60,000 nucleotides of DNA from Mobula hypostoma (lineage: Eukaryota): assembly GCF_963921235.1 (NCBI RefSeq), contig NC_086097.1, positions 106,890,001 to 106,950,000 on the forward strand. The letters run 5' to 3'. The position numbers were made by a program, and so were the translations under genes. The notes below the pieces were generated by a model, which made no database searches, was not told the origin of the DNA, and saw only the letters and a list, made by a program, of their open reading frames with translations. Numbering within the stretch: the stretch's first letter is position 1; each line of letters begins with the position of its first letter. Of the stretch, positions 1 through 60,000 are shown piece after piece.

Positions 1-266
1 CTTACCCAACAGAGGCAAGGACAGGAAGGGACAGATCCAACCGCAGGGTAACAGCAAAGCCAGCCTGACTTACCCCACAGAGGCGAGGACGGGATACTGA
101 CGAGATGAACCAGCAACCACACTCAAACCCAGGGCCACCTATATTCCCAGCCCCAAGACGAGCATCAGGTGCCTATGATTAAGCCCAACTGAAACAAGGG
201 ACAGCCGGAAGACCCGGAGTCCAAAGTCCACGGACCGGACCAGACTTCATGGACCGGACCATGACA
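1..266 (-). mobile_element. Start of a Gypsy-type LTR (partial, runs off the window)
   Basis: Reverse complement begins TGTCATGGTCCGGTCC at 266 with a short internal repeat and a TATA-like AATATAGG. GC-rich block ends sharply against AT-rich flank. Confidence 0.5.
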
Positions 267-1759
267 CAGGATTTCCAAATGATTGGACAAAGGATTATTA
301 GAGTTTTATTGTAATAGAGGCTAGCTTTGGTCTTCACTCTTTTGCATTCTAACTGCCTCCCTCAAACAAATGACTTTATCAAAGACTTTATTTTCACATC
401 CCTAATGTTAACAGAGATATTCCCTTTGTCCTATCCACAGTGCCACCTCACTCCACCCAACCTTCTCTGCAACTGAAAACTGGCTTGTTTTCACACTAGT
501 TTTGATAAAGGGCCTTCAACCTGAAGTTAACTCTTTCCTCTTTCCACCGATGCTGAGAGCTTCCAGCAGTTACTGCTTTTAGTCCTGCCATTAGGTGTTG
601 ATGGTCCATTAGAACATATTGATGGGAGGACTGACAGAGTGAGACAGAAGGGACCAATGCTGGTTATAATGGCAGAATGACAAAGGCTTGGTTTAGTTAC
701 CTTCAATAATGATTTCGAGAAGGAAGGATAAAGAGTGGCATGGAGAGACAAGGATCCAAAGCACCAAATCAATTCTATGTATTGTGTCCACTAAAACTAA
801 GTAGTCTGGTAAGATTGACATCTGATTTTACAGAACTAGATGTTTACATTTAAAGAACAGCAAACAATGCCATTACATTCAACGATGAGGTAGGGTGCCC
901 ATCGTATACCTCTGCCTTCTGTTACACTAGTTCACCAGAATAACTGATCTATATATTATTGCTTAACTCTGAGAAGATGTTAACCAAGGTAAAATTAAGA
1001 AAGAAAGTAATAAGATAATGTTGGAAATATTAAGATAATATTTACTTAACTTTAACAGAAATTTTATTTCTTCCACTTTAGATTTCCTTATGCATACATA
1101 CATACATACATACACAGGAGAAAAATACTTTAAACTTCAAAAGAATCAAAATCCTAAAGTGTCATGAACACTACCCACTGCAAAACTAACCACAGCCTTT
1201 CATGTGTGGGATAATACATTACAGTTCAGGTGCAAATTTTGCTACTTACTCCTATCTATACCTAACCACAATAACAGGAGTTTGAATGAAGTCTGGTATC
1301 CATCCTTGTCTGTCAGGAACAGGCCCATTCATACTGCAGTGGCCAATGGCACATTTCAGATTGCAGCAAGCAACCCAAAGATAGTATGCTGGGGAGGAAG
1401 CTCAGAACACTGTCAAAGTTCCGTTTATTACCAGTCAGAAGCAGATTGCTGCCTTAGCGGCTCGAGCCTTAGGGCCATGATGACAGTGGTACAATTTTGC
1501 CTCAACCATTCAGTGTTCATATGATGTCTCAGCTCACAGGATGCCCATTATTTCTGCAGAGTAAGAATGTATCACCCTTGCTCAGGATGATGCCATTACT
1601 GATATTCTAAAAAGTGTTTTCATCTCCATTTGTTTCATATTTGTTACCTCAGGCTGCTGTACCATGTGTCCACTCCGCAGTCTTAAAAGACAACAGTCAT
1701 CCACCAGTTAGTAAGCAACCAGAGGAGATCGGAGTGTAGAAGGAGCATCAAGCAACCAA

Positions 1760-2055
1760 GCATGGTAGCATAACAGGGCACCAAGGTAGCGTACCAGGGT
1801 GGCATGGTAGCGTACCAGGGTGGCATGATAGCAGAGACATTAGCACAACACTTCATAGAGCCAGGTATAAGATCTGGGTTTGATTCCCAGCACTCTCCGT
1901 AAGTTCATCCCGTGACTTTCCTCCCACATTCCAAAGGTGTACAGTTCGGGTTAGTGAGTAGTGGTCATGGTATATTAGCACCAGAGGCATGACAACAGTT
2001 ACGGGCTGCCTAGCACAATGACGCACTTCGCTGCAAATGACAAATAAAGTTAATA
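1760..2055 (+). mobile_element. tRNA-derived SINE (V-SINE/HE1-like), degraded, with tandemly duplicated head
   Basis: A-box-like GGTGGCATGGTAGC repeated, B-box-like GGGTTTGATTCCC, core TTTCCTCCCACATTCCAAAG, 3' end TGACAAATAAAG shared with the 51262-51745 copy. Confidence 0.55.
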
Positions 2056-2141
2056 TTTTATTTATTTAAAATTCAAGTCTATAGGTATCCCAGGTAAATA
2101 CTCCAATAACTAGAATCATACCTCACTGTGTTTTTTTGAAG

Positions 2142-2697
2142 AATTAAATTGAATTTATTTATATCTTAGATCCATCCCACAACATGAGGGAGTAAAAATC
2201 TTTGCGTTATGACTGCATCGCCATGTACAGACATGTGAATTTATAAGTCTAATGGCTTGTAGAAAGAAGCTGTCCCATAGCCTATTGGTCCTGGCTTTTA
2301 CACTGCGATACCGTTTGCCAGACGGAAGCAGCTGGAACAGTTCGTGGTTGAGTTGAATGGTGTCCCTAATAATCCTCCAGGCCTTCTTTATACACCTGCT
2401 GCTGCAAATGTCCCCAATGGAGGGAAGTTCATGTTCACAGATGCGCTGGGCTGTCCGTACCACTCTCTGCAGTGCCCAGTGATCAAGGTTGGTGCAGTTC
2501 CCATACTAGGTGGTGATAAAGCCAATCAAGATGCTCTCAATGGTGCCCCTGTAGAAGGTCTTGAAGATTTGAGGGCTCATGGTGAACTTCTTCAGTTGCC
2601 TGAGGTGAAAGAGACGCTGTTGTGGTTTCTTTGCCACACTGCCGGTGTGTACTGTCCAGGTGAGATCTTTGGTGATGTGTATACCGAGATAACCACT
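2142..2697 (-). mobile_element. Rex1/Babar-type LINE 3' fragment
   Basis: ORF 2155-2463 encodes ...HELFQLLPSGKRYRSVKARTNRLWDSFFLQAIRLIN, the typical C-terminus of Rex-Babar ORFs. Confidence 0.75.
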
Positions 2698-2898
2698 TAA
2701 GGCTCAGGAATTCACTGTAGGGGGCCAATATCCTATGCACAAACATTTTGAATTGCTTCATCAATGACATTCCTCCAATCATAATGGTTCAAGAGGGTCT
2801 GTTTGTCAAAAACCACACAATGTTCAATTATATTTGAAATTACTTAGCAAATGAAATAGTTTGCAGCTGAATGTTACAAGACCAGTGTGTGGATCATA

Positions 2899-3099
2899 AA
2901 CACCAGGAAATCTGTAGATGCTGGAATTTTAAGCAACACACATAAAAGTTGCTGGTGAACGCAGAAGGCCGGGCAGCATCTCTAGAAAGAGGTACAGTCG
3001 ATGTTCGAACTATCCTGACGAAGGGTCTCGGCCTGAAACGTCGACTGTACCTCTTCCTAGAGATGCTGCCTGGCCTGCTGTGTTCACCAGCAACTTTTA
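2899..3099. mobile_element. Short PLE-derived foldback insertion with hammerhead core (3015-3042, +)
   Basis: About 2940-3005 is the reverse complement of about 3037-3102. CTGACGA-AGGGTCTCGGCCT-GAAACGTC core present. TGTGGATCATA duplicated at 2888-2898 and 3100-3110. Confidence 0.8.
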
Positions 3100-3579
3100 T
3101 GTGGATCATACCTTTTCTTTACTTGGTAAAGAAAAGGTATTTCATTTGATCTTAACCCAGAGGTCAGCCTCGTTGTGATAATGGCAACTTCAACATGAGG
3201 TTGTTGATTGTTTTCTTTTTATCTTGTGGTAGTGTCAGTGTAGGGTACATTAGGATACATGGGATTTACAATACAGATGAGTAGGTTTTGTGCAGGAAGG
3301 AAATCACTATCATGACAGTTGCATGACTTGCAATACATCTTGCTCTCTCACATAGCCAGAGACTGATGGCTCTTGATTTAAGGCTGCAACTAGATGAGTT
3401 GCTTCTTTGTGCGAGCAATGGATCTTCCACAGAGTTTTGACATTCTAGAAGCAAGGCTACAGTGTGAACATAAAAGAAATAATTTTATGCAATGAGATTA
3501 TTGTGTAAGTGGTTAATTTGTTGTGAAACATTTCAGGAGGCAGTCTGTTTTTTTATGTTTTCTTTATTTTCTTGCTCCT

Positions 3580-5333
3580 TAGAAGCAAGTGATCATAATG
3601 TAATTGAATTCACCCTGAAATTTAAGAAGGAGAAGCTGAAGTCAGATGTATCAGTATTACAGTGGAATAAAGGGAGTTACAGAGGCATGAGAGAGGAGCT
3701 GACCAGAATTGAATGGAAAAGAACACTGGCAAGGTTGACAGAAGAGCAGCAAAGGCTAGAATTGCTGGAAGCAATTCGGAAGACACAGGAGATATATATC
3801 CTAAGAGGAAGAAGTATTGTAAAGGAAAGATGACACAACCATGGCTAACTAGAGAAGTGAAACCCAACATCAATAACAAAGAGAGAGCATAAAATAGAGC
3901 AAAAAATAGTGCGAAGTTAGAGGATTGGGAAGCTTTTAAAAACCAACAGATTATTAAGTAGGTAAAGATGGAAAACAATAGTAAGCGAGCCAATAATATT
4001 AAAGAAGATACCAAAAGTTTCTTCATATACATAAAGTGTAAAAGAGAGGTGAGAATGGATATCGTCCACTGGAAAATGGTGATGGAGAGGTAGTAATGGG
4101 GGACCAACAAAATCGCGATTGTACTGAATAAGTATTTTGCATCAGTCTTCACAGACACTAGCAGGATGGTGGAAGTTCCAGGTGTCAGGGGTCATGAAGT
4201 GTGTGAAGTTACCATAACTAGGGAAATTATTCTTGGGAACCTGAAAGGTCTTAATAGATATGTCACCTGGATCAGATGGCGTACACTCCAGAGTTCCAAA
4301 AGAGGGTGCTGAAGAGATTGTGGAGGCATTAGTAATGATCTTTCAAGACTCACTAAATTCTAGAACAGTTCCAGAAGACTAGAAAATTGCAAATTTTACT
4401 CCACTCTTCAAAAAGGGAGAGAGGCAGAAGAAAGAAAACTATAGGCCATTATCAGGGATGAGGTCTCAAGGGTACTTGAAGGCACATGATAAAATAGGCC
4501 GTAATCAGCATGATTTTCTCAAGTGAAAATAATGCCTGATAAATCTGTTGAAATTCTTTCAAGTAGCAGCAAGCAGGATAAACAAAGGAGAATGGGTTGA
4601 TGCTGTGAATTCAGACCTTCAGAAGGCCTTTGACAAGCTGCCACACCTGAAGCTGCATAACAAGCTATGAGCCCATGATATTACAGGAAAGATTCTAACA
4701 TGGATAAAGCAGTGGCTAATTGTCAGGAGGCATAGAGTGGGAATAAAGGAGCCTTTTCTGGCTGGTGCAGTGACTAGTGGTGTTCCACAGGGGTCTGTGT
4801 TGGAATCGAATCTTTTTACCTTATATGTCAATAACTTGGATGATGGAATTGATGGCTTTGTTACAAAGTTTGCAAATAATATGAAGTTAGGTGGAGGGGC
4901 AGGTAGTTTTGATGAAGTAGAGAGGCTACAGAAGGACTTAGACACATTAGGAGAATGAGCAAAGAAATGGCAGATGGAAAACAGTGTCAGGAAGTGTATA
5001 GTCCTGCACTTTGGTAGAAGAAATGAAAGAGTTAACTATTTTTAAATGGAGAGAAAATACAAAAATACTGAGATGCAAAGGGACTTGGGAGTCCTTGTGC
5101 AGGATTCCCTAAAGGTTAATTTTCAAGTTGAGTCTGTGGTGAGGAAGTTAACTGTAATGCTAGCATTTATTTCAAGAATATAAAAGAATATGTAATATTG
5201 AAAATTTATAAAACACTGGCGAGGCTTCATTTGCTGTATTGTGAGCAGTTATGGGCCCCTTATCATAGAAAGGATGTGCTGAAACTGGAGAGGATTCAAA
5301 GGAGGTTCACAAAAATGATTCCAGGATTGAATG
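3580..5333 (+). mobile_element. CR1 LINE ORF2 remnant (end of APE domain plus RT), degraded
   Basis: ASDHNVIEF, DLQKAFDKLPH, VTSGVPQGSVL and KFANNMKLGG motifs with stops and frameshifts. Cut at its 3' side by a PLE. Confidence 0.9.
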
Positions 5334-5855
5334 ACACACATCAAAGTTGCTGGTGAACGCAGCAGGCCAGGCAGCATCTCTAGGAAGAGGTACGGTACAT
5401 TTCGGGCCGAGACCCTTCGTTAGGACTAACTGAAAGAAGAGCTAGTAAGAGATTTGAAAGTGGAAGGGGGAGGGGGAGATCTGAAATGATAGGAGAAGAC
5501 ATGAGGGGGAGGGATGGAGCCAAGAACTGGACAGTTGGTTGGCAAAAGGGATATGAGAGGATCATGGGACAGGAGGCCTAGGGAGAAAGAAAAGGGGGGG
5601 GGAACCCAGAGGATGGGCAAGGGGTATAGTGAGAGGACAGAGGGAGAAAAAGGAGAGAGAGAAAGAATGTGTGTACATAAATAAATAACCGATGGGGTGC
5701 GAGGGGGGAGGTGGGGCATTAGCGGAAGTTAGAGAAGTCAATGTTCATGCCATCAGGTTGGAGGCTACCCAGGCAGAATATAAGGTGTTGTTCCTCCAAC
5801 CTGAGTGTGGCTTCATCTTTACAGTAGAGGAGGCTGTGGACAGACATATCAGAAT
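5334..5855 (-). mobile_element. PLE 3' fragment (GIY-YIG tail, pyrimidine-rich UTR, mutated hammerhead)
   Basis: Reverse complement matches about 58950-59467. Hammerhead core mutated to CTAACGA. Confidence 0.85.
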
Positions 5856-6194
5856 TCCACTAATGCAGTTTCTCTGGAGTATGATATTGAAAAAATGCTC
5901 TGTCTTACAACTAAGTTTAATTATCAATGTCTGCTGATTCAATCTTTCCTTAAATTCCCTTTACCCATCCCCTAACACTTCATTACCCTTTTATTGGAGA
6001 ATATCCCATGACCCAAATTTGCCATTAGTAGAAGTATTCTGAAGATCTATCACCCACTCCAAAAGATCCACTAAAAGGTATTTTTCTGCTTCTTACCCTA
6101 CCCTGAGCTTTCTACCCTACACCATCAGAATCATGTTCCTAGATGGGATTAGGTTTCAAATTATCCAGCATGCCTTTACTCTCAAAAATACAAC

Positions 6195-7590
6195 ATTAGG
6201 AGGGACTCCGATGACAAGCTAATAAACCAAGCCAAAGTCACAAGACTAGGCCAAAAGTAGGCCTCCAACTCAGCCACAGACCAGGCAGTGAGCTCCTTGC
6301 AATTGAGAGACATCATTGGCTGCCCACAAACAAGGGAAAATCTGCAGAGGCTGGAAATCTGAACAACCCACCCAAACTGCTGGAGGAACTAAGCAGGCCA
6401 GGCAGCATCCATGGAAAAAAAGTACAGTGGACGTTTCAGGCCAAAATCCTTCAGCAGGACCATTGGCAATCCATGCCTGTGATGGCAAGGAGTCGGCTCA
6501 GCACATTTCCAACGATGGAGGAGTTCAAGTGCAAGGGATAGGTGTGACATGGTCCAGGGAGAGGCACGGAACTGTGAAGACAAAATGCGGTTATCAAAGG
6601 TGGTGGAGGGGGGCGTTACAGAGCGCCTGGATGAAATGGGATCTTCCCAAGCTCAAGATCACTTGGGCAGAGATTTGGAGACTAGATCCCTTCCTCATTT
6701 CTTTTCTTCTGTCATTTGTGTATGACACTCTCCCTACACCATCACAGCTGCACACATGGGGGCTGAGAGAGGACCTTAACTGCAAGCTTTGTGGTCAGCG
6801 GGGTTCACTGGCACACATACTTTCAGGATGTAAAACAGCTTTGACACAAAGATGATATAGGTGATGCCATGACAAGGTCCTTCTATCCCTTCCTAACACA
6901 CTGGAGTGATAGAGATGTAAAAAAATGACCAGCTGGCAGATAGGCAAATAGCAGCCAATTTCATCAAGGAGAGGGCCACACCAGTCATATCAACGAGGCC
7001 TCAATCTAATCTGCTGCAAACTGCTAAATTATGGGAGATGAGGGTTGGTGTGGGGAGGAAACTGCAGTTTCCAGAGGGGGTTGCAAACCACACTTCGACC
7101 AGACATCGTATTGTGATCCACCGAAGACAAGAAAATAATCCTGGTGGAGCTCACAGTACCATGGGAGGAATGATGATGCAAGGAGGCTCATGAGAGGAAA
7201 GCCCTTAGTCCAGGAGTGCAGGGACAAAGGATGGCAGACGTGGCTATCCCCCTTGGAGATCAGCTATAGAGGGTTCCTGGCAAGGTCAGCATGGAGGTTG
7301 CTGTCTGTGCAAAAACAAAGCAGCTGGCAGGATGGGGGAGGGAGCAGAAAGAGCCTCTTGCTGGATATGGAGCAGGTGAGAGGAGTTGAGCTGGAAGTCA
7401 GGAACAGATAGGCAGTGACTTGGCCACCATATCTTACCCACCAACTGCAGAGTGTAGTGGTTAAGGGTCAAAACACTCTATAAAGATTGGGCGCCACCTA
7501 ACAACATCCACTCCTGGCCAAAGGCTGTGGTTACCTCATCAGGTAACTGTCGAGAGCTCCCTGGTGTATAATGCAAGTGTAAGGAAAAGC
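6195..7590 (+). mobile_element. Hero-like (R2 superfamily) non-LTR retrotransposon 3' part with CCHC knuckle and restriction-like endonuclease
   Basis: VYDTLPTPSQLHTWG, CKLCGQRGSLAHILSGC (CCHC), YR*CHDKVL, TTLRPDIVL...IILVELTVPWEE (PD-(D/E)xK-like). Contains stops. Confidence 0.75.
6321..6460 (-). mobile_element. Older-subfamily PLE tail with hammerhead variant, inserted in the Hero element
   Basis: Reverse complement reads GTCCTGCTGAAGGATTTTGGCCTGAAACGTCCACTGTAC. CATTGGC duplicated at 6314-6320 and 6461-6467. Confidence 0.75.
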
Positions 7591-7634
7591 TGGATCTATG
7601 ACAGAATATTGTCTTAGCACACCAAAGTTTATGT

Positions 7635-8423
7635 TGTGACGACAAACCAAGTTATCAGAAGATTGATACTGATGAGAGAGATAAGGGAGACAATGGAGAA
7701 GCGTTCAAAATGTTAATAAGAGAGGAGAAAGAGATAACGGAAGAGAAACACAATTAAGAGTATTGACAGACCGGTTGCTTTGAACCTGAACTGTTTGAAG
7801 TTTGATGGACAGGCGATACCCCAGCAGGGGGAGAAAAGAAACAGGTTCGCTAAGGCATGACACACCATGAGATCACGAGATAACGAGACCCTGGAAAAGC
7901 AGTGTGCCCCCACAAGTTGGTGGAGTTGGAGGTCTGGTCGCGGGAACCGACCATAGATGCACAGGGTGAAAAGGGTACGATCGGTGGGAACCTGGTATGT
8001 GTGTCTGCCCTTGCCTGGATGCTGGGTTCACCGCGGAAGAACAGTCGTATCCGGAACGGAGGGGTCAGAGTCGGTGATCACAGAAGACATTAAAAGGGTT
8101 CACCCGAAAGCTAACTGCAAAGAACAAAGGTCTGTCTGAATGAGATTTGCATATTATCTCTCTGTCTCCAACGGCACAACAGCGATTACTGCCAACTGTA
8201 CTCAGCTGAGCTGAACTTGAGACTGATCATTTTACCCCTAGACTGTGACAGAGCTTGGTTGATTCCTATTACCCTAGTTCTGTGTACGTGTGTTTTATCA
8301 TTGCTAATCTGTTGCGTTTATATCCTTACGATTAGAGTACTGTGTTATTTATTTCTTTAATAAAACTTTCTTAGTTCCAGTAATTTCTACTGGTTTGGCA
8401 ACCCAGTTACGGGGTACGTAACA
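7635..8423 (+). repeat. 5' LTR of the Gmr1-like element
   Basis: TGTGAC...GTAACA ends, AATAAA near 8359, highly similar to 11634-12400. Confidence 0.92.
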
Positions 8424-8428
8424 TAAGT

Positions 8429-8447
8429 TGGGATCTCGTCCGCGACT
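8429..8447 (+). promoter_or_regulatory. Primer-binding site, degenerate tRNA-Pro-like
   Basis: TGGGATCTCGTCCGCGACT just after the LTR resembles the tRNA-Pro PBS TGGGGGCTCGTCCGGGAT. Confidence 0.6.
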
Positions 8448-8522
8448 TTGAATGCCAAATTTGGGACTGGGTAAATTGATTGGGTTAAAATTCCCGAAAG
8501 AAAGAAAGGGCAAACAGCAGAA

Positions 8523-10120
8523 ATGGAGAGTGAGGAATTTCTAAAGGCGCCAACTTTTTGGAGGCATTAGAGGACGCCAGGAAATCAGAATTGGCAACTG
8601 TGGCCAAACGGTTGAATCTTTTTAAGGGGAAGTCGACAATGAGGAGAGTGGAGATGCACAGAGCTATCGTAGAGCATTATGCATCTAAAGGTGTGTTTCC
8701 CCAAGGGCTGCTGGAGGTGGTATCTATGGGCAAACCTGGTGGAGAAGCAGTACAGCTGCAGATGGAAAAATTGAGACTCGAGCACGAGTTCCTGGTAAAA
8801 CAGCTGGAGTGAGAAGAGAGGGAGAGGCAGTTAGAACACGAAGAGAGAGAGAAGGAAAGGGAGTTTGAGCTGGAGAAGTTAAGGATGACGCTAGCGCAAG
8901 GGCCCATGCCGAACCAAGGTGGAGGGTTCAGGGCGACCCAGGAGGTTAGGCTGGTTCCCCCATTTGAGGAGGCCGATGTTGATCGGTACTTTCTCCATTT
9001 TGAAAAAGTCGCTGCAAGTCAGGACTGGCCGAGGGATAAGTGGGCTGTTTTGCTTCAGAGTGTACTGAAAGGGAAAGCCCAGCAAGCTTACCTGGCCTTG
9101 TTCGCAGAAGATGCCCAGAGGTATGATGTGGTGAAAGAGGTCATACTCAGGATTTATGAGTTGGTCCCGGAGGCATACCGGCAGAAGTTCCGGAATGCGA
9201 GGAAGCAGTGGGGCCGCATGTATTTAGAGTTTGCCAGTGAGATGCAGATGTATTATGAGCGTTGGTGCACCTCGAAAGGGGTCAATGGGGATTATGACAG
9301 ACTGCTACAGCTAATGCTGATTGAGCAGTTTAAAGGTTGTGTCCCTGAAGGTATGAGACCCTACCTAGATGAGAAAGAGGCAGACACCTTAGCCGCAACT
9401 GCTAAGTTAGCAGATGAATACGCGTTAACTCACAAAGCGAAGTTTACCCCGAGTAAAGGCTACCAGAAGGGTAGTCAAGAGGGCAGGGAGAGTCCGCCAG
9501 AAAAGTCAGAAAGTAAGCCGGGGACTAGTGAGAGGGATAAGGTAGACCGGGAGCAGTTTGGTAGGAAGTCTCCTGGGGTCATAGGCTATAATTGTGGGAA
9601 AGCCGGTCACTTTGCGTCCAGGTGCACTGCTCCAAAGAAAGAGACGGGGAAAGGAAAAACGACGGTTCCGACTGGCTGTATTGAGCTGGCAAACAAACCG
9701 CTAGGGGAGAAGAGGTCTGATAAAGTTCAGGAAGGGCACGAGAAGTTTATCTCGGCCGGATTGGTGTCGGTGAAAAAGGGGTTAAACCCGGTTCCAGTAC
9801 GGATCTGGAGAGACACTGGAGCTTGTCAGTCATTGATCTTAAAGAGTGTGTTAGACTTTAGTTCAGAGACCCATACTGGGGAGTTCAGGGTGATAAAAGG
9901 CATTGGGAAAGGGACTGAAGCAGTACCTTTGCACCAGATACACCTAAAAAGCGACTTGGTGTCCGGACCGGTCACGATCGGGGTGAGGTCCGAACTACCG
10001 ATGGAAGACGTGGAGGTCTTCCTCAGTAATGACCTCGCCGGCGGAAATGTGTTCTCAGCAGTAAAACTGACAAGCCAGACTGCCAGCATTGAGGCCCCAC
10101 CCAAGGACTCACAGGTTTAA
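8523..10120 (+). pseudogene. gag: gag-protease: coiled coil, SCAN-like capsid domain, zinc knuckle, aspartic protease
   Basis: ORFs 8558-8812 and 8885-10120. VPEAYRQKFR...LMLIEQFK (SCAN-like), YNCGKAGHFASRC (knuckle, first C changed to Y), IWRDTGA (protease). Confidence 0.85.
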
Positions 10121-10132
10121 CCCGTTTGCGCA

Positions 10133-11458
10133 GTGACTCGGGGCATGTCCAGAAAGGCTGCCGAAGTGAATATAGACTTAGCTGAAACGTTTTTACCAGC
10201 CTTGTACCAGGAGGGGTTAGAAAGTGAGAAAAGGGGGGGTAGTGAAATGGACGTTGAGGTAGGCTTATCATTAGCAAGAAAGAAATTTATACAGGCACAG
10301 GAGCAAGACGAGGAGCTGATGTTCTTGACGGAGACAGCTCGCTCTGAAGCAGAATTAAAAAGGGAGCCAGTGGGCTATTATGTGAAGGAGGGAGTACTAA
10401 GGAGGAAATGGAGACCAAGTACCGTGTCCGCAGATGAGGAATGGGGGGTGATAGTGCTGAAAATTTATGGGGGTGAGATTTTTAACCTGGCCCACAAGAT
10501 ACCCCTCGGTGGACATTTTGGGGTGAGGAAGACAGTCAATAGAATCATGAAAGAGTTTTACTGGCCGCACAGGAGGAAGGATGCTATTGACCATTGTAGA
10601 CGTGAGCTAACACAGTTACAGGCTATTGATATGCTAACAGCTTGCCACGATGAGAGAGCAGACCTAGTCGGTGTTATCACGAAAATTAATGAGGCTGGGG
10701 TGCCACCTGATAAAGGGAAAACCCATTTTGAAAAGGTAAGTATGGTGCTGACCAGATGGGAGAAGTCTATTGTCTTGGCCAGCTTTGTTGATAAGGTCTC
10801 TCCCTTAACCCCCGAACAGAGCGAGCCGCTGAGAAAGCTAATAAACCGGCATGCACACGTATGTCCGGATGTCCCGAGGCGATGCAAGGAGCTGGGACAT
10901 GGTGTTGTTATCACATCAGGTCAGCCTCGTGAGCAACACCCCTATAGGATGATTAATTCAGTGACAAAAGGGCTAAAGAACGCAGAAGCGTATATTGGTG
11001 ATTTAGTAGTCTGGAGTGACACATGGGAGGGGCACATTGTGGCAGTAGAGGAACTGTTTAAAAAGCTGTTTGAAGCCAGCCTGACAGTGAACCTCACAAA
11101 AAGTGAATTTGGCCACGCGAAGGTCACTTATATGGGACATGTGGTAGGACAGGGGCAGCTGGCTCCGATGCAGGCTAAGGTGCGGGCTATCTCTGAAGTC
11201 CCCACCCCGACAGACAAGAGAGCCCTGAGAAGGTTCTTGGAGATGGTGGGGTACTATCGGAAGTTTTGCAAAAACTTTGCGGATATTACCTTCTCTCTTA
11301 CTAAGCTCCTGCAAAAGAATGTGAAGTTTGTGCGGGACGACCTTTGTTATATTTGTCCGGGACGGAAACCACTGAGAGGTTACACTGATCACAACCCATT
11401 AGTGTTTTTGGCCACTATGAAGTTTGCTAAGTTGGAGCCTGGTCTTAGAGGATATTAA
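10133..11458 (+). pseudogene. pol: Deleted pol: integrase zinc-finger piece, then RT and RNase H pieces
   Basis: AHKIPLGGHFGVRKT...FYWP (IN N-terminus) precedes AYIGDLVVWS (mutated YIDD), LRRFLEMVGYYRKF and YTDHNPLVFL. No IN DDE core and no RT N-terminal half seen. Confidence 0.85.
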
Positions 11459-11633
11459 AATAACACATATAAAAGGAATGGAAAGGTGATTGCTGACTAT
11501 CTGTCAAGGTGTTGAAAACTTAAAGATCTCTGTATTAGCCGAATAGCTGGTGACCATGTATATTGGTGTGTATCTAATAATGTATTCATGCCCATGATTT
11601 TTACCCCAGTAAAAATCCTTTGAAGGATAGGGG

Positions 11634-12400
11634 TGTGACGACAAACCAAGTTATCAGAAGACTGATACTGATGAGAGAGATAAGGGAGACAATGGAGAAG
11701 CATTCAAAATGTTACTAAGAGAAGAGAGAGAGAGATAACGGAAGAGAAACACAATTAAGAGTATTGACAGACCGGTTGCTTTGAACCTCAACTGTTTGAA
11801 GTTTGATGGACAGGCGATACCCCAGCAGGGGGAGAAAAGAAACAGGTTCGCTAAGGCACGACACACCACGAGATCACGAGATAACGAGACCCTGGAAAAG
11901 TGGTGTGCCCTCACAAGTTGGTGGGAGTTGGAGGTCTGGTCGCGGGAACCGACCATAGACGCACAGGGTGAAAAGGGTACGATCGGTGGGAACCTGGTGT
12001 GTGTGTCCGCCCTTGCCTGGGTGCCGGGTTCACCGCGGAAGAACGGTCATATCCAGAACGGAGGGGTCACAGTCGGTGACCACAGAAGACATTAAAAGGG
12101 TTCGCCCGAAAGCTAACTGCGAAAAACAAAGGTCTGTCTGAATCAGATTTGCATATTATCTCTCTCTCTCCGACGGCACAACAGCGATTACTGCCAACTG
12201 TACTCAGCTGAGCTGAACTTGAGACTGATCATTTTACCCCTAGACTGCGATAGAGCTTGGTTGATTCCTATTACCCTAGTTCTGTGTACATGTGTTTTAT
12301 CATTGCTAATCTGTTGCGTTTATATCCTTACGATTAGAGTACTGTGTTACTTATTTCTTTAATAAAACTTTCTTAGTTCCAGTAATCCAGACTCCAACTA
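11634..12400 (+). repeat. 3' LTR of the Gmr1-like element, 3' end missing
   Basis: Preceded by PPT GAAGGATAGGGG, starts TGTGACGACAAACC, truncated by a PLE tail at 12401. Confidence 0.9.
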
Positions 12401-12535
12401 AGTCCTGACGAAGGGTCTCGGCCTGAAACGTCGACTGCGCCTCTTCCTATAGATGCTGCTTGGCCTGCTGCATTCACCATCAACTTTGATGTATGTTGCT
12501 TGAATTTCCAGCATCTGCAGAATTCCTGTTGTTTG
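12401..12535 (+). mobile_element. PLE tail with intact hammerhead core (12401-12436)
   Basis: AGTC-CTGACGA-AGGGTCTCGGCCT-GAAACGTC-GACT followed by the family 3' end. Confidence 0.85.
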
Positions 12536-12604
12536 GGTATAAAAAAAGACTCTGTATCTGTGTGCGGGGAGAGAGACTACTGGTACGGACCCCATGTGTG
12601 TACC
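12535..12604 (+). repeat. Remnant of the ERV 5' LTR (TATA/R region)
   Basis: GGGTATAAAAAAAGACTCTGTATCTGTGTGC... matches 19262-19330 of the 3' LTR. Confidence 0.85.
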
Positions 12605-12931
12605 TTGATCTCTCTCATTAATTGTCCACCTTGACGACCCCTTCGTCTGGCGGGTAATCCTCCAAAGGACTCCTGAAGAACCATTAAGATTACCTGAGTA
12701 CTATGGTAAGAAGAGTGAGCTTGAGGATTCGCCCTGGTACAAGAAGAGTGGGTTTGAGGATTCACCCTGGATAACAGTTAGAGGATTCACTGGAGTAAGC
12801 TTACAATAATTTGCCTGTCTCGGACACCCTGCCTTAGACCGGTTGTAAAGAGGCAAAATCCCCCACGCAAAGGTCAGGACCCTGAAGTGGGTGCAGAGAG
12901 ACACGGCACAAAATTAACGGATTAATGGAAA

Positions 12932-14390
12932 ATGGGTCAGACCCTTGATAAGTCAGGACCGGACACCCCTTGTTTAAAATTTCTAAGGAGAATCCTAGGA
13001 ATGGAAATGATTTCCATGAATTATCTGCCTCATTAAATAAGAAACTGGGAAATGGAATGTGGCCATTAGGAGAGACCTAGGATGTGGAAAAATGCATTCA
13101 AGCAGAGGAGGCAATGTGGAAATGAAATTCAGGGGAAAAATGCAAAATTTTAATGTCAACATGGAGAAAAATGGCCGAGGAATTAACCAATAAGTCTAGA
13201 CAAAGTAGTTGGGAACACAATGCACGTAGAAGAGGAAATAGTGTATGTGATAGGGAAGGCAAACCCAACCCATGGGAAGTGTTGAAGTATCAGTGTGAGG
13301 AGCATGATAAAGGACAGAAAAGGAGGGAGAAAACCGGAGAAGGAACTGGACAGGAACATGAGGGTGCTAATTACCAGGGTAAAACGCAGATACCACCAGA
13401 CAAGTCTGGATTGCCCATGTTGTTCCAAAACGAGACCGATGACACAGATGAAACGGAGGAGGATTAGCTAGTGTGACCCACAGCCCCCGTTTATCCTCCC
13501 TTCCCACAACCACAGGCATCACAACCTCCACCCCTGTACTCCCCCCAAGGCCCCCATGGGCAGGAACAGGATCGGGAGTCGGGACAATTCACCGAACTAG
13601 GAGTCAAACTAAACAGCAGTCGAAGGAAAAGCCCTCCCGACTGCCAGTGTCCAAAGGAAGGGGCAGAAGGAGGAATTGTCTGGTAGGAGATGGACCCTTG
13701 ATAGACCCAGATGAGGAATACGATGATGACAATCCTTTCGGGCCAGGGGCCCCAAGTGCTAGTAGTCCCCAACTGCTGCCAACCCAAATTGTTCCTAATC
13801 CCCATGGAAATACTCAGCACCTTACTCTGCAGGTTTATACCCCCTGGAAACCACATGAAACGTGCATGATCATGGGCAAGGCACCTAATCGTAAGAAGAG
13901 TCCTGACGATTTTATAGACTATATAATAGGTACCATTCAAATGTATCAGGCTACTCCCCAAGATCTTCTAGTCTATGTTCTATGGCTCTCACTGAAGATG
14001 AACAGACCAAATGGTACAAGGGGCTGGATAATCATAGTAATTGTCAGGCATTTTCAGCAGCAACCCATGACCCCCAGTAACAGGCAGACACGGATTAAAC
14101 GAGCTCTTAAAACAACCCTCCAGTAGCCCATTGACATGACTAAAGTTTTAAAATGTAGACCGAAGGATAAAGAAGACGGTACTGACTTTTGGAACCGTTT
14201 CTGTTCCACCTACGCGACTTATGCCGGGGACACCGCCTATAATGCTGGTAATCCCTCACCCCAGTTTAATGCTATTCTCTTGCAATGTACCTCTGAGAAT
14301 ATCGCAACTGCTATAATGACCAACAATATGAACTGGTCAGGTAACTCGCGACCCCAAATGAAGTGAGCACTCATTTTTTACTGGAACCCG
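12932..14390 (+). pseudogene. gag: ERV gag (MA-CA), frameshifted
   Basis: Starts MGQTLDK (myristoylation-type), proline-rich region, CA-like QVYTPWKP...MYQATPQDL, MHR-like CRPKDKEDGTDFWNRF. Confidence 0.75.
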
Positions 14391-15929
14391 CCTTAGCAGC
14401 TATGCCATTGTGAATGACTCAGCTGAGGTCGAGTCAGCATCCTTACAACCTTCTGTCTCGGCACAAAAGGCAGAACTATTTGCCTTGACGAGAGCCTGTA
14501 TATTGGCCAAGGATAAAGTGGTCAATATTTTTACTGACTCCTATTACGCTTTTGGGGTAGCTCATGACTTTGGGCAATTGTGGGCCCACTGGGGATTCCT
14601 CACTTCAGCACAGATCCCTATCCATAATGCCTCATATGTAAAGAACCTCCTTAGTGCCATCCTCCTCCCAAAACAATTGGCTATCATTAAGTGCTCAGCG
14701 CATCTCTCCGACTCCTCTACAGTTACCCAAGGTAATCATCGGGAGGACAGGGAAGCCAAATTAGTGGCGCAGACTGCCATTTACATTGTCTCCACGGCAG
14801 AGAAAGTGGCCTTGGCCTGCAGGCCAACCACAACAATGAAGGGTATTCCAGACATGGACACTGTACAACAACTACAGGGGGACGCCCCTGATTCAGAAAA
14901 ACTGATCTAGAAGACACATGGGTGTTCGCACTCTGCCTCCGAGAGCCTCTGGCTCACTCCAGTTGGCCAAGTATGTATACCTGATGCTTTGTTCCCAATG
15001 CTTATTGTTTGCCTGCATACTGATATGCATCTTGGCAAGGAGGGAATGAATAACATTTTATTACGCACCTGGTGGCACCCTAGATTGGAAGAGGTGGTAC
15101 AAGAGAAAATACAATCATGTCTGACATGCCAACAAACGCAGGAAAAGGAGTAAAATGTGCGCCCGGAAAAACGCCCTTGTCAAGTGGTCCTTTTGAATGC
15201 ATTCAGTTTGATTTTATCGAACTATCACGTGTACACTGTTACAAGTATTGTTTAGTGACTGTAGATGTGTTCAGTATATGGATTTTAGCCTTTCCGACCA
15301 CCAATAATAAAGCTTCCACAGTGGTAAGGTTGTAACTTACAGAGATTATACCAAGATTCGGGGTACGCAGACAGTTAAGTTCGGGCAATAGTCCTCATTT
15401 TGTGGGAAAAATAAATAAAGAGCTATGCGAGGTGCTGCACATTGAACTGCAGGAGTAGTGGAGCGGGCTAATGGCACCCTGAAAAATAAGCTGGCTAAGT
15501 TAATGTCTGAAATCGGACTGAACTGGCTGAAGGTCCTTCCGTTAGCTTTGTATCATATGAGGATTACTCCCCATTCCACGACTGGAGTATCAGCAGCTGA
15601 AATTGTTCATGGACGTCCTGGAAGGACCCCCATGAGATAATAACACACAGTCTCCCACTCAAATTGACCTTAATGTCATGGGGGATGAATTGCAAAGTAT
15701 TTCAAGCAATTAACATCCTCTCTAAAGTTTCTTCATTCTCAGGTGCAGGAGGCATTTAAGCCACAGGAAAAACCAGAGACAGAGTGGCCAGATTCGGTAC
15801 TGATAAGGGATTGGGAGCGCCCCAAGCGTGGACCCCAGTGAAAAGGACCTTTTCAGATCTTTCTCCAAACGCCCACAGCAGTAGAAGTACAAGGCACAAC
15901 CAGTGGATTCACCTGAGCGATTGTAAGTG
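14391..15929 (+). pseudogene. pol: ERV pol remnant: RNase H plus integrase
   Basis: SAQKAELFALTRAC, VNIFTDSYYAFG, IIKCSAH (RNase H). HTDMHLG...CLTC (HHCC), IQFDFI, VERANGTLKNKL, KGPFQIFLQTPTAV, WIHLSDCK (integrase). Confidence 0.92.
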
Positions 15930-18900
15930 ATGGTCGCCAGACAAAAAGTGATCGTTGTTGGACTTGGACTCTTTATGTTTGTACTAACGGATACTTTGGA
16001 AAGTAATCTCTTTTATGAAATGCATATGCGATTATATGGTAACAGAACTGTATATTGCCCCTTAGCTCAACCCGTGGAGGCACTATTCGTGGCTAACCCA
16101 TCCAAAAGGAGGTGGGAGGATTTAGTGGAAGAGGATAGGTCAGGCAGAGAGTGTAAAGGTGATAAGGGAAGGTTTACAAGAGGGAGTAGGGGACGGTGTG
16201 TGGAAAGTCTGAACGGTACCTCTAGGTGGACCTCTGAGAATTGGCAATCCAAGTGCTGGGGCACTCGGCCCTGGCTAAAGGCACAAATGCAATGAAACTT
16301 CGATCGGGAAGAGGGCGTTGGGTCACTAACTCTAGCTGTAGGGGCACCCAAAGCTACCCTTTCTGTTTCCAGGGATTAGGATGGGGGTATGTAATTGCCA
16401 AAGTCCCTAAGAACAACCCCTGCATTGAAAAGCAGTGTCTGAATCATGATCGCAGAATAAAATGAGGGAAGTTTTCATGTACCTGTATTCGAGAAAGGTG
16501 TGTTTCCCTATCCAAAGGGAGTCAGTATGTATGTGGTCATTGTAATGCGACCCACGTTTCTAGAGGGACAACGTCACTAGCTTTCGCCTCAATAAACTGC
16601 TCTGAACATACCTGGTATCAGAAAATACTTTCTTCTGGTAGTTCCACATGCTACTGGGCAAAGAGCCTCCACTATTCACAGTAGGAACCATCAGTCCTCT
16701 CACCGTTCCTTGCCTGCAGGAAGCCCACGTTCGACGACGACTGGTGGCTCGATCCATCAGTAAAGAATTTTGTGTGGATTAAAAGAACCCAGTAACTGTA
16801 CAGATTGAAAAGGAGGAGGTCCTTGCTGTCTTGAGGAAAATTAAAGTGGATAAATCCCCGGGACCTGACAGGGTGTTCCCTCGGACCTTGAAGGAGACTA
16901 GTGTTGAAATTGCAGGGGCCCTGGCAGAAATATTCAAAATGTCGCTGTCTACAGGTGAGGTGCCAGAGGATTGGAGAGTGGCTCATGTTGTTCCGTTATT
17001 TAAAAAAGGATCGAAAAGTAATCCGGGAAATTATAGGCCAGTAAGTTTAATGTCGGTAGTAGGTAAGTTATTGGAGGGAGTACTAAGAGACAGAATCTAC
17101 AAGCATTTGGATAGACAGGGATTTATTAGGGAGAGTCAACATGGCTTTGTGCGTGGTAGGTCATGTTTGACCAATCTATTGGAGTTTTTCGAGGAGGTTA
17201 CCAGGAAAGTGGATGAAGGGAAGGCAGTCAATATTGTCTACATGGACTTCAGTAAGGTCCCGCATGGGAGGTTAGTTAGGAAAATTCAGTCGCTAGGTAT
17301 ACATGGAGAGGTGGTAAATTGGATTAGACATTGGCTCAATGGAAGAAGCCAAAGAGTGGTAGTAGAGAATTGCTTCTCCGAATGGAGGCCTGTGACTAGT
17401 GGTGTGCCACAGGGATCAGTGCTGGGTCCATTGTTATTTGTCATCTATATCAATGATCTGGATGATAATGTGGTAAATTGGATCAGCAAATTTGCTGATG
17501 ATACAAAGATTGGAGGTGTAGTAGACAGTGAGGAAGGTTTTCAGAGCCTGCAGAGGGACTTGGACCAGCTGGAAAAATGGGCTGAAAATTGGCAGATGGA
17601 GTTTAATATAGACAAGTGTGAGGCATTGAATGTTGGAAGGACAAACCAAGGTAGAACATACAAGGTTAATGGTAAGGCACTGAGGAGTGCTGTGGAACAA
17701 AGGGATCTGGGAATACAGATACAAAATTCCCTAAAAGTGGTGTCACAGGTAGATAGGGTCGTAAAGAGAGCTTTGGGTACCATTGGCCTTTATTAATCAA
17801 AGTATTGAGTATAAGAGCTAGAATGTTATGATGAGGTTGTATAAGGCATTGGTGAGGCCGAATCTGGAGTATTGTGTTCTGTTTTGGTCACCAAATTACA
17901 GGAAGGATATAAATAAGGTTGAAAGAGTGCAGAGAAGGTTTACAAGGATGTTGCCGGAACTTGAGAAACTCAGTTACAGAGAAAGGTTGAATAGGTTAGG
18001 ACTTCATTCCCTGGAGCATAGAAGAATGAGGGGAGATTTGATAGAGGTATATAAAATTATGATGGGTATAGATAGAGTGAATGCAAGCAGGCTTTTTCCA
18101 CTGAGGCAAGGGGAGAAAAAAACCAGAGGACATGGGTTAAGGGTGAGGGGGGGGGCGAAATTTAAAGGGAACATTAGGGGGGGCTTCTTCACACAGAGAG
18201 TGGTGGGAGTATGGAATGAGCTGCTAGACAAGGTGGTAAATGTGGGTTCTTTTTGAACATTTAAGAATAAATTGGACAGATACATGGATGGGAGGTGTAT
18301 GGAGGGATATGGTCCGTGTGCAGGTCAGTGGGACTATGCAGAAAATGGTTCCGCACAGCCAAGAAGGGCCAAAAGGCCTTTTTCTGTGCTGTAATTTCTA
18401 TGGTTTCTATGGTTTGTAACTCTAGGATTATCTTTGGGCTATGGGTTCCTGAGTACTCTCTCTCTGGGGGGTTCAGCAGGGACCATAGCTGCAAAAAAAA
18501 AAAAATCGCAACCACCTCATCTGTGGGCTGATGGCATTGGGGAACAGCACAATGTAGGGCCTGGAGGCAATCAACCAAGAAATGGCAGAACTTCGACTTT
18601 ATGCTCTGCAGACCCGGTATGCCATGGACTACCAATTAGCTCAGCAAGAAGGCGTGTGTGCCATAGTTGGGGATAAGTACATCACTCATGTCAGGGACGA
18701 ACCCTATAACATCTCTCATGCAATCCTAGAGATTCAGGAGCAGTTAGATAGTTTTAGGCAAGGGTCCGCCGGAGGAGAAGGGTGGCTCAGCTGGTTGTTA
18801 GGGGGATCGTGGGGCTCTTATCTCCTGCATGGGCTAATCATTCTTGTTGTGATTATCATTGTGTGTTGTTTACTGTTGACCTGTTTAAACACTTGCTGCA

Positions 18901-18947
18901 AGGCTTTCACTACCAAATTAGCGGCACTGTTTTCAGCCCCAATTTAA
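15930..18947 (+). pseudogene. env: ERV env (signal peptide, SU, TM), interrupted by a CR1
   Basis: Hydrophobic leader VIVVGLGLFMFVL, Cys-rich SU, fusion-peptide-like LGLSLGYGFLSTLSLGGSAGTIAA, ISD-like LQTRYAMDYQLAQQEGVC, membrane anchor LIILVVIIIVCCLLL. Confidence 0.88.
16798..18415 (+). mobile_element. 5'-truncated CR1 LINE (RT) inserted in env
   Basis: ORFs 16831-17796 and 17828-18256 with GVPQGSVLGP and KFADDTK. (TTTCTATGG)n tail. GTAACT duplicated at 16792-16797 and 18416-18421. Confidence 0.95.
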
Positions 18948-18979
18948 TTGTGTTATCATGATATGATAAAAGGAGGGAA

Positions 18980-19444
18980 TGAAATGGTAAAGGGTTAATT
19001 TGTTCTGCTGACATGTAAAAATTAGACTTCAAGCTAAGCTCTGCTGGCTTGTGCACCTGCAGAATGGGATGTGGTGAAACTGTCCAAAAAAATGTGGAAC
19101 CACGGTTGAAAAACGAGAGACTATCTCATCCTGCACATTTCATATGGTTGATGACTTTTGGCCATTAAGGGAACTAAGGGATCTTTGTCTTGAAATACAA
19201 CTGTTGCTGGGCATGTGACTATGGGGTAGCTAAAACATTGTTTCCTGCTAAGTGACAAAAAGGGTATAAAAAAGACTCTGTATCTGTGTGCAGGGAGAGA
19301 GACCACTGGTATAGACCCTGTGTGTGCCCAAGAAGTGCGCGCTCTCTCCAGTAGTGAGCTACTAATAAAGAAGCAGTTGCTTTATCTCCCGTAGTACTGT
19401 GTGTTCTTGCATCAGGTAACGGGTGATAATTAGAAGGTTTAACA
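18980..19444 (+). repeat. ERV 3' LTR
   Basis: TG start after the PPT, TATAAA 19265-19270, AATAAA 19364-19369, ends TTTAACA where CR1 sequence begins. Confidence 0.85.
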
Positions 19445-20225
19445 CACTAGAACAGAGGGATCTAGTAATACACAGCCATAATTCCTTGAAAGTGTTATCA
19501 CAGGTAAATTGTGTCATGAAGAAAGCTTTTGGCACAATGGCCTTCATAAATCAACGTATTGAGTACAGCAGTTGGGGTGTTATGTTGAAGTTGTATAAGA
19601 ATTTCAGGAATAATATTATATACATTTCTCTGACATTAAATATACCTATTGAAACCTATGTTGGTGAGGTCTAATTTGGAGTATTGTGTCCAGTTAGGTC
19701 ACTAACCTACAGGAAATATATAAATGAGATTGAATGAGTACAGAGAAAATTTACAAGGATGTTGCTGGGACTTGAGAACCTGAGATATAGGGAAAGGTTA
19801 AATAGGTTAAGACTTTATTATTTAGCACATAGAAGATTGAGGAGAGAGCTGATAAAAGTATACAAAATTGTGAGGGGTATAGAAAGAATAAATGCAAGCA
19901 GGCTTTTTCCTCTCAGGTTGGGTGAGACCACAGGTAGAGTTCACGAGTTGAGGCTAAAAGGTGAAAAGTTTAAGGGGAACATGAGAGGGAACTTCTTCAC
20001 TCAGAGGGTGGTGACAGTGTGGAATGAATTGCCAGCGCAAGTGGTTGATAAGGGTTAATTCCAATACTTAAGAAAAATTTGGACAGGTACGTTGATGGGA
20101 GGGGTATGGAGGACTATGGTCCAGCTGCAAGTCAATGGACTAGGCAGATTAACGGTTCAGCATAGATTAGATATACCAAAGAGCCTGTTTCTGTGCTGCA
20201 ATGTTCTATGACTCCATGACTCTAA
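19445..20225 (+). mobile_element. CR1 LINE 3' fragment
   Basis: EQRDLVI, KKAFGTMAFI, GNFFTQRVVTVWNELP and a (CTATGACT)-type tail. Confidence 0.85.
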
Positions 20226-21059
20226 TGACAATAGACTACAAATGAATATTTATTCAATAAATGTTTTGGAGAAAAAAAAGACACAGATCATGTAATTTAT
20301 GTTCACATGCCAGCTTCCGTTCTTGAAAACTTCTCTTCTTACAACATTAATTTGCAATATCCTTTGATTTGAATTTTGCAACCACATTTAGCCAAAGTTC
20401 TGTGTGGATTGCTAGAGTGAGCCTGATTTTGTTTTGGCTTTAAGTGGTTAACCATTCATCTACCCATTATTAGCAAGTGTCCACTCTGTTTTCCCGAATA
20501 GTCATCATTCCACCTCAATGCTGCTAACTCACAGCCAATCGCCAATCTGGTGCTTACATCCAAATTCCTTGCTGATCTGCTTAAGTTCTCACCCTACCAA
20601 AATGCTGCCAACAGGAATTCCCAAATCACAGTGGTTCAATAAGCCATCTGCCACTTTTACTCCTAAACTGAGCATTCTTTTCTCGATATCTGTCCGCTAA
20701 GAGTTTACTGCTGATTATTATCTAGTGACTTCTGCTGGAAAATGCTTTTATATGCATTGGCTAAGTAGAGAATACAACTTTATCATTTTGTCTCTGACTG
20801 TACAGCTTGCTAACATTATTCAGCTTTTTAATGTTGCAAGGAAGAATAAACGCTTGGGTGATGCACCATAAACTGTTTGCATCTGGTTCACTGTGCCAAA
20901 TTTGAAAAAAAAATTGAACAAAAAGAGAATATTACAGTAGATTTTATTAATAATATACACTTCCATTGAAGACTTCAGCAGAATGTTGTTTGTCACTGTA
21001 ATTCCACACACTTCACCCTTTTCTCTATTAGTGCGCATGTGCCGGTCGTGCATGCAGCC

Positions 21060-21987
21060 TGTTACAGCCGTTCCGACTAGGATTCTTACTTCTTTCTTCT
21101 TACTTTTTTAACTTACGTTATTTGTTGTTGTTTTTTTCACGGTAACACATTGAAGCTGCACCCTCTCTAACATGCTGGTACAGAGAGTTTTATTTGGGTT
21201 TTTAGCGCTGGAAATAGTTACATTCCAACATGTCTCATTAGCGGGGCAACAGTATGGTCGCATTGTTTATTCCAGGGACCAGCTGATTGAGCTTATGCTG
21301 GCCAGTTTAGCGAGCAGAGCAGTGGACACCCCGGCTGAAACCTGGAGGAAAACACACAGAGGATGCAGAGGGGGACCACAAAGGCGAGGAAAGAGGACCG
21401 GGTCGAGACAACAGAGATTTATGGAGAAGAGGAGTTCGGTGGGTAATAAAATGGACGCGTTCACGGCGCTAGCCAGGCGTCAGAGAACATTTCAGGAGTG
21501 CAGTGTTATGTATTTTACTGGAACGGGGCTGCACGAGGACATACCTGATCAAAACTTTTCCACGGACGGCATCCAGACCGTTTGGGCTGACCGGAAGTGC
21601 ACTGAAAGCGGTAAGTGTAAAGGAGTCGGATGGTGCAATCCGGGTCATATTACGATCGAGGAACGTGTTTGTAGACCGGATATTCAACTTTTTGCTGTTG
21701 GACTCCAGCCATATTCCACCGAGATACAACACTGTGCGGCACGGGAGGTTGTTCCTGCCTGTGACCATCGAACTTTGCAGCTCCTCCCGTGGGGGGTCAG
21801 ACACCCTGAGCCAATAGGCTGGTCCTAGACTTACTTCCATCTGGCATAGTTTGCATTTTGTTGTTTGATTGTTTGTGGTTTTTGTATTGCTATATTTATG
21901 CTCTATTCTTGGTTGGTGAGGCTGTAACGAAACCCAATTTCCCTCGGGATCAATAAAGTATATCTATCTATCTATCTATCTATCTAT
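21060..21987 (+). mobile_element. Internally deleted Rex-Babar-like element
   Basis: ORF 21172-21828 with YSRDQLIEL and an APE-like fragment joined to a 3' end (GRLFLPVTIEL), then AATTTCCCTCGGGATCAATAAAGTA and a (TATC)n tail. Confidence 0.65.
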
Positions 21988-23424
21988 TTTACTCCAGAGT
22001 CAACATCAACATAGCTTTGCTGAGCACACAGACCACACAGTTAGTGGTCATGCAATGTTCCTGATAACACTGTCATGAATCTGAGAATTGGCTAGTTGTC
22101 ACATCTGAAACATATTTATTCAGTTAGCATTCCCAGACAGTTCAGAACAGAGAACCTAAGAATGATAATTATGAATGATAATGAACAATATTAACTGTTT
22201 ATATCAATGTTTTACAGCCCAATTCATTTATTTCAAAATTAAGATATAATATAGGGAGGACATTTAAGGTCGCAAGTACTAACATAACATATAATGGTCA
22301 GCAGTCAATACTAACAATCACTGCCATACACAATCTGCTTGGTTTCAGATCCATGTGATAATTACTCCCTCTTTGACTTAATGAATTGAAAAGGGCAGTT
22401 TTAACAATAAGTTCATAGAATGAAAACACAGCTATTTCCTGGAACAACAAGTTGTGAATTTAACTAGATATTAGCTATCTGGTCACATGTGGTAAAGTAA
22501 GATTAATTAGGAATAGGACAGTGAAGAATCCTCTGGGCAAGAGTGATCACAAAATGATTGAGTTCCACTTTCAGGTTAATTGTGACAAGTTTAAGTCAGA
22601 AACCAAGATGTTATACCCCAATTAAGAGGTGAGTTGGCTAAATTAGAATTACAGGTCAACTGTAATACAGTTATATATTACAGGTTAAAATATATAATAC
22701 CTATATAATACAGGTTAAATCACTATAAGCAATCTGTTAGTTTGATTTGAAATGCTATAGTGCAAAAGATACCTTCTACTTTGATTCTGTATTTGAAATT
22801 TTCATCTGCTATGGTGTGGACCTAGTCCAGGGCTACAGATTCCCTGCATTTGGAAAATCAATTGCAAAATGCCAAAAAATATCCATTGCCTCTGTTGTAA
22901 TTTAGCAAACAGATGCACAGATTTCAAGTCTTTATGGCTTGTCCAGTACTGAAATAAGTATTTGTGTGGATGGCAGTCAAGTATTAGATGTAGAGACTTT
23001 AAACACAGAACTTGTCGATAAGGATTTTTAATTAAACCATTAGATTGGACTAAATGATTCTTCTGAGATATATTCATAAACACTAGTGCTAGTGTAGATT
23101 TACCAAATAATACAATCAAAAAGGGTTAATTTGTGAGGCAGGTTCACTGAACTTGGATTATATTTTCTTGAATGTAGAACACTGAAAAGCAATCCAATTG
23201 AGCTATTTAATGGACAGAAGAATTTGACACAGTAGTTAATTTTTCTTAAGCCGAATTCTAAGAATAGGAAACAAACTTTAAAATTTAAAATCTGGTCAGC
23301 TAAGAGTAAATCAAGAGATGTTTATTTGACAAAACAGAGAATATCAACAACTGTCAGACCACTAAAACAATACTAAATTAATTAAAATGTTCAAAGTCAA
23401 ATGGATTTTTATTGAGTACTTGTG

Positions 23425-23890
23425 TTAAAGACCACCAAGAGGATCACAAACTTATCATGGTTTGGAGGCTTGCATGCCTTGATGACCCAGAGAGCTATGC
23501 TGGCTGGAGTCAGGGCCTTGTGCTTTGGCTCTTGGTAGGGTTATTGATGCCAAACAGGTCAAAGGGTGGAGGCCAAACTAAAAGTGGTCCATTGGTCTTC
23601 CAGGTTCAGGGGTTCATCTCAGAGCTAATAACCATGATTGGAAATAACCAATACAGAAAGAGCAATGAAGAACTCTTCCAAATCTGTGTGCAACTGTATT
23701 CCTGCATCTCCAATGGGACTTGCATGGCTGACTGTGGTAAAAACTGACAGGAAGCTACCGGCATGATGAAGGAAGCCCAGAACACTGCCAAGACCAAGAA
23801 TAAATTTGGCCAAGGACAGAAAGAGATGGAGGACTTTAATTGCTGCCCTAAATACCAACAGGCATAATGGGCAGTTAGTAAGTAAGTATC
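23425..23890 (+). mobile_element. Bipartite RTE-derived non-autonomous element (5' UTR joined to 3' end)
   Basis: RTE/Expander-like leader (GGCTTGCATGCC...GAGCTATGC...CAGGTCAAAGGGTGGAGGCCAAACTAA) joined to AKDRKRWRTLIAAL and an (AGTA)n tail. Confidence 0.55.
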
Positions 23891-25260
23891 AAAGAACATG
23901 GACCAAACTAGATTAAGCAAGCTGAGGTACATTGGAATATATTAACAGGAACAGACCATTTAACTTTTTCCACTTTGTACCATGTGCATTTTTAGATTAT
24001 CATGTTCTCATTTCAATTATTTCTATTGGTCCTAGAAATCTAGATGTGCGTGAATATCTATGATATTCAGAAACAATTAAAATTATTTCTTCCTAAAAAT
24101 ATAAACTAAAAGACTGTAAATAATTAAAAACATTAAACAAAACCAAAGTTTAAAAAAAACTTTCCTTCACCTTACCATACCTCCTCAATCCCATAATTAT
24201 TACTGGAATCTGTAGTGTATTTAATATTTCAGTAATATTTGAGTAAGATTGTAAATGTATTGTTAAATTCCGCATTGTTTGTTTACATGATTCATTATAG
24301 GTTATATGCAAGTACCTGAATGACATATGTCATTACGACACCACGTCATATGTAAACACCTCTCATAAAACTAAAGGAATAAAAAACTAAGTCAATAAAT
24401 ATTCCAGCTCCTATGTTTTTCTTTTAATTAGTTTCTGAGGTTAAAAAACATAACAGTAGCGACAAGGAAATTTTTAAATGAACCTAAGACGATTACCTAC
24501 TTGTTGAAGTGCTGCACTTTTTCTTTGACAGAGAGAGACATTTTGAGTTTAAATGAAAGGCAGAGAGCTGATGAAATTAACAAATAACAGCCATAGGTTC
24601 ATAAATAGTGAGTAGCAGGTGATAACAATAATAAATTTTAATAAAGCAGAAATGGCTGGCTACATCAGAAAAGATAAACACATTCAATTACACAACAGAT
24701 AACTGAACAAATTTATACTGAACAAATTTAGCAGCATTTTGAAACAAATGAAATAGCCAATGAAAAATAATTGCAACTGTTGCTGCGTACAATGGGAGGA
24801 AAAGCATACAGTTTGACTGCTCCAACCAAGTCAGCCGAGGTGAGCTTTGCTGATATCATGAACGAAATGCAGGAACATCCTGAACCGAAACCGCTGTTGA
24901 TTGCAGAACATTTAGGTTTCATAAGCTGAATCAAAAGGAAGGGGAGTCCATTTCAGCTTATGTAGCTAAATTGAAGAAATTGTATACACATTGTCAGTTC
25001 AGAGGTGGATTTAATGACGTTTAGTTTCAGAAATCTTACAAGAAAGCATTCAAAAATGGCTCCTAACTGAAATACAACTCACATTTAAAAGAGCAGTTGA
25101 AATAGTTGTATCAATGGGAACTGCAGCCAGAGACAATTGAATTGCAATCAAGAATGAAAGTGAGCGAAATTCCAACATCTAAACACCTGTCTAGCCAAAC
25201 AAAATGTAGAGATGGGCTCTGTTTTTTGGAGGACACAGTTACAAGATCGAACTCAAGGAG

Positions 25261-26930
25261 ACATAGAAACATAGAAAAATAGGTGCAAGAGTTGACCATT
25301 CGGCTCTTCGAGCCTGCACCGCCATTCAGTATGATTATGGCTGATCATCCAACTCAGAACCCTGTACCAGCCTTCTCTCCATACCCCCGATCCCTCTAGC
25401 TAACTCCCTCTTAAATATAGCCAATTAACTGGTTTCGACTGTTTCCTGTGGCACAGAATTCCACAGATTCACCACTCCCTGTGTGAAGAAGCTTTTCCTA
25501 ATCTCGGTCCTAAAAGGCTTCCCCTTTATCCTCAAACTGTGACCCCTCGTTCTGGACTTCCCCAACATTAGGAACAATCTTCCTGCATCTAGCCTGTCCA
25601 ATCCCTTTAGGATTTTATATGTTTCAATAAAATCCCCCCTCAATCTTCTAAATTCCAACAAGTATAAGCCTAGTTCATCCAGTCTTTCATCATATGAAAG
25701 TCCTGCCATCCCAGGAATCAATCTGGTGAATCTTCTTTGTACTCCCTCTGTGGCAAGAATGTCTTTCCTCAGATTAGGGGACCAAAACTGCACACAATAC
25801 TCCAGGTGTGGTCTCACCAAGGCCTTGTACAACTGCAGTAGTACCTCCCTGCTCCTATACTCGAATCCTCTTGCTATGAATGCCAGCATACCATTCACCT
25901 TTTTCATCGCCTGCTGTACCTGCATGCCCACTTTCAATGACTGGTGTATAATGACACCCAGGTCTCGTTGCACCTCCCCTTTTCCTAATCGGCCACCATT
26001 CAGATAATAATCTGTTTTCCTGTTTTTGCCACCAAAGTGGATAACCTCACATTTATCCACATTAAATTGCATCTGCCATGAATTTGCCCACTCACCTTAT
26101 CTATCCAAGTCACCCTGCATCCTCTTAGCATCATCCTCACAGCTAACACTGCCGCCCAGCTTCGTGTCATCCGCAAACTTGGAGATGCTGCATTTAATTC
26201 CCTCATCCAAGTCATTAATATATATTGTAAACAACTGGGGTCACAGCACTGAGCCTTGCGGTACCCCTCTAGTCACTGCCTGCCATTCTGAAAAGGTCCC
26301 GTTTATTCCCATTCTTTGCTTCCTGTCTGCCAACCAATTCTCTATCCACATCAATACCTTACCCCCAATACCATGTGCTTTAAGTTTGCACACTAATCTC
26401 CTGTGTGGGACCTTGTCAAAAGCCTTTTGAAAATCCAAATATACCACATCCACTGGTTCTCCCCTATCCACTCTACTGGTTACATCCTCAAAAAATTCTA
26501 TGAGATTCGTCATACATGATTTTCCTTTCACAAATCCATGCTGACTTTGTCCGATGGTTTCACCGCTTTCCAAATGTGCTGTTATCACATCCTTGATAAC
26601 TGACTCTAGCATTTTCCCCACCACCGATGTTAGGCTAACCAGTCTATAATTCCCCGGTTTCTCTCTCCCTCCTATTTTAAAAAATGGGGTTACATTAGGC
26701 ACCCTCCAATCCTCAGGAACTAGTCCAGAATCTAAAGAGCTTTGAAAAATTATCACTAATGCATCCACTATTTCTTGGGCTACTTCCTTAAGCACTCTGG
26801 GATGCAGACCATCTGGCCCTGGGGATTTATCTGCCTTTAATCCCTTCAATTTACCTAATACCACTTCCCTACTAACATGTTCAGTTCCTCCATCTCACTG
26901 TCCCCACTATTTCCAGAAGATTATTTATTT
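25261..26930 (-). mobile_element. 5'-truncated CR1 LINE (RT)
   Basis: ORFs 26241-26864 and 25425-26072 with DFQKAFDKVPH and VRPHLEYCVQFWSP. (TTTCTATG)n tail. Confidence 0.95.
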
Positions 26931-28376
26931 ATGGGACGACGACTAATCACAGAAATGTTGATGGATTGTCCTGTTTATCCTCGGAAAAGGAAATACCTGA
27001 AAAATTTACAGAAGTGGAAATATTCTTTCTACTGCAAATCAAAAGTTTCCCTATTACATAAGAGATGATCCAAAGGGAAATTAGTGAAGATCCCACATTG
27101 TCTCAGGTCTTCACGGCAATCCAAAATTGCTGGAATGTACAGCAGCAATTCCAGTTCTCCCATTTTTACCAGCTCTGGGGTGAATTTGCTCCTGATAGGG
27201 GGTTGCGTTATGTGGTGATTGAGAGTTGATGCACTATCCAAGCTGAGAGCTGAAGTATTGGAGCAGCTACATGCTGGTCACTTAGGCACAGTCAAAATGA
27301 AAGTGCTGGCTTGAAGCTTTGTCTGGTGGCCTGGGATAGATCAGCAGATCAAACAGCTTGCCATGCATGTTCAGAATGTCAACACATCCAGAAGATGCCA
27401 TGAACAGGGCCTCTGCATCCCTGGGAATGGCTTGTATTGCCCTGTCAGAGGATTCATGTGGATTTTGCCAGACCATTCATGAACAGAAATTTCTTGGTAG
27501 TAGTGGATGCAGCTCCCAATAGCCTCCACTACAGCCTCCCACACTGGTGATGTACTGAGAAGCCTCTTCTCAAGGACTGGTGTTCCAGAACACTTAGTCA
27601 GTGACAATGGACCACAGCTTGTTGTGGAACAGTTTCAGTCATCCCTGAGAATGAATAGAATAAGACATATTCTGTCTGCATTGTACCATGCAGCTACAAA
27701 TGGCTTGGTGGGCAATGTCAGCAGAACACACTACACTGAATCAGAAACTTGCCAATTTCCTATTTTAATATCACAATGCAGCACACTCCACAACCAACAA
27801 CTCATGAGCTAACAGTCACAGGGCTTTATCACTATAATTGGCTTATTATTGAAGTAGCATCTGCATTGCACTCTGGCAGAAAGTGCACTCAGTGTTACCT
27901 GGATGACATCATTATTTTGGTGAGGATGACAAGGAACCTTCAAAATCTCAAGCTAGTGTTAAAAAATTAGAAGAAAATTGACTTAGAGCACAATACATCA
28001 AGTGTGAATTCTTTGAACCAAACATGACTTACTATGGTCACACTATTAACGCCTAAGCATTACACAAGTGTGCTGAGATAATTCAAGCAATGGTGAATGC
28101 CCCAAGGCCAAAGGACTTATCACAATTGCAGTTCTTTTTAGGATTTTTCAATTACTACAACAGGTTCCTGCCAAGCCTGGCTACTGTGCTCTACCCCTTG
28201 AACTCATTACTACAGATCGGGAAGAAATGGTAATGAACAAAGCACTGTGAGGTGGTTTACCTAAAGGCAAAGGAAATGGTGATGTCAGACACTGTACTCA
28301 CACATTATGATCCATATTGTCCTGTGAAGCTTCCTTTGACACCTCACTTTAAGACATAGGTGCAGTTATGTCATAC

Positions 28377-30720
28377 GTTCGGCATGACAAGCATTGACCA
28401 CACTTCTTGCTGCGACGACATAAGGATGTTTCAAGATCCACTCTTCTTGATTCGCTCCACAGTAGACAAACTCCTTGTTGCATCTGTGTGAGCGTCTATG
28501 AGCTGTTGATATCAGTCGGTAGCAGTCTCCTCCTCCCCCCTTTCCAGTGGCCTGAAGCGATTTCTCACCTCCACTATGTACTGGGCTTGAAGAATAGGTT
28601 GTGAGGAGAATGGCTTCCAGTCTACCTTCTCCTTGGGACCTGTGGCTTTGGGTTGCCGCAGGCTCAGTTTCACTTGCATTGACACTACTCTGTGGTCAGA
28701 ACTGACCGAGTTGAAGGTGCTGTAGGCTTCTGTGTTGATCACACAATTACGCCATTTTGTTCTTACAAGGATGTAATCGAGCTGTTTCCTGTAGATGGAG
28801 GCTCTGTTTTCGTATGTCCACAGTTTACCAGCTCATTTCTTGAATTGTGTGCTGGCGGCAATGAGACTGTGTTCCTGGATGTCATGCCGAACTTAGAAGG
28901 AGCGAAACAAAGAGCTAAGAAACAAGTTCAAGACAGCAAAGAAGAATCTCTTTGCCACCTACGACCCAATGAGGGAAGAGGAACTAGCTGAGAGGTTTAG
29001 AGAGATAGAGGCTGCTAATGAAGACATGCAGCATGGAGAAGCATGGCACCTAGTCAATGAGATCAGTAGACAGAAGAAGTCCCCATCAGGTCAAATAAGT
29101 GGTAAAACAGCAGAGGACTGTGTCCAGACATGGCTTACCCACTTTAAGAACCTGCTGGGAAACCCTCCAAAGATCACAGAAGAAGAAGAGGACATACCCA
29201 TGATATTAACACAAGTCGACATCGATGACGGCCATTGAGGAACTGAAGAAGGCCAAATATGCACTCAAACAGGGCAGGCGCGCTGGACCAGATGAGATAC
29301 CACCAGATGTCCTGAAGAACTGCGACCTGGACAACATCTTGCTGTACATATGTAAATACAGCATTGATGAAAGGCGACAAACCAGAACAGTGGTCACTCT
29401 CAAACATTATCCCAGTCCCCAAGTCTGGATCCCTCACGAAGACAGATATCTACCGCGATATCAGCTTGACCTGCATCTTAGCAAAGTTATACAATCGGAT
29501 GATCTTGAACAGGATTTGCACCGCCATTGACTCTATGCTAAGATTCAATCAGAATGGTTTTCGGCAGAAGCACACAACGGTAATACAAATACTTGCTCTC
29601 TGTAGAATCATCAAGGAAGTTGAGAAGAACAACCTATTAGCCATGCTTAAATCGATTTTCGCAAAGCTTTTGACTCCATTCACAGAGGTAAAATGCTGAA
29701 GATCCTGAAAGCTTACCATGCCAGACCAGACCATCTACTGAGAGCAATAGAGTCCAGCTATACCAAAACCATGGCGAAAGTTGTATCACCAGACGGAGAA
29801 ACAGCAGTGTTCGAGCTCCTAGCTGGTGTGCTGCAAGGAGACACTCTGGCACCCTACATCTTTATAATCGTCCTTGATTATGCTCTGCGACAAGCTACCA
29901 AAGACCATGACAAGCTTGATTTTACCATAAAACCAGGACGAACCAAAAGACTCAGACCAGTTATGCCCACAGATCTCGATTTTGCAGATGACATAGTCCT
30001 GCTCTCTGACCAGATGGAGGAAGCACAGCAGCTACTGACAAAAGTGGAAATTGAGTGCAATAAAGTTGGACTTCACCTAAACGCTAAAAAGTACATGGCA
30101 TTTAACTGCGACGAAGATACTCTCAAGACAGTACAGAATGGTACCATTAAGAAAGTCTTTGACTACAAGTACCTCGAGTCAAGAATGATGAACTCAGAGA
30201 AGGACATAAAGATACGGAAGGCGCTGGCGTGGAGGGCTATGAACAACATGAAGGAAACCTGGAAGTTGAACCTGACCAGAGGGCTTAAAAAGAGGATTTT
30301 CATAGCAGTCATAGAGTCCATTCTCACGTACTCACCAAGACTATGTGAAAGTCTCTAGATGGTTGCTATACATGAATGCTCCGGATGGCTCTTGACGTGA
30401 GTTGGCAACAGCACGATTAACGTCGAGCTCTATAACGACCTACCAATGCTCACCACCAAAATCAAGGCAAGAAAACTGCAGCTAGCGGGGTACTGTCTAT
30501 GCCACCCCGAGCTACCTGCCAGCCTAGTCATCATATGGGAGCCCAAGCACGGGAGGATGAACCCTGGGTGCCCTCCCAAGACTATGGTCAACACACTCCT
30601 AGAAGACAGCGGCGTGGCTAATGTAGATGAACTGAACACACTGATGAGGGAGAGGGAGAAGTGAAGAGTCCGTCATCATGCCCGACGCCAGCCCCCTAGG
30701 CTTGAGTCGACGTAGTAGCA
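28377..30720 (+). mobile_element. RTE/RTEX-type LINE with inverted 5' segment
   Basis: 28377-28879 minus-strand APE piece (SSDHRVV). 28880-30720 plus-strand RT (GVLQGDTLAPYIF, DLDFADDIVLL). (TAG)n tail. Confidence 0.88.
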
Positions 30721-31407
30721 GTACGTCACATGTTATGAACGATGGAAGTGAACGCCACATAACCTTTGCATCACATTCCCTTACTGCTGCAGAGAAAAAT
30801 TACACAGAGATTGACAGAGAGGCCTTGTTTAGGGTGTAAACATTTCAACCAGTACCTGTATTAGACAGGGTTTACCTTCATTACTGATCACCTACCACTA
30901 GTGTCAATTTTCAAACCTCAGAAAGGTGGTCTACTAACAACAACAGCACAAATACAGAGATCTGTCCTGTTTCTTGCAGGACACAATTACAGGATCGAAT
31001 TCAAGAGGACAACTAATCATGGAAGTGCTAATGAATTGTTGCATTTACCACTGAAAAAGGAGATACCCAAAGCACTTACAAAGAAGAACACCCCTCTTGA
31101 TGTATTCTCCCAAACACAAACTGAAAGTCTCTCTTTACCACAGAAGTGATCCAAAGGGAAACTAGAAAAAAACCCACACTGTCTCAGGTCAACATTGCCA
31201 CTCATAATGGCTGGAAAGTGCAGCAGAAATTCCAGCTCTCCCATTCTACCAGCGCTGGAATGAAAACCTTTTCCGGGGGAGAGATTGCCTGATGTGGGAA
31301 TTGAGAATTGTACCATCCAAGCTGAGAACTAAAGTGTTAGAGGTGCTACATGCCAGTCATCTTGGCATAGTCAAAATGAAAATGTTGTCTCAAAGCTTTG
31401 TCTGCTC

Positions 31408-31645
31408 ATAGAGTCATAGAGATATACCGCACAGAAACAGGCCCTTTGACCCATCTAGTCCATGCCAAAACTATTAAAACTGCCTACTCTAATCAACCTG
31501 CACTGGGACCATGGTCCTCCAAACCCCTACCATCCATGTACCTATCCATACTTCTCTTAAATGTTGAAATCAAGCTTGCATGCACCATTTGTGCAGGCAG
31601 CTCATTCGACATTCTCACAAACCTCTGAGTGAAGAAGTTTCCCCT
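31408..31645 (-). mobile_element. Short CR1 3' fragment inserted in Gypsy integrase
   Basis: CATAGAGTCATAGAG tail and GNFFTQR-like sequence on the minus strand. Gypsy sequence resumes after it. Confidence 0.7.
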
Positions 31646-32239
31646 GCTGGCCTGGGATAGATTAGCAGATTGAGCAGTTTGTCATGCACTGTTTAGGAGG
31701 CTAAGGGCAGCACCTTTCAATCCCTGGGAATAGACTTGGCAGAGGATTCTTGTGGATTTTTCCCTACCATTCAGGGGCACAAATTTCTTAGTGGTAGTGG
31801 AGGCAGCCACCAAGTGGCCAGAAGCATTCCCAATAGCTTCCTCCACAGTTTCTCTTTGTTAATGTGTTGGGAAGCTTCTTTTCAGGACTGGTGTTCCAGA
31901 ACAGTTAGTCTGTGACAGGAGACCCTAGTTTGTTGAGGATCAGTTTCAGTCATTCCTGAAAATGAATGGAATAAGACATATGGCATCTGAACCATACCAC
32001 TCAGCTACAAATGGCTTGGTGGAAATGTGTGTCAAAATTGCATATTTGGAAAAATTAAGGACAGAACTTGACCACTCTCCTACACAGTGGAGATTGTGTC
32101 TGATGTTGAGGAGAGCAGAGTTAATTGTTGGAGAAGAAATGTGTCCAGATCTTTCAGATCCACCTCCTGCAGTCCCAGAATCGACTCCTGCAACCACCAG
32201 GGAGGAAACTCAGAATCTGAGACTGTTTTACAACCGCAG

Positions 32240-32341
32240 ACACGAGAAAATCTGCAGATGCTGGAAATTCAAGCAACACACACAAAAAACGCTGGTGAAC
32301 GCAGCAGGCCAGGCAGCATCTATAGGAAGAGGTACAGTCGA
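32240..32341 (-). mobile_element. PLE tail fragment
   Basis: Reverse complement matches 59401-59505. Confidence 0.85.
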
Positions 32342-33130
32342 GGAAATACGTTATCCCACAAAAGTAAGAAATCTTCCACAGCAATGAAATCTTTAGGCCT
32401 AAATGGGACAATTTAAAATTTACAATGCTGTGGATTTATATATAGTAGTTGTATTATACGGCATAGTATACTGTATGTGTACATATATGTGTAAATAAGT
32501 TGAGATGCATTCTGTATTGAGTTGGAGTTTATAGCTAAGTAGGGAGGAGTGTTGTGTTTTTAATATTTGAGTAATATTGTAAGTATTGTTTGATTAAGAA
32601 TTCCTTGTTGTTTACATAATTAATTACAGGTTATATTTCAAATACATGAATACAAAGATCATTACGCCACCACATTGTACGTGTGCACCTCACAAAAGTA
32701 GAAACAAATCTTACACATTCTCCTGAGCTCTCATGTTTACCTTTTGATTCATTTCTGCAGTTACAAAACATAACAATAATGTCTGTAATTCTTAAAAATA
32801 AAAAAAAACAGTGCAGCCAGCTACAGGTGGAAGTTATTGTGTAGCTTGGGGGAGTCTATTAATAGTAATGGCAAGTCAAGATGTCATTTTGCTAATACTG
32901 ATCATAAGGTTCTGCTGGAAAAGATTCAAGTCTGGCACACTAGGGACTTCAGGATGCTACCAAAGTAAAGATGAAAATAGAGTATAGGGCAGAATTTGCA
33001 GTGGGCACTATTAATTCAAATATCTGCTGTTGTAAATTCTGATCCAAGTTACTGAAAGCCAGCATCACCATAGTCAAGCCTGCACCATTTCCAGTTAATA
33101 TACTCAAAATGCAAAACACTGATATCACTC

Positions 33131-33765
33131 TGTGGTTAAGAAGGCATACGGTGTATTGGCCTTCATCAATCGTGGAACTGAATTTAGGAGCAGAGAGGTA
33201 ATGTTGCAGCTATATAGGACCCTGGTCAGACCACACTTGGAGTACTGTGCTCAGTTCTGGTCGCCTCACTACAGGGAGGATGTGGAAGCCATAGAAAGGG
33301 CACAGAAGAGATTTACAAAGATGTTGCCTGGATTGGGGAGCATGCCTTATGAAAACAGGTTGAGTGAACTTTTCTCCTTGGAGCGACGAAGGATGAGAGG
33401 TGACCTGATAGAGGTGTACAAGATGATGAGAGGCACTGATCGTGTGGATAGTCAGAGGCTTTTTCCCAGGGCTGAAATGGTTGCCACAAGAGGACACAGG
33501 TTTAAGGTGCTGGGGAGTAGGTACAGAGGAGATGTCGGGAGTGAGTTTTTTACTCAAAGAGTAGTGAGTGAGTGGAATGGGCTGCCGGTAATGGTGGTTG
33601 AGGCGGATACGATAGGGTCTTTTAAGAGACTTTTGGATAGGTACATGGAGCTTAGAAAAATAGAGGGCTATGGGTAAGCCTAATAATTTCTAAGGTAGGG
33701 ACATGTTCGGCACAACTTTGTGGGTCAAAGGGCCTGTATTCTGCTGTAGGTTTTCTATGTTTCTA
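33131..33765 (+). mobile_element. CR1 LINE 3' fragment
   Basis: ORF 33132-33677 (LVRPHLEYCAQFWSP, FFTQRVV) and a TTTCTATGTTTCTATG tail. Confidence 0.92.
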
Positions 33766-33799
33766 TGCTGTTCCTGGATCTTCACTTGGATCTCCTCAA

Positions 33800-34190
33800 A
33801 CCCAATTTCAGAAGGAGTATGGAGGACACACAGCTGAGACAAATTGCGCTCTCTTCAAACAGAGAGGTTCGATGTTTTACTCCTGCACAGGCAACTACAG
33901 AGATAATCAGAAGTGGGTACTTAGAAAGATTAAGGACAGAACTGGACCACTCTCTTAACAGTGGAGATTGCCGCTGATGTCATCTGGAGACAACATTTTG
34001 ATCAATTAAGGAGAACAGAAGTCAATTTTTCAAGAAGAAAGGTATCCAGAGCTGACAGAACCATTTCCTGCAGACTCAGAATCAACTCCTATAACCACCA
34101 TGGATGAGGCCCCAGAACTTGAGATTCACAGCCGTATATCTCATCTGCCAAGCAAAGTGAGTCCTCTTGCCAGGAAAGATGTTAGAATCC
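33800..34190 (+). mobile_element. Fragment of the 3' pol region of the old Gypsy family
   Basis: Similar to 32040-32360 (AAGGACAGAACT(G/T)GACCACTCTC...CAGTGGAGATTG). Confidence 0.6.
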
Positions 34191-35069
34191 AGATCCAATT
34201 AATCTCCATTCCCTGCTGCCTAAAATCTCCTTTGGAATTTATTTTATATGTTCTTTTGTAAGCAGAAATCCACAGCACAAAAATGTCTATAATTTTCAAT
34301 AGAATGGTAAAATTTCTCAAAACTAATAACAGATATAGAAGATCTCCTATGCAACCAGACTGATAAAGCACAAATCAGAAGAACTTCCACAGCTAGTTCC
34401 AAGGATATCTCCGTCGGGAAACTTTGATGCCAAATTGCAAAATTGAAAATCTTTTCCAATCCCAAAAGTGACTTCCCTAATTGTTATCCAGTAAAAACAT
34501 GAACATCATTGAATACTTGATTATCACCTCCTCATGCAAGGAGTGAAGAACTGAGGAAAAATGCTCTGCTGAAGTGTGAGAAGGGAAACGTAATGAAATT
34601 TATCATGGAGCACTTACATTTTGCACTTCTGCAGAATAGTCTGTTTGATTCCAGAATTATTAGTAAACAAAGTTTAATTATATTCTTGTCTATAATTCAA
34701 TTAATAACCTTTTGAAGGCAGAGTAGGTTATGTAAAATACATGTTCAAAAATTCCCTTTATAGTACCTCGTTTTGTCTGTAGTCCAAACTGACAAAATAC
34801 TCCATTCTGCCGGGTTTTCAGCTCCAACTCTGTTTCTAGCAACTGCAAGCTACTTTTTGGCACAGATTACTGGTACATGTGGTAATCTCACTCACAAGGC
34901 ATATGGGAAGTTGGCACAGGAAATAAAAACACCTGTTTACTGGTGTGACAAAAGATGTATTTTTGAAGTCTAACAAAAGCAAATTTTGAACACTGTAGAA
35001 GGAGATTTTCAGCTTATCAATTTTGATTTGGGTATGGGATGAAAAAAGTGAGCAAATGTTCCAGATCCG

Positions 35070-36380
35070 CCAGAATCAGAATCATCATCGACATATGCCA
35101 GGAAATTTGTTGTTTTGTGGCAGCACTACAGCACAAGATTAAAATATTACTGAGAGTTTGAAATAATTATATAAATAATGCTAAAGAGGAATAATGAGGT
35201 AGTTTTCAGAGGTTCATAGACCATTCATAAATCTGATAGTGGAAGAGAAGAAGCTGTTCCTAAATCATCATGGACCATCAGGCTCCTGTAGTTATGAAAA
35301 GAAGGCAAGTACCAGATGGTGAGGATCTTTAATAATAGATGCCGCCTTCTCAAGGCACCACCTACTGAAGATGTCCCCAGTGGTAGCCAGTGTTATACCT
35401 GTGACAGAGCTAGTTGAATCTACAACCCTCTGCAGCCTCTTGCCATCCTGTGTATTGGAGTTTCCATACCAGTCTATGATGCAATCAATCAGAATAGTCT
35501 TTTTGTCATACTAAATTTCCTCAAACTCCCAATGAAATAGAGCTGGTTGCATACCTTCTTCATGATTGCATCAATATGTTTGGACACAAACACTGAGATG
35601 TTGATGTCCAGGAACTCAAAGCTCCTCAGCCTTTCCACTTCTAACCCCTCAATGAGCTGTGTGCTGTCCTGACTTCCCCCTTCCCGAAGTCCACAATCAA
35701 TTTCTTAGTTTTGCAGATGATATTGACTGTGCCTGTTGCTGTGACTCCACTCAACCAGCTGATCTACAATACCTCAGTAATTTTTTTGCTTCACATCACC
35801 ATCTGAGATCTGCCAACAACATACATATCATTAGTGAATTTATAGATGCCATTTGAGCTGTGCCTAGCCACAGAGTCATGAGTGTACAGAAAGAAGATCA
35901 ATGGGCTAAGCACACATCCTTGAGGTGTATCAGTGTTGATTGTGGTCTCCTGATGTGGATGTCAAGGATCCATTTGCAGAGGTAGGCACAGTGGCCCAGT
36001 TTTTGAAGATTTCTGATTAGTACTGAAAGGATGATGATGTTGAATGCTGAGCTGTATTCGATAAAGAGCAGTCTGATGTATTTTTTGCTGTTGTCTAAGT
36101 GCTCCAAAGCTGAGGTGGAGAGCCAGTGAGATTGCATTCACATTAGACCTGTTGAGGTAGCAGGCAAACTGTAGCAGGTCCAGGTCTTTACTCAGGCAGG
36201 AGTTAATTCTAGCCATGAACAACCACTCAAAGCACTTCAACACAGTAATCTAAGTCCTACTGAGTAATAGTCATTGAGGCAGCTCACCCTTGGGTATCGG
36301 AATGATGCCCTTTCAAAGCAGGCAGGAATCTCTGGCTGCAGCAATGAGAGGTTTAAGATGTCCTTGAACACTTCAGCCAA
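35070..36380 (-). mobile_element. Degraded Rex1/Babar LINE (RT)
   Basis: KCFEWL, LDLLQFACYLNRS and YIRLLFIEYSSAFNII in minus-strand ORFs. (AGAATC)n tail near 35072. Confidence 0.75.
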
Positions 36381-37150
36381 TTAAGAACTACAGAGCCAAA
36401 TATGTCTGTATAAATAAAATGCCATTTTGTGCCTGTTTTTATAGCATTTGTAACAATTTGAAAAACTTAAATGAATATTGGAGAAGAAAATGCGTAGTGC
36501 TGGAAAACAAGAGTTGGATTTACAAGTACAATGTACTAAAAACCCAAGCTTGTTTGACTCAGTACAGGTCACACATAAAATTTATACCACAGCTTCATTA
36601 TCATGAGTATAATGGTCAGAGAGTGCCAACCGTGTTGATTCTGTATAAGAACATAATCTGGCATGCTATTAAGTGAGTGTCTGGCATCATCTGAAGGATG
36701 CTGGAGCTGATGGAAACAACGATATTAATTCCTGTAACAGATGCCGTCATTGCCTCCAACCACTACCGGAAACTATTCTTTGAGAAGATTGATCAAGGTC
36801 CAGCAGAAATCATACCACCAGATTCATGGAATCCATCCAGGACTATCATGGAGCACCACTGAGTCAATCTCAAGAGTAAAGCTACTTGACATAAATGTTG
36901 TGCCACAAAAAGTTTAATGATTTAGTGTTCATGGTCGAGTCTGATAAAAATATTGGCAAATCCTGTTTCCCATTTGCAGCGCTAACCTTACACAATACTC
37001 AATATAGTGCATCCCATATCTTCTTTAGTAAACACCACTATCAACGATGAATCCACTTATTTCCTTGCAGGATAATTTACAGGATACTTGTCTGGGATTT
37101 GATACTGAATATTGGTCAGGATCGTATGTTTCCTTCTTAGTACTATAATT

Positions 37151-37235
37151 TAGCCTGACGAAGGGTCTCGGCCCGAAACGTCGACTGTACCTCTTCCTAT
37201 AGATACTGCATTCACCAGCAATTTTTATGTGTGTT
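37151..37235 (+). mobile_element. Young PLE tail with hammerhead core 37155-37182
   Basis: CTGACGAAGGGTCTCGGCCCGAAACGTCGACTG. Confidence 0.85.
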
Positions 37236-37935
37236 ACCTGTGAGTCTGTTGGGGTCATCTATGGTATCTGGTGCCCCCAGTGTGGCTTTCTCTACATCGG
37301 TGAGACGCAACGTGGATTGGGGAACTGTTTCATGAAGCATCTCCACTCAGTTCACCACAAAAGGTAGGAGGTCTCAGTGGACACCCATTGCATACTTCCC
37401 ATTCCGATTTTGACATGTCTGTTCATGACCTCCTCTACTACCATGATGAGTTCAAACTCAGGTTTAAGAAACAACACCTCATATTCCATCTGGGTACCCT
37501 CCCACCTGATGGCATAATCATCAATTTCTTCATCTTCTAATAATTTCTCTTTCTCTTTATTCCATTCCCTATTCTGGTTACCCTTTCATCCTTTCTCTAC
37601 TCCTCAGCTGCCTGTCATCACCTTCTCATTCCCATCCTCCTTCCCTTTCTTTCATAGTCCACTGTCCTCTCCTCTCCTACTGGATTCCTCCTTCATCAGC
37701 TCTTTATCTCTTCCACTCATCCCCTCCCCTATCCACCCACCTTCCTCCTCACCTACTTTCACCTATCACCTGTCAACCGTACTCCTTTCCTTCCGCCATC
37801 TTCTTGTTCTGGCTTCTGTCCCCTTCCTTTCTGGTCTTGCTAAAGGTTCTCAGGCCAAAATGTCAACTGTTTATTCCCCTCCATAGATAATGCCTGACCT
37901 GCTGAGCTCCTCCACTATTTTGTGTGTTTGTCCAG
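37236..37935 (+). mobile_element. Older PLE 3' fragment with GIY-YIG motif
   Basis: TCESVGVIYGIWCPQCGFLYIGETQR, pyrimidine-rich UTR, decayed hammerhead near 37833-37870. Confidence 0.8.
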
Positions 37936-39773
37936 AATCTGGAATGCATTTCTAGAGGTGGGAATGGAGGCAAATTCACTTGCAGCAGTCGAAAGTGAGC
38001 TGGAAAAGCATCTGGCAGGAAAAAAAACGTATGCAGAACTATCAGCATACGAGAGTGAGATTCATGGGGGGAATGGATTTTTGTCCATCATGCTATTACA
38101 AACTATAGTTTTATATATTGAGCTTGGAAGGTGGATTTGATTGGGTCTTATGTTTAGGTGTTATAGTCATTTGTCTTATTGTTATTCTTATTCACTCCTG
38201 CAATATGGATGTATTCAGCAGGTCAAGATTTAACCATCATTTCTCATTGTTCTGGAAAGTGGTGAGGAGAATCTGCTGGAATGTTGTTCATAAGTGTGGA
38301 TTTGTAAGATTTTATACCAAGGAAGGCAGATGTATTGGAAGCCATGATGGTGTGTACTTAAAGGTAAATTTAAGTGATGGTGTTCTCACATGATTGTTTC
38401 CATTGTCCTAGAGGTCAAAGGTTTGAAAGGCTTACTTCCATTCTGAACTGCTTTTTTCTGTATATTTTGTCGGGGTTACACGTTATAGCTACAGTAATGG
38501 GAGTGCCAAATATATAGATATCTCTATATGGGGGGTTATATGGGAGGCAAGGTTTAAGCTCGGCACATTGTGGGCTCAAGGGCCTGTACTGTGCTGTACT
38601 GTTCTATGTTCTATTCAAAACTGACATGCTTCCTCAACAGTTTTGTAACAGCACTTACCCGGACAAGTGGAGAATATTGTCGTCTTGTCAAAGCTGCATT
38701 CTTGCACACAAATGTGAAGTATATTATAACAATGCTAGTGAGTCTAGGTGATGGAATGGCTTTTGGGATTCAGGTGTTAAATCCTTCCCCACAAAATTTC
38801 CAACCTCTAATCAGTGGCTTGTCAAATTAAGTTTCTGGTCAATGGTAACTCCAGTTGAAGAGAACTAGGCAACAGCAGTACCACTAAATTTCAAGTACGC
38901 AATTGGACCCTTTTATTTTCTGAGAGTCATCATGAACTGGCATTTTGGAGTACCAGTGTTATGACCAGAATGCTAATGCCAGATTGCTGTTCAAATGTTG
39001 CTCCATGTGGGCGTGGCCATTTCATTACTTTTTTAAAATACCATTGAGAATAACTATTTATACTATTATAATGCCTTTACTATGGTAGAATGTCCCAAAA
39101 TGATTTACAGGGGAATTATTAGTGGAATATTATAAGCAAAGAATTTGACATCAGCCTGCATAATGTGACCGACAGTCAAAACTTTGGTCAAAGGGGAACA
39201 TGTTGAAAGAGAGGAGAGATAGAAACACAGATTCAGAAAGGAAATTTTAGAGATCAAAGCCCAAGTATCTCCAGACATAACCAGCAATGGAATGAGCAAG
39301 AGGCCCAAGCTGGATGATCACAGAGGCTCAGGTTGAGGTATTTTGTTTGTATGTTTAGAGGAACACTTCTGGTCTAGATGGCGCCAAAGAACAATAATTC
39401 CTTGGGTGACATCTTCCAAATAGTCATTCATTTCAATTATATCACTTTTTCTACGTGTGTTTCAGAAACTATTGGAACCAGTGACTTCCAGTTTGGCATT
39501 CAATCAGATAAGCTAGCACTCTGCTGTCCCCAAGAAAATTCCAGGACAGGACCACAAGCACAAGCTGTACCAAACAGGAGACAAGGCGCGGGGTCATAAT
39601 CGACTACATTTCTTGGCAATCGAAGTTGCATCAAACAGAGAAACAGCAGTATTTGAGCTCCTAGCTGGTGTGCTGCAAGGAGACACTCTGGCACCCTACA
39701 TCTTTATAATCGCAACACACATCAAAGTTGCTGGTGAACGCAGCAGGCCAGGCAGCATCTCTAGGAAGAGGTA

Positions 39774-39811
39774 CAGTCGACGTTTCAGGCCGAGACCCTT
39801 CATCAGGACTA
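39774..39811 (-). ncRNA. Minimal type I hammerhead ribozyme
   Basis: UAGUC CUGAUGA AGGGUCUCGGCCU GAAACGUC GACUG on the minus strand. Confidence 0.75.
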
Positions 39812-40447
39812 ACTGAAGGAAGAATTAGTAAGAGATTTGAAAGTTGGAGGGGGAGGGGGAGATCCAAAATGATAGGAGAACACAGGAGGGGGAGGGATGG
39901 AGCCAAGAGCTGGACAGGTGATTGGCAAAGGGGATATGAGGCGAACACCTACGCTCTGTCCGCCAGAGAAAGCAGGATCTCCCAGTGGCCATGCATTTTA
40001 ATTCCACATCCCATTCCCATTCTGACATGTCTATCCACGGCCTCCTCTACTGTAAAAATGAAGCCACACTCAGGTTGGAGGAACAACACCTTATATTCCG
40101 TCTGGGTAGCCTCCAACCTGATGGCATGAACATCGACTTCTCTAACTTCCGCTAATGCCCCACCTCCCCCTCGTACCCCATCCGTTATTTATTTTTATAC
40201 ACACATTCTTTCTCTCACTCTCCTTTTTCTCCCTCTGTCCCTCTGACTATACCCCTTGCTCATCCCCTGGGTTTCCCCCCTCCTTGTCTTTCTCCCCAGA
40301 CCTCCTGTCCCATGATCCTCTCATAACCCTTTTGCCAATCACCTGTCCAGCTCTTGGTTCCATCCCTCCCCCTCGTGTCTTCTCCTATCATTTTGGATCT
40401 CCCCTTCCCCCTCCCACTTTCAAATCTCAACTAACTCTTCCTTCAGT

Positions 40448-40485
40448 TAGTCCTGACGAAGGGTCTCGGCCTGAAACGTTGACTG
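40448..40485 (+). ncRNA. Minimal type I hammerhead ribozyme (GUU cleavage triplet)
   Basis: UAGUC CUGACGA AGGGUCUCGGCCU GAAACGUU GACUG. Confidence 0.7.
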
Positions 40486-42239
40486 TACCTCTTCCTAGAG
40501 ATGCTGCCTGGCCTGCTGCGTTCACCAGCAACTTTGATGTGTGTTGCTTGAATTTCCAGCATCTGCAGAATTCCTGTTGTTTGCATCTTTATAACCATCC
40601 TTGATTACGCTCTGCAACAAGCTACCAAAGATCATGACAAGCTTGGTTTTACCATAAAACCAGGATGAACCAAAAGGGTCAGACCAGTTACGCTCACAGA
40701 TCTTGATTTTGCAGATGACATAGTCCTGCTCTCTGACCAGATGGAGGAAGCACAGCAGCTACTGACAAAAGTGGAAATTGAGTGCAATAAAGTTGGATTT
40801 CACCTAAACGCTAAAAAGTACATGGCATTTAACTGCGACGAAGGTACTCTCAAGACAGTACAGAATGATACCATTAAGGAAGTCTTTGACTGCAAGTACC
40901 TCGAGTCAAGAATGATGAACTCAGAGAAGGACATAAAGATACGGAAGGCGCTGGCGTGGATGGCTATGAACAACATGAAGGAAATCTGGAAGTTGAACCT
41001 GACCAGAGGGCTTAAAAAGAGGATTTTCATAGCAGTCATAGTCTATTCTCACGTACGGATGTGAGATGTGGACACTCAGCAAGACTATGCGGAAGTCTCT
41101 AGATGGTAGCTATACATGAATGCTCCGGATGGCTCTTGACGTGAGTTGGCAACAGCACATGACTAACGTCGAGCACTATAACAACCTACCAATGCTCACC
41201 ACCAAAATCAAGGCAAGAAGACTGCAGCTAACGGGGTACTGTCTACGCCACCCCAAGCTACCTGCCAGCCTAGTCATCATATGGGAGCCCAAGCATGGGA
41301 GGATGAACCCTGGGCGCCCTCCCAAGACAATGGTCAACACACTCCTAGAAGACAGCGGCGCAGCTAATGTAGATGAACTGAACACACTGATGAGGGAGAG
41401 GGAGAAGTGGAGAGTCTGTCATCTTGTCAGTGCCAGCCCCCTAGGCCTGAGTCAATGTAGTAGTAGTAGTAGTCGAAGTTGCATCGAGGCAAATGCAGAG
41501 GAGCTGGGTTGGCAGTCATTCTTAATGGGTCAAGCTGGGGGTTGAGTGGCTGCATCGGGCCAGAGGTCACTTCCCATGGGAGGCCGCGTTGGGCTGGAGG
41601 TCATTCCGCATGGGAGACCACATTGGGCCGGAAGTCGGAAGGCTGCATCTTGGCAGGTGAAGGTCCCACAGGAGGACCAAGTCTGTTCTTAGGTAGAGAG
41701 TCTCCTGACTCCAATAAAGTCCAGGAAGTTGTATTCTTAATGTTTTGAAAGTTCTCAAAGTATTTACAGAATAGGCATTGCCAAAATCTTTAACAGTCAC
41801 CCATAATGCTCTTAATGGGACTTATAGATCTTTTTCACAGGTGCAGCAGAAATGAATATGAAATGATGATATTTAAAATCACCATCAGTATTTTTTCTCC
41901 TATGTATCTGGAAGAGGGTAAAGAACAAATGCAGAATGCTAAGTGAGTACTGGAAAGCAACTAAAGTGACAACCCATCCTTTCACAAGATTCTGGATTGT
42001 TCACACTTGGCCTTTCTGGAGTGTGAACTTTACTAACATAGCATCATAGGATGAGTACATATCAAATGGACATTTTAACATATCTTCTCCTCACAACCAC
42101 CACAGAGAACAGAACAGAGAACATAATGCCCCAGAAAGCCATGCATATTGAAGAACAGAGGAAATGTGGTGTATAATCACTGCAACCATTTACAATATTC
42201 AACATTCAAATTCAGAACACTCTAGAACTTAAATGATCA

Positions 42240-42360
42240 AACAGCCCAAAACATCAACTATACTGTTTTTCCATAGATGCTGCCTGGTCTGCTGAGTTCC
42301 TCCAGCATTTTGTGTGTGTTGCTCGGATTTCCAGCAACTGCAGATTTTCTCTTCTTTGTG
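42240..42360 (+). mobile_element. Older-subfamily PLE tail
   Basis: CCATAGATGCTGCCTGGTCTGCTGAGTTCCTCCAGCATTTTGTGTGTGTTGC, similar to the reverse complement of 6321-6460. Confidence 0.7.
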
Positions 42361-43539
42361 GTTTGATCACATTCTTTGCTTGTGGTCACGTTCACAAACA
42401 TTAGTTTAAAATGTCTTTGTAGTTGATCATTTACCCAACTGAAGTGAAATAATTCTCATTTAGAGCTGCCTATTTTCAAAAAAATCAAGGAATCATATAG
42501 AAACTGCTTTTTGAAACTGTTACAGCTTTCCTGTAACTCATTGAGTTAACTTACATCAAAGCATTCCCATCAGTATTTTACTTCTTCCTTATATTTTGTG
42601 TGGACATTAAAACAACTGATTTCTTTCTGATAAAATTCATTTTTTTATAACTTGAATACATTACGTTGAGAGTTAGCACATATGTTTAAATGTCATTTTG
42701 TTCATAGAGTCACAGGCCATTCGGCCCATTTAGTCCACGTCAAGTTATTATTCTAACTAGTCCCATGGACTTGCACCCAGACTACAGCAGTCCATACCCC
42801 TCCAATGCACGCACTCATCCAAACTTCTCTTAAATGTTGAAATCAAACCGGAATCCACCATTTGGTTGACAGCTTGTTCCACAATCTCACCACTCCCTAA
42901 GTGAAGAAGTTACCTCTCCTGTTCCCCTTAAACATCTCACTTTCATCCTTAACCCATAACCTCTAGTTCTATTCTCACCCAACCTCAGCAGAAACCTGCT
43001 TGCATTTACCCTATCTATGCCCCTCATGCTTTTATATACCTCTATCAAATTGTCCCTCGTTCTCCTACACTCCAGAGAATAAGTCCTAACCTATTTCAAC
43101 TGTTCCCTTTTACTCAGGTCCTCAAGTCCCAGCACCATCCTTATAAATTTTCTTTCTACTCTTTCATTCCTTAAGGTTGTTATTGCCAGGGGTTGGTTAG
43201 GGGACAAGTTCCCACTACCTACTAAATGCTCCCAATGGCATGCACCTTAAGTAGCCTCTGATTTCAGTTGAAGCAAACAGCTGAAGAAGGGAGTGGAAGA
43301 ATTCGGGTAGAAAAAGTTATTTTTGTTTTAAACACTGCTCGGGGAGAAGGGTCTGCACTGCGCAGGCGCGTGACGTAGCACACTAAGGTTTAAAAGCAGA
43401 CCACCATATACAGCGACCATCGTCGGAGTGGACTGAGTCAGAGTGGGATGGCTTTGGCTCAACAGGCTTCAGTGAGAACAGGCAGAGGCCAGGGTAGGTT
43501 CTGGTAAGTTTTTTGTTCAGATTGTCCAGCATAGAGAGA

Positions 43540-44470
43540 ATGCCAGGCAGGATGTTGGAATGTTCGTCTTGCAGGATGTGGGAAGTCAGGGAGCCCTCCG
43601 GTGCCCCTGACAATGACACCTGCAAGAAGTGCATCCAGCTGCAGCTCCTAACCGCGTTAGGGAACTGGAGCAGGAACTGGATGACCTGCGGATCATTCGG
43701 GAGAATGAGGAGATTATAGATAGTAGCTACAGGGAGGTAGTTACGCCAAAGGAGCAGAGGACAGGAAATTGGGTCACTGTCAGGCGAGGGAAGAGGAAAG
43801 TGCAGGCAGAGCAGGGTTCCCCTGTGGCCATTCCCCTCAACAACAAGTATACCGCATTGGATACTGTTGTGGGGGATGACCTACCTGGGACAAGCTGCAG
43901 TAGCCGGATCTCTGGCACTGAGTCTGGCTCTGCACTGCAGAAGGGAGGGGGGAAAAAGGAGAGCAGTAGTGATAGGGGACTCAATAGTTAGAGGTGCAGA
44001 TAGGAGGTTCTGTGGTCGTGACAGAGAATCCAGGATGGTTTGTTGCCTCCCAGGTGCCAGGGTGAAGGATGTCTCTGATCGATTGCATGACATTCTGAAG
44101 TTGGAGGGTGACCAGCCAGATGTCGTGGTGCAAATCGGTACCAATGACATAGCAAGGAAGAGTGAAGAGGTCCTGGACAGTGAGTATAGAGAGCTTGGTA
44201 GGAAGTTGAAAAGCAGGACCTCGAGGGTGGTAATCTCAGGATTGCTACCTGTGCTACGTGCCAGTGAGGGTAAGAATAGGATGTTCTGGAGGATGAACAA
44301 GTGGCTGAGAAACTGGTGTAGGGGGCAGGGTTTCAGATTTCAGGACAATTGGGACCTCTTCTGGGGCAGGTGGGACCGTACAAGAGAGACGGGTTACACT
44401 TGAACTACAGGGGGACCAATATCCTTTCAGGGAGGTATGTTAGTGCTATTGGGGAGGCTTTAAACTAGAT
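43540..44470 (+). pseudogene. CR1 ORF1: zinc finger/leucine zipper plus SGNH esterase
   Basis: CSSCRMW...CKKC, RVRELEQELDDL, VVIGDSIVR, QIGTND. Frameshifted. Confidence 0.88.
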
Positions 44471-47395
44471 TTGCAGGGGGATGGGAACCAGAGTGCCAGA
44501 GCTGACAGTGTGGCTGGGGTGAAAATAAATGATGTTAAAAGTTCAAGCAAATCCGATAATAGAAAGGTTGTGAGTGGTGGTAAAAATCTTCTGAGGTGTA
44601 TATATTTCAATGCTAGGAGTATTGCGGGGAAGGCGGATGAGTTGAGGGCGTGGATTGACACGTGGAACTATGACGTTATAGCAATTAGTGAAACTTGGCT
44701 ACAGGAAGGGCAGGACTGGCAGCTTAATATTCCAGGGTTCCGATGTTTCAGATGTGATCGAGGCAGAGGAATGAAAGGTGGGGGAGTAGCATTGCTTGTT
44801 AGGGAAAATATTACTGCAGTGCTCAGGCCGGACAGATTAGAGGGCTTGTCTCCTGAGTCCTTCTGGGTGGAGCTGAGAAACAGGAACGGTATGGCCACAT
44901 TAGTGAGATTGTATTACAGACCACCCAACAGTCAACGAGAATTGGAAGAGCAAATCTGCAGAGAGATAGCAGGCAACTGCAGGAAACATAAAGTTGTGGT
45001 GGTAGGGGATTTTAATTTTCCATATATTGATTGGGACTCCCATACTGTTAGGGGTCTAAATGGTTTAGAGTTTGTAAAATGTGTTCAGGAAAGTTTTCTA
45101 AATCAATATATAGAGGGACCAACTAGAGGGGATGCAATATTAGATCTCCTGTTAGGAAACGAGTTAAGACAAGTGACAGAAGTCTGTGTAGGGGAGCACT
45201 TTGGTTCCAGTGATCATAACACCATTAGTTTCAACTTGATCATGGACAAGGATAGATCTGATCCCAGGGTTGAGGTTCTTAACTGGAAGAAGGCCAAATT
45301 TGAAGAAATGAGAAAGGATCTAAAAAGCGTGGATTGGGACAGGTTGTTCTCTGGCAAGGATGTGATCGGTAGGTGGGATGCCTTCAAAGGAGAAATTTTG
45401 AGAGTGCAGAATTTGTATGTTGCTGTCAGGATTAAAGGCAAAGTGAATAGGAATAAGGAACCTTGGTTCTCAAGGGATATTGCAACTCTGATAAAGTAGA
45501 AGAGGGAGTTGTATGACATGTATAGGAAGCAGGGAGCAAATAAGGTGCTTGAGGAGTATAAGAAGTGCAACAAAATACTTAAGAAAGAAATCAGGAAGGC
45601 TAAAAGAAGACATGAGGTTGCCTTGGCAGTCAAAGTGAAGGATAATCCAAAGAGCTTTACAGGTATATTAAGAGCAAAAGGATTGTAAGGGATAAAATTG
45701 GTCCTCCTGAAGATGAGAGTGGTCGGCTATGTGCGGAACCAAAGGAAATGGGGGAGATCTTAAGTAGGTTTTTTGCATCTGTATTTACTAAGGAAACTGG
45801 CATGAAGTCTATGGAATTAAGGGAAACAAGTAGTGAGATCATGGAAACTGTACAGATCAAAAAGGAGGAGGTCCTTGCTGTCTTGAGGAAAATTAAAGTG
45901 GATAAATCCCCGGGACCTGACAGGGTGTTCCCTCAGACCTTGAAGGAGTCTAGTGTTGAATTTGCAGGGGCCCTGGCAGAAATATTTAAAATGTCGTTGT
46001 CTACAGGTGAGGTGCCGGAGGATTGGAGAGTGGCTCATGTTGTTCCATTGTTTAAAAAAGGATCGAAAAGTAATCCAGGAAATTATAGGCCGGTAAGTTT
46101 AACGTCGGTAGTAGGTAAGTTATTGGAGGGAGTACTAAGAGACAGAATCTACAAGCATTTGGATAGACAGGGACTTATTAGGGAGAGTCAACATGCCTTT
46201 GTGCGTGGTAGGTCATGTTTGACCAATCTGTTGGAGTTTTTCGAAGAGGTTACCAGGAAAGTGGATGAAGGGAAGGCAGTGGATATTGTCTACATGGACT
46301 TCAGTAAGGCCTTTGACATTCCCGCATGGGAGGTTAGTTAGGAAAATTCAGTCGCTAGGTATACATGGAGAGGTGGTAAATTGGATTAGACATTGGCTCA
46401 ATGGAAGAAGCCAAAGAGTGGTAGTAGAGAATTGCTTCTCTGAGTGGAGTCCTGTGACTAGTGGTGTACCACAGGGATCAGTGCTGGGTCCATTGTTATT
46501 TGTCATCTATATCAATGATCTGGATGATAATGTGGTAAATTGGATCAGCAAATTTGCTGATGATACAAAGATTGGAGGTGTAGTAGACAGTGAGGAAGGT
46601 TTTCAGAGCCTGCAGAGGGACTTGGACCAGCTGGAAAAATGGGCTGAAAAATGGCAGATGGAGTTTAATACAGACAAGTGTGAGGTATTGCATGTTGGAA
46701 GGACAAACCAAGGTAGAACATACAGGGTTAATGGTAAGGCACTGAGGAGTGCAGTGGAACAGAGGGTTCTGGGAATACAGATACAAAATTCCCTAAGAGT
46801 GGCGTCACAGGTAGATAGGGTCGTAAAGAGAGCTTTTGGTACATTGGCCTTTATTAATCAAAGTATTGAGTATAAGAGCTGGAATGTTATGATGAGGTTG
46901 TATAAGGCATTGGTGAGGCCGAATCTGGAGTACTGTGTTCAGTTTTGGTCACCAAATTACAGGAAGGATATAAATAAGGTTGAAAGAGTGCAGAGAAGGT
47001 TTACAAGGATGTTGCCGGGACTTGAGAAACTCAGTTACAGAGAAAGGTTGAATAGGTTAGGACTTTATTCCCTGGAGCGTAGAAGAATGAGGGGAGATTT
47101 GATAGAGGTATATAAAATTATGATGGGTATAAATAGAGTGAATGCAAGCAGGCTTTTTCCACTGAGGCAAGGGGAGAAAAAAACCAGAGGACATGGGTTA
47201 AGGGTGAGGGGGGAAAAGTTTAAAGGGAATATTAGGGGGGGCTTCTTCACACAGAGAGTGGTGGAAGTATGGAATGAGCTGCCAGACGAGGTGGTAAATG
47301 TGGGTTCTTTTTTAACATTTAAGAATAAATTGGGCAGATACATGGATGGGAGGTGTATGGAGGGATATGGTCCGTGTGCAGGTCAGTGGGACTAG
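44471..47395 (+). pseudogene. CR1 ORF2: APE endonuclease plus RT
   Basis: YFNARSI, ISETWL, VGDFNFP, GSSDHN, GVPQGSVLGP, KFADDTK. Premature TAG at 45497 and two frameshifts. Confidence 0.93.
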
Positions 47396-48711
47396 GCAGA
47401 AAATGGTTCAGCACAGCCAAGAAGGGCCAAAAGGCCTGTTTCTGTGCTGTAGTTTCTATGGTTCTATGATAACTAAGTCCAGTTCCTGGCCTTCATGTGT
47501 GGCTTAGCTACTAAGCCCGGTGGAACTGTTTCTACCGACAGAAGAAGGCAAAAAGGCGGGTTACTGGTGCCTTAAAACCAGTCACTTCGGGCAGATGGGA
47601 TTCATCAGCCATGGTTGGCAGCTCATCTGGAAGGAAAACTCTGATCTCAAATCTCCTTTGCCCTGCAGCTATACCCACTCATGGGAATGGCTTCAGGAGC
47701 AAACTTCGAGGGAAAAACCTGGAGCTAAAGTAGTTCTACATTGAGTTCAATGCTGAATTCCAACTCCTATAACACTGCTGGTATCAAACTGTATCGGTCT
47801 CTGCTGTTCCTTTGGGTTCATCGGATGCGTGGAGAGGGGGAGCTTGCTACATGGGCAACAGCTTGCACTCCATATCGTACAGCCTAGGCTTGCGTATCTA
47901 GACAGCTAGGATGCAAGATCCATGGTCAACTCTGACCGACGGAGGCCTCAGACTTCGACTCTTTCAATCTTGCTGCTATCTCTCCTTTAGGTAGGTGACC
48001 AGAACTGCACAAAATACTACAAATTAGGCCTCACCAACATCTCAAGCAACTTTAACATTACACTTGGCTACAAAAGACTAGTTGCAAAATTTCAACTTGA
48101 ATTCTTCAAACCAAACTTACATGCTCGGTCTGCTGTAATTCACTACAACAATAAATATTTTAGTCTATTTAAAAAGAAGCAGGCATGCATATGCAAAGTA
48201 AATTTTATGATCCCAGAGTATATAAGGACTAACACTCTTGATATTCTACTGTTAGGGAATATGCACATGTATTGTTAGGGCTGCTGGCTCATTGTGCTAT
48301 ATGTACATGTGCAGAGAGCATTCGGCAGATGCTTCAATAGCATGGGCCAAATTCAGGCAAATGGGAACTAGCTCAGTTAGGCCACATGCTCAGCACAGAT
48401 AGTTAGACTAAGGGCCTGTTTATATCCAGTATAGCTCTATGACTCCAAGTGGCAATGTGCCCTTTAACAAGTCGATGAGAGGCATTGTTCTCCCACTTAC
48501 TGCATCTTAAGGACATATTAACAAACCCATAACACACTGCAGTATTTTGCAACTGATCTACTGTTAAAGCCACATGAAATCAAAGTCTTGGAGATCCTGA
48601 TTGTTAATGCATGCCAGATCCCATCAGATTTTACAATGAACTGTCTGGAATTGCCATCCAAGTTGTTGATATCTCTCCTTTAGGTAAGCTCTGCCCCAGG
48701 CCACATTTTCT

Positions 48712-49223
48712 CGTATGCAGACACCCCACCTCTCCCGGATGTTCCAGGAGTCTCCTGCATATTAATAGTGGCTCCGATGCCCGCAAATTATATACAATAT
48801 CCCAGAAATCATTTTTTGAGAGCGCACAAGAGAGCGAGCGAGCGAGAGAGAGCGCACGCGTGCCATGGCAGAGTGTTCCAAAAAAAGAAAATATAAAATG
48901 TATGTCTCCCCAGACTACCCTAAAGTGTACCCCTGCCTAATAGGGGTCAAAAATAATGACAGTGTTGCTCGCTGCACTGTCCGCAACAGTGATTTTTCTA
49001 TTGCCCATGGTGGGTTAAGACTGTAAAAGACATGTTGAGGTGAGTTTAACAGGTGTCATTCGTTCATTAGCATAGCCAATGCTATTTAAACTACCTGGCT
49101 AGCTGCTAAGGAGCTACTCTATTGCAGACATCCCACCTCTCCCGGAAGTTCCAGGAGTCTCCCGCAAATTGATGATGCTACCTCCCTGAAATTAGTTTTT
49201 GCAGGGTGGCGTGTCTGCTTATG
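48712..49223. mobile_element. MITE-like non-autonomous DNA transposon
   Basis: Imperfect 19-bp TIR CGTATGCAGACACCCCACC / GGTGGCGTGTCTGCTTATG, with an internal direct repeat of the left end near 49124. No clear TSD. Confidence 0.55.
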
Positions 49224-51261
49224 TGTTGGTTCCCTATAGTTCTCAATCTCTAATTTTTCCAAAAATATTTCCTTCTTCTCTTCAAGTTACTCTAATGATC
49301 CAGATTCCACATCCATCTGGGTTAGAGAAACCCAGAGATTCATCACCTTCGAAGTTTCGATATACTTCAGTTTTAACTGGCCACCCCATTGTAAATATTC
49401 CATCCTTTCAGATTTTCCCTCCAGCAGAAACATCCCAATATCTAATCTGTGATGCCCTTTTAGTATCTTGTGAGTTTCAATCAGATCATATCATTTCATG
49501 GCAGAATTAGTCTAATGAATGTCAATTGGACTGTCTCCAATGCTGCTATATCATTCCTTAAAAACTCCACACTACTCCAGCTGTGGCTTCACCAACATGC
49601 TGTACCTTCTAACTATAATTTCCTAATTCTAAACTCCATATTTCTCGCAATAAGACCAAACATGCCATCTGCCTTCAAAAGTTTATGTTGAACCTGCCTT
49701 CCTGATACTTCCTTGTGACCCATGCACAATAAAGGCTCGATCTTTTCGTACATTGCTCAGCTGCAATGTACCTCTAATATACATAACAGTTTGTCTTTAA
49801 GTTCCTCTTCTTAAAGAGGATGACTTTAAACATCCCTACATTAAACCTCATTTACTAAGCTTTTATCCACTCTCTCAACTAATCTATATCCTCTGGCAAA
49901 GTCCAGATATCCTCACTGAAATATGACCTCCCATTGATGTTCATCCATTGGCAGACAATGGATACCAAATAATCTGCTGCTACTGTCAGCCGACGGTGGA
50001 GTGAATGAATGGTGGTGGATGGGGTGCTTTATCAAGTGGGCTGCTGTGTTCTATATGATATTAAACTTTAAAATGTTGAGGTTGTACTCATGAAGGTATG
50101 GCATCTGCAGTATCAACTGCAATTGTTACTGGAAATGTACAGAAAGCTGTACAGGCAAAGGCCACCCAAGGTCTGTGCACCGCTGTAAGACAGCTTGGTC
50201 CCATTAAAGGCTGCTTGCTAAATGCAGCCTACATCCAACCTTTCTTTGTTACCAACTGCGTTTATTCTTCACCCCTCTCGGGTTATTTCCTTCCTCCAGG
50301 GAAGGCTTCAGCAGATATATAGGTGCTCATATGAGAACTGGATAATGGAGGCTGCCACAGGAGGCAACAAAGCACTCCAGGGACTCAGATCTCATTTTGA
50401 GGGCACTAACTCTGATCTCCATTAACCTCCTCGAACATACAGCACTGTAGCACAGCACACACCCTTCACCTCATGATGTTGTTCCAACCTCTTAGCCTAC
50501 TCTAAGATTAATCTAACCCTTCTCTCCCACATAGCCCTCCATTTTTCTTTCATCATCAGCCTATCTAAAAGCCTCTTCAATATCCCTGATGTATCTGCTT
50601 CCATCATGACCACTGACAGTGCATTCCATGTACCTACCACTTGCTGTGCAAAAAACATTCCTCTGACATCCCCACCACATACTTTCTTCATATCATCTGA
50701 AAACTATAGTCTCTTGTATTCGCCATCTTCTCCCTAGGAAGAAGTCTCTGGCTATCCACTCAACCTATGCCTCTTATCATCTTGTACACCTCTATCAAGC
50801 CACTTCTCATTCTCCTTCACTTCAACAACAAACACCCTAACTCATTATTTTCATTAAACATACCCTCTATTCCAGGCAGCATCCTGGAAAACCTCCTCTG
50901 AACCCGCTCTCAAGCTTCTGCATCCTTCCCATAATGAAGCGACCAGAACTGAACACAATACTCCAGTTGTGATCTAACTAGAGTTTTATAGAGCTACAAC
51001 ATTACCTCATGGTTCTTGAACTCAATTCCTTGACTAATGAAAGCCAGCACACTGTACAATTTCTTAACCACCCATCAACAGGCATACAACTTTTAGGGAT
51101 CTATGGATGGAGACCACAAGATTCCGCTGTTCTTCCAGACTGCTAAGAAACCTGCCATTAACCCACCCAAGTTTCACCTTTCAAAGTGCATCACTTTACA
51201 CTTAATAGATCGAACTCCATAGGCCACTTCACAGCCCAGTTCTGCGTCCTGAAGGCAACTT

Positions 51262-51745
51262 AATTGCATAGTGGTTAGCATAATCGTTTTATAGCCCCAG
51301 CAACTGGAAGACCGGTGTTTGATCCCTGCACCACACATCAAAGTTGTTGGTGAACGCAGCAGGCCAGGCAGCATCTCTAGGAAGAGGTACCGTCGACGTT
51401 TCAGGCCGAGACCCTTTGCCAGTCCTGGTACGTTCACCAGCAACTTTGATGGGTGTTGCTTGAATTTCCAGGATCTGCAGATTTCCTCATGTTTGCGTGT
51501 TTGATCCCTGCCACTGTTTGTGACCACATGGGTTTCTTCTACTCCAGTTTCCTCCCGCATTCGAAAGACACATGATTAGGGTCAGTGAGTTGTAACACAT
51601 CTATGTTGGCTCTGGAACTGTGGTGACATTTCCAGGCTGCCCTGAGCACAAAGCTCAGACTGTGTTGGTCGTTGATGCAGAACCACGCATTTTACTCCAT
51701 GTTTAGATATTTCAATGTACATGTGACAAATAAAGCTAATCTAAT
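51262..51745 (+). mobile_element. tRNA-derived SINE (family of 1760-2055)
   Basis: CATAGTGGTTAGCA head, TTTCCTCCCGCATTCGAAAGAC core, TGTGACAAATAAAGCTAATCT end. Confidence 0.6.
51330..51496. mobile_element. Short PLE foldback insertion
   Basis: Inverted then direct PLE tail. GTGTTTGATCCCTGC duplicated at 51315-51329 and 51497-51511. Confidence 0.85.
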
Positions 51746-52589
51746 TTATCAATGGTTCTTTGTAACCTACCACAAGCTTCTATATTATCCACAACACCAC
51801 CAACCGTCAGGTCATCTGCAACCTACCAACTGAGTCTTCCACTTCCTCATCCAAATCATTTATAAAAATCCCAAAGAGCAGTAGTTCCAGTTCAGATCCT
51901 TGTGGAACATCACTGATCACCAACTTTCAGGCAGAATATGCTTTATTTCTTACTACCCTCCACTTTCTGTGGGCAAGCCAATTCAAAATCCACACAGCCA
52001 CATTTCCTGGATCCTTGACTTTCTGAATAATCTACCATGGGGAACTTGTCAAATGCCTAACTAAAATCCATATACACCACATCCACTACTCTAACTTCAT
52101 CAAATTTATAGTCATTTCCTCGAAGAATTCAATTAGGCTCTTGAAGTCTCTTATAGTCATTTCCTCGAAGAATTCAATTACCCCTCTGAAAGCCATCCTA
52201 ATGATTCCCAATTAAGACTATACTTCTCAGAATGATTGTAAATCCTGTGTCTATGAATCTTCTCTAATAGTTTGTCCACCAATTATGTAAAACTCACTAG
52301 TCTATAATTCCCAGGGTTACCCCTACTCCCTTTTTTGAACAAAGGAAAAATATTTTCTATCTTCTAATCATCTGGTACTACTCCTATCACCAGTGAGGAA
52401 GCAAAGATCACTATCAGAGATGAAACAATCTCATCTCTCATTTCCTGTAGTAACCTGGATAAATCCCATCCGGCCCTGGTTCCAGCAAATCGTCTTCCTT
52501 AACATCAACATGTTCAAGCATTCAGCCTGTTTTACACTGCTCTCACATTTGTCAAGGTCCCTCTCACAGGTGAATACTATGGTTGGGTA

Positions 52590-53165
52590 ATCTGCTCTCC
52601 AATCTTAGCAATTTACTTGCAAACATTTCATCATCATATGAGGAGACATCAGTGCGCTTGTGATTGTGGTGTGTCCTCAAATATTACGTCAGCCAAACCA
52701 GGAGAAAACTGTCCACAAGGATCCATGAACATCAACTGGCTGTAAAGCGGCATGACCAACTCTCCCTAGTCTCTACCCTTGAACATTGAGAGAGACACAA
52801 ATTCAACTGGGCATCAAAATCATGCAAACATGCAGCATGCAAGAGAATTCCTCGAAGCATGGTTTTCCATGAACAATTCTGTAAACAAATATATAGACCT
52901 CGATCTTATTTACGAGCCGATGCGGGCAAAATTCCACACCACAACGCTGAGGTTCATAACGCAACCAATGAGCGACAAGATTTCCTTCCCACATCACAAT
53001 TAAGTTTACAAAATGGCAACCAATAAGCTGATTGATAAGTATGTGAGGGCCAAGCATTCATGGGATGCACAACAATCAACAGTGCACAGATACCATCTCT
53101 TCGTATGGTGACAAAATGTTTGCAAGTAAACTGGGAAGATCAGAGAACAACTCTACCCAACCAAA
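52590..53165 (+). mobile_element. Second PLE family (Poseidon-like) remnant with inverted arm
   Basis: YYVSQTRRKLSTRIHEHQLAVKRHDQLSLVS and HAREFLEAWFS (GIY-YIG). About 52590-52656 is roughly the reverse complement of 53083-53150. Confidence 0.7.
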
Positions 53166-53288
53166 GAGATCTGTCACACTACCTGGTTCATTGCCTAACA
53201 CCTTTGTGTCCTGTCTACATACTGTGTTAGGAATCTTTCATGGACATACCTAATAAACTCTACCTCATCTAAATGTTTTGCACTAAGG

Positions 53289-53775
53289 ATAGACAATAAA
53301 CAATAGACAATAGGTGCAGAAGTAGACCATTCGGCCCTTCGAGCCTGCACCGCCATTCTGAGATCATGGCTGATCACCTACTACCAATACCCGGTTCCTG
53401 CCTTGTCCCCATAACCCTTGATTCCCTTATCCATAAGATACCTATCTAGCTCCTTCTTGAAAGCATCCAGAGAATTGGCCTCCACTGCCTTCTGAGGCAG
53501 CGCGTTCCACACCGCCACAACTCTCTGGGAGAAGAAGTTCCTCCTCAACTCTGTCCTAAATGACCTACCCCTTATTCTTAAACCATGCCCTCTGGTACTG
53601 GACTCTCCCAGCATCTGGAACATATTTCCTGCCTCTATCTTGTCTAATCCTTTAATAATCTTATACATCTCAATCAGATCCCCCCTCAATCTCCTTAATT
53701 CCAGCGTGTACAAGCCCAGTCTCTCTAACCTCTCTGCTTAAGACAGTCCGGACATCCCAGGAATTAACCTAGTGA
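53289..53775 (-). mobile_element. CR1 3' fragment
   Basis: ORF 53381-53713 (RRLRGDLIE, NFFSQRVV) and an (ATAGACA)n tail. Confidence 0.9.
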
Positions 53776-53849
53776 TGTACCAATCAATAGATAGAAATTG
53801 AAGTCACCATGACAACAGCCCTGTTATTTTTGCACCTTGCTCAGATATG

Positions 53850-56470
53850 CCTCCTGATCTGCTCCTCGGCATTTCTTTCGTTATTGGTCGTCCTTGCCGT
53901 CCTTCCTTTTTGTAGCTATGATACTATCCCTGATTAACAATGCCACTGCCCTACCTCTTCTACCTCCCTCCTGAAACCCAAGAACATCCAGCAGTGATTC
54001 CTGTCCTTGTGACACACATAATGGCCACATCGTAGTTCCATGCACTACTCCATGTTCTAAGACCATCACTTTCATTCTTGATAAAATAGACATTTACATT
54101 AAAAAACACATTTCAACCCATTCAACTGACTGCAATTTTGTCCGATCCACTACCTATCCTGCCTCAGTCTCTACATGCAGTATCTACCTTTATATCACTG
54201 CCCCATCCTCTGACCTATCAGTTTGATTTCCAACCCCCTGCCAAACTAGCTTAAACCCTCCCTGACAACTCTAGCAACTCTGTAATGATGTTTGTCCCAC
54301 TCAAGTTTTAATGCAACTCGTCCATTTTGTACAGCTCATACCTTCACCAGAAGAGATCAAAATGATTCACAAACCTGAAATCCTGCTTCTATGTCAATAC
54401 TTTAGTCACCCATTCAACAGCCAAATCATCCTATTCTTACTTTCCGGTGAAATCATTGGATTTGTGAAAGGAAAATCATGACTGACGAATCTCACAGAAT
54501 TTTTTGAGGATGTAACTAGTAGAGTGGATAGGGGAGAATCAGTGGATTTGGTATATTTGGATTTTCAAAAGGCTTTTGACAAGGTCCCACACAGGAGATT
54601 AGTGTGCAAATTTAAAGCACACGGTATTGGGGGTAAGGTATTGAAGTGGATAGAGAACTGGTTGGCAGACAGGAAGCAAAGAGTGGGAATAAATAGGACC
54701 TTTTCAGAATGGCAGGCAGTGACTATTGGGGTACCGCAAGGCTCAGTGCTGGGACCCCAGTTGTTTACAATATATATTAATGACTTAGACAAGGGAATTA
54801 AATGCAGCATCTCCAAGTTTGCGGATGACACGAAGCTGGGCGGCAGTGTTAGCTGTGAGGATGATGCTAAGAGGATGCAGGTTGACTTGGATAGGTTAGA
54901 TGAGTGGGCAAATTCATGGCAAATGCAATTTAATGTGTATAAATGCGAGGTTATCCACTTTGGTGGCAAAAACAGGAAAAGATTATTATCTGAATGATGA
55001 CTGATTAGGAAAAGGGGAGGTGCAAGGAGACCATTGTACACCAGTCATTGAAAGTGGGCATGCAGGTACAGCAGGCGGTGAAAAAGGTGAATGGTATGCT
55101 GGCATTCATAGCAAGAGGATTCGAGTACAGGAGCAGGGAGGTACTATTGCAGTTGTACAAGGCCTTGGTGAGACCACACCTGGAGAATTGTGTGCAGTTT
55201 TGGTCCCCTAATCTGAGGAAAGACATTCTTGCCATAGAGGGAGTACAAAGAAGGTTCACCAGATTGATTTCTGGGATGGCAGGACTTTCATATGATGAAA
55301 GACTGGATCGATTGGGCTTATACTCGCTGGAATTTAGAAGATTGAGGGAGGATCTTACTAAAACGTATAAAATTCTAAAGGGATTGGACAGGCTAGATGT
55401 AGGAAGATTGTTCCCGATGTTAGAGAAGTCCAGAACGAGGGGTCACAGTTTAAGGATAAAGGGGAAGCCTTTTAGGACCGAGACGAGGAAAAACTTCTTC
55501 ACACAGAGAGTGGTGAATCTGTGGAATTCTCTGCCACAGGAAACAGTTGAGCCCAGTTCATTGACTATGTTTAAGAGGGAGTTAGATAAGGCCCTTCTGG
55601 CTAAAGAGATCAGGGGTATGGAGAGAAGGCAGATACAGGGTTCTAAGTTGGATATCAGCCATGATCATACTGAATGGCCATGCAGGCTCGAAGGGCCGAA
55701 TGGCCTACTCCTGCACCTATTTTCTATGTTTCTATGTTTACGCTCACTGGTTCATGGCACAGGCGGTAGTCCAGATATTACTACCCTTGAGGTCCTGCTT
55801 TTCTACTTCCTACCTAATACCCCATATTTTCTCTTCAGGACCTTTTTTTCTCTTCCTATCTATGTCTGGCCACTAAGTCTCCCCCTTAAGTATGCCGGGG
55901 TCCTAACCTGAGATGTTCCTGACCCTGGTACCTGGGAGGCAACGTGCCATCTGGGAATCACTTTCAGATCGACAAAATCTCCTGTCTGTTTCCCTAACAA
56001 TTGAATCTCCTATCACCACTTTTCTCCTCCTCTCCCACGCGACTTCCCTTTTGAGCCCTAAAGCCAGACAGTGCCAGAGACCTGGCTACTGCAGCTTTCC
56101 CCTGGTGGTTCATCCCACACCCCCCACCACCACCTCTGCAGCATCCAAAGTGGTATACTTGTTATTGAAGGGAACAGCCACAGAGGTACAGTGTGGGAAA
56201 TCCGTGGGAAAGGAAATCTGCCTATTACATTTCCCTCTCCGGACAGTCACCAAGCTCTCTGCTTTCTACAACTTAGCTGTGTTTCCTCCCTGTAGGTCCT
56301 ATCCATCATCTCCCCATCCTCCTAACTGAGCTCTCAGTTATCCAGCTCCAGTACTAGCTCCCTAGCATGGTCTGTAAGGAGCTGCCCCCGATGCATGTCT
56401 CACAGATGTGGCAATCAGGGAGAATGGTGGTCTCCCAGATCTCCCACATCTTGCATGAGGAGCACATCAC
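53850..56470 (-). mobile_element. Old CR1 5' part (ORF1 and start of APE), split by a younger CR1
   Basis: Minus-strand KVVIGDSIVRETDRRFC near 55970-56020, and GRAVALLIRDSI in ORF 53881-54093. Confidence 0.7.
54445..55738 (+). mobile_element. 5'-truncated CR1 LINE (same subfamily as 25261-26930)
   Basis: ORFs 54524-54997 and 55048 onward with DFQKAFDKVPH and KFADDTKLGG. (TTTCTATG)n tail. Confidence 0.93.
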
Positions 56471-57320
56471 TGATGTGCAATCCATTTTCACTACTCTTGC
56501 TAGGCACTAAAAAAGAAATAAAGAGAAAGGTGACAAATAGCTCAACATAGCCTCAGCATCTCCTCACCAAAGCCACTTGAGACAATGCCTCATTTCCCCA
56601 CTCTAACTCTGTCTCACTCTGCTTAAATCTAACTTCTTTTTATTGGTCCTAGCCAATTGCAAATTAACCCAAATGTTCTCAAGCTCTGCAGTACATGCTC
56701 TCTTTCATTGAAATGCTGTTTAGCTGCATTATCAACAGCGATTGATGGGTGAAGAGCCAAGGGAGGTAAGCACTGTTGACATCACCAAACAACCAACCCA
56801 ATATGCAACACATAGCAGACACCACAAATGCAAGCAGGGTTTGCCAGCCTTTGCAATTCATTTAATGTTCCAAGTTCACACAGTACCTTATGTTCATACA
56901 GTGAAACTGAAACACTATGTTTACGTACCTTGTGCATTCTTGCAAGAGTAGAGCACATACTTTTAATTAAACTAAGGGAGGTTTGTATTATTGGTAGCTA
57001 AGCATTTATTGCTGATCTCTAATACCCTGGAGAAAGTGATAGTGCATGCACTGCCACTACAATCCTCATAATGAATATTCTCCCACAGCAATACTAACTA
57101 GGGAGTTCCAGGATTTAGATCCAGTGATCATAAATTAACATTTTCATTACAACACAGAAGGTGATCACTTGGTCCATCAAATGAACTTTCTAGCAAAGGA
57201 ATCCTAATAGCATTATGTTCCTCTACTTATTTCCTCATACCTACACAATTCATTCTCTCTTATGTCCCCATCAATTCCTCTTGAATTCTGCAATACCCTG
57301 GTCAAGATTTATACTGCCAG

Positions 57321-58076
57321 TGTGTAAGTATTTCACTTCAGCAGTTTTCTGCAAAAGTAGTGCATCCTACTGGTAGGTTTTGGCTAGAGATAAGACACCA
57401 TGCTGTTCAACTTAGGAATGTGGTGCCAGCCAATCAACGACGGTTGGATTGGGAGAAAGTTCTAGAGAGAGCGGGGTGGAGAGAGATTGGTTCACGGATC
57501 TTTTTGGCAGGAGCTACGGAGTGTTCAGGAGGGAAGATGCCTTCGAATGCCGTGGGAAGGAGCGTCCCTGTTGCACAAAGTGCTTGATACAGATGAATAG
57601 CTCCAAGGAGGAAGGGCCAACACTCCCAAGAGAGAGCCCGTTTGTTCAAGAGTGAAGTCCATGTGTGCTTTCACGCAGACCAGCGCATGACTGAAGACCA
57701 CTCCAGGATGAGCTCCAACTTTATGTGCACATTGGACTGGTTTAACTGTAATTTTTTTTTCTTTTCTCTTTCCTACTAATTGTTCAATAAAGCTGAAATC
57801 TGTAAATATACTTTCTTTATAATATTATGCAGTGTATGATCTGTTACTTCTTGCTGACTGGCAATTGTGTTTGGGCAGTATTTACACAACATTCGTTGCA
57901 ATCGAGGTTTCTTTAATCGGAACATCACGACATTCCTGATTGGTTGAACCCCAAATCATTCTGACCTTAGACCTATATTGTTTGTGAAAGGTGGCCTCTC
58001 ACCACTGAATCACGTGGCTGTTAGCAGAGTCAGCTAACAAGTTAACTTTGCTCACGAGCCCAGTGAGGAGGCTACA
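57321..58076 (+). repeat. Probable solo LTR
   Basis: TGT...ACA ends, AATAAA near 57786 followed by GT-rich U5-like sequence. No convincing TSD. Confidence 0.45.
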
Positions 58077-58818
58077 GTTCTTTTTGCCACATTTTAATTA
58101 AGGGGTAATTTACAGTAGCCAATTAGTCTACCAGCAAGTCAATGGAAGGTAAGAGGAAACTGGAGTGCCCAGTACATACAGGGAGAAGGTACGAACTCTG
58201 AAAAGGCAGTTCCTGATGTTAAGATCAAACCTGTCTTCCTGGAGCAATAAGATTTATGTCAGGAAACTGTGTAACTCAGAGGAGATGGAAATGATGATGT
58301 TTCTTAACAATGTAGCTTGTGTCCTTTCTGCTGTTATATATTATGTACCTGGGAAATTGTGTCAGAACACTCCATTTTTGACCTTACGATGAAAAAAAGT
58401 AAATGATGAAGTAGCTGAAGATAGCTGACTCCAGGACAGCCTCAAGGACCCTCTGAAGCAAATGTCCTGGAGCCGAAATAACTGACTTCAACCACCAGGG
58501 TAATAATGACAGAGCATATTAAGATAGAATACACGAAGGAGTGATGTGCTGAAGATGGTGAAAGGGATGTCATGCAAGCCAGTTGCTTTATCCTTAATGC
58601 TGTTGAGCTTCTTGTTTTATTGTTAATTGCCCCTTTAAATATTTTAGTTGTGTGTCTGGAGAGCAATGAAGAGTTTGAATACTTTAATGATCATGGAGTT
58701 TCCTAACTGGACAAAAGTGATATAATTTCAGCAAAACAGATTTTTTTTAAATGTTGGACGAGGATCAACTTCATTTATGCTTGCTTGTGTTTTTTTACTT
58801 GCCGCATAGGGAGCACGA

Positions 58819-59085
58819 TGTGGCCTTCTATATATTGGCGAGACCCAACGCAGACTGGGAGACCGTTTTGCTGAACACCTACGCTCTGTCCGCCAGAGAA
58901 AGCAGGATCTCCCAGTGGCCACTCATTTTAATTCCACATCCCATTCCCATTCTGATATTTCTATCCACAGCCTCTTCTACTGTAAAGATGAAGCTACACT
59001 CAGGTTGGAGGAACAACACCTTATATTCCATCTGGGTAGCCTCCGACCCGATGGCATGAACATTGACTTCTCTAACTTCCGCTAA
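58819..59085 (+). pseudogene. GIY-YIG endonuclease C-terminal part (open frame, no start codon)
   Basis: CGLLYIGETQRRLGDRFAEHLRSVRQRKQDLPVATHFN...RLEEQHLIFHLGSLRPDGMNIDFSNFR*. Not listed in the ORF track. Confidence 0.88.
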
Positions 59086-59369
59086 TGCCCCACCTCCCCC
59101 TCGTACCCCATCCATTATTTATTTTTATTACACATTATTTCTCTCATTCTCCTTTTTCTCCCTCTGTCCCTCTGACTATACCCCTTGCCCATCCTCTGCG
59201 TTCCCCCCCTTTTTCCTTCTCCCTGGGCCCCCTGTCCCATGATCCTCTCATATCCCCTTTGCCAATCACCTGTCCAGCTCTTGGCTCCATCCCTCCCCCT
59301 CCTGTCTTCTCCTATCATTTTGGATCTCCCCCTCCCACTTTCAAATCTCTTACTAACTCTTCCTTCAGT

Positions 59370-59407
59370 TAGTCCTGATGAAGGGTCTCGGCCCGAAACG
59401 TCGACTG
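59370..59407 (+). ncRNA. Minimal type I hammerhead ribozyme
   Basis: Stem I UAGUC/GACUG, core CUGAUGA, stem II GGGU/GCCC with loop CUCG, GAAA, palindromic ACGU stem III. Predicted cleavage after C59402. Confidence 0.8.
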
Positions 59408-60000
59408 TACCTCTTCCTAGAGATGCTACCTGGCCTGCTGCATTCACCAGCAATTTTGATGTGTGTTGCTTGAATTTCCAGCATCTGCAGAATTACTCTT
59501 GTTTGCGTTTTTAAATTCATTACTTTCTTTTCATACAAGGAATATGAGTGTGACAGTCATTTAATGCCTACCATCATTCTCTTAGAGATGATGGCTGTGA
59601 GCAGCTATTTGAACAAATTTCAGTTCTTATGATAAAGATTTTCTACTGGTTTTGGGTAGAGAGGACCAAGATCTTGATGCAATGATAGCAGACTTGTCAT
59701 ATTTCCAAATGTGCACTCTGTGAGTCTGAAGTGCAATTTGTAGGAAATGATCTTTTATTCTGCTTCCTTCCTTCCTTCCACTGTCATCTTTGGATTTAAT
59801 AGCATGGTTGAAGAAGCTTAATGCCATTGAGCATTTTGTGGATGCTTCACACTGCTGAAATGATGCACCAGTGGCAGATGGAGTATATGCTTCCAATGGT
59901 TGATGGGTGCCAGTTAACCAGTTTTCCTTGTTTTTGATGGTGTGGCGCTCCTCGTGTCTTGTTAGAGCTGTACTGAAGGATTTACTGGCTGGAAATTGAG

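Follow-up and report, generated by a model that had tools for sequence, protein, structure and literature searches.

The window analysed here, a 60,000-nucleotide stretch of Mobula hypostoma contig NC_086097.1 (positions 106,890,001 to 106,950,000), contains near its end a 5'-truncated remnant of a Penelope-like element (PLE), in which the last part of a GIY-YIG endonuclease frame and a pyrimidine-rich 3' UTR are followed by a minimal type I hammerhead and a tail (Table 1). No TSD was recovered for this copy in our TSD search of copies, and at 59506-59524 it reaches about +120 from the predicted cleavage site, some 18 nt beyond the usual long end of the family and into the ORF start.

The window was searched with the 38-nt motif at 59370-59407 as a query, allowing up to three mismatches, and six matches were obtained (3010+, 12400+, 37150+, 39774-, 40448+ and 59370+) against none across 100 dinucleotide shuffles of the window. 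The recurrence described in an earlier note on this DNA is thus real, and a chance motif was rejected. The decayed copies listed in that note are likewise present (5423(-), 6457(-), 51422(-) and an older copy near 37832(+)), and further pieces were found beyond its list (2898-3005(-), 32232-32341(-), 42269-42358(+) and 51417-51498(+)). A satellite or retrozyme array was rejected as the source, since the window copies are dispersed or inverted and the tandem units are 3.5 kb long and coding; a SINE or viral origin of the hammerhead copies was also considered and rejected.

The CUGAnGA, GAAA and UH core, stems I and II, the extra base between positions 9 and 10.1 (A59382) and a palindromic, loopless stem III are all present at 59370-59407. 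Stem III had correctly been read as a bare ACGU; because it is followed immediately by C17, no loop is left and the stem can form only between two copies, as the earlier note also held. An Rfam scan of the window gave no hammerhead match. With a structure descriptor, 680 kb of unselected DNA yielded 20 matches and five Markov controls 0-1; of the 20, 19 belong to the PLE family of the window or to its close kin.

Table 1. Features of the hammerhead-bearing PLE family in the window
Position	Strand	Feature	Basis
59370..59407	+	Minimal type I hammerhead	Sequence, descriptor, folding
59370-74 paired with 59403-07	+	Hammerhead stem I	Sequence
59375-81	+	CUGAnGA core	Sequence
59382	+	Extra A	Sequence; position between 9 and 10.1
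59383-86/59391-94	+	Stem II, 4 bp, with 4-nt loop	Sequence
59395-98	+	GAAA	Sequence
59398-59401	+	Palindromic ACGU	Sequence
between 59402 and 59403	+	Predicted cleavage, after C17	Inferred from hammerhead numbering
58816..59524	+	5'-truncated PLE remnant (709 bp), element -594 to +120 from cleavage site	90.4% identical to intact copy L118
58813..59085	+	GIY-YIG endonuclease remnant and stop, C-terminal 90 codons of ORF	tblastn, Pfam
59086..59369	+	Pyrimidine-rich 3' UTR (pseudo-LTR body)	Sequence, full-copy layout
59403..59505	+	Tail region holding the two family end points	Distribution of 283 ends
2898..3102		Head-to-head insertion: long arm (-) and short arm (+), 11-bp TSD	
39712..40584		Head-to-head insertion: short arm (-) and long arm (+), 11-bp TSD, hammerhead in both	
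51328..51498		Head-to-head insertion: short arm (-), its hammerhead damaged, and long tail piece (+); 15-bp TSD	
5334..5855	-	Short-tailed copy, 5'-truncated, with damaged hammerhead	
6327..6460	-	Older sister-subfamily copy, A6C core	
12401..12543	+	Short copy: hammerhead and long tail	
32232..32341	-	Tail-only copy, start within 1-2 nt of cleavage site	
37150..37235	+	Short copy, hammerhead and short tail, abuts older PLE copy	
37236-37537; near 37832	+	Older PLE copy: GIY-YIG piece; decayed hammerhead	
42269..42358	+	Decayed older tail piece	

Other elements share the window. An LTR retroelement at 7635-12386 has LTRs of 750 bp (7635-8384 and 11634-12386; 95.5% alike), a gag-like frame at 8813-10117 that encodes SCAN and zinc-knuckle domains, and a pol frame, shortened internally (10121-11455), in which an integrase zinc finger precedes the RT piece, an order that we take to be that of Gmr1-like gypsy elements; one hammerhead copy lies 14 bp beyond its 3' LTR. 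Several LINE fragments with RT and AP-endonuclease domains, presumably of CR1 type plus a second LINE family, were found at 16794-18411, 25261-26720, 29651-30723, 43561-47468 and 53291-56464, some pairs among them being 92-96% alike.

Identity, architecture and copy number of the family

The GIY-YIG remnant that the earlier note had placed upstream of the motif in longer copies was recovered by tblastn at 58813-59082 (91%), 39847-40152 and 5856-5722, the Pfam GIY-YIG match of the window piece alone being weak (E 0.0037, below the cut-off). Full copies were reached by searching with this remnant and then with an N-terminal piece, and 20 full-length copies were selected for a 1043-codon frame, which is open in all of them. 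Each has the order hammerhead, tail, ORF, 3' UTR, hammerhead, with an ORF composed of an RT, a CX4CxxC linker and a GIY-YIG endonuclease. Pfam assigns RVT_1 (E 3e-5) and GIY-YIG (E 5e-4) to the ORF, both below curated cut-offs; the YIDD and GIY-YIG motifs are present, the CX4CxxC linker precedes the endonuclease in 8/8 aligned ORFs, and among named homologs a bamboo shark protein is closest (71% identity), which points to a shark or ray as the likely host. In the ORF copies L061 and L063 the Pro/Ser-rich N-terminal linker is internally duplicated, in frame.

The distance between predicted cleavage sites is 3507-3517 nt (3.51 kb) in the 20 full copies, whose mean distance is 1.6% (190 pairs), and the ORF stop lies 290-300 nt from the hammerhead core in every one of them. 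All 20 contain a partial tandem forming a pseudo-LTR, with an upstream repeat of about 50 to 3368 nt, and the hammerhead sits in this terminal repeat. Inverted 5'-truncated copies with a tail at one end also occur in the family, the two tail ends lying about 37 nt apart. The order RT, linker, GIY-YIG and a CX2-5CxxC linker are given for Neptune and Nematis in passages of PMC8557442. By its sequence the element is a young EN+ PLE, probably of Neptune type, a clade assignment based on a linker motif that Nematis also has.

A search of the animal's own 3.48-Gb genome with the 28-nt core yielded 55,586 exact matches, and the reversed control yielded 0. The very high copy number and the Penelope-like family with a minimal type I hammerhead proposed in the earlier note are hence both borne out, the latter by ORF domains and architecture, and the approximately 55,000 intact cores are the 3' ends of mostly truncated insertions.

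Insertion ends and the arms of inverted insertions

The 283 distinct ends of the family fall into two discrete groups, 118 short (+55 to +76) and 116 long (+92 to +112), the 49 found elsewhere being mostly those of diverged older copies that end near +43. The corresponding end points in the tail, at about +58 to +74 and about +95 to +108, would represent RT start sites.

Head-to-head insertions combine one long and one short end. Among 58 bounded by TSDs, this was found in 52 by strict windows and the same pattern in six borderline cases; seven of these pairs come from unselected blocks and the rest from loci fetched otherwise, none by tail length. When a TSD was not required, the 66 contiguous head-to-head pairs were all long plus short (one of them borderline, 83/72), and neither long-long nor short-short pairs occurred among them. 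TSDs are mostly 10-17 bp long (mode 13-14), head-to-head junctions are mostly overlaps of a few bases, and the simple TSD-bounded copies end long in ten cases and short in 11. Either arm can be the longer one: the arm reaching further upstream is the long-ended one in 24 of the 58 insertions and the short-ended one in 28, with six complex cases (16, 20 and four, respectively, by hand count without the 18 rows from loci with a break at +1). At one locus (L062:2819-9195) the insertion is a 6.4-kb near-perfect palindrome, with arms 99.5% alike, two almost full ORFs and a single 13-bp TSD; at another (L130:1731-8763) one arm of 6.9 kb holds nearly two full units and its partner about 90 nt.

This pairing of one long with one short end, in which either arm may be the longer, is a sharp and testable constraint on the insertion mechanism. 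Passages of PMC11167929 report that purified PLE protein (PAc) cuts and extends both strands and that reverse transcription starts at two sites bounding the tail. Given extension of both strands from two start sites in that system, twin priming at two RT start sites appears to us a reasonably probable reading here, in which both target strands would be primed once each, at two sites within the tail. Two RNAs choosing freely would also yield long-long and short-short pairs, so that a single RNA platform with strand displacement would be simpler.

The template of new insertions

The cleavage site is 5' of both end points, and an insert bearing the hammerhead therefore needs an RNA intact at that site rather than the cut linear monomer. 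New insertions would be written from RNA that is uncut or rejoined there, and an intact-junction RNA is very probably the insertion template. Within full copies, the upstream repeat matches the downstream one at 205 of 224 diagnostic alleles where 129.7 are expected; the two agree at every diagnostic site in 14/20 full copies (L124 being confounded by a second insert), and differ by 0.7% within a copy against 1.5% between copies. Such matching implies that the repeat is regenerated from the same source, through a circle or through template jumps. A few chimeric copies (L120 and L121) show switching between sources.

A circular intermediate has been proposed for PLEs in PMC4209133. That circular RNA provides the intact-junction template of this family is a possibility that we regard as doubtful. 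A fuller scheme, in which a hammerhead pair would free and reclose a 3.51-kb circle on which a protein dimer would prime both nicked strands, one at each tail site, and read round with strand displacement, is speculative and rather unlikely. Were this scheme true, one mechanism would give pseudo-LTRs of any length (with arms of up to nearly two units), matching alleles in the two repeats and the long-plus-short rule, and a family with tens of thousands of dated events could settle how PLEs transpose and what their ribozyme does.

Folding and conservation of the hammerhead

Nearest-neighbour folding, which takes no tertiary or metal terms into account, favours inactive forms. The 38-mer folds no better than its shuffles (z -1.5), the monomer adopts a rod in which CGUC pairs with the core, and among dimers an inactive duplex scores best (-31.7 kcal/mol). 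In this model the active dimer (window copy, -17.9 kcal/mol; youngest form, -12.9) lies above two inactive monomers (-23.4). In the youngest subfamily, which is also the most successful, the canonical G10.1-C11.1 pair has been lost and the active dimer is energetically least favoured: the pair is present in the window copy and in older subfamilies, and is replaced by G-U (or a shifted A-U) in the youngest, 185 of 290 copies. In the older A6C sister subfamily (6327-6460(-); L221-L250), unlike the youngest, the active dimer is about isoenergetic with two monomers (-21.9 versus -23.0).

Seven subfamily groups were compared from 290 aligned copies, a sample enriched for young loci. They differ at N7, in loop 2, at the outer pair of stem I, at position 11.1 and at A6; in one group a pair of stem I is broken and in another A6 of the core is altered. 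Stem covariation, a check that the earlier note had called for, was limited to one-sided changes, with no double compensatory change among the seven groups. The pyrimidine tract 5' of the ribozyme and the spacer 3' of it vary freely, and conservation of the tail is about equal to that of the ribozyme. In 205 young copies the core had decayed by 0.6% and the tail by 1.0%, a comparison left out of the argument, since retrieval of many loci through the core pattern biases it. Across four runs from other organisms the family's homology breaks off sharply at 59371 and 59408, the edges of the motif, within which variation falls on N7, CpG sites and the end of stem I. The A6C subfamily has 126 exact matches, with an upstream PLE ORF at 18/30 loci, and provides a naturally occurring case, in a eukaryote, of a core change that is known to alter which metal is preferred.

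Weighing alternative explanations

Tails confined to one end of inverted repeats are known, and have been attributed to self-priming or endonuclease resolution (Arkhipova 2013, PMC3846280; Craig 2021, in passages of PMC8557442). Inverted insertions would accordingly be fold-backs of one self-primed cDNA, with the tail trimmed from one end on resolution, an explanation to which we give an appreciable though less than even chance. One tail per insertion then follows automatically, and the two arms are usually at least as alike as either is to the reference copy. However, a cDNA that starts at the short site would carry no tail, and one that starts at the long site would have to be the longer arm, whereas the short arm is the longer in 28/52 simple cases, and by more than one full unit in L112, L114 and L130, so that frequent large one-sided deletions are needed. 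A fold-back with a one-sided central deletion could also yield a longer short arm.

The other two alternatives concern the ribozyme itself. The earlier note envisaged a large reservoir of potentially self-cleaving RNA, in which transcripts through any two copies would pair and cut; the abundance of intact cores and the enrichment of descriptor matches in unselected DNA speak for it, but active self-cleavage of host RNA on this scale seems highly improbable to us. Most copies are solitary or head-to-head, and a head-to-head partner is antisense and would mask rather than complete the ribozyme; the predicted monomer and best dimer folds are inactive; published activity is low, with inactive monomers and weakly active dimers of this hammerhead anatomy in PLE repeats across animals (passages of PMC4209133); and in the anole the PLE hammerhead cleaves only with the element's protein and no RNA ends map to its cleavage site (passages of PMC11167929). 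Inserts would begin at +1 if cut RNA commonly served as template. The genome-wide raw counts of apparent 5' breaks, made with 27-mers that differ between positions, are indeed highest at this cleavage position (289, about 0.5% of the core count raw and about 2% allowing for a five-base filter), but among the six control positions they reach 264 at -27 and 168 at +5, with 57 at -9, 88 at -2, 111 at +3 and 76 at +17. When 30 loci with a +1 break were inspected, 22 were element-to-element junctions, many via stem I microhomology, and the other eight had no TSD. Nearly equalled at -27 and confounded by stem I microhomology, the +1 count is weak as evidence of a footprint; a dominant excess of insertion breaks at +1 is excluded and a small one is possible. 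At L198, L207, L208, L214 and L215 the ribozyme core is lost via stem I microhomology, through recurrent junctions or precise deletions, and the first 100 listed +1 breaks include 13 such junctions of one form and 27 of another.

The hammerhead might instead be a vestige, kept within a protein-binding or promoter segment and not as a catalyst. The wide amplification of the A6C subfamily and the G-U at 10.1-11.1 of the youngest family agree with this; core mutants leave in vitro insertion unaffected (passages of PMC11167929), and Naiads, which thrive and form the same structures with no canonical hammerheads (passages of PMC8557442), argue that the ribozyme is not required. Against it, subfamily variation falls on N7, loop 2 and stem ends, positions that a ribozyme tolerates, the homology across organisms is bounded by the motif, and A6C is a known active natural hammerhead variant favouring Mn2+ (PMC7151607). 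We consider a vestige unlikely. The motif likely cuts rarely and with help, a cut being predicted only where two sense copies would pair via ACGU, likely helped by the element's protein. Overall, a PLE terminal hammerhead, a template uncut or rejoined at the cleavage site and priming of two strands at two tail sites together form the best explanation, which we hold to be probable.

Comparison with known elements

In L1 twin priming, head-to-head arms lie within one pair of TSDs and are joined with junction microhomology. Unlike in L1, the two arms here copy one and the same stretch of the template, each from a fixed start. Our literature searches, by title, returned no paper applying twin priming to the PLE mechanism, and none on a Neptune Penelope-like hammerhead in sharks.

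The closest published counterparts are the minimal hammerheads of PLE pseudo-LTRs, which in passages of PMC4209133 are likewise of type I, with a stem I of 4-5 bp, an additional base between 9 and 10.1, helix III lacking and 15.2-16.2 palindromic; they lie in both flanking repeats, about 3 kb apart, and are mostly solitary. The present family differs in its 4-bp stem II, the G-U at 10.1-11.1 of its youngest members, its A6C subfamily and its 55,586 exact cores, against about 2,000-9,000 there; the one of the two supplements of that paper that was searched holds no shark or ray name. Neptune EN+ PLEs resemble it in their single ORF, partial tandems, inverted 5'-truncated copy and one-end tail of 30-40 bp (passages of PMC8557442); here, by contrast, clear 10-17-bp TSDs lie in AT-rich unique DNA, and the one-end tail is a rule (66/66) where in Neptune it is given as "often".

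In Poseidon PAc of Anolis the hammerhead also adjoins the 5' side of a tail with two end points that overlaps the ORF start, and intact RNA serves as the template (passages of PMC11167929). Poseidon is of a different clade and was studied by biochemistry, the present family by sequence; in those passages the two start sites are not related to the two arms of inverted insertions. Non-LTR retrozymes (passages of bioRxiv 10.64898/2026.07.22.740005) similarly carry PLE-derived type I hammerheads in vertebrates, including one cartilaginous fish, but form short non-coding tandem arrays, in contrast to the truncated ends of an autonomous element found here.

The present family matters modestly, because it is young, keeps many ORFs intact and counts its insertions in tens of thousands, which permits statistics on how inverted ends and tails arise in Penelope elements and on whether the hammerhead is used. 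Its ribozyme class and anatomy are already published, and it is an ordinary member at unusually high copy number; beyond the known class, it adds a quantified long-plus-short rule and an older sister subfamily with an A6C core.
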